A stretch of 64,000 nt of DNA from Nitrospira japonica (GTDB lineage Bacteria > Nitrospirota > Thermodesulfovibrionia > Thermodesulfovibrionales > SM23-35). The position numbers and the translations under genes are program-made. Position 1 is the first letter of the stretch. The number at the start of each line of letters is the position of its first letter. The stretch spans positions 1 through 64,000 of the forward strand of contig DYFC01000032.1 of NCBI GenBank assembly GCA_020725385.1, given 5' to 3'. Below, in pieces: positions 1 through 64,000 of the stretch. Under the pieces are notes generated by a model. The model made no database searches, was not told the DNA's origin, and worked only from the letters and a program-made list of their open reading frames with translations.

Positions 1-69
1 ACGTACACTAAGGTATCGAAAAATAAATTTTTTCGCAACATCTGCATTACTTCAAATGAATTTTTCGGG

Positions 70-1473
70 TTAACCTATTTCTTTTATAGCATCTTCTATT
101 CTTTTAATAGTTTTTTCTTTACCAAGAATATTTATTACTTCAAAAATCCCGGGGCTTTCGGACTTTCCTGTTAGTGCTACCCTGACAGGTTGTGCAATAC
201 TTCCCAGCTTTACATTATATTTTTCAGAAATTGATTTAAATATATTCTCCAGAACTTGAATTGAAAAATCCTCTGTATTTTCGAGGGTTTCTTTTGTATC
301 TTCTAAAAACTTAAGGTTTTCAGGTTTTAAAAATTTGGATTTTGCTTTTGGATTGTATTCAACTTTTTCTGTTATATAAAAATTCAGGGATTCAGCAAGT
401 TCATCGAGTGTCTTGACTCTCTCCTGCAAAGTGACAACCGCTTTTGAAAGCCATTTTTTATCAATATCTTCCTCTTTCTTTATTATTTCTTTCTTTAGTA
501 AAAAAGGAATAACAAGTTCAACAAGTGTATCAGGAGATGTCTTCATTATATATTGACTATTAAGCCAAAGAAGTTTTTCAGGATTAAATACAGCAGAGGC
601 TTTCCCAACATGTTCAAATGAAAAATATTCAATAAGCTCTTCTCTTGAGAAAATTTCCTGATCTCCATAGGACCATCCAAGTCTTACAAGATAATTAGAC
701 AATGCTTCGGGAAGATAACCCATATCTCTGTATGCTATAACTGAAGTAGCTCCGTGCCTTTTGCTCAGCCTTGTTTTATCAGAGCCAAGAATCATTGGAA
801 GATGTGCAAAAACAGGTGTCTTATAACCAAGCGCATCGTAAATATGAATCTGTTTGGGAGTGTTATTGAGATGATCATCACCTCTAATAACATGTGTAAT
901 ACCCATATCTACATCATCAACAACAACAGTAAAATTATATGTTGGTGTGCCATCCGAGCGCATTATAATAAGGTCATCAAGCTGGGAATTTTCAAAGCTA
1001 ACCTCTCCTTTAACCATATCTTTTACAACAATAGTTCCTTCCTGAGGCATCTTAAACCGTATCGCCGGTTTTTTGTCAGATATAGGTTTATTTAAACCAA
1101 GACATCTACGATCATATTTTGGAGATTTTCCTTCAGAAATAGCCTTTTTACGCCTATCTTCAAGTTCTTCAGGAGAACAGTAACAATAATAAGCTTTTCC
1201 TTCTGAGACAAGTTTTTCGGCGTATTTTCTGTAAATCTCGAATCTGTCAGTCTGTCTGAAAGGTCCTTCATCCCAGTCAAGCTTTAGCCATTTCATTCCT
1301 TCCATGATTGAATCAATATATTCTTCGGTAGAACGGCTTCTGTCAGTATCTTCAATCCTGAGGATGAAAACACCTTTATTATGTCTTGCGAAAAGCCAGT
1401 TAAAAAGCGCTGTCCTTGCACCACCGATATGCAAATGCCCGGTTGGACTTGGAGCAAAACGAACTCTAACCAT
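70..1473 (-). CDS. gltX: Glutamate--tRNA ligase
   Basis: [14 protein letters not shown] (HIGH) and LSKRH (KMSKS-like) motifs; 467 aa. Confidence 0.97.
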
Positions 1474-1488
1474 TAAATCTTCTCCTTT

Positions 1489-2892
1489 TTAATCCCTTGC
1501 CTTTTTTATATCTATTTTTAAGACTTTTTTTGTATTTTCATCTATTCTAAATCTCTCATCACTTCTATGCCCGACTACCCAGACAATATCTTCTCCGCTT
1601 GTTAATATAGGTATCCTGTCTCTTTCATCTCTCGGTATTTTTAAATCAACAAAAAAATTCTGAATCTTCTTTCTCTTGCCAAAACCGGATGGATAAAAAA
1701 AGTCGCCATTTTTTCTTGGTCTAATCATTAATGGCATTTTCAATCTATCCAGATCAAAGAGTCCAAAAGAAATGCCTTCTCCGAATTTATTGATACTGTC
1801 TGCTTCTTCTTTAGTAATTATTAAAGATTTTAATAAAATACCCGATTCTTTAAGATGCGTTTCACCTGGTATTTCTGCTTTATAAATGCCGAGCGCAACA
1901 GGAACTTCAGAAGTAAGTAAAAGAGTTGAATAATCTTTTATTACCCTTATACCTTTTGGAAGATATATTCTATCACCTGTTTTACCATTCTTTACGAGCT
2001 CTATAATGTCTTCTATATGAAGAAAACTTATTCCTCGCAATCCTTTTGTTTCATCAATAGCCCGCCTCAGTACTCTTCTCATAATCACTTTATCCATTAC
2101 TTCAAAAGGCGCAAGAAAAAGCTCGATCCGCTCGTTTGTTTTTCTGCTTATCATTTTCATAAGAGATTTCGTGACAATTATCTCAAAGTATCTTTCTTCA
2201 TCTCTAAATAAGGCAGCAGTTCTTGAAAGCACTGTTGTTATATCAGGGTTTATATTTTTCAAAAGAGGCATCAAAGTCAGCCTTATCCTATTTCTTAAAT
2301 AATCTTTCTTCATATTTGAAGAATCTGTTATGTAGTCAATCTTATTTTGCTCAAGAAACTCTTCTATTTCTTTGCGTTCAATTTCTATTAATGGTCTTAT
2401 AAAATGTTTGCGGACAGGAGGAATACCAGATAATCCTGTTGTTCCTGATCCCCTAAAAAGCCTCATTAAAAGTGTTTCTGCCTGATCATCAGCAGTATGG
2501 GCAAGTGCTATCCTGTCAGCCTTGATTTCCCATGCCTTTTCTTCATATGCAAAATAGCGAAGCTGTCTTGCTGCTTCCTGAATATTTAAGTTTTGTTCTT
2601 TTGCAAAATTTTTAACATCAACGGATTTTGTGAAAAATTGCGCCGAGAGTTTATTGCAGAGGTTTTTGCAAAATTCTATTTCAGATGGAGTTTCATCCGG
2701 CCGTAACATATGGTCAACATAAATAGCAAAAAGTGTAAATCTAAATTTATCCCTTAAGTGGTCAAATATATGAAGCAAAGATACTGAATCAGCACCTCCT
2801 GAGAGGCCGAGCAAAATCTTCTCGCCTCCCAAAAACATTTCATATTTTTTATTTGTAGCAAGAACGCTATTTAAAATTTTATCCGGTATCAT
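1489..2892 (-). CDS. tilS: tRNA(Ile)-lysidine synthetase (start probably ATG 2892, not 2937)
   Basis: SGGADS PP-loop, AHTADDQAET, RNRIR, C-terminal TilS domains. Confidence 0.95.
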   Translation of the reverse strand: MIPDKILNSVLATNKKYEMFLGGEKILLGLSGGADSVSLLHIFDHLRDKFRFTLFAIYVDHMLRPDETPSEIEFCKNLCNKLSAQFFTKSVDVKNFAKEQNLNIQEAARQLRYFAYEEKAWEIKADRIALAHTADDQAETLLMRLFRGSGTTGLSGIPPVRKHFIRPLIEIERKEIEEFLEQNKIDYITDSSNMKKDYLRNRIRLTLMPLLKNINPDITTVLSRTAALFRDEERYFEIIVTKSLMKMISRKTNERIELFLAPFEVMDKVIMRRVLRRAIDETKGLRGISFLHIEDIIELVKNGKTGDRIYLPKGIRVIKDYSTLLLTSEVPVALGIYKAEIPGETHLKESGILLKSLIITKEEADSINKFGEGISFGLFDLDRLKMPLMIRPRKNGDFFYPSGFGKRKKIQNFFVDLKIPRDERDRIPILTSGEDIVWVVGHRSDERFRIDENTKKVLKIDIKKARD

Positions 2893-2897
2893 TTGAC

Positions 2898-3197
2898 TTA
2901 AGAATCTTCTTGAATTTTTTTCATATATTCTTCCCATTCAAAGGGAAGAAGGTATTTCTTTTTGTTATTGCATTCCTTACATGCTGTAACTACGTTGCCT
3001 TTTGTTGTCTTCCCGCCTCTTATGAGAGGCACAAGATGGTCCATTGTTAATTCAGATGGAGAGTATTTTCTGCCGCAATAGTAGCAAGTACCTTTAGAAA
3101 GTTTTTTTTTCCACCAGCTTGTTTTTCTCAGTTCACGGGCTTTTAGTTTTTCCCTTTTTATTTCTTCTTCTGTAACTTCAGTAACAAACTCTTCCAT
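2898..3197 (-). CDS. Small HNH endonuclease-family protein
   Basis: CYYC...TMDHLVP...GGK...NVVTACKECNNKK HNH/Zn motif. Confidence 0.9.
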   Translation of the reverse strand: MEEFVTEVTEEEIKREKLKARELRKTSWWKKKLSKGTCYYCGRKYSPSELTMDHLVPLIRGGKTTKGNVVTACKECNNKKKYLLPFEWEEYMKKIQEDS

Positions 3198-3533
3198 TTA
3201 AAACATTTTGCCGAGATTCCCGAGACCTGGTAACTGAAGGCCGCCTGTTAGTTTTGACATCTCAGAATTAACCATTTCCTGGGCACGTCTTAACGCTTCA
3301 TTAACAGCTGCTATTATAAGGTCCTGAAGCATTTCGACATCATCAGGATTTACTACCTCTTTTTCGATTTTTATTGAGACAATTTCCATTGCACCGCTTG
3401 CAACAACAGTAACCATACCACCGCCTGCTGTTGCTTCAACAGTCTTTTTCTTTGCCTCTTCCTGAATCTCAGCCATCTTTGTCTGGAGTTTCTGTGCTTC
3501 ACGCATAATATCTCCGAGCATCTTTTTGGACAT
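3198..3533 (-). CDS. ybaB: YbaB/EbfC nucleoid-associated protein
   Basis: [11 protein letters not shown]...[16 protein letters not shown]; directly follows dnaX. Confidence 0.95.
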
Positions 3534-3556
3534 ATTTCCTCCCTCTATAGAAAAAT

Positions 3557-5179
3557 TCAGATTGAACTTTCCTGTTTTTCAACAGGCTTTATATCAACAA
3601 TCCTGCCGTTAAATAGCTCAAGCATGTCCTTAATAAAAGGGTCTGCCATTATTTCTTCTTTAAGCTCTTTTTTATTTGTTCTTTTTTTGTCCTCTACAAT
3701 TTTTACTGCTATCTTAACTTTTGTGCCAATTTCATCGGAAAAAATTTCTTCCAGCATGGTCGAATTCTTTTTTATTGAATCCTCAAAAACTGAATAACAT
3801 TCATCAAGGGTAATATTAAGAATATTTTCCTTGAGACTGTAATTTGCCTTTGAGAGTTTTGATGCCATAGGAGGTTCCATCTTTTTTAAAGCTCTTTGCC
3901 ATATTTCTTCATTCAACAAAGCATCTTGTGAAGAATGTTGCTTATTTTCTATCTGTACCGCATGAGGCACTGAATTAGTTGGTTCGAAGCCACTATCAGG
4001 TTCTTCTATCTTAATTCCTTTCGCACTAATACCCTGTTCATTAAATTGAACATATTTATCAATGTGTTCAATTATCTCTTTTACTGGCTTCATAGTATTT
4101 AAAAAGCTTGCCTTTAAAAGAGCCATCTCAAAAGCAAGACGCGGGGAAGATGAATTTCTTATATCAATTTCTGAATCGAGCAATTCATTCATTATCAAAG
4201 TAAGTTGCTCTTCAGAAGTTTTGTGTAAAATTTCCTTTATAGATAAAATATCTTCGCCTGCTAATTCAAGAATTTTAGTTGGTTCTTTAACAACACTCGA
4301 AACGAGAAGATTACGGAAAAAGAAAATCAACTCTTTAATAAAAGACCTGAAATCTATGCCTTTGTCAACAAGTTCAGATGTTAGTCTGAATATTTCTTCT
4401 CTATTGCCTTCAATTATAGCGTTAGAAAAACCGGATAAAATATTAAATTCTGTAATACCGAGAAGATCCCGTACATCAGATTCATTAATATCGGTAGAAA
4501 AAGATGAGACCTGATCCAGAATGGTTAGAGCATCACGCATACTGCCGTCGGCAGTTCTTGCTATAATTTCCAATGCTTGTTCTGATATATTTAATCCTTC
4601 TGAGCTGGTTATCTTCTTTAGTCTCTCAAGAATTTTTAACAATGATATTCTTCTGAATGGAAGGTGCTGGCACCTTGATAGAACTGTAGCAGGTATTTTA
4701 CGTGGCGCTGTTGTTGCAAGAACAAATATCACATGTGGAGGCGGTTCCTCAAGTGTTTTCAGAAGGGCATTAAATGCAGCATCCGAGAGCATATGTGTCT
4801 CATCAATAATATAGACCTTATATCTGCCGCCAGAAGGAACATATTTAACTCTCTCCCTTAAATCACGGATGTCATTGACACTATTATTTGATGCTCCATC
4901 AATTTCCATTACATCAACAGAGGACCCCTCTGTTATTGATTTACAAAAAGAACATTTATCACAAGGCTCTGGTGTCGGTCCATTAACACAATTCAGGGCT
5001 TTAGCAAATATTCTTGCAGAGGAGGTCTTGCCAACTCCTCTTGGACCTGAAAAAAGGTAGGCATGAGCGATTCTACCCTGCTCTATAGAATTTTTTAGAA
5101 TTTTAGTAATAGTTTCCTGACCGGTCAAGTCATCAAAACTCTGCGGTCTCCATTTTCTTGCAAGAACGAGATAACTCAA
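3557..5179 (-). CDS. dnaX: DNA polymerase III gamma/tau
   Basis: [21 protein letters not shown], Cys cluster, [19 protein letters not shown]. Confidence 0.97.
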
Positions 5180-5191
5180 GTTTGTTTCCCT

Positions 5192-5302
5192 CCAGCCTGG
5201 GAACGACTACCTCCGGCACCCAGAAAAAACGCTTACCGCTGCTTCCTTCCGGACCTGACGGGGTTCACATCCTTCTGCTGCGAAGGGCCGTACCCAGGCT
5301 GC
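5192..5302 (-). ncRNA. ffs: Signal recognition particle (4.5S) RNA
   Basis: Minus strand has GTCAGGTCCGGAAGGAAGCAGC domain IV core, closed by CAGCCTGG/CCAGGCTG stem; canonical position upstream of dnaX. Confidence 0.93.
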
Positions 5303-5314
5303 AGAAAAACAAAC

Positions 5315-5405
5315 TGGCGGAGAGAGTGGGATTTGAACCCACGGTGCGGGTTTAGCGCACACACGATTTCCAGTCGTGCTCCTTCGGCCTCTCGGACATC
5401 TCTCC
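5315..5405 (-). tRNA. tRNA-Ser(GGA)
   Basis: GGAGAGA acceptor, anticodon arm CACGA-CTGGAAA-TCGTG, long variable arm, GGTTCAAATCC, encoded CCA. Confidence 0.97.
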
Positions 5406-5626
5406 TTTCGCCCGATAATTATATAAGAATAAAAACGAAGGTCAACTATTAAGATTAAATTGAAACAGGTTATAAAATCAAGGTAGTTTATGACAAAAGT
5501 AAGAACCTTTCGGCTATTATCAATGAACCGGATAACCCGAAAATGTAGTTGGGATAATAAAGATGTTGTGAAAAAATTATTTTTCATACTTAGTTTATTT
5601 TATAAGCTGGCAATTATGAATGGACT

Positions 5627-6262
5627 TTAATAACAACAGGACTGCAATTGTCTTAGATCATCTATTATAAAATCAGCACTTGATAATTCATATCTTTCCC
5701 TGAATCCATAAGTAACTGCAACTGTTTTAATGCCTGCTTTTTTTCCTGCTTCAATATCAAAAATACTATCACCTATAATCATTGCTTGTTCGGGTTTTAT
5801 TTTCATCTTTTCGAGGACATAGAGAATTGGTACCGGAGATGGTTTAGGTTCAGGGGCTGTATCACTCCCAACAATAATATCAAAATACTTTATTAAATCT
5901 AAAATTTTTAAAATCTTTATGGATAGCTTTTCTCTTTTATTAGAGACAACTGCTTTTTTACAATTTCCAAGCATATTAAGAGCTTCTTTTACCCCCGGGT
6001 ACACAAATGAATAGTCAACGGGATGTTCTAAATAATATTGAACAAATCTCCCGACTATTTGATTAACCAGGGCTGGATTATTTTTACCTATAATTTTTTC
6101 GATAAGTCTTGTAATTCCTTCACCCACGATTTTTTTTGTTTTTTCAACAGTCAATTCTTCGTAACCATAGTCTTTTAAGGCAAAGTTAAGAGCATTGGTA
6201 ATGTCTCTACTTGTATCCACAAGTGTTCCATCAAGATCGAATATAAGCAACTTTAATGACAT
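5627..6262 (-). CDS. HAD hydrolase, phosphoglycolate phosphatase-like
   Basis: FDLDGTLVD, KPSP and IGDSIFDIEAG motifs. Confidence 0.88.
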   Translation of the reverse strand: MSLKLLIFDLDGTLVDTSRDITNALNFALKDYGYEELTVEKTKKIVGEGITRLIEKIIGKNNPALVNQIVGRFVQYYLEHPVDYSFVYPGVKEALNMLGNCKKAVVSNKREKLSIKILKILDLIKYFDIIVGSDTAPEPKPSPVPILYVLEKMKIKPEQAMIIGDSIFDIEAGKKAGIKTVAVTYGFRERYELSSADFIIDDLRQLQSCCY

Positions 6263-6321
6263 TTGAAATTATACCATAGAAGATTTACAAACATATGATG
6301 TAAATGCTATTTTTATAAATA

Positions 6322-6861
6322 ATGAAATATCTAAAGTACTATATTATTGTCTTAATAATTCTTATTCCTCTTACACCTGAAGTTTCCGGCTTTGATGGCC
6401 GGTTAAAGACTGTAGAGGCAGATCCCCGTGATATTTCAGGCAATTTCACTTTAATTGCCTATGGTGGAAGATATGCCGATGATATTGAGACCGTTGCTTT
6501 TTTGGATAAAGAAGGTGATGGATACACTCTAATACCTTATGCTCCGGATTTTGATTTTAGAATCAAAAAGGGGTTATCAGGAGAAGAAGCATTTAAGGAA
6601 TCGAAAAATTTTGTCTCATTTCATCCTGCTTTCTGGCGTTTGCAAATAAGAAGGATTATTAGCATAAATGGTGAAACTATAGGATACGAGATAAAACCTT
6701 TATATTTGCCCTTTTATTTTGGATTCAGTGATATTATTGATATTTATTACTGGCTTAAAAAAGAAGGTGAAGTAAAAGTTATGATTAAACTTTTACCTGC
6801 GATAGAGAGAATGAAGTATCATGGTGGGAATGGATTTACGTCAGGCAGCGGAGGGGATTAA
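6322..6861 (+). CDS. Exported hypothetical protein
   Basis: 179 aa ORF with hydrophobic N-terminal signal; overlaps the bioB start region. Confidence 0.7.
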   Translation: MKYLKYYIIVLIILIPLTPEVSGFDGRLKTVEADPRDISGNFTLIAYGGRYADDIETVAFLDKEGDGYTLIPYAPDFDFRIKKGLSGEEAFKESKNFVSFHPAFWRLQIRRIISINGETIGYEIKPLYLPFYFGFSDIIDIYYWLKKEGEVKVMIKLLPAIERMKYHGGNGFTSGSGGD

Positions 6862-7816
6862 AAACCTCGAAAGAAAAGTTCTGCAAGGGAATGATTTATC
6901 TGGTGAAGAAGCAAACTTCATTGCCTCAATCCCCGATGATGAGATTTTTACACTTATTGCTTCGGCAAATAATATAAGGATCCGCTTCCGTAAAAATAAT
7001 GTAAGTTTCTGCTCTATCATTAATGCAAAATCCGGCCTATGTTCGGAAGATTGTGCTTATTGTGCTCAATCTTCAAGAAGTAAAGCTAAAATAGCGATCT
7101 ACCCGTTATTGAATAAAGCCACAATAATTGAAAAGGCTTTGGAACTATATAAATCAGGGGCGAGGCGATTTTCTATAGTGACAAGCGGACGTTCTTTAAG
7201 CCCGAAGAATCTACTGGAGATTGCAGAAATTATCCCGGATATAAAAAAAATTGGACTTATACCATGTGCGAGTCTCGGTTTTTTATCAGAAGAGAATTTG
7301 AAATTTCTTAAGAAGGCAGGACTTGAACGTTATCATCACAATCTTGAAACTTCAGAGGCTTTTTTTCAGAAGATTTGTACCACCCATAGTTACAAGGAAA
7401 AGTTTGAAACTATTCGTGCTGCGTTTTCCGCGGGACTATCTGTCTGCTCCGGAGGGATTTTTGGAATGGGCGAGACATGGAATGACAGAATAGAGATGGC
7501 TTTTACCTTAAAAAGTCTTGATGTTGATTCTATCCCTTTAAATTTCCTGATCCCGATTAAAGGAACACCATTGGAAGAAAGGAAACTTTTACATCCATTT
7601 GAAGCATTGAAAATCATAAGCTTATACAGGTTTATTCTGCCGGAAAAAGAAATCAGGGTATGCGGGGGAAGACTGCAGGTACTTTCCGAATTCAGCTCTC
7701 TTGTATTTGCTGCCGGCGCTGATGGCATAATTACTGGAAATTATTTAACAACTCCCGGAAAAAAGCCGGATGAAGACTTAAATCTTATACGCTTATACGG
7801 GTTGAATTTATACTGA
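6821..7816 (+). CDS. bioB: Biotin synthase
   Basis: CSEDCAYCAQS radical SAM motif, YHHNLETS, CSGGIFGMGE, GNYLTT. Confidence 0.96.
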   Translation: MVGMDLRQAAEGIKNLERKVLQGNDLSGEEANFIASIPDDEIFTLIASANNIRIRFRKNNVSFCSIINAKSGLCSEDCAYCAQSSRSKAKIAIYPLLNKATIIEKALELYKSGARRFSIVTSGRSLSPKNLLEIAEIIPDIKKIGLIPCASLGFLSEENLKFLKKAGLERYHHNLETSEAFFQKICTTHSYKEKFETIRAAFSAGLSVCSGGIFGMGETWNDRIEMAFTLKSLDVDSIPLNFLIPIKGTPLEERKLLHPFEALKIISLYRFILPEKEIRVCGGRLQVLSEFSSLVFAAGADGIITGNYLTTPGKKPDEDLNLIRLYGLNLY

Positions 7817-8687
7817 TTAAGTGTTCTAAGAATGCTGCATAAAGCCTCGGCAGAGTTCTCTTGCGGTGGGTAGCTATATAGAATTTACGTTTCATTTTAA
7901 TATCAGAAAGTTTTATCTCCTCAAGTGTACCGTGAGTAAGTTCTTCGGAAACAGAAAACTTTGACAATATTGCAACTCCGAGCCCTGCTTTTACAGCCTG
8001 TTTTATTGAATCTGTTGAACCAAATAGCCCGGCTATCCTAATATCATCCAGGGAGATTTCTTTTTCAGTAAAGAATTTTTCAGTAACCTTACGTGTACCA
8101 GAACCATCTTCGCGTAAAACCATAGGATATTGAACCAATTCTTTCAGAGTGAGAAATTTCTTTTTAACAAAATCCGGAGCAGAGACTGCTATTAGCTCAT
8201 CTTCAACAAAAGGTGTGTATCTGATATTCTCATTGCCAAGTTTGGCTCCAACGATACCCATTAGAAGATCATGTCCGGATATTTTTTCTGAAATTTCCAT
8301 TGAATCAGAAATAATTATCTGAAAAGAAATTCCCGGGTGATGTTTCTTGAAGCCGGCCATAATACCCGGAATTAAATATACACCGGGAATAGAACTCGCT
8401 CCAATAAGTAAGTTGCCAGCGATCTCTTTTTTTATGTTTGCTATTGCTTCTTTAATGTTTGTAATTTTTTCTATCAATTCTGTTGATAAATTATATAAAA
8501 CCTCTGCTTCCTTTGTAGGGATTATATACCTGCCGAGCCTATCGAATAAGTTGCATCCCAATTCGTCCTCGAGTGCCTTAATATGATTGCTAATAGTAGG
8601 CTGGGTCAAATAAAGCTCTTCGGATGCTTTGGAAAAACTCTTATTCTTAAAAACTGAAGCAAATACCTTTAAATGATGTATATCCAT
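7785..8687 (-). CDS. LysR-family transcriptional regulator (CysL-like)
   Basis: SFSKASEELYLTQPTIS HTH; REDGSGTR substrate-binding domain. Confidence 0.93.
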   Translation of the reverse strand: MDIHHLKVFASVFKNKSFSKASEELYLTQPTISNHIKALEDELGCNLFDRLGRYIIPTKEAEVLYNLSTELIEKITNIKEAIANIKKEIAGNLLIGASSIPGVYLIPGIMAGFKKHHPGISFQIIISDSMEISEKISGHDLLMGIVGAKLGNENIRYTPFVEDELIAVSAPDFVKKKFLTLKELVQYPMVLREDGSGTRKVTEKFFTEKEISLDDIRIAGLFGSTDSIKQAVKAGLGVAILSKFSVSEELTHGTLEEIKLSDIKMKRKFYIATHRKRTLPRLYAAFLEHLISINSTRISV

Positions 8688-8880
8688 AAATAAATTTTAA
8701 CATATATAATTCTTTAAAAAAACCTTTTGTATCCGATCCTGTGGAGTTCAGGTTTGGCAATCAGGAGAATTTTAAACAGGGGGATATGATAGGTGAGAAT
8801 ACGGAAATGCCGGATGGACTTACATATACTGTCAGGAAATAATAATTGAATTAGAATTATGAAAATACCATAATATTAAA

Positions 8881-9021
8881 ATGGCTGAGTTAAAAGAAAA
8901 AATTGGCAAGATTCTAAAAACAAGCATTAAAGCTTCAGGTGCTGCTGCACGCATAGCCGCCGGGATTGGCGCTACTGTTTTGGCTTTTTTTGCCTTTAAA
9001 AAAACTAAGTCCAAAAGGTAG
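8881..9021 (+). CDS. Putative 46-aa small membrane protein (absent from ORF track)
   Basis: MAELKEKIGKILKTSIKASGAAARIAAGIGATVLAFFAFKKTKSKR*; stop 4 nt before the folP ATG. Confidence 0.55.
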   Translation: MAELKEKIGKILKTSIKASGAAARIAAGIGATVLAFFAFKKTKSKR

Positions 9022-9025
9022 AAAT

Positions 9026-9871
9026 ATGAAGCTTTCTTTTAAGAATTTTTCGATAGATTTTTCCCGGAGAACTTGCATAATGGGAGTTTTGAATGTTACT
9101 CCTGATTCTTTTTCGGATGGTGGTTTGTATTTTGAAAAATCCATTGCCATTGAACGTGCAAAAGAGATGGTTGAAGATGGTGCTGATATAATTGATATTG
9201 GCGGAGAATCCACAAGACCAGGAGCAGAACCCGTAAGTCTTGATGAAGAATTGAATCGCACGATTCCTGTAATAGAAACCCTTTCAAAAGAGATAAAAGT
9301 TCCTATATCAATAGATACATATAAATCTATAGTAGCTGAAAAAGCTATTAATGCAGGAGCATCTATTGTAAATGATATTAGCGGATTGAGATTTGATCCT
9401 GAAATGGCAGAAGTAATAGCAAAACATAAAGTGCCTGTTGTAATAATGCACATAAAAGGCACACCAAGAAATATGCAAAAAGAACCTTTTTATGAAAATC
9501 TTATTATTGAAATAAAGAATTATCTCGAGGATAGTATTAATATTGCCCTGAGTGCAGGAATTGAAAAAGATAAAATTATAATCGATCCGGGTATAGGTTT
9601 CGGGAAAACATTTGAGCATAATCTTGAGATAATTCATAAACTGTCAGAGTTCACAATTTTTGGAAGACCTATATTAATCGGTCTTTCAAGAAAAGCTTTC
9701 ATCGGTAAGATTCTGAATAATGCACTTCCCCGGGAAAGAGTTGAAGGGACTGCAGCAGCAGTTGCAATCTCCATAATGAACGGGGCTAATATTATCAGAG
9801 TTCATGATGTTAAACAGATGGCAATGGTCGCAAAAGTTGCAGATGCAATTAAAAGAATAAAGATTGAGTAA
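9026..9871 (+). CDS. folP: Dihydropteroate synthase
   Basis: MGVLNVTPDSFSDGG, DIGGESTRPG, DPGIGFGK, SRK, RVHDV. Confidence 0.97.
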   Translation: MKLSFKNFSIDFSRRTCIMGVLNVTPDSFSDGGLYFEKSIAIERAKEMVEDGADIIDIGGESTRPGAEPVSLDEELNRTIPVIETLSKEIKVPISIDTYKSIVAEKAINAGASIVNDISGLRFDPEMAEVIAKHKVPVVIMHIKGTPRNMQKEPFYENLIIEIKNYLEDSINIALSAGIEKDKIIIDPGIGFGKTFEHNLEIIHKLSEFTIFGRPILIGLSRKAFIGKILNNALPRERVEGTAAAVAISIMNGANIIRVHDVKQMAMVAKVADAIKRIKIE

Positions 9872-9873
9872 CA

Positions 9874-10284
9874 ATGAAACTATTACTTTTTTATGCTCAT
9901 TCATGGTGGTACAAAACAGCTTCTAAAAGTCTTCAATATATGCCGGATATTGAGAAAGAAGAGCATATAGAAAAAACAGCCGTGATTTTCTTACATGCTG
10001 AACTTGAAGACGAAAAGAAAGATAAAGGCCTTCTTGAGAAGCTTGTGAAAAATATTAAATGGATTGCAGGAAAGTTCGGGACAAAAAATGTAGTTATTCA
10101 TTCTTTCAACCATCTTTCTTCAAGTAAAGCATCTCCTGAATTTTCAGAACAGATAATAAAAGATGCGACAGCAAAACTTGAGAACTCTGGCTACAAAGTT
10201 ATCTGCACTCCTTTTGGTTATTTCAATGAATTCAAAATTCATGTAGGAGGAGAAAGTCTGGCAAAGGTCTTCAAGGAATTGTAG
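9874..10284 (+). CDS. Stand-alone archaeal-type threonyl-tRNA synthetase editing domain protein
   Basis: MKLLLF start, [17 protein letters not shown]...GESLAK motifs. Confidence 0.8.
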
Positions 10285-11551
10285 TATTTTTTATAACATC
10301 AATTCCCATATATGGCCTTAAGACTTCAGGGATTATAACGCTTCCATCCTTTTGTTGATAATTTTCAAGAATTGCAACAAGTGTTCTTCCTATTGCAAGT
10401 CCGGAACCATTAAGAGTATGCACAAACTCGGTTCCTTTTTTACCTTCACGTTTAAATCTTATATTGGCCCTTCTTGCCTGATAGTCGGTAAAATTAGAGC
10501 ATGAAGAAATCTCGCGATATTTCTGCTGTCCAGGCAGCCATACTTCAATGTCATAAGTCTTTGCAGCAGAGAATCCAAGATCACCGGTGCATAAAACAAC
10601 TACTCTATAAGGCAACCCGAGTTTCTGAAGTATCTCCTCTGCATTACTGGTTAAAGATTCAAGTTCATCGAATGAATCCTCGGGTTTTACAAATTTTACC
10701 ATCTCGACTTTGTTAAACTGATGTTGACGTATTAATCCTCTAACATCTTTTCCGTAAGAACCTGCTTCACGTCTAAAACAAGGGGTATAGGCTGTGTAAT
10801 AAATAGGAAGGTCTTTTTCATTCAATATTTCATTTCTATGTATATTAGTCACAGGAACTTCTGCTGTCGGAATGAGATAAAATTCAGGATCGACTATTTT
10901 GAAAAGCTCAGCCTCGAATTTCGGAAGCTGACCCGTACCCTGCATACTTTCTCTGTTTACAATAATTGGAGGGAAAACTTCTGTATATCCATTGGAAATA
11001 TTATTGTCAAGCATAAAATTCATAAGCGCTCTCTCAAGCTTTGCTCCAAGCCCTTTCATAATGGAAAATCTTGCTCCAGCAATTTTTGAAGCTCTCTCAA
11101 AATCTATGATTCCCAGGATTTCACCAATATCCCAGTGATTCAGGGGTTCAAAATCAAAATTTTCTGGTTCACCCCATCTTCTTATCTCAAGATTGCAGGT
11201 TTCATCTTTTCCAACAGGAACTGTTTCGTGGGGAATATTGGGTACATTTAAGAGAAAGTTTATTGTACTATCCTCAAGTAATTTTAGTTTCTCATCGAAT
11301 CCTTTAATTGTATCGGATACAACTTTCATTTCTTTTATTAGTTCTGAAGCATCTTTTTTCTGACTTCTGAGTTTTCCGATTTCTTCTGATACCACATTTC
11401 TTTTGTTTCTGAGTTCTTCGGATTTTTGTTGCAAAAGCCTTCTTTCTTCTTCTGCCTTAAGAAATTCCTCAAGACTAATATCATAATTTCTATTTTCAAG
11501 TGACTTTTTCACGAGTTCGATATTCTCTCTAACAAATTTAGGGTCTAACAT
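10271..11551 (-). CDS. serS: Serine--tRNA ligase
   Basis: [44 protein letters not shown]. Confidence 0.98.
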
Positions 11552-11562
11552 ATAACCTCCGT

Positions 11563-11829
11563 TTATAGTGAATTAATTCCTTTTATTTCCAAAACCTTGT
11601 TTTTTGACGTCTTGCCGGTCAAAATTATTATAGAACTTTTTTTAATCTTGAATTCATCCGATAAAAACTCAATTAGCTCCTTGTTCGCTGCTCCTTCGAC
11701 AGGAGGTGAATTAAGTTTTATTTTAACTGTATCTCCTATAAAACCGGCAAAGCCTTTTTTTGAGGATTTTGGTTCTATCTTAACCTTTATTATTATTCCG
11801 TTAATGGTTTTCTTATACGGTATTTGCAT
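11563..11829 (-). CDS. DUF167/YggU family protein
   Basis: [15 protein letters not shown]...GKTSKNKVL. Confidence 0.9.
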
Positions 11830-12051
11830 ATGATAATGTTACCACAACAGAGAAATCCCTGCATAATATTCAACCCGATTAATGCATTAAAATAATACAA
11901 ATGTTGCAAGGAATTTCATACTTCAATAGCATATTTTGAACAATGGTTCCATTTATGAGAATTAAATAAATTTTTGAGCAATATATATATTATTCGGGTT
12001 AAAATATATTATAAGAAACTTTTAAGTTAAATTAATTCAAAAGGAGGTAAT

Positions 12052-12468
12052 ATGAAGAAACTTGTTTCATTGCTTCTGGTATTGTCTTTACTTGCTATGC
12101 TTGCAGGCTGCACCCAATACCATGCGCAGGGTGCAGGTGCAGGAGCAGTGCTTGGTGGTGTTGCAGGAGCATTGCTTGATCGCAAAAACCCGTGGAGAGG
12201 CGGTGTAATAGGAGCTGCACTCGGCGGTGCAGCAGGAGCAACTTTTGCCGATGTATCGGTAAGAGCCTCCCAGGAAGCAGCCTCAACAGGTAAACCAGTA
12301 GCTTATATGACTGAAGATGGCAGGGGTGTTTATCGTGCAGACCCGATTGATTACAATGCTCAAACAAAATGTCATAAAGTACAGGAAAGGGTCTGGGAAG
12401 ATGGCAGACTTATAAAGGATCAGATAAAAGAGGTCTGCGAGGGAGAAAAATACGAAAAAAGATACTAA
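12052..12468 (+). CDS. Glycine-zipper lipoprotein
   Basis: Lipobox LAGC, GAGAGAVLGGVAGA glycine zipper, AGGAGGT RBS. Confidence 0.85.
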   Translation: MKKLVSLLLVLSLLAMLAGCTQYHAQGAGAGAVLGGVAGALLDRKNPWRGGVIGAALGGAAGATFADVSVRASQEAASTGKPVAYMTEDGRGVYRADPIDYNAQTKCHKVQERVWEDGRLIKDQIKEVCEGEKYEKRY

Positions 12469-12471
12469 TAA

Positions 12472-14433
12472 CTACCGGCCTCGCAGATTTTTTAGAAAAT
12501 CTTCGAGGCCTTTTACTTCTCTGATAGGTTCATAGCATACGTTATGCATGCAGGGGATAACGCTTCCGGTATCTTTCCCATACACAATGCTTTTATACGG
12601 ATAGAAAGTAGCCTTAGCAACCCTCGCAAGCTCACTATTAATATCTGTTTGAATGTCAAGTTTTAGAGTATTGAAATATGCATCAAGAGCACAGTAGTAG
12701 TACGCTGCATTTAATCCGGCTTCTTCTGCCTGAATCGCAAAATACTTAAGTCCATCTTCTGCATATCCAATATATTCTGTTTTGTTAGTTATTGTAAAAA
12801 GTTTTATAAGAATTAATATCCCGAGAGCATTGACAGAAGGGTGAGGAATATCAAGAATGTTTTTCAGTCTCATATTGAGCACATCTGTTTCGGTATCATA
12901 AAATCCTCCATTTTCATGATCCCAGAACTTTTCAATACATAAAAGCATGAGTTTTTCTGCCTGTTCAAGATATTTTTTCGATGCCGTTACTTCATATGCA
13001 TTAATTAATGCTTCAATAAAATAGATATAATCGTCAATGATTCCATTTATATCATATGTATGGTAAATCAGGTTGTCTTTAATAAAAAGGTCTAATGTTT
13101 TCTCTATACTTTTAATGGCAAAATCCTTTAAGTCATCATTCTTTAACACACAGGATGCTTTCAGAAAAGAAGATGCCATCATTCCATTAAGGGATGTGTA
13201 AAATGTTTTGTCAATAAAAGGAGCCGGTCTCCTTCTTCTTGTTTCAAGAAGTTTCTCCATTGCCGAAGACAACAACTTTTTTATCTTATCTAAATCGATT
13301 CCTGTGACAGCCGCTACATTTTCGATCTCAACTGCATTAAACAAGACTCTTCTTGATTTATCATGATGCATACGGCCTTTATCGGATAACATATGCTGGG
13401 ATAGGATTTTATATTCTTCATCTGTAAGTATTTTTTTCAATTCATTATCGGTCCATGTATAATAACTGCCTTCATCATTAGGTGTTATATCTGCATCCTG
13501 GCTCGAATAGAATCCTCCTTCGGGATCTGATAACACTGTCTGCACAAAATTAATAATGCCTCCGGCAGTTTTTCTAAAAAGGTTATTTCCTGAGATGGAA
13601 TATGCCTGAATATAATTTCTGAGAAGCCATGCATTATCATCAGCCATTTTTTCAAAGTGAGGGATAATCCATTCTGCATCGACTGAATAACGGTGGAATC
13701 CGCCACCGATTTGGTCATAGTAGCCGCCTTTGGCCATCTTTTCAAGAGACATCATAACAGATGCTCCAATAGATTGAAACCCGGAAAGAAAATATCTATT
13801 AAGTAAAAATTCAAAAGCACCAGGCATTGGAAATTTCGGTGCAGTACCGAATCCGCCATTGTTAACATCAAAGAAAGACAGCATTTTCAGCACAGCTTCT
13901 TGAATTGTGGATTCTTTTATTTCACCTTTTTCTTGACCGGTATTTTTTAATGAATCAATTAATTTGTTGCTTATTTCAAAAATTTCTGATTTTCTTGTTT
14001 TGTAAATTTCTGAAATAGTTTTAAGAATCTTTTTAAATCCAGGGCGTCCCATATTATCTTCAGCCGGGAAGTAAGTGCCGCCAAAGAAAGGTTTCCTATC
14101 GGAAGTGAGAAAAACGCTTAGCGGCCATCCGCTTCCACCGCCCATTGCCATTATTGCATTCTGATAGCGTCTGTCTATATCGGGTCTTTCGTCCCTATCG
14201 ATTTTAATGCAGATAAATAGAGAATTAAGAAGAGATACTATTTCATCATTTTCAAAGCATTCTTTTGCCATAACATGGCACCAGTGGCACCATGAAGCAC
14301 CGGAGCTTAGAAAGACCGGTTTCCCCTGTTCCTGTGCTGAATCAAAAGCTTCATCACACCAGGGAAACCAGTCTATTTTCTGATATGCTGCATGTCTTAA
14401 ATAAGGTGATTTTTCTCTGTCTAATCTTTTTAT
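12472..14433 (-). CDS. YyaL/DUF255 thioredoxin-domain protein; frame opens at an ATA codon (14433)
   Basis: In-frame extension of the 599-aa ORF gives IKRLDREKSPYLRHAAYQKIDWFPW...WCHWCHVM; body has GGFHRYSVD, PHFEKM. Confidence 0.85.
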   Translation of the reverse strand: MKRLDREKSPYLRHAAYQKIDWFPWCDEAFDSAQEQGKPVFLSSGASWCHWCHVMAKECFENDEIVSLLNSLFICIKIDRDERPDIDRRYQNAIMAMGGGSGWPLSVFLTSDRKPFFGGTYFPAEDNMGRPGFKKILKTISEIYKTRKSEIFEISNKLIDSLKNTGQEKGEIKESTIQEAVLKMLSFFDVNNGGFGTAPKFPMPGAFEFLLNRYFLSGFQSIGASVMMSLEKMAKGGYYDQIGGGFHRYSVDAEWIIPHFEKMADDNAWLLRNYIQAYSISGNNLFRKTAGGIINFVQTVLSDPEGGFYSSQDADITPNDEGSYYTWTDNELKKILTDEEYKILSQHMLSDKGRMHHDKSRRVLFNAVEIENVAAVTGIDLDKIKKLLSSAMEKLLETRRRRPAPFIDKTFYTSLNGMMASSFLKASCVLKNDDLKDFAIKSIEKTLDLFIKDNLIYHTYDINGIIDDYIYFIEALINAYEVTASKKYLEQAEKLMLLCIEKFWDHENGGFYDTETDVLNMRLKNILDIPHPSVNALGILILIKLFTITNKTEYIGYAEDGLKYFAIQAEEAGLNAAYYYCALDAYFNTLKLDIQTDINSELARVAKATFYPYKSIVYGKDTGSVIPCMHNVCYEPIREVKGLEDFLKNLRGR

Positions 14434-15008
14434 TTAAGTCTTCCTTCTACTGCTGACCAATCAATGTTTTTGAAAAAAGCTGAAATATAATCGGGTCTTT
14501 TTAATCCATAATCAATCATGAATGCATGCTCAAAAACATCCATAATCAATAAAGGATTGCATCCGGCAGGATGTGAAACATCATGTTCATTAATCCAGAA
14601 ATTGATTAATCTTCCGTTTGTCATATCCTGATAAAGCACAACCCATCCAATTCCTCTCATTGTGCCTGTTGCTCTGAAATCTTTTTCCCATGCTTCGTAT
14701 GTGCCGAAATTATCCATAATTTTCTTTGCAAGTTTGCTTGATTTATCCAGAGGTGATTTTCCGCCGAGATTCTCGAAATAATACTCATGGAGTCTCATTC
14801 CGTTGAATTCCCAGCCGAGTCTTCTTTTAAGTTCCGCATATTCAGGTGTTGCTGTTTTGTCTTCTTTAAGCATTTGATCCAATAAATCAAGAACCTTATT
14901 AGTATTTGTTACGTATCCCTGATACAAAGTAAAATGATTTTTTAAAAGTGTTTCGCTGAACCCCTCAATACCTATAAGTTTTGAATAATCTTTGGCTGTG
15001 TAAGACAT
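14430..15008 (-). CDS. Fe/Mn superoxide dismutase family protein
   Basis: NHFTLYQGYV, LHEYYF, MDVFEHAF metal-ligand motifs. Confidence 0.92.
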   Translation of the reverse strand: MSYTAKDYSKLIGIEGFSETLLKNHFTLYQGYVTNTNKVLDLLDQMLKEDKTATPEYAELKRRLGWEFNGMRLHEYYFENLGGKSPLDKSSKLAKKIMDNFGTYEAWEKDFRATGTMRGIGWVVLYQDMTNGRLINFWINEHDVSHPAGCNPLLIMDVFEHAFMIDYGLKRPDYISAFFKNIDWSAVEGRLK

Positions 15009-15039
15009 AATAAACCCCCTTTCTTTTTTATTATTATAC

Positions 15040-16779
15040 TTAATCTATATAATCTATTATCCTTTTCCGGCAGGTAGTATAACCTTCTATTTTTTTAATC
15101 AAGGGTATTCTAACCTTTAGAGCGGTTCCTTTGCCAGGCTTTCCTGCTATTTTTAATGTTCCTCCAAGCAAATAAACCCTTTCTCTAATGCCTGTCAAAC
15201 CATAAGATTTTGCGTTTTCAATTTGTTTTTTCGTAATACCTTTACCATTGTCTGCAACTTCAAGTAGTATATTCCCTGATTCTTTTTTCAATGAAATATT
15301 TACCAAAGTTGCATCCGAGTGTCTTATAATATTTGTTAGAGCTTCCTGATAGATTCTAAAAATTGCTGTTGAAATATCCTTATCAATTAATAACTCATCC
15401 GGTGTATTTAATTCGAGATTATATTTAATACCTTTATTCTTGAGGATTTCTTTGGTATGCCATTCAATAGCTGCTGTAAGCCCGAGATGGTCAAGAAGTC
15501 CGGGCCTTAATTCTGTTGAGACTTTTTGAATTGTTTTAATTCCTGATTCAACCATTTCTTTCATCGATTCAATTTTCATTCTTAAAGGTTTATGATTGGC
15601 TCTTATTTTTCTTTCAAGCCATGCTAAATCAATATTTAGAACAGTAAAAAGTTGACCCAGTTCGTCATGCATTTCCCTCGCAATAAATTTTCTTTCCTGT
15701 TCAATAGCAGAATGCAAATATGCAGAAAGACAACGCAGTTGTTCACGTGAATTCTTTAATTCTTTTTCTGCCTGTTTTCTTTCTGTAATATCTTCATAAA
15801 CAAGTACGATTTTGTTATCTTTTGTTTTCCGTTCAATAGCAGAAGCGCTAACCGTACAAATTATATCCCTGCTGTCTTTTCTTCGAAGCAAGAATTCTCC
15901 TGTAAAGATCTTTGATTTATCAATTGCAGAATAAATTAGCCTGCATATTTTCTCATAATCTTTTATGTTCCTGCAAAGTATTTCCGGACTCTGTCCGATA
16001 ACTTCTTCAGGGTCCCAGCCAAAAACTTTTTTCAATCCTTCATTGGCAAAAAATATTTTTTGTCTGGTTAATCCAACGACTGCATGGGGTATTGTCCGGA
16101 GAATTGAGGATTTAAGAGCTTCTGTTTTCTGTAATTGTCTCACGGCTGATTTTCGTTCTGAAATTTCCCGGTCTATAGATTTTATAGTTTCATTTGTTAC
16201 ATCTTTCAGGCTCTCCAAAAGTTCGATACTCGAAGTGCCTGTTACTCTTGCGCTTAGATCGCCCTTTGAGACTTTATGTAAGACATCGAAATATTCTGCA
16301 AGACTTATCGCAAATTCATGTGATTGTTCAACAATTTCTCCGATTTCTTCTGCAGTCAAATTGATCATGTGTTTTAGTCTTGAAATTAAATCAATATCGG
16401 ATTTTTCGGTTATTCTAACGGATGGGTCGCCTGATGAGATCCTTTTAAGAGCTTCGAAAACTTCGGACATCGAGAGAGCAAGTTCCATGCTCATATTCTC
16501 AAGTTCCCTATCCCTTTCATCAACAATTCTCCGATATTCCTTAATTTGCTCATTAAAAATTGCACAGGTTCTTACCATTGCACCTGAATCCATGTTTTTT
16601 ACAAAAACCTCGCAATTAATGCACATTTCAACCTTGTCAATGAATTTCCCCTGAATCTCGTTACGGCAATGCGTACCAGTAAAGAGCCAGCAATTAAGGT
16701 TTTTTGAATGGAAGGCAGGACATTCAAGTTCATTACATTTAAAAACTTCCCAGCATTTAACTTTATTATTAGCCGTCAT
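15040..16779 (-). CDS. PAS sensor histidine kinase (HisKA_3/NarX-UhpB type) with Cys/Trp-rich N-terminal domain; start uncertain (16779 or 16866)
   Basis: ERKFIAREMHDELGQ, QEALTNIIRHS, DNGKG, GLTGIRER; N-terminal CWEVFKC..CP..CW..C..C..C. Confidence 0.9.
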   Translation of the reverse strand: MTANNKVKCWEVFKCNELECPAFHSKNLNCWLFTGTHCRNEIQGKFIDKVEMCINCEVFVKNMDSGAMVRTCAIFNEQIKEYRRIVDERDRELENMSMELALSMSEVFEALKRISSGDPSVRITEKSDIDLISRLKHMINLTAEEIGEIVEQSHEFAISLAEYFDVLHKVSKGDLSARVTGTSSIELLESLKDVTNETIKSIDREISERKSAVRQLQKTEALKSSILRTIPHAVVGLTRQKIFFANEGLKKVFGWDPEEVIGQSPEILCRNIKDYEKICRLIYSAIDKSKIFTGEFLLRRKDSRDIICTVSASAIERKTKDNKIVLVYEDITERKQAEKELKNSREQLRCLSAYLHSAIEQERKFIAREMHDELGQLFTVLNIDLAWLERKIRANHKPLRMKIESMKEMVESGIKTIQKVSTELRPGLLDHLGLTAAIEWHTKEILKNKGIKYNLELNTPDELLIDKDISTAIFRIYQEALTNIIRHSDATLVNISLKKESGNILLEVADNGKGITKKQIENAKSYGLTGIRERVYLLGGTLKIAGKPGKGTALKVRIPLIKKIEGYTTCRKRIIDYID

Positions 16780-16789
16780 CTTTGTTGAA

Positions 16790-17212
16790 TTATTTCCCGC
16801 ATGTTTTTTTTTGGTAAGTTCCATGAATATCAAGACTTGCTCCCTGAAATGCATTAATTCTTTCAACTATGCCTTCAAAAATAATAATATCTCCTATAGA
16901 AATTTCAGAAGTTGCATCCTGTGTTGTAAAAAGAATAACATTATACCCTTTTTCAGGTGTGCTTGCAGGTGTGAGAATTCTTATTCTTGAATTTTCCTTG
17001 CTTCCTGGAAGTATATTGATTACTTTTCCCTCTCCCTTTGCTATTTTTCCGTGAACCTCTTTGAAATATTCCTTGACCTGTGCTTTGTTTACTTTATCCG
17101 GGTCGATATTGATAAGAATTGAATCAACGTCAAGTGTTTTTTCTTCGGCAAATAGATATGAACAAAAAATAACTCCCAGAATTATCCAGCAAATATTTTT
17201 AAAGAAATCCAT
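16790..17212 (-). CDS. Exported hypothetical protein
   Basis: 140 aa with signal peptide; sits between two kinase genes in the same direction. Confidence 0.7.
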   Translation of the reverse strand: MDFFKNICWIILGVIFCSYLFAEEKTLDVDSILINIDPDKVNKAQVKEYFKEVHGKIAKGEGKVINILPGSKENSRIRILTPASTPEKGYNVILFTTQDATSEISIGDIIIFEGIVERINAFQGASLDIHGTYQKKTCGK

Positions 17213-17216
17213 AGCT

Positions 17217-19394
17217 TTATCCTTTTACAAATTTATTCTCAATGAAAGGCAAGGTAAAATAAAAAGTTGAACCTTTACCTTTTTCCGATTCTACCCAGAT
17301 TTTTCCGCCATGACGCTCTACTATGCGCTTACATATGGCAAGACCTATCCCTGTGCCCGGATATTCTGATTTCGTATGCAATCTCTGAAAAATAATGAAT
17401 ATGCGTTCCGCATCTTTTGGATCGATTCCGATTCCATTATCTTTAATAGAAAATAACCATTCACCATCATTTTTTTTCGAAGAAATATGAATATGAGGCT
17501 TCTGATTGCTCTTAAATTTAATAGCATTAGCAATTAAATTCTGAAATAAGCTTCCAAGCTGGGTGGCATCGGCCATAACAACCGGAAGATTATCATATGT
17601 TATATTTGCATCATTTTCCTCGATGGCTGTTTTGAGATTTGCAAGAGCATTTTCAAGAACCGTTGTACAGTCAGTTACTTTGAAAGTCTTTCCCTTTGTG
17701 CCTATCTGTGAATATGCAAGAAGATCTTTTATCAAAGTATCCATTCTACTTATGCCTTCTAAAGTTAAATTAATGAACTCGTCGGCTTTTGCATCGAGTT
17801 TATCTTTATAACGTTTTGCGAGCAATTTTATAAAACCGGCGATTACGCGCAAAGGTTCCTGAAGATCGTGGGATGTAGCATAAGCAAATTGCTGCAAATC
17901 GATATTGGAACGCTTCAATTCTTCATTCAATTTCAAAAGATTTTCTTCTACAACCTTCCGATGGGTAATATCCCTTGAATTTACGACGATTCCTGCAACA
18001 GCAGGGTTATCAAGAAGGTTTTTACCGATAACTTCCAGCACCCGCCATGAACCGTCTTTATGTTTAAATCGCACCTCAAGAGAAAGAGAAATTCCCGGAT
18101 TTTTTATTGAATTCGAAAGTGTATTGACAGCCACTTTAATATCTTCGGGATGAACATAATCAAGGACTTTTTTACCGGTGAGTTCATTTTTACTATAACC
18201 GAGAATTCGTTCGATTGAAGGGCTTTCATACTTTATAGTCCCATCAGCTTCGAGAATTGTTATAATATCGGATGAATTTTCAGTAACAAGCCTGAAATAT
18301 TCTTCACTTCGTTTAACATTCTCTTCAGCTCTTTTGTTGAGAAGGGCTATTGCTGCTATCTCGGAGAAGGCAGTTGCTATTCTTGAATCATCTTCGGAAA
18401 ACCCCGAGGTCTTATTTGCAAGTCCAAGCAAGCCAATGACTTTGTTTTCAATAATCATGGGAGCAAAGAGCACATTGACTATTTTTACATGTCCATCGGG
18501 AAGTAAATGTTTCCATTTGCTCTCGGGAAAATTATTATTGAATATGGTTTTGCAGGTTTTATAAACTTCTTCTCTTAATCCTCTTATAGGCATCCCGGCT
18601 GCTGTTTGTACAGAACAATTCTCCCCTCCGGAATCAATAAAAATAATCTCGTTTTCAAGAGTGTTTTCCTTCAATAAAGCTATATAACCGGAAGATGCTC
18701 CTGTAAGATTTTTACATGCATAAAAAATAGAGCGGGCCGTGCTTTCGAAATCATGATATTTCAAAATCGAACGGGTACTTTCAAGCAACGCAGCAATTTC
18801 TGCCTGTCTATTTCTCGAGAGTTCAAGGGCTTCGATTAATGAATATTCTGTATCCATCAGTTTTGTGACATCTGTAAGTGCTGTTCTGAAGTTTCGACAT
18901 TTTCCATCGGAATCGTTGAAAGGCACACTCTGAAGCTGAAAATAAAACATCTTGCCGTCTTTGCGAATTACCCTGAGTTCACAGGATTGTGGAGACTTTT
19001 TCAAAAAAATATCCCTGCAATGAGAGCTAAAAATTTCTTTGTCATCTTTTTCGATAAATATTGAGAATGGTTTATTTATTAAAAACTCTTTTTTCACCCC
19101 GAGCATATTTGCTCCGGTGAGATTTACATCAAGTATCAATCCATTTTTATCAAAAGTAAAATATCCTAAGGGTGCAAAATCATAAAGATCCCTATATTTG
19201 TTTTTTGACTCTTCAAGCTCTTCTTTCAACTTAAGAAGCTCAAGATTATATTTTTCGAGTTCTTCCTGTTTGGATTCGAGTTCATTGATCAAACGTTCTG
19301 TATCAAGAAATGATAATTCCTGAAGTTTTCTATTCTGGGCTCTTAATTTCTTAATGGATGATTTTCCGCTGCCGATATTTTCTGAAGATTTCAT
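17217..19394 (-). CDS. PAS-GAF-PAS sensor histidine kinase
   Basis: [10 protein letters not shown]-box, [30 protein letters not shown]. Confidence 0.93.
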
Positions 19395-19529
19395 TTTATA
19401 AAAATAATTCCTTATAAAAAGATTTCTTAAAGCTCTGTGTCTGCTGAGCCTATATAAATAATTATATTGTTTTAATAAATTGTTAGCAAATCCCTCGTAA
19501 AGCAGAGGACTTCATATTATATATTTAGA

Positions 19530-19650
19530 GTTATACCACGACTTGATCGTGGTGTCCATAAATAATTCTTCCGGATTCTCCGGTCAAGTTTATCTTCTGG
19601 CTTGCTTGTCCGCAATTTGTTTGGCGGAACCAGAGGGCCAGAAAATGACA
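19530..19650. repeat. REP-like palindromic element; near-identical half at 42240-42313
   Basis: GGATTCTCCGGTCAAGT...CTGGCTTGCTTG.CCGC.ATTTGTTTGGCGGAACC..AGGGCCAGA.AAT is shared by both sites. Confidence 0.8.
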
Positions 19651-19770
19651 GGCAGTAAAAATTTATAATTTACCTTATTCGAGCCATAGTTAAGGCTGTA
19701 CTGTTAAATGAACAATTATTTATCACATTAGAAATTGAACAACTATTTATAAATACATTATAGTAGATTT

Positions 19771-21606
19771 ATGTATAAAGAGCGAGATTATGATGTAATT
19801 GTTATTGGAGCCGGTCATGCCGGCTGTGAAGCATCACTTGTATCTGCACGTCTCGGACTATCAACCTGTTTATTTACAATTAATCTTGACACTATAGGGC
19901 AAATGTCCTGCAATCCGGCAATCGGGGGACTTGCCAAGGGACATCTTGTGAGGGAAATAGATGCTCTTGGCGGAGAAATGGCAAAGGTTACAGATAAAGC
20001 AGGTATTCAATTCCGGTTATTGAATTTATCAAAAGGTCCTGCGGTCTGGTCTTTAAGAGCTCAGGCTGATAGAGTTCTATATAAAATCGAGATGCGTAAG
20101 GTTATAGAATCTCAAAAAAATCTCGATGTTAAACAGGCATTGGTCGATAAGATTGTAACAGAAGATGGAAAAGTTAAGGGAATTGTTACTTCACTCGGCA
20201 TTTTTTATGGAGCATATGCTGTAATTGTAACAACCGGAACATTCTTGAAAGGTCTAATACATATAGGACTTGAAAATTTCTCGGCAGGTCGGGCAGGTGA
20301 ATTTCCTTCAATTAAGCTTTCTGAATGTCTTCAGAATCTTGGTTTAAAAATGGGAAGACTCAAGACAGGAACACCCCCGCGTCTTGATGCAAAAACAATA
20401 GACTTTTCAAAAACAGAAACTCAATTTGGTGATGATCCGCCTCCACCTTTTTCACACAGCACCGAAAAAATAACAAATCCACAGCTACCTTGTTATATCA
20501 CATACACAAACAAAGAAACACACAAAATTATTTTATCTAATCTTGATCGCTCACCTTTATATAGCGGGAAAATTAAAGGTACAGGTGCAAGATACTGTCC
20601 CTCGATTGAAGATAAAGTAGTGAAGTTTGCTGAACGGGAGAGACATCAGGTTTTTCTTGAGCCTGAAGGACTCGAAACCAAAGAATATTATGCAAATGGA
20701 ATTCCAACGAGTCTTCCATATGATGTTCAGGTTAAGTTTGTAAGAACGATTCCGGGACTTGAAAAGGCCGAGATTATGAGGCCGGGCTATGCAATTGAAT
20801 ATGATTTTGTTTATCCTTCTCAATTAAAGCACTCACTTGAAACAAAAACAATTCAGGGTTTATTTCTTGCAGGACAAATTAATGGTACTTCTGGCTATGA
20901 AGAGGCTGCTGCTCAAGGGCTTATTGCAGGCATAAATGCTGCACTTAAAATAAAAGGGCAGGAACCATATATACCCGGAAGGCACGAAGCATATATAGGT
21001 GTTCTTATTGATGACCTTATAACAAAAGGAACAAATGAACCTTACAGGATGTTTACTTCAAGGGCTGAATACAGATTATTGTTAAGACATGATAATGCTG
21101 ATTTGCGTCTTATGGATAAAGGATATGCTCTTGGACTTATTGATGAAGAACTATATAAAAAATTCAAAGAAAAAAAGGAACTTATCAATGAAGAATTGAA
21201 TCGCATTAAAAACACAAGGGTTAAGTTAGATGTTTATAAAACAGAAAGTCTCGAACAATTACTAAAAAGACCCGAAAATGGTTATGGAGTTATTGAAAAA
21301 CTGTCTCCATCCGGTAAATCTCTTTCAAATGAAGTAAAAAAACAGGTTGAGATACAGGTTAAATACGAAGGGTATATTAATCAGCAGATGCAGATGGCTG
21401 AAAGACTAAAGAAAATAGAAAATAAAAAGATACCGGAAAATTTTGATTTCACGAAAGTTAGTGGTTTATCCCGTGAGGTTCTTATGAAACTTCTGGAAAT
21501 CAGACCCGGGAATCTCGGACAGGCAAGCAGAATTCCGGGTATTACACCTGCAGCTATTTCGTTACTTCTTATCGCCATAGAGAAATTAAGGAGAGAACAA
21601 AACTGA
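19771..21606 (+). CDS. mnmG: tRNA uridine-5-carboxymethylaminomethyl(34) synthesis enzyme
   Basis: GAGHAGCEA, MSCNPAIGG, RYCPSIEDK, GQINGTSGYEEAAAQG. Confidence 0.98.
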   Translation: MYKERDYDVIVIGAGHAGCEASLVSARLGLSTCLFTINLDTIGQMSCNPAIGGLAKGHLVREIDALGGEMAKVTDKAGIQFRLLNLSKGPAVWSLRAQADRVLYKIEMRKVIESQKNLDVKQALVDKIVTEDGKVKGIVTSLGIFYGAYAVIVTTGTFLKGLIHIGLENFSAGRAGEFPSIKLSECLQNLGLKMGRLKTGTPPRLDAKTIDFSKTETQFGDDPPPPFSHSTEKITNPQLPCYITYTNKETHKIILSNLDRSPLYSGKIKGTGARYCPSIEDKVVKFAERERHQVFLEPEGLETKEYYANGIPTSLPYDVQVKFVRTIPGLEKAEIMRPGYAIEYDFVYPSQLKHSLETKTIQGLFLAGQINGTSGYEEAAAQGLIAGINAALKIKGQEPYIPGRHEAYIGVLIDDLITKGTNEPYRMFTSRAEYRLLLRHDNADLRLMDKGYALGLIDEELYKKFKEKKELINEELNRIKNTRVKLDVYKTESLEQLLKRPENGYGVIEKLSPSGKSLSNEVKKQVEIQVKYEGYINQQMQMAERLKKIENKKIPENFDFTKVSGLSREVLMKLLEIRPGNLGQASRIPGITPAAISLLLIAIEKLRREQN

Positions 21607-21611
21607 AAGGA

Positions 21612-21647
21612 TTCTCATTCTTGAGAATACGTTCTCAGAAATGAGAA
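21612..21647. promoter_or_regulatory. Tandem palindromic activator sites TTCTCA-N4-TGAGAA x2 (putative enhancer-binding-protein UAS)
   Basis: Palindromes at 21612-21627 and 21632-21647, 20 bp apart, upstream of a sigma54 motif. Confidence 0.7.
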
Positions 21648-21720
21648 ACTTTCAAATAATCCCTCTGCAATCAGTCCCGTAATATCCAGATAATAAAAGA
21701 TTTTTGATTTACATTTTTAC

Positions 21721-21736
21721 TGGCATAGCGTTTGCT
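21721..21736 (+). promoter_or_regulatory. Sigma54 (-24/-12) promoter
   Basis: TGGCATAGCGTTTGCT: GG-N10-GC spacing, close to the TGGCAC-N5-TTGC consensus. Confidence 0.75.
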
Positions 21737-21951
21737 TAATTTTATTTCAGGAAATTTCCCGGAAAGCCTCTACATGTAGGGATTCAAATGGAAGGGTTAA
21801 ACCGGTGTCCTCGGTAACCCAGCAGACTGGAAGATCAAGAGTCTGTTTAATACTTCTTAGAATTAAGAAGGATGTGGCGTAATTAAAGAAGTTTTTCACA
21901 CAGAAGTCAGGATGGGAATTAATTTTAAAACTAAAAAGGAGAAAAGAAGAA

Positions 21952-22875
21952 ATGAAGAAATTCAGACTGTTAACAGCATTGATTGCATTAGTGTTGATGG
22001 TTCCATTTGCAGCATATGCAGGAATGATTAACCTGGGAGCATCGGGAGACCTTGCAAAGGGTCCTCAGGTTAAATACAAACCATCTGATGCGAATATCTC
22101 AATTGACTGGATCGCAGGGACACATTATCCAATAAATCCTAAGAAAACAGCTCTATTTGTAATTGACCCGCAGAAAGTTTATTCAGATCCATTCACCCCT
22201 GTTTTCTGGTGGGAAGCAGGTCAAATGTATGCTCCTGATCCGGTTGCTTTTTTTAGTGCATTAGGAACCGCGAACCAAAATAGTCCTTTACATTGTGACA
22301 AGTTTAATGAATCATGGGCTAATATTGTAAGCATCGCATCAGCATGTGCTGCAAAAGATATACCGGTGTTTGTAATTAAGCACGTTTATAATGCTGATGG
22401 TTCAAATTGTGGACGTTTATGTGACTTCAACCCGTTAGGTTCAATTTGTAACGGTGATACTTGCTGGGTAAAAGCATGGCTTCTCTGGAATGAAGCTGTT
22501 CCAACATCAGCCCTTGACCCCCGTGTTCAAACAGAATTAGTTCCTGCTTTAGGTGGAGACAATTATTATTATGCGGAAAAATCAACATATAGTTCTTTTG
22601 TAAAACCAGTAGCTGAAAAACTTAAAGATCTTGGTATAGATACTGTAATAATTACTGGTTACATGACCCAGTATTGCTCGGTCACAGCAACCCGTCACGG
22701 TCATGATCTTGGTTTTAAAATGATTAATGTAAAAGATGCAAACGACGGTCCGGTTCTCGAACAAGTTCTAAGCGGTGTAGATGAAAATGCAGCTATTCCT
22801 TTTTACCTGAGTATTCCGGTAGCTGATGTAATGGATACAAACACATTAATTAATCTTATTAACAACGCGAAATAA
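21952..22875 (+). CDS. Secreted isochorismatase-family cysteine hydrolase
   Basis: Signal peptide ending AYA; FVIDPQ (Asp), EKSTYSSF (Lys), TGYMTQYC (Cys) triad. Confidence 0.85.
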   Translation: MKKFRLLTALIALVLMVPFAAYAGMINLGASGDLAKGPQVKYKPSDANISIDWIAGTHYPINPKKTALFVIDPQKVYSDPFTPVFWWEAGQMYAPDPVAFFSALGTANQNSPLHCDKFNESWANIVSIASACAAKDIPVFVIKHVYNADGSNCGRLCDFNPLGSICNGDTCWVKAWLLWNEAVPTSALDPRVQTELVPALGGDNYYYAEKSTYSSFVKPVAEKLKDLGIDTVIITGYMTQYCSVTATRHGHDLGFKMINVKDANDGPVLEQVLSGVDENAAIPFYLSIPVADVMDTNTLINLINNAK

Positions 22876-22890
22876 AAAATAAGACATATA

Positions 22891-22930
22891 AAAAGGGGAA
22901 TTTTTATTTTGAATTCCCCTTTTATTTTTT
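22891..22930 (+). terminator. Intrinsic terminator (probably bidirectional)
   Basis: AAAAGGGGAATT...AATTCCCCTTTT followed by a T-run. Confidence 0.8.
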
Positions 22931-23024
22931 ATAGATATAAAGTTTATCAGATAAAATAAATCCCAAACAATATCTGTATTATTTAGGCTAAGTAACAGCA
23001 ATTCACGTCGAATTTTGAAAGCCT

Positions 23025-23107
23025 TAAGATTTCTCGCTTTGCTCGAAATGAGAATGAAAAAGGTTCGCATTGTCATTCCGAAGGAGTATAGGCGACTGAG
23101 GAATCTT
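23025..23107. repeat. REP-like element (AGATTTCTCGC..GCTCGAAATGA / GTCATTCCG..GAGGAATCT type)
   Basis: Paired half-elements typical of extragenic palindromic repeats; one copy in the window. Confidence 0.5.
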
Positions 23108-23264
23108 GCTTATTTTTCACCGTGAATTGCTGGATGGGTAAATCATACAATGACTTTTCTTTTTTTCTTTGATATACTTTTAATAATCTTAAATATATTA
23201 TGCCCCCTTAGTACAACCTCATTGAAGGAATGGCATTCAGGGGGTTTATTTTTAATGGGCCAAT

Positions 23265-23783
23265 ATGAGGAAATTGACAAAAAAACAAATTTTCGATATA
23301 GCAAAAAATATAAAATTACTAATTCTTGATGTTGACGGGGTATTAACAGATGGAAGCATAATACTTGATAATAACGGGAATGAGATAAAAGCATTTCATG
23401 TTAGGGACGGACACGGTATTGTGATGCTTTTGAAAAAAGGAATTAAAGTTGCTCTAATTACAGGAAGATATTCAAAAGTAGTAAAGATAAGAGCAAAAGA
23501 ACTCGGAATTAGAGATATATTTCAAAGATGTCGTGAAAAAGAAATTGCTTATAAAAAGCTTGCCGATAAATATAATCTTAAAGACAAAGAAATTGCATGT
23601 ATGGGAGATGATGTTGTAGATATTGAATTGCTTAAAATGTGTGGCTTACCGATTACAGTTGCGGATGCACACAATGAAGTTAAAGCTTATTCAATATTGA
23701 TAACAAAAGAAAGAGGCGGAAGAGGAGCGGTAAGAGAAGTGTGCGATTTCATACTAAAAGCTAAAGGGTTGTTTAAGAGTTAA
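23265..23783 (+). CDS. kdsC: KDO 8-phosphate phosphatase
   Basis: LDVDGVLTDG, FHVRDGHGI, GDDVVD, GGRGAVREV. Confidence 0.95.
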   Translation: MRKLTKKQIFDIAKNIKLLILDVDGVLTDGSIILDNNGNEIKAFHVRDGHGIVMLLKKGIKVALITGRYSKVVKIRAKELGIRDIFQRCREKEIAYKKLADKYNLKDKEIACMGDDVVDIELLKMCGLPITVADAHNEVKAYSILITKERGGRGAVREVCDFILKAKGLFKS

Positions 23784-23786
23784 GGT

Positions 23787-24320
23787 GTGAGCACTCTCAA
23801 ATTAAATATACCAACACTTTTAACTCTAAGTAGAATAATACTTATACCTGTGTTTATCTTTTCTGTTCGCCTGCATCCTATATTCGGCGCCATTATTTTC
23901 GGGATCGCTTCAATAACCGATTTTCTTGATGGATACCTTGCGAGACGGGCAGGGGATATTACAAAATTCGGGATAATTCTGGATCCAATTGCAGATAAAT
24001 TCCTTGTAATTTCAGCCTTGATTGTTCTTGTGGATATGGAAAGAATTGCTGCATGGATAGCTATCGTAATCATTGTAAGGGAATTCTTAATAACAGCACT
24101 TAGGGTAGTGGCGCTTTCAAAGGATATTGTGATTCCAGCAGAAATTGGCGGTAAGATTAAAACAGGTGTTCAGATTGCCGCAATTTTATGCCTTGTTTTA
24201 AACAAAGCTCTTTTTGATATTAATTTATATGACATTGGCATTGTTCTGATCTGGGCTGCTATGATTTTATCAATTATTTCCGGTGTTAAATATACAATAT
24301 CATTTGGTAAAAATTTATGA
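23787..24320 (+). CDS. pgsA: CDP-diacylglycerol--glycerol-3-phosphate 3-phosphatidyltransferase
   Basis: TDFLDGYLAR...FGIILDPIADK. Confidence 0.95.
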   Translation: MSTLKLNIPTLLTLSRIILIPVFIFSVRLHPIFGAIIFGIASITDFLDGYLARRAGDITKFGIILDPIADKFLVISALIVLVDMERIAAWIAIVIIVREFLITALRVVALSKDIVIPAEIGGKIKTGVQIAAILCLVLNKALFDINLYDIGIVLIWAAMILSIISGVKYTISFGKNL

Positions 24321-24910
24321 TAAAACTTCTTATACTTTTTTTAGTCTCATTTCTAATAGGTTCCATTCCTTTTGGTATAATAATAGCTAAGGCTAAAGGT
24401 GTTGATTTACGGAAAGCCGGTAGCGGAAACATTGGTGCTACAAATGTGCTTAGGTCGCTTGGAAAAAGCCCGGCATTATTTACCCTTTTAGGAGACATCT
24501 TGAAAGGAACACTGGCTGTAGCTGTTGGAAGATATTTTGGTCTTGACATTTTTAATACAGGGTTGGTATCTGTTGGTGCTATACTCGGACATAATTTCTC
24601 GATTTTTCTTGGCTTCAAAGGAGGCAAAGGAGTTGCCACGAGCATAGGAGTTCTAATTTTATATTCTCCTATAGCGGCTCTTATTACAATTGTTATATGG
24701 CTATTTACAGCTATTACAACCCGTTATTCTTCACTGGGTGCAATTGTATCTTTTTGTCTTCTACCACTGAATATATATTTTTTTGACATACAATATAAAG
24801 AAAAAATACTCATAGCTTTTATTATTACAATCTTGCTTATAGTAAGACATAGAGATAACATATACAGACTGCTCAGAGGCACCGAGAGGAAAATTGGTGA
24901 AAGAGCATGA
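24317..24910 (+). CDS. plsY: Glycerol-3-phosphate acyltransferase
   Basis: GSGNIGATNV, FKGGKGVAT, RHRDNIYRL. Confidence 0.96.
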   Translation: MIKLLILFLVSFLIGSIPFGIIIAKAKGVDLRKAGSGNIGATNVLRSLGKSPALFTLLGDILKGTLAVAVGRYFGLDIFNTGLVSVGAILGHNFSIFLGFKGGKGVATSIGVLILYSPIAALITIVIWLFTAITTRYSSLGAIVSFCLLPLNIYFFDIQYKEKILIAFIITILLIVRHRDNIYRLLRGTERKIGERA

Positions 24911-26574
24911 AAAAATACTTTATTATTCCAATTGTCCTAACATTGCTTTTAGTTTCAATTCTAAAGGCGGACAACCTTTATGAAAATCAACTTAACAAAG
25001 GGATAATAAACTCTGACCCTTATGCATATCTTTTGATCGAAAAAGCAAAAAATGATAAAGAAAAAGCAGGAAGTTTTCTTAAAGAAGCCTTAAAATTTTC
25101 GCCTGATCTGCCTGCTGTTTATTTCGAGCTTTCAAAAACGAGTTTCAATTTAACTTCGACCGGTTTTTTCCAGACAATAGATTATCTGAGACAGGGGATA
25201 GAGAAATACAGACATAATTTCTGGTGGTCTTTTATGTTAACAGCCACAATAACTTCAAGTATTCTGATTTCATTTTTCACTGCGATTCTTCTTTATATAT
25301 TAATAAGAATACCGATGGATCTTTCATTGTTTAAGCATGATATTGAAGAGAGCAGAATGAAACTATTACTATTGCTTGCCTTTATATTTTCGGTTCTTGG
25401 TCCATTATTTCTTCTCGGGAGTCTATTAATGCTTATAAGTTTTTATAGTAATAAATGGGGCAAGTCAATACTTTATTCCTACTTAGCTGTTCTTATTCTT
25501 TCTCCTGTTATACTTCATATCGTTTCACTTTTCTTTACTGCTCCTGCTTCAGCAGAATTGAAAGGAATTGTGGAGGTAAATGAGTCAAGAGGTAATAAGT
25601 ATGCTATTTCAATTTTGAAAGGAAACAATGATACTCCTGCACTTTTCTCTTATGCTCTTGCTTTGAAACGCGAAGGCAGATATGATGAGTCGGTTGAAGT
25701 CTATAATTCTCTTCTCAAAATAAAACCAGATTCACGTATTTATAATAATCTTGCGAATTGTTATTTTGCCACCGGTAATTTCGAAAAAGCCAGGGAGTTA
25801 TACCTAAAAGCAAAAGAAATAAAACAAACTCCTGCCATTTTCTATAATCTAAGTCAGGTATATAGAGAGACCCTTGATTTTGAAAAAGGTGAAGAATATT
25901 TTCTACAGGCGCAGAAAATGAACGAGGAAGCTGTTTCAATGTACAGGTCGATTGCCGGCAGAAATCCAAACAGATTAGTTATCGATGAAACGCTTTCATT
26001 CCCTGAAATTTGGGGCATAGCTAAGAACATCAAATTAAAGGCATCTACCATGGGTTTTTCTGTTGTAAAAACTTCTATAATACCTTTGATAGCTATCGGA
26101 ATGATTGCATTTTTTATATTTATTGACAGACGTTTTAAAAATCGGGCTTATCGGTGCAAAAGGTGCGGGAAAATTATCTGTCCTTTATGCGAAAAACATA
26201 TTTTGTGGGGACATATGTGCAGAAATTGTTATCGTTCCATTGTAAGAATAGATGAACTTGATGCAAAAGAAAGGGTGGCCCGTCTTCTTACTGTTTATGC
26301 TCATCAAACAAGGAGAAGAAACATTATCAAATTCTTATCTTTTATCTTACCCGGTTCAGCTCAAATATATGCAGGCAGTATTGTGCAAGGGTTTTTGGTT
26401 TTATGGGCATTTCTTTTCTTCCTTTTCCTTCCTTTTATGAATCGGGTATTTATTACAGAGGTTCCGGGTTCTATGCCACTTTGGTTCAATTTGTTATCAT
26501 TTACAATTCTTATAATCATCTATATTTTATCTAACTTAGTCACAAGACGGAGGGTTGCCAGAGGATGGCTTTAG
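24907..26574 (+). CDS. Membrane TPR protein with Cys cluster
   Basis: Several TM segments, TPR repeats (YNNLANCYF, YNLSQVY), CKRCG..CPLC..CRNC. Confidence 0.8.
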   Translation: MKKYFIIPIVLTLLLVSILKADNLYENQLNKGIINSDPYAYLLIEKAKNDKEKAGSFLKEALKFSPDLPAVYFELSKTSFNLTSTGFFQTIDYLRQGIEKYRHNFWWSFMLTATITSSILISFFTAILLYILIRIPMDLSLFKHDIEESRMKLLLLLAFIFSVLGPLFLLGSLLMLISFYSNKWGKSILYSYLAVLILSPVILHIVSLFFTAPASAELKGIVEVNESRGNKYAISILKGNNDTPALFSYALALKREGRYDESVEVYNSLLKIKPDSRIYNNLANCYFATGNFEKARELYLKAKEIKQTPAIFYNLSQVYRETLDFEKGEEYFLQAQKMNEEAVSMYRSIAGRNPNRLVIDETLSFPEIWGIAKNIKLKASTMGFSVVKTSIIPLIAIGMIAFFIFIDRRFKNRAYRCKRCGKIICPLCEKHILWGHMCRNCYRSIVRIDELDAKERVARLLTVYAHQTRRRNIIKFLSFILPGSAQIYAGSIVQGFLVLWAFLFFLFLPFMNRVFITEVPGSMPLWFNLLSFTILIIIYILSNLVTRRRVARGWL

Positions 26575-27614
26575 AGGGTTCTCTTAAAGATTTCGGGTTT
26601 GCAGATATATTACAATTGATCTTCTTCCAGAGGAAAACAGGAGTTCTGACTATTGAGGGAAGACTCGATAAAATCAGGCTGCTTTTTGTTGACGGTAATA
26701 TAACAGGCGCTGAATCAAAAAGAAGATCCGAAGCAAACAGGCTCGGGAAAGTTCTTGTAAAAAAGGGAGTTCTTAGCGAAGAACTTCTACAATCAATTCT
26801 CAAGGAACAGAAAAATACCAATGCAAAACTCGGGAATCTTATTGTCCGTAGAGGTATTGTTGAAAAAGATGATATAGAAGAAATTCTTGAAAATCAGATC
26901 AAAGAAACAGTCATCCAGATTTTTAACTGGAAGGACGGGACATATGAATTCACACCTATGGCTGTGCCTGTTGATAAAGAAATTCCTTTATCAATAGATA
27001 CACAGCACCTTCTTATGGAAGGTCTGCGTATAGTTGATGAATGGACTACAATTGAAGGCAAAATAACTCTTGATACTATCTTTAAAAAAACAGGGATAAT
27101 AGAAGCCGAACAATCCGAAGAGGAGAGAGAAATTCTTGAGCTTATTGATGGTGAAAATGATGTTAGCACAATTATAGATATTTCGGGCAAAGACGATTAT
27201 TCTGTCTCAAAAGTCCTTGTATCCCTCCTTGATAAAGGTATTATTGAAGCAAAAGAGGCCAAACCATTAATTGCTGTACAAACCGTAATAACAGAAGAAA
27301 AACCCGCACTATCATATACTTTTCTTCCTTTAATAATAATCATTGTTGCAATAATTATTTCATCATTTCCTGTTTTTATGGAATCGGGTGATATTTTAAA
27401 GAATTTTATTGCTTCAAAAGATATAAATGAGTTCAGGATAAAAATTGAGGCTTATAAATTGTCTTCCGGTGAATACCCTGCTGATGCGGATTCTATTATC
27501 CGGAAATCAGACCCGTGGCATCAACCCTATATTTACAGAAACTCGGGTGAATATTTCACACTTTTAAGTTCGGGACCTGATAAAATATCCGGCACACCGG
27601 ATGATATTTATTAA
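26565..27614 (+). CDS. DUF4388 protein with C-terminal GspG-like domain
   Basis: MALEGSLKDFGFADILQL N-terminus; TM segment; DPWHQPYIY..LLSSGPDK..GTPDDI. Confidence 0.8.
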   Translation: MALEGSLKDFGFADILQLIFFQRKTGVLTIEGRLDKIRLLFVDGNITGAESKRRSEANRLGKVLVKKGVLSEELLQSILKEQKNTNAKLGNLIVRRGIVEKDDIEEILENQIKETVIQIFNWKDGTYEFTPMAVPVDKEIPLSIDTQHLLMEGLRIVDEWTTIEGKITLDTIFKKTGIIEAEQSEEEREILELIDGENDVSTIIDISGKDDYSVSKVLVSLLDKGIIEAKEAKPLIAVQTVITEEKPALSYTFLPLIIIIVAIIISSFPVFMESGDILKNFIASKDINEFRIKIEAYKLSSGEYPADADSIIRKSDPWHQPYIYRNSGEYFTLLSSGPDKISGTPDDIY

Positions 27615-27620
27615 ACCTAT

Positions 27621-28388
27621 ATGAAAGCAGTAGTACTTTTAAGCGGGGGTATCGATTCCTCAACTTCTCTTGCAATAGCGAAATCCCGTGGATTTGACAT
27701 ATACGCAATAACTTTTGATTATAAACAAAGACATAAAAGAGAACTCGAATCCGCAAAAATGATTGCTTCAGCTCTTGGTGTAAAGAAACATCTTTTTATA
27801 AAATTCGACCTGAGTGAAATAGGGGGCTCTGCCTTGACTACAGCAATTGAAGTCCCCAAATCAAATTTAACTTCTGATTTAGAGTCCGGCAGTATAATTC
27901 CTGTTACTTATGTTCCTGCACGTAATACCATATTTCTCTCTTTTGCACTTGCATGGGCAGAGGTAATCGGGTCTGGAGACATTTTTATAGGTGCGAATGC
28001 TGTAGATTATAGCGGATACCCTGACTGTAGACCCGAATATATAAGAGCTTTCGAGAACATGGCAAATCTTGCCACAAAAATTTCGGTTGAAGGCAAAGTC
28101 CGTTTCAAAATTCATGCTCCGCTTATTTCAATGTCAAAAGCAGAAATAATAAAAGAAGGTATAAAACTCGGGCTCGATTATTCATTGACATGGAGTTGCT
28201 ATGACCCACAACCTGTAAAAAACAAAAAACAAAAAACAAAATTCAAAATTCAAAATATTAAAACTCAAGATTCAAGATTCAAAATTCAAAACCCTGAATT
28301 TATTCCCTGCGGGAAATGCGATAGCTGTATTTTCAGGCATAAAGGATTCGCTGAAGCAGGGATTAAAGACCCTCTTCTTGAAAAATGA
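27621..28388 (+). CDS. queC: 7-cyano-7-deazaguanine synthase with repeat-derived insertion
   Basis: SGGIDS, TYVPARN, YPDCRPE, WSCY...CGKCDSC. Confidence 0.96.
28217..28294 (+). repeat. Degenerate heptamer tandem repeat (AAAATTC/AAGATTC, about 11 units) inside queC
   Basis: aaaaaac x3, aaaattc x2, aaaatatt, aaaactc, aagattc x2, aaaattc, aaaaccc. Confidence 0.85.
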
Positions 28389-28789
28389 TAAAATTAAGAG
28401 GACATCATCTTATCTGCCTTCATTTTTTCTCGGGTGAGGGTTTTTCGGATGAATTTGTCAATAATCTTAAAGACTTACGAAAACGTTTAACTGAAGGAGA
28501 AACAATAAATACAGGTAATCAAGCGGATGATGTATGTAAAGTATGCGGGTATCTCAGAAATGAAAAATGTCTTTACAATGAGAATGCGGATATTGAAATA
28601 GTGAATATGGATAAAACTGCGGTAACTCTACTGGAAGTAGAACAGGCTGCAAATATCAAATGGCAAGAAATTAATGCCAAATTGCCATCCATTTTTAAAA
28701 CATGGTATATGAAATATTGCATTGATTGCGATTGGCTCGATATATGCAAAAAGAATGACGGGTTCTTAAAACTCATTGCAACCCTGTAG
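28385..28789 (+). CDS. DUF1284 family protein
   Basis: [25 protein letters not shown]. Confidence 0.88.
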
Positions 28790-28858
28790 GAATGGAGAGT
28801 ACCTGATATAGAAAATTTAAGAAAACTCAAGGTTAATTTTGACGAGATACAAAAAGCA

Positions 28859-29350
28859 ATGGAAGATATTGTAAGGGATTCCTTTGATTATTTTCTCGAC
28901 CGCACATCAGGAGAAGTAATTGCATTTTCCGAGCAGATACTAAATGAAGTTAAGGCAAGGCTCTATGATACTGATGATGAAGAAATAGATGAAGATATTG
29001 AATATATTGAATATGATGAGATTCCCGAATTGCCTGACTGGATGGAAGACGAGGTAGAACTCGCTATGGAGATACTTTTTGATGTTGAAAATAGATATAT
29101 AAGGATACCCGAGAGAAATTCTGGTATGGCTTTTAATTCGATGATTGAATTTGTAAAAACAGTTGAAGATGAAGAACTAAAAAATATCTTAACCAAGTCT
29201 CTTGAAGGCAAAGGGGCATTCAGAAAATTTAAGGATGCCCTTATTAATTATCCAAGGGAAAGAAAAAGATGGCACGGCTTTAATGCAAAGGCTGTAAAAC
29301 TCGAGATAATCGAATGGCTTAAGTCAATAGGAATCGAACCTGAAACATAA
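28859..29350 (+). CDS. UPF0158 family protein (may extend upstream)
   Basis: FLDRTSGEV, GKGAFRKFKDAL, WLKSIGI. Confidence 0.88.
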   Translation: MEDIVRDSFDYFLDRTSGEVIAFSEQILNEVKARLYDTDDEEIDEDIEYIEYDEIPELPDWMEDEVELAMEILFDVENRYIRIPERNSGMAFNSMIEFVKTVEDEELKNILTKSLEGKGAFRKFKDALINYPRERKRWHGFNAKAVKLEIIEWLKSIGIEPET

Positions 29351-29489
29351 CAATAGATATTGTCCTGAACAATTTTCTTACGCAACTTGCATAATCCGGT
29401 TTACAAGATTCCTCTTCCGGGTTAATGTTGATTTAGTATTATGTTGTCTGCAAAAATATATAATCAAGGTAATCTAATAAGGACAAAAA

Positions 29490-30494
29490 ATGAATTATAA
29501 GAAATTAATTTCAGAATTCAAAAATAAAAAGATTCTCGTTGTAGGCGATATTATTCTCGACAGATATATCTGGGGAAAGGTTAATCGTATATCTCCTGAA
29601 GCGCCTGTTCCTGTTGTTGAAGTAACAGACGAAGTTTTTCATTTAGGCGGGGCATCAAATGTAGCAAACAATATTGTTTCATTAGGCGGTAGAGCATCAA
29701 TAGCAGGTGTTGCAGGAAGTGATGACAGAGGTGGAGAAATACTCAGAAGAATGTTTGATTCAACCGGGATTACATATGATGGAGTCTGCTGGACATCGAG
29801 ACCGACTACAATGAAGACACGTGTCATAGCCCATAGCCAGCAGGTTGTGAGATTTGATAGAGAAGATAAGAACAGGATTGAAGGCAAAACACTCAAAAAA
29901 TTAATTGATTATATAAGATTTGAAATCCCGGGCTATGATGCAGTAATTATATCAGACTATAAAAAAGGTGTTGTTTCAACTAAACTTGTTCGGGAAATAA
30001 TAAAATATGCAAAACCTGAAAATATCTTTGTTGCTGTTGACCCGAAGGTCGGACATTTCCATTGCTATAAGAATGTTTCTTTAATAACACCCAATTTAAA
30101 TGAAGCTTCACAGGCTTCCGGGATAGATATAGTTGATGAAAGAACATTATTAAGCGCCGGGAATCTTCTGATGAAAAAGCTTTCCTGTGACTCGGTTTTA
30201 ATCACACGCGGTGAACATGGGATGAGTCTCTTCAGAAAAGACTCAGTAGTGCATATACCCACTGTTGCGAAAAACGTTTATGATGTAACAGGAGCCGGCG
30301 ATACTGTTATTGCTGCCTTTACACTTGCACATGCTGCCGGAGCAAATCTCGAAGAGTCGGCAATTATCGCAAACCATGCAGGAGGTATCGTGGTCGGAGA
30401 AGTTGGCACTGCTGTTGTTAAACCGGAACAATTACTTAAATCATTGAACTCAAAAAATGGCAAAAGCAATATCATTGTTCTCAGGAGGACTTGA
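29490..30494 (+). CDS. hldA: D-glycero-beta-D-manno-heptose 7-phosphate kinase (HldE kinase half)
   Basis: RISPEAPVPV, SDYKKG, DVTGAGDTV. Confidence 0.92.
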   Translation: MNYKKLISEFKNKKILVVGDIILDRYIWGKVNRISPEAPVPVVEVTDEVFHLGGASNVANNIVSLGGRASIAGVAGSDDRGGEILRRMFDSTGITYDGVCWTSRPTTMKTRVIAHSQQVVRFDREDKNRIEGKTLKKLIDYIRFEIPGYDAVIISDYKKGVVSTKLVREIIKYAKPENIFVAVDPKVGHFHCYKNVSLITPNLNEASQASGIDIVDERTLLSAGNLLMKKLSCDSVLITRGEHGMSLFRKDSVVHIPTVAKNVYDVTGAGDTVIAAFTLAHAAGANLEESAIIANHAGGIVVGEVGTAVVKPEQLLKSLNSKNGKSNIIVLRRT

Positions 30495-31449
30495 CAGCAC
30501 ACTGGCAATCCTTGTTTTAAAAAAACAGGGGATTGATGTTACAGCCATACGTTTCACAACTCCTTTTGAACCTGAAGCCCAACTTTCACATAAAAAAGAT
30601 TATGATGAACTTTCTGTGAGGTTCGGGTTTAGTCTTCAAATTCATAAGCTGGAAGACGAGTTTATCGAAATTGTAAAACACCCGAAACACGGCTATGGTA
30701 AAAACATGAATCCATGTATTGACTGCAGGATTCTTATGTTAAAAAAGGCGAAAAAAATAATGCTGGAATCCGGAGCAGATTTTATTGCAACAGGTGAGGT
30801 GATAGGTCAAAGACCCATGAGTCAGAAAAAAGATATGCTCTACCACATTGACAAAGAAGCTGAGTTAACAGGGTATGTTTTACGTCCTTTATGCGCTGGG
30901 CTTTTAAGAAAAACAATTCCTGAAGAGAAAGGAATAGTTCATAGAGATATGCTTTATAGCTTCAGCGGGCGTTCAAGAAAACCCCAGATGCAACTCGCAA
31001 AAGAACTGGGGCTTGATAAATATCCATCCCCGGCAGGAGGGTGTCTTCTCACAGACCCTATATTCTCACTAAAACTCAAAGATTTGCTGATTCATAAGCC
31101 ATCTCCTGAGATGAGAGAAATCGAATTACTAAAAATAGGAAGACATTTCCGTCTCTCCCCTAAATGCAAAATAGTAGCCGGTAGAGATAGTATAGAAAAT
31201 AATATTATTCAGTCTCTGTCATCAGATGATGATTATATTTTAAATGTCAAAGAATACGGGAGTCCATTGGTTCTTTTAACCGGTGATGCCCCGGAAAAAG
31301 ATATTGAGACCGCAGCCTCTATATGCGCGAGATATTCTGATGCAAAGAATTTGAATTCTGTTGAAGTAAGTGTTCTAAAAAATGGACAATGTAATATTAT
31401 TCAGGTTCATCCTGCTGACGATGATTTTATTAATAGCATAAGGATCTAA
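30457..31449 (+). CDS. ThiI/MnmA-like PP-loop tRNA sulfur-modification protein with DUF814-like C-terminus
   Basis: SGGLDS, NPCIDC, GEVIGQRPMSQ, PAGGCLLTD, GRHFR. Confidence 0.8.
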   Translation: MAKAISLFSGGLDSTLAILVLKKQGIDVTAIRFTTPFEPEAQLSHKKDYDELSVRFGFSLQIHKLEDEFIEIVKHPKHGYGKNMNPCIDCRILMLKKAKKIMLESGADFIATGEVIGQRPMSQKKDMLYHIDKEAELTGYVLRPLCAGLLRKTIPEEKGIVHRDMLYSFSGRSRKPQMQLAKELGLDKYPSPAGGCLLTDPIFSLKLKDLLIHKPSPEMREIELLKIGRHFRLSPKCKIVAGRDSIENNIIQSLSSDDDYILNVKEYGSPLVLLTGDAPEKDIETAASICARYSDAKNLNSVEVSVLKNGQCNIIQVHPADDDFINSIRI

Positions 31450-31458
31450 AAATTTTCT

Positions 31459-31956
31459 ATGAAAATTGAATTCATTGAAGTTACAACTCAAGAACAGATT
31501 GACACTTTAGAAAAACTTGCCTGCGAGATTTGGACAGAGCATTACACTCCTATAATCGGCAGGGAACAGGTTGAATATATGCTAAATAAATATCAGACAA
31601 AAGATGCTATATTTTCACAGATAAAAGATGAAGGTTACAGATATTTTTTAATTCAAAGTGAAAGACAGGCAAAAGGATATATAGCTGTTTTACCAAAAAA
31701 AGAAAGTTTATTTTTAAGCAAATATTATGTTCATATATCTCACCGTAGAAAAGGCATAGGCAGAAAAGCCTTAGAATTTATCGAACAACTTGCTAATGAT
31801 TTAAAGCTTAAAAAGATTTATTTAACTGTAAATAAAAACAATAAAACTGCTATTACAGTCTATGAGAAGATGGGATTTAGGAATACAGGCCCGATTGTTA
31901 CAGATATTGGCAATGGTTTTGTTATGGATGACTATAAAATGGAAAAGGATATTTAA
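31459..31956 (+). CDS. GNAT N-acetyltransferase
   Basis: HRRKGIG acetyl-CoA motif, LTVNKNN..AI..YEKMGF. Confidence 0.9.
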   Translation: MKIEFIEVTTQEQIDTLEKLACEIWTEHYTPIIGREQVEYMLNKYQTKDAIFSQIKDEGYRYFLIQSERQAKGYIAVLPKKESLFLSKYYVHISHRRKGIGRKALEFIEQLANDLKLKKIYLTVNKNNKTAITVYEKMGFRNTGPIVTDIGNGFVMDDYKMEKDI

Positions 31957-31970
31957 CCTATAATTAAATT

Positions 31971-34655
31971 ATGGGTAGAAATGTAATACCTGAAATCTTT
32001 TTTGAGTCAGCAGAAAAATATAAAGACAATGTTGCCTTTAATTATTTTGATGCTGGATGGAAAAGAATAACATATGCTGAACTTACAAAGAACGTTAAAT
32101 CCATTGCATCCTATCTTATAAATATTGGTATCAAAAAAGGCGACAGAGTCGCCATATGTTCTGAGAACCGTCCTGAATGGGGCACATCATATCTCGGGCT
32201 TTCTCTCGCAGGATGCATAGGTGTTCCTATTGATGTTCAACTCGGGCATAATGAAATAAAAAACCTGCTTGAAGATTCAGAGTCAAAAATTATATTTCAT
32301 AGTTTAAGAACCGCTGAAAATGTAAAAAAAGCTATTGAAGGCCTCGAAGAAAAATATAATTTAAAGGTATTGCCAGTTAATTTTGATTCTCCTGTATTCA
32401 AAGAGATTCTAACCACACCTGTTAAAGACAAATTTCCTGATATTGAAGAAGAAGATATTGCATCAATTATTTATACATCGGGCACAACAGGCAAGCCAAA
32501 AGGAGTTATGCTTTCACATAAGAACTTCTGTTCTGATGCAAAGGCACTTATGGATATTGGAATACTTTCAGATAAAGACAGTGTGATTAGTGTTCTGCCA
32601 CTTCACCATACATATCCTTTCCTTGGCAATTGTCTTCTGCCTGTTTTTCTCGGGATACCTGTTTCATTTCCGCCGAGCCTTAAGGGACCGGATATAATGA
32701 AAACAATGAAAGAATTCAATGTTACGGTTCTTGTGAGTGTTCCCCAGTTGCTTGAACTTATACGTAACGGTATTTTGAATAAAATAAAACAATTGAAGAG
32801 TCCCCTGCCAAAGATTATGTTCGGAATTTTAAATATATCGGGTAAATTGCGAAGAAAATATGATATAAATCCGGGCAAAATTTTCTTCAGTTCTGTTCAT
32901 AAATCTTTTGGAAAGAAATTCAGGTTTTCTGCCTGTGGCGGAGCAAAATTAGATACACAGGTTATGAAAGACCTTGAAGCTCTCGGCCTTACGATACTTG
33001 AAGGTTACGGACTAACCGAAACCTCGCCTGTAGTTTCATTCAATCCTATTCATAAAAGAAAACCGGGCTCTGTAGGAATAATTCTTCCTTCTGCAGAAGT
33101 AAAGATTGTTGATCCGGTTACAAATAAAGAAAAAGGTTTAAGGGAAGAAGGAGAGATTATTATCAGAGGTCCGATGGTCATGAAAGGATATTATAAGAAT
33201 CCGGAGGAAACTGCACAGGTACTTAAGGATGGCTGGTTCCATAGCGGTGATCTCGGTTATTTCGATGATGAAGGCTACTTGTTTATAACCGGAAGGATTA
33301 AGGAAGTTATAGTCCTGAGTTCGGGTAAAAATATATATCCTGAAGAAGTTGAAAAGCAATATCAGAAGATTCCGCTTATAAAGGAAATATGTGTATCGGG
33401 AATTGAAACAAAAGGAATGGTTGAATCTTTACACGCAGTAATTGTGCCTGATTTCGAGTATGCGGAAAAAAATAAAATTAGTAATATCCGTGAAGCATTG
33501 AACAAAGAAATTACCAATTTATCAACAGAGTTGCCTTCTTATATGACACTTAAAGGTTTTACTTTATATAATGATCCTCTACCGCGCACTCCTTTGGGTA
33601 AGCTTCGCAGATTTATGGTAAAGAATTTAATAAAAACACCTGTATCAATAAAAGAAGAAATTCCTGAAGAAGAATCTTATATATTAAAAGACGAAACAAG
33701 TGCCAAGATTATTGAATGTTTAAGATCCTTGCAAAAAGAAAAAGTACCTATAAAAAACACCGACAGTCTTGAGCTTGATCTTGGACTTGATTCTCTCTCA
33801 AAATTGGAACTTATTGCTATGCTTGAGAAAGTGTTTATGACCAAACTTCCTGATACTTTTCTCATAGGTGTGCAGACAGTGGAAGAATTAATCTCAAAGG
33901 TAAAAGAATATGGTAAAGGAAAAAGCAGTTCCTTGAAAAAATTACCCGAGTGGAAAGAAATATTATCCGCAGAACCTTCTTTTGAAGACAGAAAAAATAC
34001 AGGGTTTCATCATAATATATTTGAAAAGTTTGTATTATTTTCAGGACTTCAGTTAGTTAAAGCAATCTCAAAGGTATTTTTCAGATTACGTGTAAAAGGC
34101 ATAGAAAACATTCCTTCAAATTTTCCTTTTATAATTGCACCCAATCATGTCAGTTATCTTGACGCATTCATCATAGCTTCGGCAATTCCTTTTGATACAT
34201 TTAATAATCTTTACAGTCTCGGGATTCAAAAATATTTTGCAAATAAAGCTGGAAAGATATTTGCAAGACTTGCTAACGTTATCCCAATAGATCAGGAATT
34301 ATATCTCACAAAAGCTCTTCAAATGTCTGCTTATATCCTGAAAAACAAAAAATCCCTGCTTGTTTTCCCTGAAGGTAGCAGATCTGTCAATGGCGAACTC
34401 ATGGAATTCAAAAAAGGTGTTGGTATTCTTGCAGTTGAGATGAACATTCCTGTTGTGCCTGCTTATATTAAAGGAACTTTCAAAGCCTTACCAAGAGGCG
34501 CGGGCATACCAAAATTTGAAACTGTTGAAGTGATTTTCGGCAAACCCGTAATCCCTGCAGAAATTGATTTTTCAGCCAAACCCGAAGGAATTGACAGGTA
34601 TCAATACTTTGCGAATATATTGAAAAAAGAAGTCGAAAATTTAGGGAACAAATAA
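31971..34655 (+). CDS. Long-chain acyl-CoA synthetase-ACP-acyltransferase fusion
   Basis: YTSGTTGKPKG, GYGLTET, LGLDSL (Ppant Ser), NHVSYLD, FPEGSRS. Confidence 0.92.
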   Translation: MGRNVIPEIFFESAEKYKDNVAFNYFDAGWKRITYAELTKNVKSIASYLINIGIKKGDRVAICSENRPEWGTSYLGLSLAGCIGVPIDVQLGHNEIKNLLEDSESKIIFHSLRTAENVKKAIEGLEEKYNLKVLPVNFDSPVFKEILTTPVKDKFPDIEEEDIASIIYTSGTTGKPKGVMLSHKNFCSDAKALMDIGILSDKDSVISVLPLHHTYPFLGNCLLPVFLGIPVSFPPSLKGPDIMKTMKEFNVTVLVSVPQLLELIRNGILNKIKQLKSPLPKIMFGILNISGKLRRKYDINPGKIFFSSVHKSFGKKFRFSACGGAKLDTQVMKDLEALGLTILEGYGLTETSPVVSFNPIHKRKPGSVGIILPSAEVKIVDPVTNKEKGLREEGEIIIRGPMVMKGYYKNPEETAQVLKDGWFHSGDLGYFDDEGYLFITGRIKEVIVLSSGKNIYPEEVEKQYQKIPLIKEICVSGIETKGMVESLHAVIVPDFEYAEKNKISNIREALNKEITNLSTELPSYMTLKGFTLYNDPLPRTPLGKLRRFMVKNLIKTPVSIKEEIPEEESYILKDETSAKIIECLRSLQKEKVPIKNTDSLELDLGLDSLSKLELIAMLEKVFMTKLPDTFLIGVQTVEELISKVKEYGKGKSSSLKKLPEWKEILSAEPSFEDRKNTGFHHNIFEKFVLFSGLQLVKAISKVFFRLRVKGIENIPSNFPFIIAPNHVSYLDAFIIASAIPFDTFNNLYSLGIQKYFANKAGKIFARLANVIPIDQELYLTKALQMSAYILKNKKSLLVFPEGSRSVNGELMEFKKGVGILAVEMNIPVVPAYIKGTFKALPRGAGIPKFETVEVIFGKPVIPAEIDFSAKPEGIDRYQYFANILKKEVENLGNK

Positions 34656-34679
34656 TCTCTCAATTATTTAGGTTAGCAA

Positions 34680-35927
34680 CTAATTTGGAAAACTACCGAA
34701 CTTATTTATTACAAGTCCTGTCAGGAGTTTTGGATAGAAATAAGTAGATTTTGGAGGCATTCTTACAGATGATAAAGCAGATTTTTCCACATCCTCAACC
34801 TTTGTGGGATTCAGGAAAAAAGCAGCTTTGTATTGACCGAGTTTTAGTTTATCAAGGGCAAGATTAACATTCATCTCATAGCCTATATCGGCAGTATGCA
34901 ATAATTCCTTGAAAATCAATTCATGCAAGATCATTACATCTATATCCTGAAGGTTTTCAGGAATACCAGCAATTTTGCCGCCTTTATATGTGAGAATATA
35001 CCATTTTTCTTCACTATTTATTATGAAGCCAAAAGCATTTTTCCTTTCCCCGAGTCTTTTTACAATATCGAAGTCATCTTTTACGACTTCAAAATTAAAG
35101 TATTCTGAAAGGAGATTTTCCATTCCCGGAGGAATTTCTTTCAAGAGCCTGTGGGTTGGAAGTATTGTGACACCTTCGTCATACATATTGGCAAGAAACA
35201 TCATTACATATCCGGAGGTTAATTCTGATGAAGGATTTTTATCCGACATTTCCCTGAAAAATTCAAATGCTGTTTCATATCGGTGATGGCCATCAGCAAT
35301 AAAAATCGGCTTATCTTCAAGCTCATTCTGAATTATCTTTATTTCTTCAGGATTATTAATACACCATAATTTATGGGTATCACCTTTAATATCAATAGCA
35401 TTAATATAAGGACTGCCCTGGGTTGATCTTTTAATTATTTCTAAAATACCATCTTCCTTGCTTTTATAAAGTGAGAAAATCGGACTTGTATTTGCTTCAC
35501 AGGAACGCATAAGATTCAATCTGTCCTGTTTCGGCTTTGAATGGGTGCATTCATGAGGATAAATATTACCTTTGCCAAGTTCTTCCAGCTTAACAAGCCC
35601 TATTAAACCTGTAAGTTTTTTTATTTTACCTTCCGTACTAAAAGCCATCTCATAAATATAGAAGGAAGGTTTATCGCTCTGAATAAATATTCCCTCATCA
35701 AGCCATTTATCGAGATAATGGCGGGCCCTTATATATTTATTATCTTTTTCATTATCCCCGGGCAATTCTTTGCCGAAATCAATCCTGACAATATTATAAG
35801 GGCTCTGCATATAAAGGGCTTCTCTATATTCGGGTGTAATAATATCATAAGGGGGTGCAAGAACATCCTCCATAGATACTTTTGATGTATTATAAAGAAT
35901 TCCTTTGAATGGTATTATTCTTTTCAT
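34680..35927 (-). CDS. DUF1015 family protein
   Basis: APPYDII, PHECT, IADGHHRYETA, MPPKSTYFYPKLLTGLV. Confidence 0.92.
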   Translation of the reverse strand: MKRIIPFKGILYNTSKVSMEDVLAPPYDIITPEYREALYMQSPYNIVRIDFGKELPGDNEKDNKYIRARHYLDKWLDEGIFIQSDKPSFYIYEMAFSTEGKIKKLTGLIGLVKLEELGKGNIYPHECTHSKPKQDRLNLMRSCEANTSPIFSLYKSKEDGILEIIKRSTQGSPYINAIDIKGDTHKLWCINNPEEIKIIQNELEDKPIFIADGHHRYETAFEFFREMSDKNPSSELTSGYVMMFLANMYDEGVTILPTHRLLKEIPPGMENLLSEYFNFEVVKDDFDIVKRLGERKNAFGFIINSEEKWYILTYKGGKIAGIPENLQDIDVMILHELIFKELLHTADIGYEMNVNLALDKLKLGQYKAAFFLNPTKVEDVEKSALSSVRMPPKSTYFYPKLLTGLVINKFGSFPN

Positions 35928-36039
35928 TTACTTATTTTAATTGTAGAAATACAGAGTTAATATTTTATCACGTCTAAAAAATTATTTTCAAATATATAGT
36001 AGCTTGCGATTTAGACATTCACTCACTATAATTTTAGTT

Positions 36040-36879
36040 ATGTACGAAAAAATTCTCGCAGCAGTTAATGAATTCACAAATTCAGAGCTTGCAGCCCGCT
36101 ATGCTCTGGCTCTTTCGCAATCATGTAATGCAAAACTTTTTCTTGTTTTTGTTGTACAGGAAGGCATTGATAAAAACACTTTTAGAAGAGCTGAATTAGC
36201 TCTTGAAAGGCTTTTTATAGATGCTGAAAATAGAGGAATTGAAGTTAAAAGTATCACAGAAAAAGGAGAGCCGGTTAAGAATATATATAATATTGTCAGG
36301 AAAGAACATATAGATTTGGTTTTTACTGCCACACGAAGGGAAGATGTATCTAAACGTTTTTTTGCAAAAACTGTTGCAAGAGAATTGATATTAAAAATGC
36401 CATGCTCTGTTGCTATGGTAAGGATAGTCCGTATGGGCAGGATTCATCCGGTAAACATACTTGTACCTTTAAAAGGAATTATGAGAGACATAGAAGAAAG
36501 AGCTTTTTTTGTTGGAAAGCTTGCTTCGGGTTTTAATTCTAAAGTAACCATATTTCATTGTCCGGAACCTCTTACTGATTTCTTTCATGGAAAGATATAC
36601 CTTAGTCCTGCTATGAGAGAAAAACATATCCCCGGGGATATTGAAACTTTCACCGAATATTTAAGCAGGCACATGATTATTAATGAGAAAAGAACCAGCT
36701 ATGGCACGATTTCAAAGGCAATAACCATAGAAGCAGCCCACAAAAGAAATGATTTAATTATAATGGGAGCAAGCGAAAGAAGCCTTATAAAAAGCCTTAT
36801 CAGCGGTAATCCGGTTGAGGAAGTACTTAAAGAAACTCCTTGTGATCTGATTGTCTTGAAAGCAAGAAGCAAATCATAA
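36040..36879 (+). CDS. Tandem universal stress protein
   Basis: MYEKILAAV start; DLIIMGASE..GNPVEEVLKETPCDLIV. Confidence 0.88.
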   Translation: MYEKILAAVNEFTNSELAARYALALSQSCNAKLFLVFVVQEGIDKNTFRRAELALERLFIDAENRGIEVKSITEKGEPVKNIYNIVRKEHIDLVFTATRREDVSKRFFAKTVARELILKMPCSVAMVRIVRMGRIHPVNILVPLKGIMRDIEERAFFVGKLASGFNSKVTIFHCPEPLTDFFHGKIYLSPAMREKHIPGDIETFTEYLSRHMIINEKRTSYGTISKAITIEAAHKRNDLIIMGASERSLIKSLISGNPVEEVLKETPCDLIVLKARSKS

Positions 36880-39540
36880 ATGAAGATTCATAATCTTTCC
36901 ATAGATGAAGTTTTCAAGAGTCTTGTAACTTCAGAAGATGGTCTTACCGAACAAGAGGCATTAAGTCGTTTTTCTGAATACGGTTCAAATGAGATTAAAG
37001 AAATAAAGAAAAAACCTTTATATATAAAGTTCCTATCCCAATTTACACATTTTCTGGCTATACTTCTTTGGCTTGCTGCTGTATTAAGTTTTTTGTCCGA
37101 ATATCTGCATCCGGGCGAGGGAATGCTTACACTCGGGATTGCGATTGTAGCTGTAATATTTATAAATGCTGTTTTTTCTTTTATACAGGAATATAAAGCT
37201 GAAAAAGCTCTCGAAGCTTTAAAAAAACTTCTGCCTTTTCATGTAAAAGTACTGAGAGACAGCAAAGAAAAAGAGATTTACGCAAGGGAAATTGTTCCCG
37301 GAGACATTATACTTCTTTCCGAAGGAGATAAGATTCCTGCGGATGCAAGATTAATAGAAGCTTCCGAGCTTAAAGTAAATAATGCTTCTCTTACAGGTGA
37401 ATCCGAGCCTGTTTTAAGAAACAACGAGCCATTTGCCGGAGAATTAATAAGAAGCCCGAACATTGTATTTGCCGGCACAACAGTTACAAACGGCTCAGGA
37501 AAGGCAGTAGTTTTTGCAACAGGCATGAGTACAGAATTCGGCCGCATCGCACATTTAACCGGTGCTGTGAGTTCGGGTCTCAGTCCTCTTCAAAAAGAGA
37601 TCATTAGAACGACAAGAATCCTCGCAACAATAGCTGCTTCTGTTGGCATATTCTTCTTCTTGCTCGGATTCGTAATAGGAAGAAGTTTCTGGCATAATTT
37701 TATCTTTGCGATTGGTATAACAGTCGCCCTTATCCCTGAAGGTTTGCTACCAACAATGACTTTGTCACTTGCTATGGCAAGCCAGAGAATGGCAAAAAGA
37801 AAAGCATTAATAAAAACTCTTACATCTGTCGAGACTCTCGGAGCTGTAACAGTTATCTGCACCGATAAAACAGGCACGCTCACACAAAATAAAATGTCAG
37901 CAGTGAAAATCTACTTTAACAATAAACTTGTTGATGTAAATGAATTAAAAGATGGCATGGCCTTTGAACTGCTCAGGGTTTCCTATTTTTGCAATAATGC
38001 CCGTTTTATAGATGGACAGTATAAAGGTGATCCTACAGAAATTGCTCTTTTAAAACTCGCAAAAGAAAGATTAGGAAATTTAAAAGTAAAACGTTTAAAA
38101 GAATTCCCTTTTGATCCTGATAGAAAAAGAATGACAACAGTTAATATGCTTGAAAATGAAATTATAGCTTTTACAAAGGGAGCGATAGAGGGTCTCCTTC
38201 CTTTATGTAGTAATTTCATTATTGATGGCAAAAAAATACCGTTTGATGAAAATTCAAGCAAATTAATAATGGATACTTGCCACAATATGATGGATACGGG
38301 ATTGAGAGTTCTCGCATTTGCATATAAAGATGCTGTAAATATCGAAAACTTTGACATAAATGAAATTGAAAATAACATGACATTCGCAGGATTGATAGGG
38401 CTTGAAGACCCGCCAAGACCAGAAGTAAAAGAAGCAATTAGAAAATGTAATGAAGCAGGAATAAAGATAATAATGATAACAGGTGATAGTAGTAGAACAG
38501 CAGTAGCTATCTCAAAAGAAATTGGTTTGATAAAAGGCGACCCGATAATAATTGAAGGATATGAATTCAATAAAATGTCTGATAAGGAATTAATAGAAAA
38601 ACTTCAGGCTAAAGAAATTATATTTACAAGAATGACACCGAAACACAAATTAAGGGTTGTTTCATTGCTCAAAGAAGAGGGCGAGATAGTTGCTGTAACA
38701 GGCGATGGAGTAAATGATGCTCCTGCTTTGAAAAAAGCTGATATTGGACTGGCAATGGGAATTACAGGCACAGATGTAGCAAAAGAAGCAGCGGATATTA
38801 TTTTGCTTGATGATAATTTTGCAACTATTGTTAATGCTGTTGAAGAAGGAAGGACTGTTTTTGACAATATAAAAAAATTTATAACTTATATATTTGCTTC
38901 AAATATCCCCGAAGCAGTTCCATATCTTGCTTATATATTGCTCAAAATACCTTTGCCTTTGACAATAATCCAGATACTTGCTGTTGATCTCGGAACAGAT
39001 ATGCTCCCTGCTCTTGCATTGGGCGCTGAAAAACCTTCACCTGATGTTATGAAACAGCCGCCGAGAAAGATGAAGAAAAGGCTTCTGGATTTTCCTTTAA
39101 TTCTCAGGTCATACCTTTTTCTTGGCCCAATCGAAGCAGCAGCATGTATGTTTGGTTTTTTCTGGGTTTTAAATCACGGTGGTTGGCTCTGGGGCACAAT
39201 GCTTGGTCCCAATAACACACTTTATCTTCAGGCTACAACAGCATGTTTGACTGCAATAATTATTACCCAGATAGGTAATGTATTTGCCTGCCGCTCTTCA
39301 AGATCGTCTATCTTCCATACAGATTTTTTTTCAAATAAACTTATATTTCTCGGGATTATGGTTGAAATTCTACTTCTTCTATTTATCGTTTACCATCCAT
39401 TCGGGAATAAAATATTCTTAACTGCTCCTATAAGTTTCGAGACATGGCTTGTACCTGTACCATTTAGCATCGCACTGTTAGTTTTGGAGGAATTGAGAAA
39501 ATTTTATGTACGAAGACAAAAACAAGAAAAATATATTTAA
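36880..39540 (+). CDS. Cation-transporting P-type ATPase (type II)
   Basis: TGES, PEGL, DKTGTLT, TGD, GDGVNDAPAL. Confidence 0.95.
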   Translation: MKIHNLSIDEVFKSLVTSEDGLTEQEALSRFSEYGSNEIKEIKKKPLYIKFLSQFTHFLAILLWLAAVLSFLSEYLHPGEGMLTLGIAIVAVIFINAVFSFIQEYKAEKALEALKKLLPFHVKVLRDSKEKEIYAREIVPGDIILLSEGDKIPADARLIEASELKVNNASLTGESEPVLRNNEPFAGELIRSPNIVFAGTTVTNGSGKAVVFATGMSTEFGRIAHLTGAVSSGLSPLQKEIIRTTRILATIAASVGIFFFLLGFVIGRSFWHNFIFAIGITVALIPEGLLPTMTLSLAMASQRMAKRKALIKTLTSVETLGAVTVICTDKTGTLTQNKMSAVKIYFNNKLVDVNELKDGMAFELLRVSYFCNNARFIDGQYKGDPTEIALLKLAKERLGNLKVKRLKEFPFDPDRKRMTTVNMLENEIIAFTKGAIEGLLPLCSNFIIDGKKIPFDENSSKLIMDTCHNMMDTGLRVLAFAYKDAVNIENFDINEIENNMTFAGLIGLEDPPRPEVKEAIRKCNEAGIKIIMITGDSSRTAVAISKEIGLIKGDPIIIEGYEFNKMSDKELIEKLQAKEIIFTRMTPKHKLRVVSLLKEEGEIVAVTGDGVNDAPALKKADIGLAMGITGTDVAKEAADIILLDDNFATIVNAVEEGRTVFDNIKKFITYIFASNIPEAVPYLAYILLKIPLPLTIIQILAVDLGTDMLPALALGAEKPSPDVMKQPPRKMKKRLLDFPLILRSYLFLGPIEAAACMFGFFWVLNHGGWLWGTMLGPNNTLYLQATTACLTAIIITQIGNVFACRSSRSSIFHTDFFSNKLIFLGIMVEILLLLFIVYHPFGNKIFLTAPISFETWLVPVPFSIALLVLEELRKFYVRRQKQEKYI

Positions 39541-39745
39541 GAAAATACAGATGTTGCGAAAAATCCGTTATCCGTATTAAATACGGACAGGTGGAACGGT
39601 TTTTTCGTGCGATGCCTGCATTAACTGGGTTATTAAATGTTTTGACAAAAGAATTTATATTTAAGTATATTTTGTTAGTGTTTCAGATTTGAAGACATTT
39701 ATGATTACAATCAGACCTAATAGAACTTAGGGAGAGACATTCTAA

Positions 39746-39955
39746 ATGAGGAAGATTAAATATAGCAAAGATGTTGACACCCTTCTTATTGAACTTTCAG
39801 ATAGAAAAATAGACTATGCTGAAGAAGAAGGTCAAATAATTATACATTTTTCAAAAGATGGAGAACCGGTTCTTTTGGAGATATTAGATGCAAAAGACTT
39901 TTTACTCAATTCTCTCGCAAGTCTTGTAAAAGAAAAAGAAGTAGCAATACCTTAA
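39746..39955 (+). CDS. DUF2283 family small protein
   Basis: IKYSKDVDTLLIEL...IIHFSKDGEPVLLEILDA. Confidence 0.8.
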   Translation: MRKIKYSKDVDTLLIELSDRKIDYAEEEGQIIIHFSKDGEPVLLEILDAKDFLLNSLASLVKEKEVAIP

Positions 39956-40129
39956 ATAACAAAAAACACAGACAACTATACATATTAACAGTTTACAGTT
40001 TACTTTTAACGCTTTACTTATTTACAGCTTTTCACGTTTTTCTTTTTTATACGTAAGCATTGTTTGTTACCCGTATAAATACGGACACGATGAATACAAT
40101 TATTTATTGCCGAGTTAATAATATATATA

Positions 40130-40493
40130 TTATTTTTGGAGGGTCTTTAAATATTCTAAAATTGCTTCTTTAAATCTATCAAAATCTCCAGGATATTTCT
40201 TTAGGATTGTAACAATTATTTCTGCATCTATCTGCTCATACTGGTGCACTAAAATATTCCTGAATTTTGACATCTTCTTAAGACTTATAAAAAGTTCTTC
40301 TCCGAATTTTATTTTCATATAAAATTTTAAATATATCTGCATAACTCCCAGGTGCTCTCATGTTTCCACATGAAATAATGTGCTTCGCAATATCAGCACA
40401 TGTCTCTATCATTATCTGCAAAGTCATCTCAATTATACGCTGTTTCTTCCAGTCTTCTTTATACTCTCTAACTGTTATCTCAGAATACTCCTG
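40130..40493 (-). pseudogene. HepT/DUF86 (HEPN) toxin, N-truncated and frameshifted
   Basis: QEYSEITVREY..RIIEMTLQIMIETCADIA..SYADIFKILYENKI, then a frameshift into GEELF..FRNILVHQY (RX4H). Confidence 0.8.
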
Positions 40494-40666
40494 TCCGTGT
40501 TCTGTAAATAAATAGCAATATCTACATCTGATAAATTTGTTTGACTACCGGATGCCATGCTTCCAAAAAGATATGCAAAAATAATATTATCCTCAGCTTC
40601 AATAACTTTTTTTACCTCATTAATAATCATCAGTCTATTTGATAATATAGGCCTAAATTTAATCAT
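40475..40666 (-). pseudogene. MNT nucleotidyltransferase antitoxin, C-truncated
   Basis: FAYLFGSMASG..SDVDIAIY, then an abrupt end into the HEPN remnant. Confidence 0.8.
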
Positions 40667-41247
40667 GTTTAACTATTGCGTAGTAAATAAAAGTTGTCAA
40701 CTTTGAATTTTTCTTTATCGTTTTTATCTTGCCATTTATCAAAAGTATATAGCTGACACCTTTATTTTTATTTACCCGAAAGATGCAATTGGAGATGCTG
40801 AACCAACCCTGAAACAAGTTCATGGCATGGTTTATGATGACAATTTTCGACCCTTTACGCATAAGCAATTTCACACTAACGGCACCAGGGTTAGGAAACC
40901 TAATCAGGGGTTTTTACAAGTGCTTGAATATACCACTTAAAAGCTTTTTAATCAAGTATTCCTGTTGGTTTCATAGTTGTATATAGTTTGATTTGTTTTG
41001 ATGTTTTTTGATATATTCATTTCACGATTTTTTCATGTGAAAAATTTAACAATCTAAGGTGTGCCTGCTGCGCCCGCCCGCCACTCCGCAGGCACGAGTT
41101 TTTCCATAGCCCCCGTCGCTCAGGCACTATGCTTGCGTTATCCCGCAAAAGCTGCGCCAGTCACTAAACTTGCTTTTTGACTGCAAGCAAGCCCGTGCCT
41201 TCGCTCCACCACCCTATAATAATATTGTGTTTAGTTCGGGTGATATG

Positions 41248-41532
41248 TCAGTTCCATGTTACATCTTGTTCATCATAAGCATCTTCCATTGCTTCAAGTA
41301 CTAACCGAAAAAATTCTGGATTTTCTCCAAGAAAATTAACAAGAAGTTCCGCTAAAACATAGGGTTCTTCCATCGAAAATAACCATATGTCTTTTTCAAA
41401 ATCACCGTTCATTAAAACGATAAAATTCTTTGCCTTCCCATTTTGTTCACCTCTTAATTTGCCCAGAACCTTTCCTGTAGAAAATAGTTCAAAGTTGATG
41501 TTATAAAGCTTTTTCTCTTTGTTCTTTATCAT
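41248..41532 (-). CDS. Orphan 94-aa protein downstream of the SAM-I/IV riboswitch
   Basis: Strong GGAGGT RBS; no family recognised. Confidence 0.7.
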   Translation of the reverse strand: MIKNKEKKLYNINFELFSTGKVLGKLRGEQNGKAKNFIVLMNGDFEKDIWLFSMEEPYVLAELLVNFLGENPEFFRLVLEAMEDAYDEQDVTWN

Positions 41533-41673
41533 TTTTTACCTCCGATTTTTGTTTTCTTGAGTGGATTAAGGCTCTGCCTGATATTGTTTTATGGTGGTAG
41601 CTTGGATATAAGAGAAAATTGCGGTTTCATCGATGCAAGCACCTCCTTTTCGAGATGATTACATCAGGGCAAT

Positions 41674-41699
41674 AAAAAAACCGCCACATCAGGGCGGTT
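41674..41699 (-). terminator. Intrinsic terminator of the riboswitch expression platform
   Basis: AACCGCC-CTGATGT-GGCGGTT followed by a T-run. Confidence 0.85.
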
Positions 41700-41705
41700 A
41701 GTTCA

Positions 41706-41818
41706 TTTGGAGATCTTTTTTTCGGAAAACTCAGTCCGCACATCGAGTGGTTTCCCACTCAGGCACCGTAGCATCTCCACGCTCGGTTGCCGAATCCTCC
41801 TCGGATTGCTCCTGATGT
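41706..41818 (-). ncRNA. SAM-I/IV-type riboswitch aptamer
   Basis: P1 ACAUC/GAUGU, AGGAG junction, P2 AAUCC/GGAUU, CGGCAACC...GGUGCC P3, P4 GAGUGG-GAAA-CCACUC, P5 CGGA/UCCG, 3' tail AUCUCCA complementary to UGGAGAU at the tip of P3. Confidence 0.85.
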
Positions 41819-42090
41819 TATGTTATTTTAACATATTTCCATTCAGAAAAGCTTCAATATTTTTTTTGATTTTATCTTCTCTTTTGCCTTAATATATGCT
41901 TCGTTAGGTCTAATGGATTTGTAATGATAAGTAAATCTTTTAGAGAATCTTGTTTGAAATCTTAACTATGAAATTTTAAGTGCCCAAACCAATTGAAATG
42001 ATTTTTACTTTAAGACTTCCTCTTGTTAATTCGACAAATGTAAAGATTTATGATTGTTCTCTAAAAAGTTGTTGAATAAATAGACACACT

Positions 42091-42313
42091 GTCATTCCCC
42101 GATTTACCTGCCCACTGTTTTTGTGGCGGGATCGGGGAATCCAGTTTTAGCCTTATTACCGGTTACTGCGCCATGTCTTTTTAAAGTTTCAAGCATGCCC
42201 TCTGGTTTTACTGGAGGGTTGTGGTATGACAGAAACTTTGGATTCTCCGGTCAAGTAAGCCCACTGGCTTGCTTGACCGCCATTTGTTTGGCGGAACCGA
42301 AGGGCCAGAGAAT
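42091..42313. repeat. REP-like composite element (GTCATTCCCCGAT..ATCGGGGAATCC plus the half shared with 19573-19649)
   Basis: Palindromic halves with nested small palindromes; right end lacks the terminal GAC seen at 19647-19649. Confidence 0.75.
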
Positions 42314-42368
42314 TTCATTTTTAATCTCTCACTTTCACGTTCGTCTTTCACTCTGCCAAAGGCAGCCC

Positions 42369-43354
42369 GTCGCAGTCCTTTATTCATCAAGGCTTATTTT
42401 CTCTCTGACGAATTACTTAACGGTGAATTAAAAAAACGGATTGAAAGTCGCAGTCCTTTATTCATCAAGGCAGGCTGGCATGGCCAGAGTGAACGTTAAA
42501 AGTTGAAAGTGATAAAAATTATTTTTTCAATGAATCAATCATTTTACTAAGCATTGCTCGTATCTCCTGACAGGTTAATTCTCTCATTTCAAATATGTTG
42601 CTATCAATAAAATTTAATCGCTTTATCTTCTCATACCAGTCAATTGTCTCATTGGTTGAGCCCCTCGCAATATATAAATAATGTTCAAATTCTCTGCCTT
42701 TACGCCTTCCATATCCTTCAGCTATATTCGCTGTTATTGATGAGACACTTCTTAATACTTGATTCGCAATAATTCTGGCAACCTCTGTCTTTGGAAAAGT
42801 TTCAATGTCTTTTAAAACATCTTCAAATAATTTCATCCCTGCTTGCCATACCTTTAGCTCTCTAAAGTCTTTCATTTTTTAATCACTCACTTTCACTTTC
42901 GTCTTTCACTCTGCCAAAGGCAGCCCGTCGCAGTCCTTTATTCATCAAGGCTTATTTTCTCTCCCTACATACAGTTATCCAGTATTTCCAAAAGGGAATG
43001 CTAAGAAAGTCGCAGTCCTTTATTCATCAAGGCTTATTTTCTCTCATGTACTTGCAGAACTTACTGCTAATCCTACTCTTAGTCGCAGTCCTTTATTCAT
43101 CAAGGCTTATTTTCTCTCATTAAAAGTATAAATTTCTGCGGTCTGTTTTTGTTTTGTTATAAGTCGCAGTCCTTTATTCATCAAGGCTTATTTTCTCTCG
43201 TTTCAAAATTGTACGTGACTTTCATTGTTAATAACTCTGGGTCGCAGTCCTTTATTCATCAAGGCTTATTTTCTCTCGCATTCTGACGATCGATTCGTCT
43301 TTGCTCGTCGCAAGAAAGTCGCAGTCCTTTATTCATCAAGGCTTATTTTCTCTC
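42369..43354 (-). CRISPR. CRISPR array, repeat GAGAGAAAATAAGCCTTGATGAATAAAGGACTGCGAC (37 nt): 7 full repeats, 1 partial, 6 normal spacers and one 455-nt gene-containing insert
   Basis: Identical repeats start (+ coordinates) at 42369, 42927, 43009, 43082, 43163, 43241, 43318; 25-nt partial at 42447-42471; spacers 41, 45, 36, 44, 41, 40 nt. Orientation inferred from the leader next to cas2 and the ..GAC 3' end. Confidence 0.97.
42519..42875 (-). CDS. Four-helix-bundle protein (23S rRNA IVS / Avd-like family) inside the CRISPR array
   Basis: FRELKVWQ..Q..RSVSSITANIAEGYGR..F..YL.IARGS..E family pattern; 118 aa, intact. Confidence 0.92.
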   Translation of the reverse strand: MKDFRELKVWQAGMKLFEDVLKDIETFPKTEVARIIANQVLRSVSSITANIAEGYGRRKGREFEHYLYIARGSTNETIDWYEKIKRLNFIDSNIFEMRELTCQEIRAMLSKMIDSLKK

Positions 43355-43552
43355 CGCACCTCCATATTATTCAATAAAATCATGAAGTTAAAATGCTTAT
43401 TTCTGTAACATTGAGTTATCAACAACTTAATCATACATGAAAAGTTGGTTTTTCTATTTTCAAAGAACAAAAATATATTAATTTTCAATCTGTTAGCTTA
43501 TTTTCTGTAACCTTCTATATTTTTTATTATCCACAAAACTTCGTATAACTAC
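43355..43552 (-). promoter_or_regulatory. CRISPR leader with IHF-like sites and a direct repeat
   Basis: AT-rich; TATCAACAACTTA (43417-43429) fits WATCAANNNNTTR; GCTTATTT(T)CTGTAAC at 43395 and 43496. Confidence 0.75.
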
Positions 43553-43825
43553 TTATAATATAAAGACATTTTTGTCTTTTGAGATTTCTCCTTTGCCAAA
43601 AACCTTTGCAACGCCCTCACACTTTGCACATAGTGCATATATTCTCACGCTGTCTTCGTCAGATACTATTCTTTCCAGCTTATTTATCATCTTCTGAAGT
43701 AGTTTATTGTCAAGAATACATTCGAATACACTATATTGTACTCTTGTGCCAAAGTCAAGCATAACTTTAGCAATTTTATCACGTTTCTTATCATCAGGAA
43801 TGTCATATGAAACAATATAAAACAT
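43553..43825 (-). CDS. cas2: CRISPR-associated endonuclease Cas2
   Basis: YIVSYDIPDDKKR, GTRVQYSVFEC, DSVRIY. Confidence 0.97.
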   Translation of the reverse strand: MFYIVSYDIPDDKKRDKIAKVMLDFGTRVQYSVFECILDNKLLQKMINKLERIVSDEDSVRIYALCAKCEGVAKVFGKGEISKDKNVFIL

Positions 43826-43889
43826 TCTAACCTCAATCAGATAATAACCCTCTCTTATACCAAGAGGGAGAATTTATTTGACATTATTC

Positions 43890-44888
43890 TCATACCTGTA
43901 ACAAAAAAGGTGTATATGCTGAACCACCCTTAATATAATTTGCCAGCTTCTCTGCCTGAATCCTGAAACATTTTCTAAATGTTGTGTTTTCGCTTGTTTC
44001 GGGATGTTTGAATTCATTGGCAAAAAACCTTTCATATTCTTCAAAGTATCTTTTCATTGACTCTCTCTTAAGGTACATGCCTTCAGCTTTGGGATTAACA
44101 TAAAAATCATCTTTTTTAAATATGCCATAGTTAATAAGATATAAAGTAAATCTATCAATAACAGCCCTGAATTCTTCCTGTAAATCAGAGGCAAGTGAAG
44201 CTCTTCCATATTCGGCACTATGAAAATATCCAAGATACGGGTCGAAACCGAGGCCATCAAGTAATGACATAATTTCATTGAATACCAGCGTATAACCGAA
44301 GGATAAGAGTGCATTGACAGGATCGGTTGACGGGTGTTTTTTTCTTCCATTAAAAGTGAATTCCTTTAAAATCATTTTGCCAAAGGCTGTAAAATAAACC
44401 TTAGCAATTATACCCTCGATACCCATTAGAGAATTAATATCAATGCCTGTCACAATGCTGTCAAAGAACTTCTTCATCTCATTTGTTTCTCCTGAAAAGT
44501 CAATCTGTGGATGATTATAGGAAAAAGACCTGATAACGTTGAGACAATTTGTGATTTTTACTCTAAGAATAATTTTTGATAAATTCAATCTGAATTCTAT
44601 ATCCCAGTATTTTTTAAATTGTTCTATTCTTAATTCGATATTTTTTGTTGATGGAGACGTTATTTGACCGATGAGTCTCCCTGTTCTCGATAGAATGGCC
44701 ATTTCAATGCCATGTTCAAAAAGTTCATGAATTGCCTGAGTTGTAAACTGAACGTTGCCGAATATCATGACAGACTCAATCTTGTTGCAAGGAACATCAA
44801 GGAGCACATCGTTTTCCTTACGAACTATGAGTCTGTCCCCTGTTTTACAAAGAATTGCGCCCTGTTCGGTTATGTAAAGATTTGCCAT
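43890..44888 (-). CDS. cas1: CRISPR-associated endonuclease Cas1
   Basis: LYITEQGA, LMGIEG, DPVNALLSFGY, DPYLGYFH, LASDLQEEFR. Confidence 0.97.
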   Translation of the reverse strand: MANLYITEQGAILCKTGDRLIVRKENDVLLDVPCNKIESVMIFGNVQFTTQAIHELFEHGIEMAILSRTGRLIGQITSPSTKNIELRIEQFKKYWDIEFRLNLSKIILRVKITNCLNVIRSFSYNHPQIDFSGETNEMKKFFDSIVTGIDINSLMGIEGIIAKVYFTAFGKMILKEFTFNGRKKHPSTDPVNALLSFGYTLVFNEIMSLLDGLGFDPYLGYFHSAEYGRASLASDLQEEFRAVIDRFTLYLINYGIFKKDDFYVNPKAEGMYLKRESMKRYFEEYERFFANEFKHPETSENTTFRKCFRIQAEKLANYIKGGSAYTPFLLQV

Positions 44889-45821
44889 CTACCAGCCTCT
44901 TTTTTTCTTAAGATAATATGCTTCCATATTCAAAGGCGGCGGGTAGTATAGAACCTTCCGCTCTCTTTTCGGTCTGTCAAACGGTACCATAATTAAGCTT
45001 TTTACAAAAGTAACGCCAAGATATTTGAAGCCTTGCTCAAAGCTAACAATATCGGATTCATCAAGTTTTAATAAAAGCCTGTCAAGAATTTCATTAGTAA
45101 ATTCAAGGGATTGTTTTGCTTTTTCAGGACTTTTGCATAGAACCAGAAAATCATCTGCATATCTCACATATCTTTGATTATTTTTTAGCATTGCTTCATC
45201 CAACTCATCAAGAAAAAGATTAGCAAGGACAGGAGACAAAGGCGATCCCTGAGGTATCCCTTTATCTATTATTTCTAAATTTTTTCCATCCCATACTTCG
45301 GATTTAACCCATAATTTTATAAGCATTTCAATGTGTTCATTATTAATATATTTGTGCACTTTTTGAAAAAGGAGTTCATGATTAACACTATCAAAAAAAG
45401 CATCAATATCAGCATCAATCACCCATTTATATCCTTCCTCATAATATTCCTTAATTTTGTAAACAGCATTTCTGACAGAACGCCCTTTTCTAAAAGCAAA
45501 ACTGCATTCCTCAAATTCTTTTTCGAGTAAAGGTTCAATAATATGCAAAACCAGAGTTTGTGCAACTCTATCGCGAACAGCAGGAACCGAAAGAGCTCTT
45601 GCTTCGCCATTACCCTTGTCCACAAGAATTTTAAGAAGCGGAAGAGGGAAATAGGTTTTTTGTCTCAATTCGTTCTCAAGCATTGCAAGATTTTTTGGCA
45701 GGTCATTCTCAAACTCTCCAATTGTTACCCCATCCACACCCGCACAACCATGGTTTTCCTTAACCTGAAAGAAGGCGGTGGAGAGAGAGTTATAATCCCA
45801 CTTTGTCAATTTCTGTAGCAT
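44889..45821 (-). CDS. CRISPR-associated reverse transcriptase (group II intron-like, stand-alone)
   Basis: AGVDG, R.LSVPAVRDRVAQ, DADIDAFFD, GIPQGSPLSPVLAN, RYADD, FKYLG; abuts cas1; no maturase X domain. Confidence 0.95.
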   Translation of the reverse strand: MLQKLTKWDYNSLSTAFFQVKENHGCAGVDGVTIGEFENDLPKNLAMLENELRQKTYFPLPLLKILVDKGNGEARALSVPAVRDRVAQTLVLHIIEPLLEKEFEECSFAFRKGRSVRNAVYKIKEYYEEGYKWVIDADIDAFFDSVNHELLFQKVHKYINNEHIEMLIKLWVKSEVWDGKNLEIIDKGIPQGSPLSPVLANLFLDELDEAMLKNNQRYVRYADDFLVLCKSPEKAKQSLEFTNEILDRLLLKLDESDIVSFEQGFKYLGVTFVKSLIMVPFDRPKRERKVLYYPPPLNMEAYYLKKKRGW

Positions 45822-46569
45822 TTATCCACAGTCTCTCAAAATTATTTTTAAAAGCATCAAAAGGGCTCGTAAACCGCTCATTCTTTCCTATTACAAGAAC
45901 CGGTGAATCACTCCCGCGTTTTCCTTTTTCGAGAATTCCAATATAAGCTTTTCTATCATCAATTAAATACATCCACCATGGAATAAATTCACTATAAAGC
46001 TTTATATTTATCCGCCCTTCCTTATAAGGAATTGTGTTTTTTAGTATAGATATTGCTCCTCTGATTCTTTTACTTGTTGCCTCTACTGCTTCATCAATAA
46101 CTTTTTTTGCATCAGCAGAAAGACTTTCCAGCTTAACATTAAGGTCATGCCCTTTTTGATAGGCTTCCTGTCTTTTTAAGGATTCGGAATCAGGATTCAT
46201 GAGAAGTATTCTATAACTTGCAATGGGATTTTTTTCAATCCATCTTCTGAAGTGTTCTAAAATTGAATCAGAGCTAATTCCAAGATAGCAAAATGAATTT
46301 CTTGCTTCCTGCCAGACTTTCGGGTTTTCATTGAGGTCAAAGCTGTAATAATACCCTGCATTTGCTGAAAGTAAAAGCTTTATCATTCTCTCATACTTTT
46401 TCCAGATCCAGAAGGAAAACAAAACTGTCAGGATGATACAAAATGAAAATATTCCGAGCCAAAGTTTTCCTGAAAAAATACCGACCAAAGCTCCTCCTGC
46501 TATACCAGAAATGAAGTTGATGAATAGGTCGCGGAAAAAGAGTTTCGGGCTAAGAAAATGCTCTGACAT
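45790..46569 (-). CDS. Two-TM accessory protein with a DUF5919-like (PLD-like fold, tentative) soluble domain
   Basis: Two N-terminal hydrophobic helices; YRILLMNPDS, IKLY...W.MYLIDD, SPVLVI..F..F...FERLW; no HxK motif seen. Confidence 0.6.
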   Translation of the reverse strand: MSEHFLSPKLFFRDLFINFISGIAGGALVGIFSGKLWLGIFSFCIILTVLFSFWIWKKYERMIKLLLSANAGYYYSFDLNENPKVWQEARNSFCYLGISSDSILEHFRRWIEKNPIASYRILLMNPDSESLKRQEAYQKGHDLNVKLESLSADAKKVIDEAVEATSKRIRGAISILKNTIPYKEGRINIKLYSEFIPWWMYLIDDRKAYIGILEKGKRGSDSPVLVIGKNERFTSPFDAFKNNFERLWINATEIDKVGL

Positions 46570-46571
46570 TT

Positions 46572-47510
46572 TTACTCCTTTACCAATATTCCATAATGCC
46601 CGATAGTTAGAGTATTATCTTCAGTCTCCTCTAAAATTGACCCAGGCATCCAGCAGATAATAGCATCACTGATTTTTTGTCCGGAACCGATCTTCTTATT
46701 CCCTTTACTATCCTGTATTTCACCCCATTCTCGTCCAACCAGAGGTTCGATGTCACCTTTTAGATTCAAACTGCTATTAATAGGTAAATGAGCTGGTATT
46801 GGTTTGTTTTTTGTAATTTTGATTTTCTTTTCTCCCGAAACAATCTCATGCTCAAAAAAGTTATTATCAATGACTTCTCCTGTTTTTTCATTATCCAGAA
46901 TAAGTCGCCCCCAACCATATTTCCTGTCTCCACCGACAAATATCTCAGAAAATATTTCTTTAAGTCTTATGTCTTTGCTACCATTCCATCCTACAGATTT
47001 TGTATTTACTGTTGCACTTTCTTCTATAAATATATACCCGACAAAGTAAACAGGCATTTGATTTTTTGTATCTTCGTCCTCGATTATAGGCGCAATAAAT
47101 TCTGATTCGTGCAATGATTCATCTTCGGCAGTATTGCTTTCGGGCAGAACAGCGGTTTGGCCATAAGATTTGATAAAAAGACGTTCAAATTCAGAGGCAG
47201 AATAATCTCCATAGTATAGTCCTTTACCGGTATATTCAGGCATTAATAGCTTAAGCTCATCATTTTGAAAAAGCGCAGGGTAAAAGTAGCTAATAAAAAT
47301 ACTTTTGTTTAATAATTCTTCTCCATATATTTTATAATTTGTTGTGTCTTTTATAGACCCATCTGCTCTTGCCAGATTATCTGTAAAAGACGCCCACATA
47401 TTCTTACCTGTAATGTAGTAACGTGTGAGTTTTATATACCCGAGCGTATGCCAGCCAATATGTACATGGCTTTTTGCCTGATAAACCAGTCTATAAGCTT
47501 TCCAGCCCAT
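46572..47510 (-). CDS. cmr3: Type III-C RAMP, Cmr3-like (Cas5 group)
   Basis: HIGW N-terminal RAMP motif, VGGDRKYGWG glycine loop; position after cmr5. Confidence 0.75.
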   Translation of the reverse strand: MGWKAYRLVYQAKSHVHIGWHTLGYIKLTRYYITGKNMWASFTDNLARADGSIKDTTNYKIYGEELLNKSIFISYFYPALFQNDELKLLMPEYTGKGLYYGDYSASEFERLFIKSYGQTAVLPESNTAEDESLHESEFIAPIIEDEDTKNQMPVYFVGYIFIEESATVNTKSVGWNGSKDIRLKEIFSEIFVGGDRKYGWGRLILDNEKTGEVIDNNFFEHEIVSGEKKIKITKNKPIPAHLPINSSLNLKGDIEPLVGREWGEIQDSKGNKKIGSGQKISDAIICWMPGSILEETEDNTLTIGHYGILVKE

Positions 47511-47890
47511 TAGTCACTACTCCCTTCTGCAACGGGTTCCTGAGCTTGTTCTACTTTAGCCTTAGCCTTTGCATGATAGCGGGCATAAACAAGCGTACGC
47601 TCAAGGAGTTCTTTGGCGAAGAGAAGATGATCGAGATTATCCTTTAATTTATTTCTTATTGCCTGAAGCGGTTCAACTTCGTCTTGAAGAATGTTTTTCA
47701 TAATCACTTCTTCTTTTAGAAAATTAAACGATTCTTCTTGAATTTTTACTGCCTTCGATGCACACCATAAGAAAAAAGCATATACGCCGTCTTCCTGAAG
47801 AACGCCAAGAGATTTTCGAATTATATCTTCACTTGCAGATTGTCCAATCTTATATCCAAACTCAGCACATTTCAAATCAAGTATTTCCAT
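47510..47890 (-). CDS. cmr5: Small subunit Cmr5 (Cas11)
   Basis: KSLGVLQEDGVYAFFLW, LLFAKELLERTLVYARYHAKA. Confidence 0.85.
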   Translation of the reverse strand: MEILDLKCAEFGYKIGQSASEDIIRKSLGVLQEDGVYAFFLWCASKAVKIQEESFNFLKEEVIMKNILQDEVEPLQAIRNKLKDNLDHLLFAKELLERTLVYARYHAKAKAKVEQAQEPVAEGSSD

Positions 47891-47893
47891 ATC

Positions 47894-49030
47894 TTATCCT
47901 CCTATGTTGAGGACTTTTAGCCGTCCCATTCCTCTTGTACCCATTCCTCCGATGCCCAGTGACTCAAAATAGTTAAGCCCCTTTTCTACATTAAATGCAA
48001 TAAAACCAATTTGTTCATTATCATCAACTGCTGGATTTTTTAAGGGGTTTTGATAACTTGCCGGTTTTTCTAAATTGATTGGCTTGCTACCTTCTATTCT
48101 GAAATACCCCGGGTTGTTGTAAACAACGTCAAACCACATCACGGTCGCTCTTGGAATTGCTTCATATGTATAGAGAGCTCTATCTTCAGCAGCACCAGTG
48201 GCAGGGTCAATGGCAACAGATGTACGAACTTCAAGGTTATCGTTGACAATGCGTGAGAAGAGTTTGTCAGAGACAAGCAGAAGACGACTTTTTATTTCAG
48301 CCGGAACATCGTCAAATACAGCTGGCAAGCTTAAATCAGCCCCGTCATCCTTTTCTAACATCAGCCATCCAAAGTTGAGCTTGTTCTGGACGCCAAGGCC
48401 AAAGCTTTTGAATTTGTCATCCGATGATATTGACACCGATAACCCATGCTCACTTAACACGCGGGGGGATGTTACCCACACCGGCCCGATCATTGAATGA
48501 ACAGGGAAAAATAGAATTCTTGCATCGTAGAATTGTGCAAGCCCCTGAAAACTTGAGCCGCTTTTACCCTTTGAAAATCCAAAAGGAATACATACCTCGC
48601 AATCAGGTCTTCCGCAATGCCCTTCTCCATCATCAGCACCTTTGCCCGCACAGCTGTAATATTTTGGTTCAAGGGGATTATCATTATCATAAAATGGTTT
48701 ATTGTTTGATACATCAAAAGTTATTATGGCTTTGTCACCTTCAATTTTTGATACTTTATAAAGAGGCCTCTGGTATTTCCATTTAAGATATTTTTTATAA
48801 TCAATCTTGAAATCTGCTTCTATTGCAGTTTGATTTTCACTCTGTACTGCCATTGCGGTATATGCCCTTGCAACCCCGGCAATGCTTGAGCCGGGTATTT
48901 TGGGAAGATTTGTTCCTGGCTCTCTGGTGATTGTATTATCTACTCTCCCGAGCCTGTATCCGCCTGTGCCGATATGCACAGGGTCAAGAGTTAAAGCAAA
49001 ATAAGTCTTCTTTTCGAAAGGTTTACTCAT
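47894..49030 (-). CDS. cmr4: RAMP Cmr4 (Cas7 group); start probably 49030
   Basis: DPVHIGTG, LPKIPGSSIAG, LFFPVHS, LYTYEAIP, GIGGMGTRGMG. Confidence 0.92.
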   Translation of the reverse strand: MSKPFEKKTYFALTLDPVHIGTGGYRLGRVDNTITREPGTNLPKIPGSSIAGVARAYTAMAVQSENQTAIEADFKIDYKKYLKWKYQRPLYKVSKIEGDKAIITFDVSNNKPFYDNDNPLEPKYYSCAGKGADDGEGHCGRPDCEVCIPFGFSKGKSGSSFQGLAQFYDARILFFPVHSMIGPVWVTSPRVLSEHGLSVSISSDDKFKSFGLGVQNKLNFGWLMLEKDDGADLSLPAVFDDVPAEIKSRLLLVSDKLFSRIVNDNLEVRTSVAIDPATGAAEDRALYTYEAIPRATVMWFDVVYNNPGYFRIEGSKPINLEKPASYQNPLKNPAVDDNEQIGFIAFNVEKGLNYFESLGIGGMGTRGMGRLKVLNIGG

Positions 49031-49031
49031 A

Positions 49032-52000
49032 CTACACACCTCCTTTATTTTGTTCATCTATTCTTTCCTTCAATATGCCAGGATAAAGCTCAAGCGTATC
49101 AAAAAATAAACCATTATCAATGGTTTCAAGAAGCAAACTCTGCTGCTTATCATCAACTTTAAATTCTTTTTGAATTGAAGCAGTTATGAGACTTATCCAT
49201 ATCTGATAACTATCCGAGGTTTTATCTTCTAAACTTACTCCCCATTCCTTATACTTTGTTAACCAGAGGGACTGCAAATCTCTAAGTTTGGTATCTGTTA
49301 TCCCCTCAAGCTGTTTTCCTTTTAAAAGTTCATCCCAAATGTACATTATCTTTTGGCTCAATTCATCAAGTAAAAATGGCTTTGATTTGAAATCACCCAC
49401 ATTGGATTTGCGTCTGTTATCTTTATTAAGGTGTATATCATGCCTTCTCGTATTACAGTCAAGAAATTCAAAATCATAGTAATTGGGGTAAACCCTTACT
49501 TTGTAGCCACTTTTAAGATCGGAAATATGAACAAGGTCACCCATAAAACTTTTTACAAAAGAAGCTTCTTCTTTATGTGTATCTCCTTCACTGCTTTTTT
49601 TGACCATATATGGATGAAAATAGTCTTCCTTACACATGCCCAAATTGTAATTTATATCCCATGATATATTTTGCTTGTCGAAGGTTATTTTTGTTTTACA
49701 ATCTTCGTTCTTGACGTCCTTAATAGTCCATGTATTTTTGCTTTTTTCCTTCCAGTAATCTTTATTCAAATTCTCAAAGTTCTTAAGCATTCTTTTACCA
49801 GAGTCGAGTATGACAAACATGGGAACTTTTTTATGAAAGAAGATATTTCCTATATTAAAAGAAAGCCTTCCTATGACCTTTCCGAAATATTCTTTATACT
49901 GGGAATATATATAATCTGAGATAGGTATGGCTTTATCAGCTGGAACTATAGCCATCATAATGTCAGGTGTTGTTGTAATAACTCTGAGCGGATAAATTTC
50001 TTTATCATCTATTAACACTTCCCTGATAGTTGTTTCCTGTATTTCATTTTTCTCTTTTTCAAATTCCGATGCCTTGATTCTTATTAGCTTTCCTTCCCAT
50101 TCCTGCCTTTTAACCTCAAAATCTGTTTCTTTATATCCTTCATTCACCACAAAAATGTTATCTCCAGCCCTGTAAATATCTATTTTTATCCCATTTATTT
50201 CAGCTTCATAAATAGCATTTTCCAACTGCAATTGACCAGAATTTTTAAGCTTTAGTTTTAATCTCCTGAAAGGTGCAATGAGTTTTTTATTTTCAAGTGT
50301 CCTCAAATCAAACAGATTCTCAAGGAACTTCCTTGTGGTATTCCAAACATTCAGCAAACGAGATGGAGTATGATTTTTTGTAAGCAAAAAATTGCATAGG
50401 TTAGGTTTATTTCCAAATCTTTTTTCTATTTCAAGCTTCTTATCAATGTTCTTTATCCAATCTTTTATTTTCTGCCAGTTTTCAGGCAGTTGCAGTTCTT
50501 TTCTATGTTTGTCGAATAAATATGATATAGCCTTTAAAAAGTCTTTTTCCTTATTGGTTATAGGTGATTTTCCATCTATTGCTTTATTGATCCTATCAAT
50601 CCACTCACTTATTTTTTCATAATTTATTACAATATCTTTACCTTCATTTTTTTCAATTATGTCCTTACGATTTTTATCATTTTCTTTAAAATCATTAATT
50701 TTTTCGAGATGTTGAATTGCTTCTTTAATGCTTTTTGCTTCTTTTACAAAAAGACTCCACAACATATCGCCACTCAACCATGGTTCAAGTGAAAATTTTG
50801 CAACAATAAGAGCCAGTTTGCCATTTTTATCAGCTATCTCATCACTAAAGATGCTATGGCAGTCGTTTCTTTGCTTTTGTTCCCAAATTCTTCTTTCCTT
50901 ACAGATATTACAGACACTATACTGTGTTGATATAGAAGGTCTCTTGCGGCATACACTGCAAATGGTCTTCTCTTTGACATTATCCCATTGTCTCATCCAT
51001 GATAGTTTATGATTTAACCTTTGATAGGGATATTTGCTTTTTTCTGATATTCTCTTGATAGTATGAACAATCTCCATAACAAAATTTGTCTCTTGCATAT
51101 CTGAAATATCAGTAAATACAGGCTGAATTTCTCCGCCTGTAATTTCATCCGCAGCATCATCAACCACTGTTTTTATTTCTGATAAAAGTTTTATATATTC
51201 AGATGCGGATTCTCTTATTGCCGGGGCTATGAAATATATACCATTATCATCGTCGTAAATATTTGCACATATAGGATATTGATATTCGCAGATTTGTTTT
51301 ATTTTCTCCTTTAAGAGCTTGATTGTTCTTTTTTTAGCAACAATATCGCCGATCTTTTGCCCATCCGATATAAAGGCCATGCCATCCCAGCCAAAACCAA
51401 TAAGGGAGAATTTGGCCCTGTCAAGACTTTGTATCTTTTCGCCGTAAATTAGAAAATGATTAAAAAAGACCTTTGAGAGCGCTGCTGTAACATAGGAATG
51501 CTGCCATAATGTTATATCATTTGCAGGCCTGTTTGTATCAGTCAGTGCAAAATTAAAAGCTTCTTCAACAGCCTTAAATATTTCTATCCTTTCCTTATAA
51601 TGAAAGCTATCAAGATATTTAGGAAGCATATAGTTCAATTTGTTGTATAAAATTTTTCTGATATTATCAAAATCTTCTACGTTCAAAAGGGTCTCATAGC
51701 CAAATACTGTTGAGCCAAATGTCTGCTCTGTAGTTTGCTCCATTACCATAAGAGGATTGTTCCGGTCATCCCTTGTATCAACTGCATCTCCAAGTTTTAA
51801 AAACTGCGCTATTTCATCTTTCGGTTTTGTATGTTGGTACATCAGGTTTTTTAATGAAATTACCGTATTTATCTGAAAACCGCTTCTATATATATTTGTG
51901 CTCCCGGCATAAGAACTGATTTTCTTATTAAGGCATTCGTTGAGGGGTCTCAAATATTCATTGCTTAATAAATTGTCTTTGTCAAAGAAATTATCCTCAT

Positions 52001-52148
52001 GAGGGTCATTCATCCCTGTTTTCTTCTGCCACCTTCTCCGATAATATATGAATTCGGATGAAAGCTTTCCTGTATCGTGCAATAAACCTGCTAACTCCAA
52101 AATGAAAATCAGTCTTTTGTTTTTTTCAATATTTTCTATCAATGACAT
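49032..52148 (-). CDS. cas10: Cas10 of type III-C (Csx11-like): HD domain present, cyclase GGDD absent
   Basis: LAGLLHDTGK, DTNRPANDITLWQH, CSVC/CNIC Zn finger, PSRL..VW.TT..F, MAIVPADKA; no GGDD in 1038 aa. Confidence 0.88.
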   Translation of the reverse strand: MSLIENIEKNKRLIFILELAGLLHDTGKLSSEFIYYRRRWQKKTGMNDPHEDNFFDKDNLLSNEYLRPLNECLNKKISSYAGSTNIYRSGFQINTVISLKNLMYQHTKPKDEIAQFLKLGDAVDTRDDRNNPLMVMEQTTEQTFGSTVFGYETLLNVEDFDNIRKILYNKLNYMLPKYLDSFHYKERIEIFKAVEEAFNFALTDTNRPANDITLWQHSYVTAALSKVFFNHFLIYGEKIQSLDRAKFSLIGFGWDGMAFISDGQKIGDIVAKKRTIKLLKEKIKQICEYQYPICANIYDDDNGIYFIAPAIRESASEYIKLLSEIKTVVDDAADEITGGEIQPVFTDISDMQETNFVMEIVHTIKRISEKSKYPYQRLNHKLSWMRQWDNVKEKTICSVCRKRPSISTQYSVCNICKERRIWEQKQRNDCHSIFSDEIADKNGKLALIVAKFSLEPWLSGDMLWSLFVKEAKSIKEAIQHLEKINDFKENDKNRKDIIEKNEGKDIVINYEKISEWIDRINKAIDGKSPITNKEKDFLKAISYLFDKHRKELQLPENWQKIKDWIKNIDKKLEIEKRFGNKPNLCNFLLTKNHTPSRLLNVWNTTRKFLENLFDLRTLENKKLIAPFRRLKLKLKNSGQLQLENAIYEAEINGIKIDIYRAGDNIFVVNEGYKETDFEVKRQEWEGKLIRIKASEFEKEKNEIQETTIREVLIDDKEIYPLRVITTTPDIMMAIVPADKAIPISDYIYSQYKEYFGKVIGRLSFNIGNIFFHKKVPMFVILDSGKRMLKNFENLNKDYWKEKSKNTWTIKDVKNEDCKTKITFDKQNISWDINYNLGMCKEDYFHPYMVKKSSEGDTHKEEASFVKSFMGDLVHISDLKSGYKVRVYPNYYDFEFLDCNTRRHDIHLNKDNRRKSNVGDFKSKPFLLDELSQKIMYIWDELLKGKQLEGITDTKLRDLQSLWLTKYKEWGVSLEDKTSDSYQIWISLITASIQKEFKVDDKQQSLLLETIDNGLFFDTLELYPGILKERIDEQNKGGV

Positions 52149-52161
52149 AACATTACCCCTA

Positions 52162-53331
52162 CTAATCGTCTTTGTTCACAAGGCTAACCGCATTTGCAAT
52201 TATCTTTTCAAGCCCGTCAAAATCATTATAATTCTTTTCTGTTAGAGGAATGCCTGACATATCAAATAATCCCTCTGAAAATGAATCAAAAATTATTCCA
52301 AACCCGCTGCTTTTCTTGGCAGAAAAGCCATAGGTAAGCATCATATCTTTCAAAGAGTTATAAACAATATCTAAATCTTCAATAACATCTTTTCTGAGCT
52401 TATCAGGCTTTCCTATCAGGTCAAACGGGACATAAAGAATGCTGAAAGTGCCTGTTGCATTTTCAGGCACACATTCGATATAAATGGGCAGAGTTCCTGC
52501 CTTTGTCTTTCTGTCATGCGGATTGATAACTTCAAGACCAATCTGATTGAAAAATGTGGGATGAAAATTAAGTCTGCCCCGCCGTCCTTCGACCTTTGGA
52601 TCTATATATCCTTTATCTTTAAGCAGCTTCTGAAAATTTTCTGATATATATTTTCTTTTCTCTTTAAAAAGCTCAACATTCTGCTTTTCATCTTCAGTAC
52701 AAAATGCTTCGGCTAATATGGTATCAAGATAATTTTCTATTGAGTCTTTTTCATAACCGAAGAGACGAACCATCTGTGCCCTGCAATAGAGAAAATCTTT
52801 AATCTCTTCTTGAGTTAGTGTTTCTGGCAAGCTGTCTGCAAAAAGTTTCATCGCTACCCATCGCATATTTCCTTTCCACGAACTTCCCGATACCATTGGA
52901 ACCTTGAATACTTTATCTTTCCTGACAGGATTGTCAATGATATAAAACTCCTCATCGTCTCTGGAAATATATGGCTTTGAAAGAGTAAAGGTGAATTGGA
53001 GGAAAAAGGAAAATCTGGGTAGTTTATAAATATTCTCTATAAAATAAGGTCTATAAAGGTTTAAGTTTTTCAGTTTTGTTATTTCATCATTTATTAAATT
53101 ATTATATTTCCCTCTGTGGATTATGAATTTATGACCTTTTGGATCTCTAATGTTATCCCCATTTTTTGCATAGTTTCTGATGTTGTTGTTTTTATTAAGG
53201 CAGGTTGCCAATAATTTTACCCGAGAATATATATTTATAATTTCCCCAAATTTATCATTTCCATTAACGCATTTATCTATATCAGATTTATCATGAATGA
53301 CATCATATTCTAAAAACCAATCAAAGCTCAT
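52162..53331 (-). CDS. cmr6: Type III-C RAMP, Cmr6-like
   Basis: FTLSKPYISRDD, PMVSGSSWKG, EVINPHDR, GFSAKKSSGFG. Confidence 0.8.
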   Translation of the reverse strand: MSFDWFLEYDVIHDKSDIDKCVNGNDKFGEIINIYSRVKLLATCLNKNNNIRNYAKNGDNIRDPKGHKFIIHRGKYNNLINDEITKLKNLNLYRPYFIENIYKLPRFSFFLQFTFTLSKPYISRDDEEFYIIDNPVRKDKVFKVPMVSGSSWKGNMRWVAMKLFADSLPETLTQEEIKDFLYCRAQMVRLFGYEKDSIENYLDTILAEAFCTEDEKQNVELFKEKRKYISENFQKLLKDKGYIDPKVEGRRGRLNFHPTFFNQIGLEVINPHDRKTKAGTLPIYIECVPENATGTFSILYVPFDLIGKPDKLRKDVIEDLDIVYNSLKDMMLTYGFSAKKSSGFGIIFDSFSEGLFDMSGIPLTEKNYNDFDGLEKIIANAVSLVNKDD

Positions 53332-54445
53332 TCAACACCTCCTCGCCTGTCTTTATAATGCATTCACTCTTCTTTTCATTCAATTGTGCTTCTATCATTT
53401 TTTTAACATCATCTCTTTCCTCTTGGCTTCTCCCATATCCAAAACATCGCTTTATACCTGGAATCTCTTTGTTGCAATCTTTAGGATCAATTCCATGGAA
53501 AGAAAATATTTTTTTACTCTCATTCTGAGTTTTTTCAATACCACGTCTTTGAATTTCATTAAGTAAACAGGGAGAAAAATATTTTTTATCTTCGTCTCCA
53601 TATCCACCCCAAAAAGCTTGCATTTCAGATGGATCATCTATATAACATCCGTCAAATTTTCCCTTGCTATAAGGCGTTGGGGTATTATTACGGCAGATGA
53701 TTTTGTTATGCGTTTCTCTATCAATACAACAATCTTTTATAAACCAGAAATACTTTAAGTCAGGCCAATCTTTATTATTTTTTTTCTCAAGATTAACTTT
53801 ATTCTGGTTGATGTAAGCCAAGACTGTTTTGCAATCTGTATCGGAAGACGGCTTATCAGAAAGAAATGCGATAAGTCCATAATCAAAATGATGTTTTTTA
53901 ATTCTTCTGTTTTTATCTGTATATTGTTCTGTATTTTTAACAATTTCTTCAGAAGGCTTTTGTGTTGTCTTTCCCCCTATGGCTCCATAGTTAACAATTA
54001 ATTTTAAGATCATTTTTAATAAATTTTTTTCAGCTTCCTCAAATGCCTTTTTTTCTATAAAATGTAAATCAAACAGAATATCTCTTGAATTAAGGGAAAC
54101 TAAATTTGTCATTTTATCTGGTTCGGTTATTCTCAGAATAAATTTTCCGCTCCATCCGGTGCAACCAAACAAATAGCAGGCAGGACAGATTTTTTGTTTA
54201 ACTTTTTTGTTTAGTAGTTCCCTTTCTTTTTTTTCTTTGTCTGTAAGTTTTAGTTCACAACGTTTGAATTCAAGCGAATCATCTGTAGGATCACAGGCAT
54301 ACCCTCCTAATCCCCTTATCAATGCTTCATACCACCATCTTATTGACCCCCTAATTCCTGTTATGTGAAGTTTGTCAGGTTTCCCGTCCACACCTCCTGT
54401 CCAGATCGGGGTCAATGTTTTTAATTTAAATACCAAACCATTCAT
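53321..54445 (-). CDS. cmr1: RAMP Cmr1
   Basis: LKTLTPIWTGG, GIRGSIRWWYE, CPACYLFG, GAIGGKT. Confidence 0.9.
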   Translation of the reverse strand: MNGLVFKLKTLTPIWTGGVDGKPDKLHITGIRGSIRWWYEALIRGLGGYACDPTDDSLEFKRCELKLTDKEKKERELLNKKVKQKICPACYLFGCTGWSGKFILRITEPDKMTNLVSLNSRDILFDLHFIEKKAFEEAEKNLLKMILKLIVNYGAIGGKTTQKPSEEIVKNTEQYTDKNRRIKKHHFDYGLIAFLSDKPSSDTDCKTVLAYINQNKVNLEKKNNKDWPDLKYFWFIKDCCIDRETHNKIICRNNTPTPYSKGKFDGCYIDDPSEMQAFWGGYGDEDKKYFSPCLLNEIQRRGIEKTQNESKKIFSFHGIDPKDCNKEIPGIKRCFGYGRSQEERDDVKKMIEAQLNEKKSECIIKTGEEVLNEL

Positions 54446-54522
54446 TTGTCCTCCTTCCCAATATCGTGCAGTAATGCAGCCAGAACAACTGTGTTATATT
54501 CCCTCTGATCAAACCCATTCAT
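54442..54522 (-). pseudogene. 26-codon remnant of a Cas10/Csm1-type HD N-terminus
   Basis: MNGFDQREYNTVVLAALLHDIGKEDK*; own RBS; TGA overlaps the cmr1 ATG. Confidence 0.7.
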
Positions 54523-54543
54523 AAGCTTCTCCCTATAAAAACA

Positions 54544-55325
54544 ATTCAAAATTCAAGATTCAATATTCAAGAATCGGAAGAAAGACCACAGAATTATATT
54601 CTCTTTCGTCTATCTCTATCCTGCCTCCGATAAGAATAAATTCAATATGCAAAATTCAAAACCTCAAATTTATGATTCAAAACCGGCAGATTTAAAATTC
54701 AAAAAACTAATCCCGCTCATTCCTGAATCTTGAATTTTGAATCTTGAATTGTTTTGTTATTTCTTCAACTTCGTCTCTCATACTCTTGTATTCTTTTTTA
54801 TATTTCTCGCCCTTTAGTTTCGACCCCTTTAAATAATCGATAAATCCGCTTAACTGACTGGATACGTCCCTTGCCAATGCGATGCCATTCTGAAATTCCC
54901 GTTCTGTGATGTAATCCTGATCCTTTGCGATATAGAGCTGGGTTCTTGTCTCGCCTGCCGACCCTTTTGCGATGAAGAGGAACTGGATGAACTCTGTGTT
55001 CGAGCCGCGTTCAAAGCCTTCGGCGATATTGGACATGACAGAGGCCGATGCACGCCTGATCTGATCTACAAGGCTGAAGTCTTTGCTGAACGCATGTTTT
55101 TTCGTGAGGTTATAAACATACCGGACCAATTCACGCGCCTTTTGCCAGACAGGAAGTTCCTCGAAACTTTTCGGCATATCCACTCCTTAATAAAACTCAA
55201 GATTCAAGATTTAATATTCAAAACTTAAAGCTCGAAACTCAAGGCCAAACCTTAAACATGAAATTCAACATTTAAAAATCAAATTAGGAACCGGTATCTT
55301 GAATTTTGAGTTTTGAATTTTGAAT
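54544..55325. repeat. Inverted arrays of TTCAA(A/G)A heptamers on both sides of the second four-helix-bundle gene
   Basis: Forward tracts 54544-54706 and 55192-55283; reverse tracts 54724-54750 and 55296-55325. Confidence 0.8.
54707..55183 (-). CDS. Second four-helix-bundle (IVS/Avd-like) protein
   Basis: FEELPVWQKA, DQIRRASASVMSNIAEGFERGS..EFIQFLFIAKGSAGE. Confidence 0.93.
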   Translation of the reverse strand: MDMPKSFEELPVWQKARELVRYVYNLTKKHAFSKDFSLVDQIRRASASVMSNIAEGFERGSNTEFIQFLFIAKGSAGETRTQLYIAKDQDYITEREFQNGIALARDVSSQLSGFIDYLKGSKLKGEKYKKEYKSMRDEVEEITKQFKIQNSRFRNERD

Positions 55326-56288
55326 GCTATACTTTCCCAATCCAAACCCCGTTCCTTTCCCTATATGCAAAACTTCACCCGCTTTTATTATGGGTATAAA
55401 CGGTTCAATCTTCCCTTCAAAAGTAATTTCTCCGACAAAACCACCCATATTTATCTTTGTATTCTGTCTGGCTGAATATCTCTTCCATCTGTACCATCTT
55501 AGTTTATTTTCTTTTACTTTTATGTTTTTTGACTTTTCGATTAGACCGTTGAAATTCCATCCAGATGGATCACCATTACAATGAAAGTAGTAAAGAAGAG
55601 ACAATCTTCGTAAAAGATTTCTTATTAAAATATGAAATTCAAGATCAAGGGTGAGCCGACCATCGTAAAGAATTCTTGCGGGAGTCAAAAATGAAAGTGA
55701 GATTGTCATGTTGCGCCACTCTGAATCAGAGTCATTCACAACAGTATTATCTAAAATCAGAGAAGAAGTTTTGAAAGACTTCAGGGTTTTAGTCTCAGAA
55801 TCGTAAATCTTTTCACCATTGCAGGAAACATTTTTCAATTCATATTTTGTTTTGTCTTTAGTTATTCCGGTTCTGCCGAGTTCATCAAAGGTATAAATAA
55901 AATATGGCAGGTATTCTATTGCTTTCCCGATTAATATTAAACCGAATTTTATTTCATCGCCCGGCTTATATCCCCTTCTTTTTTCAGGAGGCGGTTCTAT
56001 TACAAAAGGGTGGGGTGTAGCTTCATATTTCCTCATAATTTCTGTACCGGGTGGCGGCGGGGTTTCAAATATGTATGAATAAGCACATTTTTCTTTGAGA
56101 AAACATACAGCGCATTCATTATTTTTTGCAATACAGACCAAACGTTTGAAAACAGACCCGAAACCTCCCCTGAATGTCGAGCCTTTGTAGGCAGGTAGAA
56201 TTAGCGGATTGTTTGGAACAATAGTGAATAAGAAATTCCCGAACTTAAGTAAAATAGGTTTTGTATTAGTCTCTGCCAAACTTTCCAC
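55284..56288 (-). CDS. cas6: Pre-crRNA processing endoribonuclease Cas6
   Basis: GSTFRGGFG, Cys cluster, PHPFVIEPP, HIGKGTGFGLG glycine loop. Confidence 0.93.
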   Translation of the reverse strand: MESLAETNTKPILLKFGNFLFTIVPNNPLILPAYKGSTFRGGFGSVFKRLVCIAKNNECAVCFLKEKCAYSYIFETPPPPGTEIMRKYEATPHPFVIEPPPEKRRGYKPGDEIKFGLILIGKAIEYLPYFIYTFDELGRTGITKDKTKYELKNVSCNGEKIYDSETKTLKSFKTSSLILDNTVVNDSDSEWRNMTISLSFLTPARILYDGRLTLDLEFHILIRNLLRRLSLLYYFHCNGDPSGWNFNGLIEKSKNIKVKENKLRWYRWKRYSARQNTKINMGGFVGEITFEGKIEPFIPIIKAGEVLHIGKGTGFGLGKYSIQNSKLKIQDTGS

Positions 56289-56374
56289 CTATTTATAATT
56301 CCCCCGCTAAAAACAATAGCGGTTAAATAATATCATAAATAGGCTTATGAAATCATCAAATATCTTGTTTAATC

Positions 56375-57634
56375 TTACAATGCATCTTTTGCGGTAGCTT
56401 TTATTACCTCCTTGATGTTTTTATCAAGAAATTCCGGGATATATGGAATATCCAGATTTAAAAAGCCTGAAGTAATGACCGAAACTGCGTCATCTTTTGA
56501 TATTCCTCTTGACATTAGATATTCAACCTGTTCTTCTGCAATTGGACCTATGGATGCTTCATGCGAAAGCTCTGATTTCATGGAACCTTCAGAAACAAGT
56601 TCCGGTATAGCGAATATTTTTGATTTTTTAGAGAATAGTATGCCTCTACAATCAAGATGGGCAAGACAATATCCTTTTGTTGTTGCTATGAGGTCTCCTC
56701 TTGAATAAATAACACTCTCATCAGCCCCGATTGTTCTGGCAACAGATTCACCTCTTGTATTCTCACCTTCAAGAATTATCCTCGAACCGAGATCAATATA
56801 TGAATCCTTCAATCCGTAAATTACTGTGTTGAATTTTGCAGAGGAACGGTCTCCTTTTAAATGAGCAACAGGAAAAGATTGAATTGATTTTACAGGTTTA
56901 AGAAGAACATAGTTATTAATATACGAGCCATCTTCTTCAACTATGATTTTTGTTCTTGGCCTCACATGAAAATTATCTGCCCAGTTATGTATCATTGTGA
57001 AAAATAGTTTTCCACCCTTTTTGATATAAAATTCTGAGATTCCAAGATGTATTCCTTCAGCATCATTTTTTGATAAGGAACATCCTGTAATTACCTGCAA
57101 TTCAGCACCTTCTTCAACAATTATTATATTGTGGACATTCTGGCTTACGTAGTTTTCAGCTACGAGCAAACAGGATTGTACCGGATATTGGGGTTTCTGA
57201 TTCGGAAAAACACGTATAAAATATCCATGAGTCATGTTTAAAGCGACCTGTGCTGTATATTTATCCATATCAACAGGAACAGCTTTCCAGAAGTACTCTT
57301 CCATCCAGTCGTATTTTTCAAGAGCATCCGGCGTACTCATTATCTCAAGCTGTCCTTCGTAAGATTTATTCAGGCTCTCATAAACTACAGACTGGTCTAT
57401 CTGCATATAGGAGCCAGCACGCTCTTTTTCCTCAAGACTGATGCCGGTTAAAATTGCAGCTTCTTTAACCTGTCTTGAAAGGCTTTCAAGACTCTCGATT
57501 TTGCCTCTTTCGATATGTTGTGTATATTTTTCAATGTCAATGTCAGGTCCGTAAAGCGCTTTTTTATCCTTTGCTTTTAATGCTTTTTCCTCTATCTCTT
57601 TTAAATATTCCCTTCTTACCGGCATTCTGCGCAC
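56375..57634 (-). CDS. SufB/SufD-family Fe-S scaffold (SmsB-like)
   Basis: GIHLGISEF, AHLDCRG, IPEL, ELSHEASIG..YLMSRG. Confidence 0.9.
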   Translation of the reverse strand: MRRMPVRREYLKEIEEKALKAKDKKALYGPDIDIEKYTQHIERGKIESLESLSRQVKEAAILTGISLEEKERAGSYMQIDQSVVYESLNKSYEGQLEIMSTPDALEKYDWMEEYFWKAVPVDMDKYTAQVALNMTHGYFIRVFPNQKPQYPVQSCLLVAENYVSQNVHNIIIVEEGAELQVITGCSLSKNDAEGIHLGISEFYIKKGGKLFFTMIHNWADNFHVRPRTKIIVEEDGSYINNYVLLKPVKSIQSFPVAHLKGDRSSAKFNTVIYGLKDSYIDLGSRIILEGENTRGESVARTIGADESVIYSRGDLIATTKGYCLAHLDCRGILFSKKSKIFAIPELVSEGSMKSELSHEASIGPIAEEQVEYLMSRGISKDDAVSVITSGFLNLDIPYIPEFLDKNIKEVIKATAKDAL

Positions 57635-58353
57635 CTCCTGTACCCGTGCTTTTTAATTTCTGAAAGAATATCCCTCGGATTTCCCCTGCAAAGAAGTTTG
57701 CCATCAAAAACAATATATCCCTTATCAGCATTTACAAAATCAAGAATGTATCCTGTATGGGTGATGATTATTGCACTACGTTTTTTATCTTTTACTTTGT
57801 CTTTTCCGAGCAAAGAATTTATTGCCTCACCAACTAAAGCAATATTTTCAATATCAACACCTGACTCGGGTTCATCTATTAATACAAGATCCGGCCTCTG
57901 CACCATTAATTGAAGCAATTCAGAGCGCTTCATCTCTCCACCTGAAAAGCCGTCATTCAAACCTCTGTGCATATGCCCGGAGAGATTTAACTTATCTATT
58001 ATAGAATCAAGATATTCTCTGCTCCGTCCATTTGTATTAATGATTCCAATCAATTTTTCAAGGCTTACACCTTTAACTGTAGGCGGTCTTTGAAAAGATA
58101 TTCCAAGCCCGAGTTTTGCCCTTTCATACAGGTCAAGATGAGTTATATCTTCGCCCTTGAAATATATCTTTCCCTGCTCGACTTTGTATTTCGGGAATCC
58201 CATTAATGTCATCATTAAAGTTGTTTTTCCAGCGCCATTTGGACCAAAAAGCACATTTATCTCTCCATAATTCATTGAAAAATAAACGCCTTTTAATACC
58301 TGTCTATCTTCGATAGAAACCCACAGGTCTTCGGTTTTTAACATTTCTTCCAT
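57616..58353 (-). CDS. SufC-like ABC ATPase (start probably 58353)
   Basis: GPNGAGKT, GFSGGEMKRSE, DEPESGVD; C-terminal CAEC. Confidence 0.9.
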   Translation of the reverse strand: MEEMLKTEDLWVSIEDRQVLKGVYFSMNYGEINVLFGPNGAGKTTLMMTLMGFPKYKVEQGKIYFKGEDITHLDLYERAKLGLGISFQRPPTVKGVSLEKLIGIINTNGRSREYLDSIIDKLNLSGHMHRGLNDGFSGGEMKRSELLQLMVQRPDLVLIDEPESGVDIENIALVGEAINSLLGKDKVKDKKRSAIIITHTGYILDFVNADKGYIVFDGKLLCRGNPRDILSEIKKHGYRRCAECR

Positions 58354-58624
58354 TTTAATACCTCCTAAAAACTTAACAGGAAAGGACATTTTATAATCTT
58401 ACCTTTTTTATTTTCTTAGTATATAATTAAACTTATCTTTTTATAAAGAAAATATTTTATAAATTAATTTGTCTTTCTTGCGGGCTATTGACAAATTCTT
58501 TAATATTTTTGTATGTTATGAAAAGAACATCTACTTTAAATAAATGTATAAACCTTCCTGGATAGGCAAAGTCCTACCGGGTTACAAAACCACCAAAACA
58601 TAATCCAATAGGAGTTAATTAATT

Positions 58625-59911
58625 ATGGATAATCCAAAGAAAAATGTTATGACAGAAAACATGCCTATTTCTGCACTCAAAGAAAAAACAATTGATGAAT
58701 TGACAGAAGTCGCCCGTGAACTGAATGTCGAGGGTGCAAGCAGTATGCGCAAACAGGACCTTATATTCGCAATACTTCAAGCTCAAACAGAAAAAACAGG
58801 ATATGTTTTCTCAGAAGGAGTGCTTGAAATATTACCCGATGGTTTTGGCTTTTTAAGATCCCCTGATTACAGTTATTTGCCGGGACCTGACGATATATAT
58901 GTTTCTCCATCACAGATCAGGCGTTTTAATCTCAGAACAGGAGATCTTGTTTCTGGCCAGATAAGACCACCGAAAGAAAGCGAGCGTTATTTTGCTCTAC
59001 TTAAAGTTGAAGCAATAAACCATGAATCTCCCGATGAAAACATAAAAAGACCTTTGTTTGACAATCTAATTCCTTATTATCCGACAGAAAAAATAAAACT
59101 CGATTACGATCCAAATGATTACTGCACAAGAGTTATGGATTTAATTACTCCAATCGGTATGGGACAGAGAGGGATGATTGTTGCAGCACCAAGAACCGGT
59201 AAAACAATGCTTTTACAATCTATAGCAAAAGCAATCAAGAAAAATCACCGTGATATACATTTAATAATACTTCTAATCGATGAAAGACCTGAAGAAGTTA
59301 CGGACTGGAAAAGACAAGTACCCACTGCTGAAATTATAAGCTCAACATTCGATGAGCCACCGCAGCGTCATTGTCAGGTATCCGAGATGGTTGTTGAAAG
59401 AGCAAAAAGGCTTGTTGAATGCAAGAAAAATGTAGTAATTCTTCTTGATAGTATAACAAGATTGGCACGTGCATATAACTCTGTAATCCCAGCAAGCGGT
59501 AAAGTACTGTCAGGAGGTCTTGATTCTAATGCATTGCAGAGGCCCAAGAGGTTTTTCGGTACAGCAAGAAATATCGAAGATGGGGGTAGTCTTACAATTC
59601 TTGCTACAGCATTGGTTGATACAGGTAGCAGGATGGATGACGTTATATTTGAAGAATTTAAAGGCACTGGCAACATGGAATTGCATCTCGACAGAAAACT
59701 CGTTGACAAAAGAATATTCCCGAGCATTGATATTAATGCTTCCGGCACCCGTAAAGAAGAACTGCTTGTTGATAAAGATGTTCTTAACAAGATGTGGATT
59801 CTTAGAAAAGTTTTAACACCTCTGAGCACTGTTGAAAGCATGGAATTTTTACTCGGCAAGCTTATGGGCACGAAAAATAATAAAGAATTCCTTGATAAAA
59901 TGAATAAATAA
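58625..59911 (+). CDS. rho: Transcription termination factor Rho
   Basis: [44 protein letters not shown]. Confidence 0.98.
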
Positions 59912-59916
59912 CTTTA

Positions 59917-60320
59917 ATCGTGTCCGTAAAAGACAAGCTGCTAAGTTCCCAAGACACAAGTCTCCAAGCGAAGAGCAAGGAGCAGAGAGAAACTACACAC
60001 ACCCCTGCTCCCCTCTTTATAGAGGGGAAGTCAGGAGCCGTACCCGTTAACCGTGTCCGTAAAAACAAGATGCTCAGTTGTGAAGATACTAAGACACAAG
60101 CTAACAAGCGGCAAAGCCGACTGTTCTATGTTCAATGTTCTATGTAAAAAGCGGAGAGCAAAGAGCAATGAGCAAAGAGCTATAAAGACCATAAAGCGTA
60201 AGGCGTAAACTGTAACAACCGTAAGGTTTAAATCAATAAACGCGTGAAATGTTAAACAGGCTGCAAAGTAACAAAGAAACCAAGAAACAAAACCATTAAG
60301 CGTAAAATGTAAAAAAATAC
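59917..60320. repeat. Intergenic mosaic of a ~29-nt direct repeat, a hairpin and heptamer tracts
   Basis: CGTGTCCGTAAAA(G)ACAAG.TGCT.AGTT at 59919 and 60052; TTCTATG, AGAGCAA and AAAGCGT runs. Confidence 0.65.
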
Positions 60321-60324
60321 TAAA

Positions 60325-60729
60325 ATGATCTCAAAGAATATCATCCTTGAAGATGACCATTATTGTTTCGTTTGCGGGAAAAATAATACTTTTGGACTAC
60401 AACTTGAATTTTCACTCCATAACGGTAAAGTTATAAGTGAGTTTGTTTTAAAAAAAGCACAACAGGGCTATAAGGATATAGTTCATGGCGGCATAATATC
60501 TACAATCCTTGATGAAGCAATGGTTAAAACAGCTTTATTGCAAAATATGCCTGCTGTCACTGCAGAAATCACTATTAGATTTCGCAATCCTTTAATGGTT
60601 GATGAACCTGCATTTGTTGAGGCATTTATAGAAAAAAACAGGAAGAAAATTATCGAAACACGTTCGGAAATAAGAAAAAAAGACAACACAATTATTGCAG
60701 AAGGTCATGCAAAATTAATCAGAATTTGA
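60325..60729 (+). CDS. PaaI-family thioesterase
   Basis: CFVCGKNN.FGL, QGY..IVHGGIISTILDEAM. Confidence 0.9.
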   Translation: MISKNIILEDDHYCFVCGKNNTFGLQLEFSLHNGKVISEFVLKKAQQGYKDIVHGGIISTILDEAMVKTALLQNMPAVTAEITIRFRNPLMVDEPAFVEAFIEKNRKKIIETRSEIRKKDNTIIAEGHAKLIRI

Positions 60730-61368
60730 AAGAAACAGAACAATTATATTTCTTGTAATATCGGTTAACGGTAAGGAAACAGATATAATTTTACTCCTCA
60801 CATCTTTAAGTTCTTTAAGTTCTTCCCCGGTTTTTGGTCCTTTGCTCAAAACCAGAAAGCCATTTTTTTTGATTATATGAGAAGTCTTCTTTAAAAAATC
60901 CCGGGAACCGAATAGTGCCCTTGTAACAGCAACATCAACAGGTTGTTCTATGTCTTGATTGACCCTGACTTTTTCAATTCGATTCTGTATTATACTTATG
61001 TCCTTAAGGCCGAGTTTCCATATAATGTGTTTGAGAAAAGTTATTTTTTTAAGCGTAGGCTCTATTAAAAACATCTTTATTTCAGGTCTTACAATCTTTA
61101 TAGGTATTCCAGGGAATCCGGCTCCGCTACCAATATCAGCAACCTTAATTTCCTCCCCGGGGAGTGCTTTAAGATAAAGCAATGAATCAAAAAAATGCTT
61201 GATAATTATCTCTCTGTCATCTACTATTCTGGTAAGATTATATGCTTTATTCCATTTTTTGAGTTCGCCAAGGTAAATAATAAAACTTTGTATCTGGTTT
61301 TCGGACAAAGAAAGATTTAATTCTGAAAAGCCATTTTTTAAAAGTTCAACAATATGTTCTTTATTCAT
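60715..61368 (-). CDS. rsmG: 16S rRNA m7G527 methyltransferase
   Basis: WNKAYNLT, HFFDSL, DIGSGAGFPGIP, VTRA. Confidence 0.96.
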   Translation of the reverse strand: MNKEHIVELLKNGFSELNLSLSENQIQSFIIYLGELKKWNKAYNLTRIVDDREIIIKHFFDSLLYLKALPGEEIKVADIGSGAGFPGIPIKIVRPEIKMFLIEPTLKKITFLKHIIWKLGLKDISIIQNRIEKVRVNQDIEQPVDVAVTRALFGSRDFLKKTSHIIKKNGFLVLSKGPKTGEELKELKDVRSKIISVSLPLTDITRNIIVLFLSNSD

Positions 61369-61408
61369 TCATTTATATAAACAAAATACATTTCACCAGC
61401 GTCTTAAA

Positions 61409-62032
61409 CTACCTGCCTTTCATTGATTCTTTGCCTTTTCTTTTATCCCATCTGCCGGTAATTGTATTCCATACAGATAGAAACATTAATTTTATATCGA
61501 GCCATAAGGACATTTTCTCAATATACTCCAGGTCATATTTTATTTTCAAAATCGGATCATCCTCAGGATTATAGACCTGTGCAAGTCCTGTAAGTCCGGG
61601 TCTTACGCTTAGTCTTTTCGCAAAATCAGGGATTTTGTTTTCGAGAAGTTTTTGCTCATCAATTGCAAGGGCTCTCGGTCCAACAAAACTCATATCACCC
61701 CTGAAAATACTCAATAAGCTTGGTAATTCATCAAGAGCTGTTTTCCTTAGAATTTTCCCAACTTTTGTTAATCTTGGATCATCTTCTATTGTCCATGAAG
61801 GTCCGATTTTATCAGCTCCCTTAATCATTGTCCGGAATTTATAAACAGGAAATTCTTTTCTTCCCATCCCGGCTCTTTTCTGGCCATAAAAAATGGGAAA
61901 GCCATCTTCAAGAAAAATCAGTAGCGGGATAATTATCCAGAGGGCAAGCCAGAGGGGAAATAGAATCACATGCGCTAAAATTAGAACGCTAAGATCGAAT
62001 ATCCGTTTGTATGAGGGAGATTTCAATTCCAT
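61409..62032 (-). CDS. Bacterial sugar transferase (priming glycosyl-phosphate transferase domain)
   Basis: KRIFD, KFRTM, DDPRLT, LDELP, GDMSFVGPR, PGLTGLAQV; start moved to exclude the tRNA. Confidence 0.9.
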   Translation of the reverse strand: MELKSPSYKRIFDLSVLILAHVILFPLWLALWIIIPLLIFLEDGFPIFYGQKRAGMGRKEFPVYKFRTMIKGADKIGPSWTIEDDPRLTKVGKILRKTALDELPSLLSIFRGDMSFVGPRALAIDEQKLLENKIPDFAKRLSVRPGLTGLAQVYNPEDDPILKIKYDLEYIEKMSLWLDIKLMFLSVWNTITGRWDKRKGKESMKGR

Positions 62033-62036
62033 TTTT

Positions 62037-62123
62037 TGGTGCCGGTGGTGGGAGTCGAACCCACACGGAGTTGCCCCCACCGGATTTTGAGTCCGGCGCG
62101 TCTGCCAATTCCACCACACCGGC
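62037..62123 (-). tRNA. tRNA-Leu(CAA)
   Basis: GCCGGTG acceptor, CCGGA-CTCAAAA-TCCGG anticodon arm, variable arm, GGTTCGACTCC, CCA. Confidence 0.97.
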
Positions 62124-62205
62124 AAAGAATATAAATTTTCAAAATTTTATATTTAAAACTTTGATTCGAAAATATATCTTTTAAAAAGTTTAGAACCAGT
62201 AATTG

Positions 62206-62400
62206 CTATTTTTTATGCATTCGTAAAAAGTTTGCGATCGAACGGTCGTATGTTTTCTCGTATTCTTTGTTAAAAAAACATCCCGGCAATTCGCCCTGAC
62301 GTCTATGATAAAGAATACATTCGCAACATTTACCTTTTCGTTCGCATGGTTCATATGTACATGTGCATAATTTTAAATTCTTACTCTGTATGCATTCCAT
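62206..62400 (-). CDS. Small Cys-rich protein (DUF6485-like)
   Basis: [21 protein letters not shown]...LPGCFF...EKTYDRS. Confidence 0.75.
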
Positions 62401-62475
62401 ATTTCACACCATCCAATTAATCAAGAGATTCTAAATTGTACCTTATAAATTTCGCAATTTACAATATAAAGATTT

Positions 62476-63867
62476 TTATTTTCCTATACAGAATTCACTG
62501 AAAATTTTATTAAGAATATCCTCGGTTGTTATTATTCCAACGATTTGACCTAAAGCATCCAATGCTTCTCTTAATTCAATTGATATTATTTCAAGAGGTT
62601 GATTTTCTGACAATGCTAAAGCTGCTCTTTCAAGTGCTGATACTGCCTTTTCTATTGATATTTTATGCCGTATGTTGGAAATAACAACTCCTTCTCTTTC
62701 TTCAGGCCAGTCTTTAATGCAATTTTCAAAAATTGTTTCTTTAAGCTCTTCTAACCCTATACTATTAATTGCGGATATTTTAAGAATTTTAGTTCGGTTA
62801 TGTATGAATCCGGAAATGGTTTCTTCATTAATTGAAGCTGGCAAATCACACTTATTTAGAACATAAATTGTATTTTTATTTTTTACCTTTTCGATAACTT
62901 CTTTATCTTCTTTTGTTAAAGCCTGGCTGCAATCAAAAATCGCTATAACAAGGTCAGCGTTTTCAATACTTTTCAGACTTCTTCTGACGCCTTCTTTTTC
63001 AGCAGAATCTTCAACATCTCTGATTCCAGCTGTATCCATTATTCTCAAAGGGAGCCCTTTAATATTAAGGTATTCTTCAATTACATCTCTTGTTGTCCCG
63101 GGAGTTGATGTTACTATAGCTCTGTCTTTCATCAACAATGCATTCAATAAGGACGATTTTCCAACATTGGGTCTTCCTACTATAGCTGTTGCAAGACCTT
63201 CCCTGAAAAATCTGGCCTCTTCGTAAGTCTTTAGCAAATTTTTCAGTTCATTGCAGATTGCATTTGTTGATTGTAATATTTCTTCTTTTGAAGAAGTTTC
63301 AATCTCATCTTCCGGAAAATCTATATAAGCCTCAAGGTGAACGCACACTTCTGTGATTCTATTCCTGATTCGGGTAATCTTTTCGGACAAGCCGCCCTGA
63401 AGCTGCTCAAGAGCGATGCGCCTGCTTTCATCGGTCTTTGAACGAATTAGATCTATAACTGCTTCTGCCTGAGTTAAATCAATTCTGCCGTTTAAAAATG
63501 CTCTTTTTGTAAATTCCCCGGGTTCAGCGAGTCTTGCACCTGATTGAAGTACAAGATTAAGAATTCTTTTTAAGGTAATCATGCCACTATGGCAATTTAT
63601 TTCAACAACATCTTCTTTTGTATAAGAATAAGGAGCTTTCATTAAGGTTATCAGGACCTCATCAATTTTTCTTTGAGAAGAAGGGTCAATTATAAAACCA
63701 TAAATTATTCTACGGGATTTTAAACCGGAAAGGGTTTTGTTTTTAGGTGATAGGAATATTTTTTCAACGATACTTACAGCATTGCTTCCGCTTAACCTTA
63801 TTATACCAATTCCACCTTCTCCAAGAGGGGTGGAAATAGCAGCTATTGTATCTTCATCAAACATCAA
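62476..63867 (-). CDS. mnmE: tRNA modification GTPase
   Basis: DTIAAISTP, GEFTKRAFLNGR, GRPNVGKSS, DTAG, FCIGK. Confidence 0.98.
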   Translation of the reverse strand: MMFDEDTIAAISTPLGEGGIGIIRLSGSNAVSIVEKIFLSPKNKTLSGLKSRRIIYGFIIDPSSQRKIDEVLITLMKAPYSYTKEDVVEINCHSGMITLKRILNLVLQSGARLAEPGEFTKRAFLNGRIDLTQAEAVIDLIRSKTDESRRIALEQLQGGLSEKITRIRNRITEVCVHLEAYIDFPEDEIETSSKEEILQSTNAICNELKNLLKTYEEARFFREGLATAIVGRPNVGKSSLLNALLMKDRAIVTSTPGTTRDVIEEYLNIKGLPLRIMDTAGIRDVEDSAEKEGVRRSLKSIENADLVIAIFDCSQALTKEDKEVIEKVKNKNTIYVLNKCDLPASINEETISGFIHNRTKILKISAINSIGLEELKETIFENCIKDWPEEREGVVISNIRHKISIEKAVSALERAALALSENQPLEIISIELREALDALGQIVGIITTEDILNKIFSEFCIGK

Positions 63868-63897
63868 TATTTAGTATATATCAAAATGATATGAGTA

Positions 63898-64000
63898 TTA
63901 AGATGAGGATTCTTTTGCCATTTTCTGATTAACATATACTTGCTGTGCGATGCCAAAAATATTGTTGACGAGCCAGTACAACACAAGACCGGATGCAAAA
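63898..64000 (-). CDS. yidC: Membrane protein insertase, C-terminal fragment at the window edge
   Basis: FASGLVLYWLVNNIFGIAQQ...; upstream of mnmE. Confidence 0.88.
   Translation of the reverse strand, partial: FASGLVLYWLVNNIFGIAQQVYVNQKMAKESSS

Follow-up and report, generated by a model that had tools for sequence, protein, structure and literature searches.

The locus lay on the minus strand of the window, i.e., the whole 64,000-nt stretch of Nitrospira japonica DNA that was analysed (contig DYFC01000032.1). It comprised a SAM riboswitch followed by two open reading frames (ORFs), of 13 codons and 94 amino acids, within a variable island that also carried CRISPR arrays. Its larger features were:

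39540..56375, no strand assigned: 16.8-kb variable island holding the riboswitch, not present at the syntenic site in congener G005
41050..41245, no strand assigned: GC-rich repeat element just 3' of the 94-aa ORF, with a second copy on contig C55 (93% identity)
41248..41532, minus strand: 94-aa ORF with GGAGG 6 nt 5' of its ATG; an ORF call with three homologues and no Pfam, NCBIfam or PHROGs match
42075..42330, no strand assigned: cluster of REP-like dispersed hairpin repeats, located between the riboswitch and the CRISPR end, with 37 genome-wide matches including itself

The island is horizontally variable; in G005, the nearest congener, the site consisted of ~110 nt between P-type ATPase and SufBD genes. 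Its content included DUF2283, broken MntA/HepT, CRISPR arrays, cas2, cas1, RT and a type III-C effector module, and no direct repeats were found at its borders. An earlier, sequence-only reading had placed the locus ~550 nt past the CRISPR trailer on the same strand; the distance was correct (552 nt to the nearest repeat, at 42370), and it is the cas genes that share the strand.

In textbook cases, SAM riboswitches exert feedback control over methionine and SAM genes, and a pseudoknot is the defining feature of the SAM-I/IV family. An Rfam scan, repeated on the small region, matched SAM-I/IV (RF01725) at 41823-41707 on the minus strand, with 52.4 bits (gathering score, 41.1) and an alignment spanning model positions 1-99 of 99. 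The SAM-I/IV identity given by the sequence-only reading, which had named this model as the way to check it, was thereby upheld, and the core, P1, P2 and 7-nt pseudoknot were each located, as follows (all on the minus strand, with minus-strand letters):

41707..41823: SAM-I/IV riboswitch aptamer (RF01725), assigned from the Rfam score, covariation and the pseudoknot
41811..41818: P1 5' strand, the switching sequence ACAUCAGG, which pairs with GAUGU (P1) or with either CCUGAUGU copy
41809-41792: P2 hairpin
41791-41785: core GGCAACC
41779-41773 and 41714-41708: 7-nt pseudoknot, UGGAGAU with AUCUCCA
41769-41762: core ACGGUGCC
41745..41760: extra internal GNRA hairpin (GAAA loop) that separates P3 from the P1 3' strand, an insertion in the Rfam model
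41744-41740: P1 3' strand GAUGU
41739-41723: 3' hairpin

The P1-P2-P3 junction held a SAM-I-like core (CAACC ... GGUG), P2 was a plain hairpin, another hairpin stood 3' of P1, and the pseudoknot joined the P3 loop to the 3' tail. The core and a P2 without the internal loop found in SAM-I and SAM-IV are features by which SAM-I/IV is described in Weinberg et al. (2010, PMC2864571). The hairpin outside P1 and the pseudoknot are likewise shared with the family. The window copy differs from RF01725 in its extra GNRA hairpin, and in that it does not adjoin, as a 5' leader, any gene of methionine or SAM metabolism.

Among 16 related leaders, collected with a search pattern in which both core blocks were preset, compensatory changes were observed at 10 of 27 aptamer pairs, falling in P2, the internal hairpin, P4 and the pseudoknot. 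The internal GAAA-loop hairpin was present in all 16, with covariation. In the window the pseudoknot was Watson-Crick at 6/6 pairs of the counted hexamer, with one compensatory change; the sixth pair was U-A in the window and in genome G012, and C-G in nine of the 15 other leaders, including that of genome G246. The fold of the leader had a z-score of -4.33, and none of 200 shuffles folded equally well. Given this score and the compensatory changes in the aptamer pairs, the leader structure exceeds chance. It was the sole SAM-I/IV or SAM-I match in the genome, where RF00162 gave no match.

The 16-leader alignment also bears on whether the aptamer recognizes another ligand, which would explain its association with a gene unrelated to methionine. 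The gene context is unusual, and rare variants of SAM aptamers that sense spermidine are described in PMC10853860, a precedent for odd contexts marking a changed specificity. Yet the window matched metK-linked leaders at all invariant columns, junction and core nucleotides included, and the first base of P1 was the sole difference within conserved stretches; a changed specificity is hardly credible on this comparison, and the aptamer would be expected to bind SAM and, like others of its family, to discriminate against SAH.

Around the aptamer, an expression platform was delimited, again on the minus strand:

41825..41833: putative promoter-like extended -10 element (TG-n-TAAAAT), 6 nt 5' of P1, from sequence reading
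41674..41699: intrinsic terminator with a 7-bp stem, 7-nt loop and T-run (stem-loop 41699-41679, T-run to 41674), containing the first CCUGAUGU
41661..41668: second CCUGAUGU copy, which in the leader alignment takes the place of the anti-P1/anti-RBS element CUCCUGAUGC of metK leaders
41589..41646: relic metK translation start (GGAGG at 41646-41642, TGCAUCGAUG, 13-codon ORF at 41630-41589), collinear with the metK start of Acidobacteriota

The TAAAAT hexamer recurred at the equivalent position in G012. A simple sigma-70 scan did not call the TG-n-TAAAAT element because a -35 box was absent at 16-18 nt; it is a putative promoter. On the minus strand, the interval from the terminator to the 94-aa ORF gave no sigma-70-like site. 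Downstream stood the 13-codon ORF and, at 41532-41248, the unrecognised 94-aa ORF, as had been noted from the letters.

It had been claimed that an antiterminator could form between the P1 5' strand and the terminator. The complement of the P1 5' strand, CCUGAUGU, was indeed present within the terminator (41693-41686), giving an antiterminator pairing of 8 nt, and a further copy lay past the T-run (41668-41661). Such a complement, 8-10 nt long and 31-49 nt past the aptamer, was kept in 15 of the 16 related leaders, and five had a second copy inside the terminator. The terminator itself was conserved in G012; G246 and several Acidobacteriota leaders have it too, in a different sequence. When the nascent RNA was folded to the terminator loop, the antiterminator was the minimum-energy structure (-52.0 kcal/mol; forcing P1 gave -43.1), whereas in the full RNA P1 plus terminator (-54.2) and the antiterminator (-52.8) were nearly equal. 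For the read-through RNA, the minimum-energy structure paired the P1 5' strand with the second CCUGAUGU copy.

A switch from P1 and terminator to antiterminator is therefore plausible in these models. With SAM bound, P1 and the pseudoknot would form, the terminator would fold and transcription would end at ~41674, leaving an RNA of roughly 150 nt. At low SAM, ACAUCAGG would pair with the CCUGAUGU inside the terminator, and polymerase would continue through the vestigial metK start, i.e., the 13-codon ORF, and presumably read on into the 94-aa gene, for which a separate ribosome-binding site (RBS) is present. This accessory gene would thus be ON when SAM is low; the sequence-only reading had predicted the same logic, which is standard for such switches and agrees with the calculated folds. 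One metatranscriptome run (0.04 of sampled words) gave only two short contig pieces on 40000-44000, in the region of the CRISPR array and cas2, and nothing on the riboswitch.

The whole leader aligned with metK leaders of Acidobacteriota. In the pattern scan, for which two core blocks were preset, metK lay downstream in 12 of the 17 riboswitch matches among those listed, which are a biased sample. The window was collinear with 15 other leaders through the terminator, anti-P1 element, Shine-Dalgarno sequence and ATG. It thereby showed, in order, the terminator, the P1 5' complement and the TGCAUC-n-AUG start of the metK subtype, as defined from the scan matches, and no MetK reading frame began at its regulated start. 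Instead, the ATG of the 13-codon ORF coincided with the metK start position, and a 12-nt block across this ATG was common to the window and L079. From this alignment and the position of the ATG, the element is taken to be a metK-type leader that has lost metK.

Comparison with individual Acidobacteriota metK leaders (L079, L043 and L049) showed the same order of parts, from the aptamer with its internal hairpin to TGCAUC-n-AUG. Unlike the window, where the 13-codon ORF occupies the start, these leaders precede metK; furthermore, the stems of the window copy are AU-rich, and its aptamer shares only 57-67% identity with theirs. Of the metK platform, the half that acts on translation has decayed in this copy: the anti-P1 element measures 8 nt rather than 10, and only ~6 pairs are left with the RBS region. 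The RF01725 score exceeded those of metK-linked relatives in the same scan (42.0-49.7).

Searches with tblastn and a MetK N-terminal profile found no MetK-coding remnant downstream of the window leader (best E = 0.75, nine frames), and nothing significant downstream of the window, G012 and G246 leaders together (best E = 0.16 among nine frames). A stretch in G246 (SIVDAYL) had a MetK-like look and was rejected at profile E values of 0.16-0.47. The host has its own metK, in a metK-ahcY operon on another contig (C37), and no Rfam riboswitch was found in that 3.1-kb locus. The sequence-only reading had offered, as one possibility, that the riboswitch was left behind when its metabolic gene was lost; as an account of where the element came from, this gains support from the collinearity with metK leaders, RBS and start included, and from the host metK lying elsewhere without a riboswitch.

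The element occurred in only three of 317 genomes of the order, and two of 57 of the family, and in none of the three did metK accompany it. These copies (window, G012 and G246) had unrelated downstream genes, and none had a gene at the regulated start. In G012 (L002/L077), ~230 nt preceded a 130-aa Cys-rich ORF and ResB/CcsA; in G246 (L144), a 27-codon ORF and ~330 nt preceded a 62-aa ORF and a TPR protein, and upstream lay an rve (IS) transposase. The G246 copy was 75% identical to the window and kept the full 10-nt anti-P1 element and the RBS helix. The G012 copy was 92.7% identical over 151 nt, an identity stretch that ran exactly from P1 to the terminator, with TAAAAT kept just upstream and flanks that did not align. 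Between the same two genomes, the SRP RNA was 92% identical and metK DNA 75%. A strain variant (L003) had no differences within the riboswitch and differed nearby. It is the riboswitch that is conserved in the order, rather than any partner gene. The element appears to be maintained, to judge by these comparisons, and selection may have maintained its control; the 92.7% identity could also reflect transfer, because the element is patchy.

These observations have to be set against the view that the leader is a pure relic: a foreign, riboswitch-controlled metK was transferred in and lost as redundant, the leader is not under selection, and the 94-aa gene adjoins it by chance. A metK start that runs into a 13-codon ORF, and a host metK-ahcY operon that needs no riboswitch, are what this view would predict. 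The differing genes downstream of the three copies also suit it, as do the IS transposase beside the G246 copy and the repeats that flank the window cassette. However, a relic should decay, whereas this aptamer outscores its metK-linked relatives; all pairings are kept, with AU-rich compensatory changes that fit a host of 36% G+C, and the element is conserved like SRP RNA between two genera, with flanks that could not be aligned. The failure to find MetK-coding remnants in the window, G012 or G246 also counts against it. We consider a pure relic unlikely, while giving it real weight.

The explanation preferred here, with modest confidence, is that an intact metK-type SAM-I/IV leader has become detached from metK within a horizontally variable CRISPR island, and switches the 94-aa gene ON at low SAM. 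The aptamer, terminator, two alternative pairings, collinearity with metK leaders, absence of metK and island context are observed parts of this explanation; SAM binding, use of the promoter, read-through into the 94-aa gene and selection for this control are its inferred parts.

The same conservation may be read differently, if the actual gene is the promoter-to-terminator unit, and its product a small RNA (~150 nt) that depends on SAM and works in trans, through base-pairing or SAM binding, with the downstream genes being irrelevant. Conservation between the window and G012 did extend from the -10 box to ~15 nt past the T-run, which corresponds to the terminated transcript, and the three copies had three different sets of downstream genes. 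Besides RZ of S. meliloti, the Listeria SreA and SreB RNAs are a further case of small RNAs derived from riboswitches. The window resembles both in combining a SAM riboswitch with a terminator, from which a discrete small RNA could arise; both, unlike the window, still precede Met genes, and a trans function for the window RNA is hypothetical, as is its partner. The S. meliloti precedent is a SAM-II metZ riboswitch, for which an sRNA formed by termination is predicted in PMC9373788. The comparison involves three copies only, too few for statistics. A stand-alone RNA seems distinctly improbable. Among other Rfam families, a weak match to sraL (30.5 bits, under its cut-off of 39) carries no weight.

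If the preferred explanation holds, and the 94-aa gene is what the leader controls, the nature of its product becomes relevant. Three homologues were identified (P0002, P0003 and P0004, with 56, 37 and 34% identity); two are also 94 aa long and the third, from a 1,389-nt contig, is 76 aa. Because there are three homologues, two of equal length, the ORF is by this measure a real gene. Its family was searched against PHROGs (0 families), PDB sequence profiles (E of at least 1) and Pfam at E values up to 5 (nothing shared). AlphaFold2, run with the four-sequence alignment, gave a mean pLDDT of 42.3. In a protein atlas the nearest clusters scored 0.84-0.85, below the level that counts; they were unnamed, and two had viral members. 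Three long repeat proteins (P0005-P0007) were rejected as kin, since they matched residues ~43-92 alone and the match was judged compositional. No homologue locus was found among genome and viral contigs, and one metagenome locus of the ORF belonged to a strain of the same species.

One specific role for this gene would be in defence: SAM depletion by phage SAM lyases would induce a defence or abortive-infection protein that aids the type III CRISPR system, possibly via SAM-AMP. The island does combine type III CRISPR-Cas with remnants of toxin-antitoxin genes. Some type III systems do signal through SAM-AMP (PMC10600005 and PMC12255297). The features of such systems are a Cas10 with an active cyclase (GGDD) motif, a CorA-type effector and an enzyme that degrades SAM-AMP. 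However, the island Cas10 best matched type III-C models and had no GGDD, GGD or GDD motif, making nucleotide signalling unlikely, and neither CorA nor SAM-AMP lyase families were matched among the scanned island genes. The link to SAM-AMP hinted at by the sequence-only reading is thus unsupported, since the Cas10 is without GGDD. A PADLOC search of the 94-aa protein gave one weak, partial match (PbeD, E = 2e-4, 32 residues) that its homologues did not share, and neither CRISPR nor defence genes lay within 10 kb of the G012 riboswitch. A defence trigger is accordingly considered very improbable.

Other riboswitches of this family, in other bacteria, were found beside mobile-element genes. In a sample from the order Terriglobales, 13 of 22 riboswitch matches preceded non-Met genes, integrases among them. 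Riboswitches of the same family, with matching expression platforms, lay directly 5' of integrases at L160, L165 and L125, and at L160 and L165 the integrase gene began exactly at the regulated start. In G152, an integrase was flanked by two aptamer copies, while at L163 the riboswitch lay 5' of an excisionase-like HTH_17 gene. A family of 72-78-aa proteins recurred behind three riboswitches (L146, L151 and L155). By hhalign, kinship of the 94-aa protein with this family, or with the L018 and L067 proteins, was rejected (probability <= 0.4%). The idea that the riboswitch marks an attachment site was also discarded, as neither a riboswitch repeat nor metK occurred within 20-40 kb of L160 and L165. 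Viral contigs gave four pattern matches, none with the P1/junction motif. A literature search brought up no paper that connects SAM riboswitches to integrases, to attachment sites or to type III CRISPR.

By analogy with the riboswitches directly 5' of integrase and HTH_17 genes, the suggestion of a defence or mobile-element gene triggered by SAM depletion, also made in the sequence-only reading, is indirectly supported and may hold for this locus. In its broadest form, metK-derived SAM-I/IV leaders would recur in mobile and defence islands as a module under selection, for which the SAM level of the host is a cue to integrative elements and their cargo. SAM might drop through starvation, methylation stress or phage SAM lyases, and in the window the 94-aa gene, and perhaps a stable riboswitch RNA, would respond. 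The three orphan Nitrospirota copies, the integrases at L160/L165, G152, L163 and the 72-78-aa family support such a module, which is nevertheless considered rather improbable.

A well-kept copy without a metabolic gene, in a CRISPR island, and with kin before integrases, raises the question of whether mobile or accessory DNA reads the level of SAM. If so, this would bear on the signals to which integrative elements and island genes respond, and would provide a ligand-defined handle on several small protein families. If the copy is only a relic, it would be a clear example of riboswitch leaders outliving their genes, and a warning against the inference of regulons from adjacency.

The two GC-rich elements that flank the riboswitch matched no Rfam family. 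In the L003 strain variant, the GC-rich repeat element carried a 34-nt indel, while the copy of this repeat on C55 adjoined an rve transposase, dndE and DndD-like genes.

A scan of the whole window against Rfam returned a single riboswitch, a match to the SAM-I/IV family (RF01725) at 41823-41707 of the minus strand. Its score of 52.4 bits exceeded the gathering score (41.1), and the match covered 99 of 99 model positions. All of the SAM-I/IV elements listed in the sequence-only reading were recovered on this strand. The riboswitch is real and intact.

Riboswitch, leader and downstream open reading frames
41818-41814 with 41744-41740, minus strand: P1, ACAUC with GAUGU
minus strand: P2 hairpin
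minus strand: core, GGCAACC and ACGGUGCC
41760-41745, minus strand: extra GNRA hairpin
41739-41723, minus strand: 3' hairpin
41779-41773 with 41714-41708, minus strand: 7-nt pseudoknot, UGGAGAU with AUCUCCA
41699-41674, minus strand: terminator, 7-bp stem and T-run
41630-41589, minus strand: 13-codon ORF
41532-41248, minus strand: 94-aa ORF with a strong Shine-Dalgarno sequence

An octamer that complements the 5' strand of P1, CCUGAUGU, was present in two copies, one within the terminator and the other directly past its T-run. The 243-nt leader folded far better than shuffled sequences (z-score = -4.33). For nascent RNA extending to the terminator loop, the minimum-energy fold was an antiterminator in which the octamer copy inside the terminator paired with the 5' strand of P1 (-52.0 kcal/mol, versus -43.1 kcal/mol with P1 forced). 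When the whole terminator was included, P1 plus terminator (-54.2 kcal/mol) and the antiterminator (-52.8 kcal/mol) were nearly tied; since these states are so close in energy, ligand binding could tip the balance between them, which in the folding model would be the usual SAM-OFF logic. Judged by position, low SAM should allow read-through into the 13-codon ORF, as a relic mini-ORF, and the 94-aa gene, and the riboswitch would gate both. The 94-aa protein matched no family in Pfam, NCBIfam or PHROGs, and structure prediction gave no reliable fold for it (pLDDT 42). An exhaustive search with HMMER, covering 1.84 billion representatives, showed that its family is very rare, with three credible homologues (P0002, P0003 and P0004, at 56%, 37% and 34% identity), two of which were likewise 94 aa long.

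Comparison with other leaders showed that the window riboswitch derives from a metK leader. Species-representative genomes were scanned for the pattern of the two core blocks, which gave at least 119 stretches; among the matches listed, 17 were flagged by script as riboswitch-like, mostly from Acidobacteriota. In 12 of these 17 the next gene was metK, recognised by its GHPDK signature (including one frameshifted and two near-identical records), while four preceded other genes (L018, L067, L021 and L077, the copy in G012, a genome of the same order) and one was cut off by a contig end. When 16 leaders were aligned, the window was collinear with the metK leaders through aptamer, terminator, complement of the P1 5' strand, Shine-Dalgarno sequence and start codon. 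The metK start corresponded to the ATG of the 13-codon ORF, within a 12-nt block shared with L079, an Acidobacteriota metK leader. Compensatory changes affected 10 of 27 aptamer pairs across the 16 leaders, in which the core blocks were invariant, being fixed by the search pattern. At the sixth pseudoknot pair the window and G012 had U-A; 9 of the 15 other leaders, among them that of G246, another genome of the order, had C-G. The metK leaders also carried a 10-nt element, CUCCUGAUGC, with two alternative pairing partners, the P1 5' strand and the region between Shine-Dalgarno sequence and AUG; we read this alternative pairing as a further layer of control that acts on translation. This layer has decayed in the window, where 8 nt of the element and about six pairs are left.

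The window's genome (2.46 Mb, 96.6% complete) contained one RF01725 match and no match to RF00162, the SAM-I family. Its metK forms an operon with ahcY on contig C37, and that 3.1-kb locus had no Rfam riboswitch match. Neither tblastn nor a MetK N-terminal profile detected a MetK remnant 3' of the window's leader. Given the collinearity with metK leaders and the position of metK on C37, the earlier suggestion of a riboswitch stranded after loss of its metabolic gene is supported as an account of its origin.

The element was rare. It was found by RF01725 in 2 of 61 genomes sampled from relatives, and by DNA search in 2 of 57 genomes of the family and 3 of 317 of the order; RF01725 matched 3 of 151 genomes from the phylum, two of these being a different, SAM-I-like subtype from one genus. 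Along 151 nt (window 41667-41817), from P1 to just beyond the terminator, the G012 copy shared 92.7% identity with the window copy, and it kept the TAAAAT box directly upstream of P1; nothing further aligned within 8 kb. These two genomes shared 75% identity in metK DNA and 92% in SRP RNA. The G246 copy (75% identity) retained the full metK-type platform, with only a 27-codon ORF next and an rve transposase upstream. Downstream genes were unrelated across the three order copies: the 94-aa ORF in the window, a 130-aa Cys-rich ORF and a ResB/CcsA cytochrome c biogenesis cluster in G012, and a 62-aa ORF and a TPR protein in G246. This missing conserved partner argues against a specific regulon. 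At present the window riboswitch may exert selected control of the 94-aa gene, or it may be an RNA gene in its own right. It may also be a leftover, but it is as conserved between two genera as SRP RNA, which speaks against its being no more than a relic. In a strain-level metagenome contig (L003), riboswitch and 13-codon ORF were identical to the window, and the handful of flanking differences was too few to test.

A small aptamer tree, weak because the alignment was short, clustered the window and G012 copies with L079, G246, L018 and L067. What sets this group apart is an 8-nt copy of the switching sequence in the terminator, and metK was present only at L079. At L067 the riboswitch preceded a 371-aa protein without a family; at L018, in genome G441, it preceded a protein of about 102 aa from a common family, a DUF6745 protein and an IS4/5 transposase. 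The L018 gene (L018:1869-2369) was N-terminally extended, such that it began at the metK-type start, and its family had 122 matches, none functionally named. The order of G441 was sampled with RF01725 (151 genomes), which gave 22 matches in 19 genomes, 14 of the 19 above the cut-off.

First gene downstream of the 22 matches in the order of G441
Beta_elim_lyase, 6/22: L148, L150, L154, L156, L157, L158
metK, 1/22: L162
metH, 2/22: L164; L159 (four-helix-bundle gene inserted before metH)
Phage_integrase, 2/22: L160, L165
HTH_17, 73 aa, 1/22: L163
72-78-aa family, 3/22: L146, L151, L155
without family, 7/22: L145 (the same locus as L018), L147, L149, L152, L153, L161, L166

SAM-I/IV-scoring riboswitches stood directly 5' of phage-integrase genes at three loci. 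In L160 the regulated AUG was the start of the integrase, which was frameshifted; the anti-P1 element and RBS helix appear unlike the metK type yet still complementary. In L165 an HTH_17-integrase lay 50 nt 3' of the aptamer, beyond an apparent GC-rich, terminator-like hairpin with a T-run. The third locus, in the Nitrospirota genome G152 (L125/L172, G152:C84:47231-48620), comprised a riboswitch with terminator, a 289-aa integrase, a second aptamer copy and a 637-aa ORF; by eye, the two copies agreed in the core blocks and at roughly half of the aligned positions. The idea that the riboswitch serves as an attachment site was unsupported at L160 and L165, because no riboswitch repeat or metK was found within 20-40 kb. 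A literature search returned no paper tying SAM riboswitches to integrases, attachment sites or type III CRISPR. A known class of riboswitch here stands in an unusual context; the window case fits a recurring association, so far undescribed, between SAM riboswitches and mobile DNA. The 72-78-aa family (L146:1612-1830, L151:1215-1436, L155:1877-2113) had no Pfam match and 63-69% mutual identity; a SIR2 gene lay two genes beyond it in L146, and a resolvase fragment adjoined it in L151.

Synteny with the nearest congener, G005, reached a P-type ATPase (window ~39526) and resumed at a SufBD gene (window 56373), the interval being about 110 nt in G005 versus 16.8 kb in the window; from this comparison the 16.8 kb is interpreted as an island. 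It contained DUF2283 and broken MntA and HepT genes; a GC-rich repeat, the 94-aa ORF, the riboswitch and a cluster of dispersed hairpin repeats; two CRISPR arrays with a four-helix-bundle gene in between; cas2, cas1, a separate RT and a DUF5919-like membrane protein; and Cmr3, Cmr5, Cmr4, Cas10, Cmr6, Cmr1, a second four-helix-bundle gene and Cas6. The top match of Cas10 was to type III-C models. As it lacked GGDD, GGD and GDD motifs, and no scanned island gene matched the CorA or SAM-AMP lyase families, the link to SAM-AMP hinted at previously was left without support.

Several further features of the island were observed. The RT gene (310 aa, 44889-45821) was separate and just upstream of cas1 (43890-44888) in the type III-C locus, while the DUF5919-like protein (45790-46569), with two predicted membrane helices, lay between RT and Cmr3. 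In the broken MntA/HepT toxin-antitoxin pair (40130-40666), the nucleotidyltransferase was truncated to 63 aa and HepT was broken into two pieces, of 49 aa and 70 aa, that lie in different frames. Genes for the four-helix-bundle '23S rRNA intervening sequence protein' appeared as insertions, splitting the CRISPR array (42519-42875), inside the type III-C operon (54707-55183), and between riboswitch and metH in L159 (1719-2051). The first was flanked by an 88-nt duplication (52 nt of flank plus a CRISPR repeat; 42318-42405 and 42876-42963, 98% identity), dividing the array into parts of two and six repeats; the repeat at 42448 was degenerate. Hairpin modules of 60-75 nt clustered at 42075-42330, with 37 matches genome-wide, self included, and look like REP or MITE-type elements. 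The GC-rich element (~190 nt, 41050-41245; 54% G+C in a 36% genome) had one other copy (L139, G000:C55:18751-18936), with an rve transposase on one side and dndE and DndD-like genes on the other; a 34-nt insertion was common to this copy and L003, and missing from the window. Elsewhere, another stretch missing from G005 occurred at 31450-36000 (~4.5 kb, against ~730 nt in G005), SRP RNA and a tRNA adjoined on the minus strand at 5197-5405, and an additional tRNA was located at 62040-62123.

Follow-up and report, generated by a model that had tools for sequence, protein, structure and literature searches.

How did an intact protein-coding gene come to lie among the repeats of a CRISPR array, and does it serve the array or itself? 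These questions are raised by a 64,000-nt stretch of a Nitrospira japonica genome (contig DYFC01000032.1, positions 1 to 64,000; hereafter the window). An earlier note had described in it a "giant spacer" that carries a gene for a four-helix-bundle (4HB) protein, and had proposed an element that parasitises arrays, an RNA captured whole by reverse transcriptase (RT) and Cas1-Cas2, or an array-encoded RT accessory factor.

A gene cassette bounded by inverted repeats within a CRISPR array

The components of the locus, all on the minus strand, are listed by position:

42313-42368 (-): second cassette copy, truncated (left inverted repeat and ATGAAA, then a break), behind the last full repeat
42369-42405 (-): last full repeat (exact repeat match)
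42406-42446 (-): normal 41-nt spacer between the partial repeat and the last full repeat
42447-42471 (-): partial repeat, 25 nt, a perfect match to the 3' end of the repeat
42472-42518 (-): right terminal inverted repeat, 47 nt; a 5-bp hairpin of its own lies close to the end
42519-42875 (-): ORF of 118 aa, stop included, PF05635 / TIGR02436 (S23p family), sense to the array
42876-42926 (-): left terminal inverted repeat, 51 nt (from flank pairing)
42911-42923 (-): left-end hairpin, 5 bp with a 3-nt loop, 3 nt behind the repeat, with compensatory changes in related copies
42927-42963 (-): repeat abutting the cassette, the last of the six counted in the next line
42927-43354 (-): six full 37-nt repeats (exact repeat matches) and five normal spacers (36-45 nt)
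43355-43552 (-): leader and presumed pre-crRNA promoter, from its position between cas2 and the first repeat (43318-43354)
43553-43825 (-): cas2, upstream of the array
43890-44888 (-): cas1, upstream of the array
44889-45821 (-): separate, group-II-intron-like RT gene, upstream of the array

The insert is real, and its coordinates and all the features attributed to it hold. It spans 42472-42926 (455 nt), and its first base directly follows the last base of a repeat. In transcription order (minus strand) the locus reads full repeat, left flank, ORF, right flank, partial repeat, spacer and full repeat, with the 51-nt flank, 118 aa, 47-nt flank and 25-nt partial repeat that had been described. 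Seven full 37-nt repeats start at plus-strand positions 42369, 42927, 43009, 43082, 43163, 43241 and 43318, and an exact match search found no further occurrence of this repeat elsewhere in the genome. The proposed likeness to a spacer stands for the point of insertion, at the 3' end of a repeat, but not for the far side, where a 25-nt partial repeat takes the place of a second full one; at 455 nt, the insert also differs in length from the spacers of 36-45 nt. We read the partial repeat at 42447-42471 as a target duplication or as the leftover piece of the next repeat.

The flanks are indeed inverted repeats that close the ORF in a stem, as the note had claimed. Their duplex was predicted at -43.1 kcal/mol against -20.5 +/- 3.6 in shuffles, none of 1000 of which was as low, and the minimum-energy fold closes the ORF inside the flank stem. 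Heptamers of the GTGAAAG type follow the end hairpin in the left inverted repeat. The 4HB gene is the sole ORF of the cassette, which encodes no transposase or recombinase. As MITEs and insertion sequences (IS) do, the cassette ends in inverted repeats and has a direct duplication beside it (the final 25 nt of the repeat), but we found neither a transposase nor many dispersed copies in this genome, in which the cassette DNA matched only itself and the truncated copy. The truncated copy, which the note had missed, and its repeat form an 88-nt duplication (98% identity), and from 42313 downward the sequence matches genome-wide multi-copy repeats, which cut this copy off. Rfam searches returned no rRNA match between 38000 and 46000 and, on the cassette, one thermometer-like match of 22.4 bits, below its gathering score of 88.

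Misassembly or a unique chance insertion, either of which would have undone the earlier note, has a negligible probability. The genome is a 71-contig draft, and the supporting unitigs each reach just 25 nt into the flanking repeats, with a bridge criterion of 31 letters. Nevertheless, the insert unit was recovered from three runs of three studies, as unitigs of 503-510 nt that cover 42447-42951 or 42447-42927, and no fewer than 25 independent arrays or contigs show the same architecture (see below). One run (X6) joins 42368 to 42447, the spacer at 42406-42446 and its repeat being absent; this junction is a natural variant.

The cassette protein belongs to the S23p family and resembles Avd in fold

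The product of the ORF matched PF05635 (97.9 bits, cut-off 33.8, E 4.9e-28) and TIGR02436 (104.9 bits, cut-off 24, E 2.5e-30), and found no match in PADLOC or PHROGs. Its AlphaFold model (pLDDT 93.8) consists of four helices, and the best fold matches in the PDB were the S23p-family structures 2GSC and 2RLD (TM 0.8-0.9, 25-29% identity). Avd, the RT partner in diversity-generating retroelements (DGRs), was matched at a TM of ~0.8 with an rmsd of 1.9-2.0, 9% identity and Foldseek E values of 0.03-0.06 (4DWL and 8UBE; for 4DWL, 9% identity and E 0.057), and a sequence-profile search of the PDB at E 0.001 reached 2RLD and 2GSC only, not Avd. The kinship to Avd claimed in the note thus holds as a likeness of fold but not at the level of sequence. 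A review reports that CDD groups Avd with PF05635-like proteins in a single family (PMC10053308).

Cassettes of the same build recur in CRISPR arrays of the order and beyond

At least 21 of the order's 317 genomes, spread over 6 families, carry array-embedded cassettes, a non-exhaustive count read from the loci fetched. Beyond the order, they occur in two genomes of the phylum (G598 and G388) and in two metagenome contigs (L097 and L098). Looking for 4HB genes between CRISPR repeats elsewhere, a check that the note had suggested, yielded the architecture in at least 25 arrays or contigs. One of these lies in the same genome as the window: on contig C4, the gene behind a repeat of a second array is 47% identical to that of the window, and the partial repeat after it is degenerate and 24 nt long. 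Closer relatives of the window protein are array-embedded genes of G132 (79% identity) and G012 (74%). An order-wide profile search placed array-embedded genes at the top, with all seven best matches outside the window's genome being of this kind (E 1e-45 to 1e-59), and such genes made up 15 of the 33 in the 30 best loci versus 4 of the 60 in the next-best loci. All four cassette copies of the complete genome G006 lie in its two arrays. Related cassettes were also found between cas genes, tRNA genes and ordinary genes.

Several broader searches delimit this picture. The repeat-junction pattern, run across the 317 genomes, was non-specific on its own: 33 matches were inspected in loci, just 13 of which had a repeat end before them, and a backwards control pattern also matched many genomes. 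A contig scan with poor peptide patterns gave 2 distant loci only. A search of representatives returned 22464 relatives at E 0.001 and 20 at E 1e-30, with scores that fall without a gap, so that the size of the clade is not readable from them. Among viral contigs, no relative was found. Spacers of the fetched arrays, compared with the window's genome and all loci, gave self matches and one marginal match (30 nt, 90%, E 9e-4), hence no spacer against the cassettes was seen. PF05635/S23p genes or inverted-repeat cassettes in CRISPR arrays are not described in the portion of the literature consulted.

Besides full cassettes, we observed ORF-less copies with the same ends (G009, G012, G132, G006, G196, G070 and L097) and truncated copies (the window, G059, G210, G045 and G153). 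These derivatives share arrays with full cassettes, and one array may hold several copies; that of G207 carries four cassettes of three inverted-repeat families. All array cassettes, including ORF-less ones, are in sense orientation to the array and, by our reading, the cassette is the last array unit in most arrays with a readable trailer side.

The junctions are equally regular. Where repeats end in GGATTGCGAC or something close to it, the left junction lies directly after their last base; two further repeat families have it inside the repeat, so that insertion behind the last base is not a universal rule. On the far side, the repeat piece measures 24-25 nt, 10-14 nt or, in L097, one full repeat, the ORF-less copy sitting there between two full repeats. 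Partials of 24-25 nt, as in the window, occur in C4, G009, G012, G045, G132, G153, G207, G598 and G388. The earlier note had the partial repeat keep a Cas6 site; the 25-nt piece is there in the window, but the 10-14-nt pieces of other arrays contradict a retained site as a general rule. The right junction falls at the same few repeat positions in at least five unrelated inverted-repeat families, which suggests that some host activity recognises the repeat. We found no empty site adjoining a filled one.

The cassette genes form clades associated with CRISPR loci

A tree was built from 98 family proteins, leaving out ORFs that match fewer than 95 profile positions (including those of L057, L223 and L105 and the C56 fragment of the window's genome). 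The gene of the window falls in a clade of 15 members (SH-aLRT 99), 14 of them array-embedded and the other one situated between cas2 and cas1. Of the 14 members of a second clade (SH-aLRT 99), 8 are array-embedded genes, and none of the remaining 69 proteins is array-embedded. The distribution of this label over the tree takes 6 changes compared to ~20 in shuffles (0 of 500 as low). We take the window cassette to belong to a clade specialised for CRISPR loci.

The two measurable pairs gave dN/dS values of 0.09 and 0.12, and other pairs showed pN of 0.13-0.24 against pS of 0.77-1.06. The cassette ORF is thus under purifying selection. The end hairpin appears to be kept by compensatory changes: the cassette ends carry eight different stems, all of them paired. 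Stems and loops differ in length from one end to another; in a scripted comparison, 24 of 37 non-spacer sequences behind a repeat had a perfect stem (4 bp or more) that begins no more than 5 nt from the repeat, versus 12 of 121 spacers.

The cassette does not appear to depend on a reverse transcriptase

The locus does encode an RT beside cas1, at 44889-45821 (minus strand), as the note had stated; the top model for it is a group II intron RT, at 283.5 bits and under the cut-off of 300. Together with the fold match to Avd (TM ~0.8) and with metagenome contig L105, in which a 4HB pseudogene lies between an RT and cas1, this gene would favor an RNA captured whole by RT-Cas1-Cas2, or an Avd-like cofactor of the locus RT. 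We nonetheless consider both readings very improbable. A search for RVT_1 in five cassette-bearing genomes found an RT in only one, ~30 kb from its array, and no match in the other four, so the RT/Avd reading fails. Furthermore, the cassette-bearing arrays G012:C6 and G059:C50 adjoin cas1 without an RT, and the insert lacks the two full flanking repeats of a spacer. The cofactor reading is further contradicted by the protein itself, whose closest structures are those of the S23p family (2GSC and 2RLD), and whose resemblance to Avd was missed by the sequence profile and comes with 9% identity. Within this sample of genomes, an RT thus seems not to be required for the cassette, and its absence from four of five argues for movement as DNA rather than as RNA.

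A selfish cassette, an oversized prespacer or a domesticated module?

The cassette is a small non-autonomous DNA unit. Its terminal inverted repeats are made up of short simple repeats, and it has a hairpin at its end and a single PF05635 gene. The explanation that we prefer, and regard as somewhat probable, is that the insert is a selfish cassette of the intervening-sequence type, specialised for arrays and carried on the pre-crRNA. The array parasite proposed in the note, as one of its readings, is supported by the finding of this architecture, along with truncated and ORF-less derivatives, in at least 25 arrays or contigs. Such a cassette would enter as DNA at the repeat/spacer border, duplicating part of the repeat, and would spread within and between arrays at least partly via recombination between repeats. 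With no promoter of its own, it would ride the leader-driven pre-crRNA; on the minus strand, sigma-70-like promoters were absent from the leader to the ORF, as were terminator-like sites within array and cassette. Against this explanation stand the lack of a clear Shine-Dalgarno sequence before the ORF of the window, the absence of an encoded transposase or recombinase and of an empty site adjoining a filled one, and the left junctions that fall inside the repeat in two repeat families. A Cas6 cut in the left repeat, and in the 25-nt partial where its site is kept, would free the neighboring crRNAs, as would RNase III-type cuts in the long stem, and insertion would consequently be cheap for the host, above all at the trailer end. 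Pyrococcus Cas6 reportedly needs the 5' part of the repeat; if the same is true here, the partial repeat would stay uncut. The 4HB protein may serve the cassette, for example by binding nucleic acid of the hairpin or stem in the manner of Avd, with no role in host immunity.

Two other explanations were considered. Cas1-Cas2 could insert cassette DNA as an oversized prespacer, with no RT involved, one strand transfer taking place at the repeat/spacer border and the other at an inner repeat site, which would produce the partial duplication. Cas1-Cas2 would account for a repeat-reading host activity no less well than passive recombination does, and wherever repeats have the ending given above or a near variant, the left junction is exactly the canonical site on the spacer side. 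It is the target and not the element that sets the right junction, with 24-25-nt or 10-14-nt partials across at least five inverted-repeat families, and the joined repeat base can be read as G in most cases, like the 5' end of the repeat (our reading). The spacer-like copy of L097, and cassettes placed behind a sole, leader-proximal repeat in G174, G196 and G210, also speak for such insertion. We nevertheless consider it rather unlikely, as the repeat duplication is partial as a rule rather than full, the cassette is mostly the last array unit and not leader-proximal (again our reading), insertions occur inside the repeat in two families, and related cassettes sit repeat-free between cas genes, tRNA genes and ordinary genes. 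Moreover, G207 has four cassettes in one array but no Cas1 match at 92% completeness, and known Cas1-Cas2 systems measure prespacer length.

Alternatively, the cassette might be a domesticated, host-beneficial array factor or trailer module, inherited with its locus and moved only by repeat recombination. The strong bias to the trailer end and purifying selection would also fit such a module, as would the dedicated clade with 15 of 15 members in CRISPR-cas loci, the constant sense orientation, and partial repeats that in every genome match the local repeat exactly. The uniform orientation needs either an oriented insertion step or descent in place, a difficulty for the selfish reading. We hold domestication to be quite unlikely, however: ORF-less, truncated and stop-containing copies are common, one array can hold as many as four cassettes of three inverted-repeat families (G207), PADLOC gave no match, and the cassette was seen in just 21 of 317 genomes of the order among the loci fetched. 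In addition, the same repeat variants accompany the two sub-clades, and a single repeat variant is found with either of them.

In a further, unlikely reading, arrays of this lineage would act as integron-like docking sites for a dedicated clade of promoterless cassettes, with a repeat-reading enzyme, most plausibly Cas1-Cas2, joining cassettes of 0.1-0.5 kb at the last base of the repeat and at a fixed inner site; the leader would express the 4HB gene via the pre-crRNA, and the 4HB protein would be the mobility or maintenance factor of the cassette.

Relation to known elements and significance

The likeness to 23S rRNA intervening sequences noticed earlier holds: the build, an inverted-repeat stem that encloses an S23p ORF, and the size are similar. 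In the sections of the Coxiella report consulted (PMC4990558), the intervening sequence has 428-444 nt, a 28-bp terminal stem and heptamers before the S23p start codon, is excised by RNase III and carries an ORF reported as decaying, and the function and origin of intervening sequences are called unclear. Like intervening sequences (~100-450 nt, an inverted-repeat stem, with or without an S23p ORF; known in Coxiella, Leptospira and others), the 455-nt cassette has a long stem around an S23p/PF05635 ORF, heptamers before the start codon, and a position in sense within the gene for a processed non-coding RNA. It lies, however, in a CRISPR array at the last base of a repeat, with partial duplication of the repeat, instead of in the loop of a 23S rRNA helix. 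Its ORF is under purifying selection, unlike the one of Coxiella reported as decaying, and ORF-less copies and several copies per array are features of the cassette.

With MITEs and IS in arrays, the cassettes share terminal inverted repeats, ORF-less derivatives, direct duplication and multiple copies, but they lack a transposase in their full-length form, duplicate 10-25 nt as set by the target, have a fixed position at the repeat and are 100% sense. The portion of the literature consulted on MITEs/IS in CRISPR arrays holds no such target-specific case. As in spacer integration by Cas1-Cas2 and in casposons, the cassette starts where a spacer starts and repeat sequence is duplicated on its far side, the L097 copy between two full repeats being the most spacer-like; in contrast to a spacer, it is ~10 times longer, usually has a partial duplication, lies mostly at the trailer end, and brings its own inverted repeats and gene. 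Avd has the four-helix-bundle fold in common with the cassette protein but is the partner of a DGR RT, and four of the five searched cassette-bearing genomes have no RT. Integron cassettes are small promoterless ORFs with imperfect palindromes, in one orientation and under a shared promoter. Array cassettes may work alike, although there is no integron integrase and no attC/attI, and a CRISPR array takes the place of the integron.

Ever since S23p-type intervening sequences were discovered in 23S rRNA, where they come from, how they move and what they do have been open questions. An S23p-type cassette is now found in a second class of processed RNA genes, and its traces in arrays can be read: junctions are exact, target duplications have fixed lengths, derivatives without the ORF occur, and one protein clade is confined to CRISPR-cas loci. 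The mode of insertion, including a possible role of Cas1-Cas2, and the ligand of the 4HB protein thereby become directly testable. Annotation is affected too: programs that detect arrays would break up or cut short an array of this kind, and a "giant spacer" would be thrown out as an error. If Cas1-Cas2 inserts the cassettes, arrays would be capture platforms for whole gene cassettes and a natural case of kilobase-scale cargo integration by the CRISPR integrase. Should arrays prove to be docking sites for promoterless cassettes, this would be relevant to how the S23p rRNA intervening sequences themselves arose and what they do.

Insert anatomy and array context

A type III locus (cas6, a Cmr1-like gene, a further RAMP-like gene, csx11, cmr4, cmr5 and cmr3) lies on the minus strand of the window upstream of the CRISPR array, with a separate RT gene, cas1 and cas2 between the type III genes and the array on the same strand. 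The 37-nt repeat occurs as seven full copies in the array and nowhere else in genome G000, to which the window belongs. From the leader, the array reads as follows.

Leader side, minus strand: six full repeats and five normal spacers of 36-45 nt
42472-42926, minus strand: insert, 455 nt, after the sixth repeat from the leader
42519-42875, minus strand: ORF of the insert, 118 aa, a clear PF05635/TIGR02436 member
42447-42471, minus strand: partial repeat, 25 nt, identical to the 3' end of the window repeat
Between the partial repeat and the seventh (last) full repeat, minus strand: normal spacer, 41 nt
42313-42368, minus strand: truncated second copy (the insert's left end plus ATGAAA), behind the seventh repeat

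Array reading, family match and duplex energy confirmed the earlier note's description of a 455-nt element in the array with an intact four-helix-bundle ORF and inverted-repeat flanks. The layout was also as noted, except that the second, truncated copy had been overlooked. The flanks are imperfect inverted repeats with a predicted duplex of -43.1 kcal/mol versus -20.5 +/- 3.6 for shuffled sequences (0 of 1000 as low), and in the minimum-energy fold they enclose the ORF in a stem. The ORF product was modeled as a confident four-helix bundle (pLDDT 93.8), with the S23p-family structures 2GSC and 2RLD as nearest neighbors (TM 0.8-0.9). Neither a promoter-like site on the minus strand from the leader to the ORF nor a terminator-like site on the minus strand of the array was found.

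Between the insert and the truncated copy, 88 nt made up of the repeat and the left flank are duplicated at 98% identity, and the truncated copy ends where multi-copy repeats of the whole genome start. The abutting stretch (42050-42313) contains two or three hairpin-rich, MITE- or REP-like repeat families with 39 matches genome-wide, several of them with 80-95% identity along 50-150 nt. A SAM-I/IV riboswitch (41707-41823, minus strand; 52.4 bits, gathering score 41.1) follows closely downstream of the array region. A second PF05635/TIGR02436 gene (158 aa; 54707-55183, minus strand), located between cas6 and the Cmr1-like gene, belongs to a different clade from the insert ORF and is surrounded by inverted simple repeats of TTCAAAATTCAAGA type.

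Parts of the window stretch are present in 15 listed sequencing runs from ten studies. In three of four runs examined (three studies), unitigs of 503-510 nt extend from the partial repeat across the complete insert into the opposite repeat, reaching 25 nt into it in two runs and only its first base in run X6; the fourth run yielded a unitig over most of the ORF and the left flank. Since these unitigs end within repeats, they are not formal bridges by the 31-letter rule. Furthermore, a unitig of X6, which comes from another study, joins 42368 to 42447, so that in this population insert, partial repeat and truncated copy follow one another, and the 41-nt spacer is missing together with its repeat. 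An ordinary spacer-loss variant, this form shows that the structure occurs in nature in more than one version.

Recurrence of array-embedded cassettes

All eight PF05635 matches in G000 are enclosed by flanks that pair, in the best duplex predicted, at -30 to -110 kcal/mol (values without shuffle control). On contig C4 of this genome (10150-10749, minus strand; loci L004 and L031), a second array with a different repeat, cut by the contig end, ends with a cassette encoding a 122-aa four-helix-bundle protein 47% identical to that of the window, followed by a degenerate 24-nt 3' piece of the C4 repeat. A profile of these two proteins, searched in 201 genomes of the order, revealed a score gap. 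The top seven matches outside G000 (E 1e-45 to 1e-59) all stand directly behind a repeat ending GGATTGCGAC, and each is followed by a partial repeat, of 24-25 nt in G132, G012, G045 and G153, 10-11 nt in G174 and G087, and 15 nt (cut) behind the ORF copy of G009.

Further cases came from a junction pattern, lower-scoring loci, the same genus, the phylum and 80 metagenome contigs. The phylum search revealed cassettes in a genome of another order (G598) and one of another class (G388). Among the metagenome contigs, the genes for the two closest proteins (63% and 47% identity) each stand at the trailer end of a long array; of the remaining 78, none lies in an array, and one (L105) lies between RT and cas1. 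Overall, the search for such genes between CRISPR repeats proposed in the earlier note revealed array-embedded cassettes in 21 of 317 order genomes, spread over six families, in two more members of the phylum and on two metagenome contigs, counts that are lower bounds for the loci read. G006, a complete genome, has four copies of its cassette, all of them within its two arrays.

Several loci showed further arrangements. The ends of the two G006 arrays, 216 kb apart, share 116 nt at 100% identity (C1 1520496-1520611 and 1736973-1737088) inside a terminal stop-containing four-helix-bundle gene. One array of G207 (L064; C63 0-1000, minus strand) contains four cassettes; they represent three inverted-repeat families, and some of them are nested behind one another's partial repeats. 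G129, of the same genus as the window's genome, has two arrays with a near-identical repeat (L238/L239; C30 19000-22700), each with a degenerate mid-array window-type cassette. The right end and 25-nt partial repeat of these copies are the same as in the window, their left end is different, and of the ORF just the C-terminal portion is left; a further four-helix-bundle gene lies at the array's end. The gene order is Card1-like, cas2, four-helix bundle, cas1, cas1-like in L040 (G038:C9 1130-2874), and RT, four-helix-bundle pseudogene with an in-frame stop, cas1, cas2, array in L105 (245-3017).

Common anatomy

Where repeats end GGATTGCGAC or a near variant, the left junction is the base after the repeat's last base, and a GC-rich hairpin begins within ~5 bases of it. 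A perfect stem of at least 4 bp is present there in 24 of 37 non-spacer sequences behind such repeats, compared with only 12 of 121 spacers. Cassette ends carry eight different stems, all paired, which points to compensatory change at the end hairpin. Simple repeats come after the hairpin, built of GTGAATTAG or GTGAAAG units in the window's clade, with inverse copies at the opposite end. The right end then abuts a 3' stretch of the local repeat, which measures 24-25 nt or 10-14 nt or, in a single case (metagenome contig L097), is the full repeat; at least five inverted-repeat families that are unrelated to one another have these lengths in common. The left junction falls inside the repeat in two other repeat families (G022 and G070, 22-nt partial; G169, 19-nt partial); in a fourth (G080, 9-nt partial) it is again at the last base.

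All copies, ORF-less ones included, are sense to the array, with orientation set by cas genes or leader in the window, G006, G012:C6, G059 and L105, and inferred from the repeat family elsewhere. ORF-less copies (~95-190 nt) have the same ends and, in G009, G012, G132 and L097, lie in one array with full copies; others occur in G006 next to a truncated copy, in G070, and in G196, where a full copy was not seen. Truncated left-end remnants terminate the arrays of the window, G059, G210, G045 and G153. The cassette is the last unit in most arrays with a readable trailer side, and mid-array copies occur in G153, G006, G207, G132 and G129.

Clade specificity and selection

The window protein falls in a clade of 15 (SH-aLRT 99, stem length 1.04) in a maximum-likelihood tree built from 98 proteins of the family, which were drawn from the order, G000, G598 and two metagenome contigs. 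Of these 15, 14 are array-embedded, and the remaining one, L040, is located between cas2 and cas1. A second clade has 8 of 14 members array-embedded, and none of the remaining 69 proteins is. Array location requires 6 label changes on the tree versus ~20 in shuffles (0 of 500 as low), a test that is inflated by related rows. Among the 30 best loci, 15 of 33 genes are in arrays, and 4 of 60 among the next 60 loci; arrays account for no more than a few kilobases in these genomes of 2-3 Mb. The family is huge, with 22464 members at E 0.001 across the representative library, and with the clade profile only 20 representatives score at E 1e-30. Synonymous sites of the ORF are saturated in most pairs (pS 0.77-1.06, pN 0.13-0.24), and dN/dS was 0.09 and 0.12 in the two measurable pairs. 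These low values, with pN below pS, indicate that the protein is kept by selection.

Origin of the cassettes

In two of its three readings, the earlier note had tied the insert to the RT of the locus, as an RNA captured by RT/Cas1-Cas2 or as an RT accessory factor akin to Avd. The relation to Avd holds at fold level (TM ~0.8), but identity is 9% and the sequence profile did not reach Avd. An RVT_1 search of five cassette-bearing genomes found a match only in G006, an RT-Cas1 fusion ~30 kb from the array, while the arrays of G012:C6 and G059:C50 adjoin cas1 without RT. The cassettes are therefore independent of RT, and the RT-based readings, largely refuted, are very improbable. No Cas1 match at all was found in G207 (92% completeness).

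Having established the architecture, recurrence, clade specificity, derivatives, conserved hairpin and selection on the ORF, we interpret the insert as a selfish cassette of the intervening-sequence type, from a clade that has specialized on CRISPR loci, because the insert's build matches that of ORF-carrying 23S rRNA intervening sequences. Those of Coxiella are 428-444 nt long with a 28-bp terminal stem and heptamer repeats before the S23p start, and are excised by RNase III (PMC4990558). Like rRNA and tRNA operons, a CRISPR array is transcribed and cut into pieces; compare L189 (G161:C170, ~480-1250), where a four-helix-bundle cassette with inverted repeats of GATAGAGAT type lies between two tRNA genes (recognized by eye). 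The selfish cassette would insert at the DNA level with partial duplication of the repeat and may spread by recombination between repeats. Its ORF would be expressed from the array leader, its release could involve Cas6 and an RNase III-type enzyme, and the protein would serve the cassette. An insert cut out of the precursor would cost little, and least at the trailer end.

This reading leaves unexplained that right junctions are set by the target, that orientation is strictly sense and that copies are biased toward the trailer end. Jointly, these features leave room for two rivals. That Cas1-Cas2 inserts the cassette as an oversized prespacer is unlikely in our estimation, though a serious contender, and a domesticated array module seems improbable.

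A full-text literature search found nothing on S23p/PF05635 genes or on inverted-repeat cassettes inside CRISPR arrays. Although the cassette type itself is known, the presence of intervening-sequence-type cassettes in CRISPR arrays as their host gene, together with a protein clade of their own, appears to be new; should a CRISPR integrase insert them, this would be categorically new.
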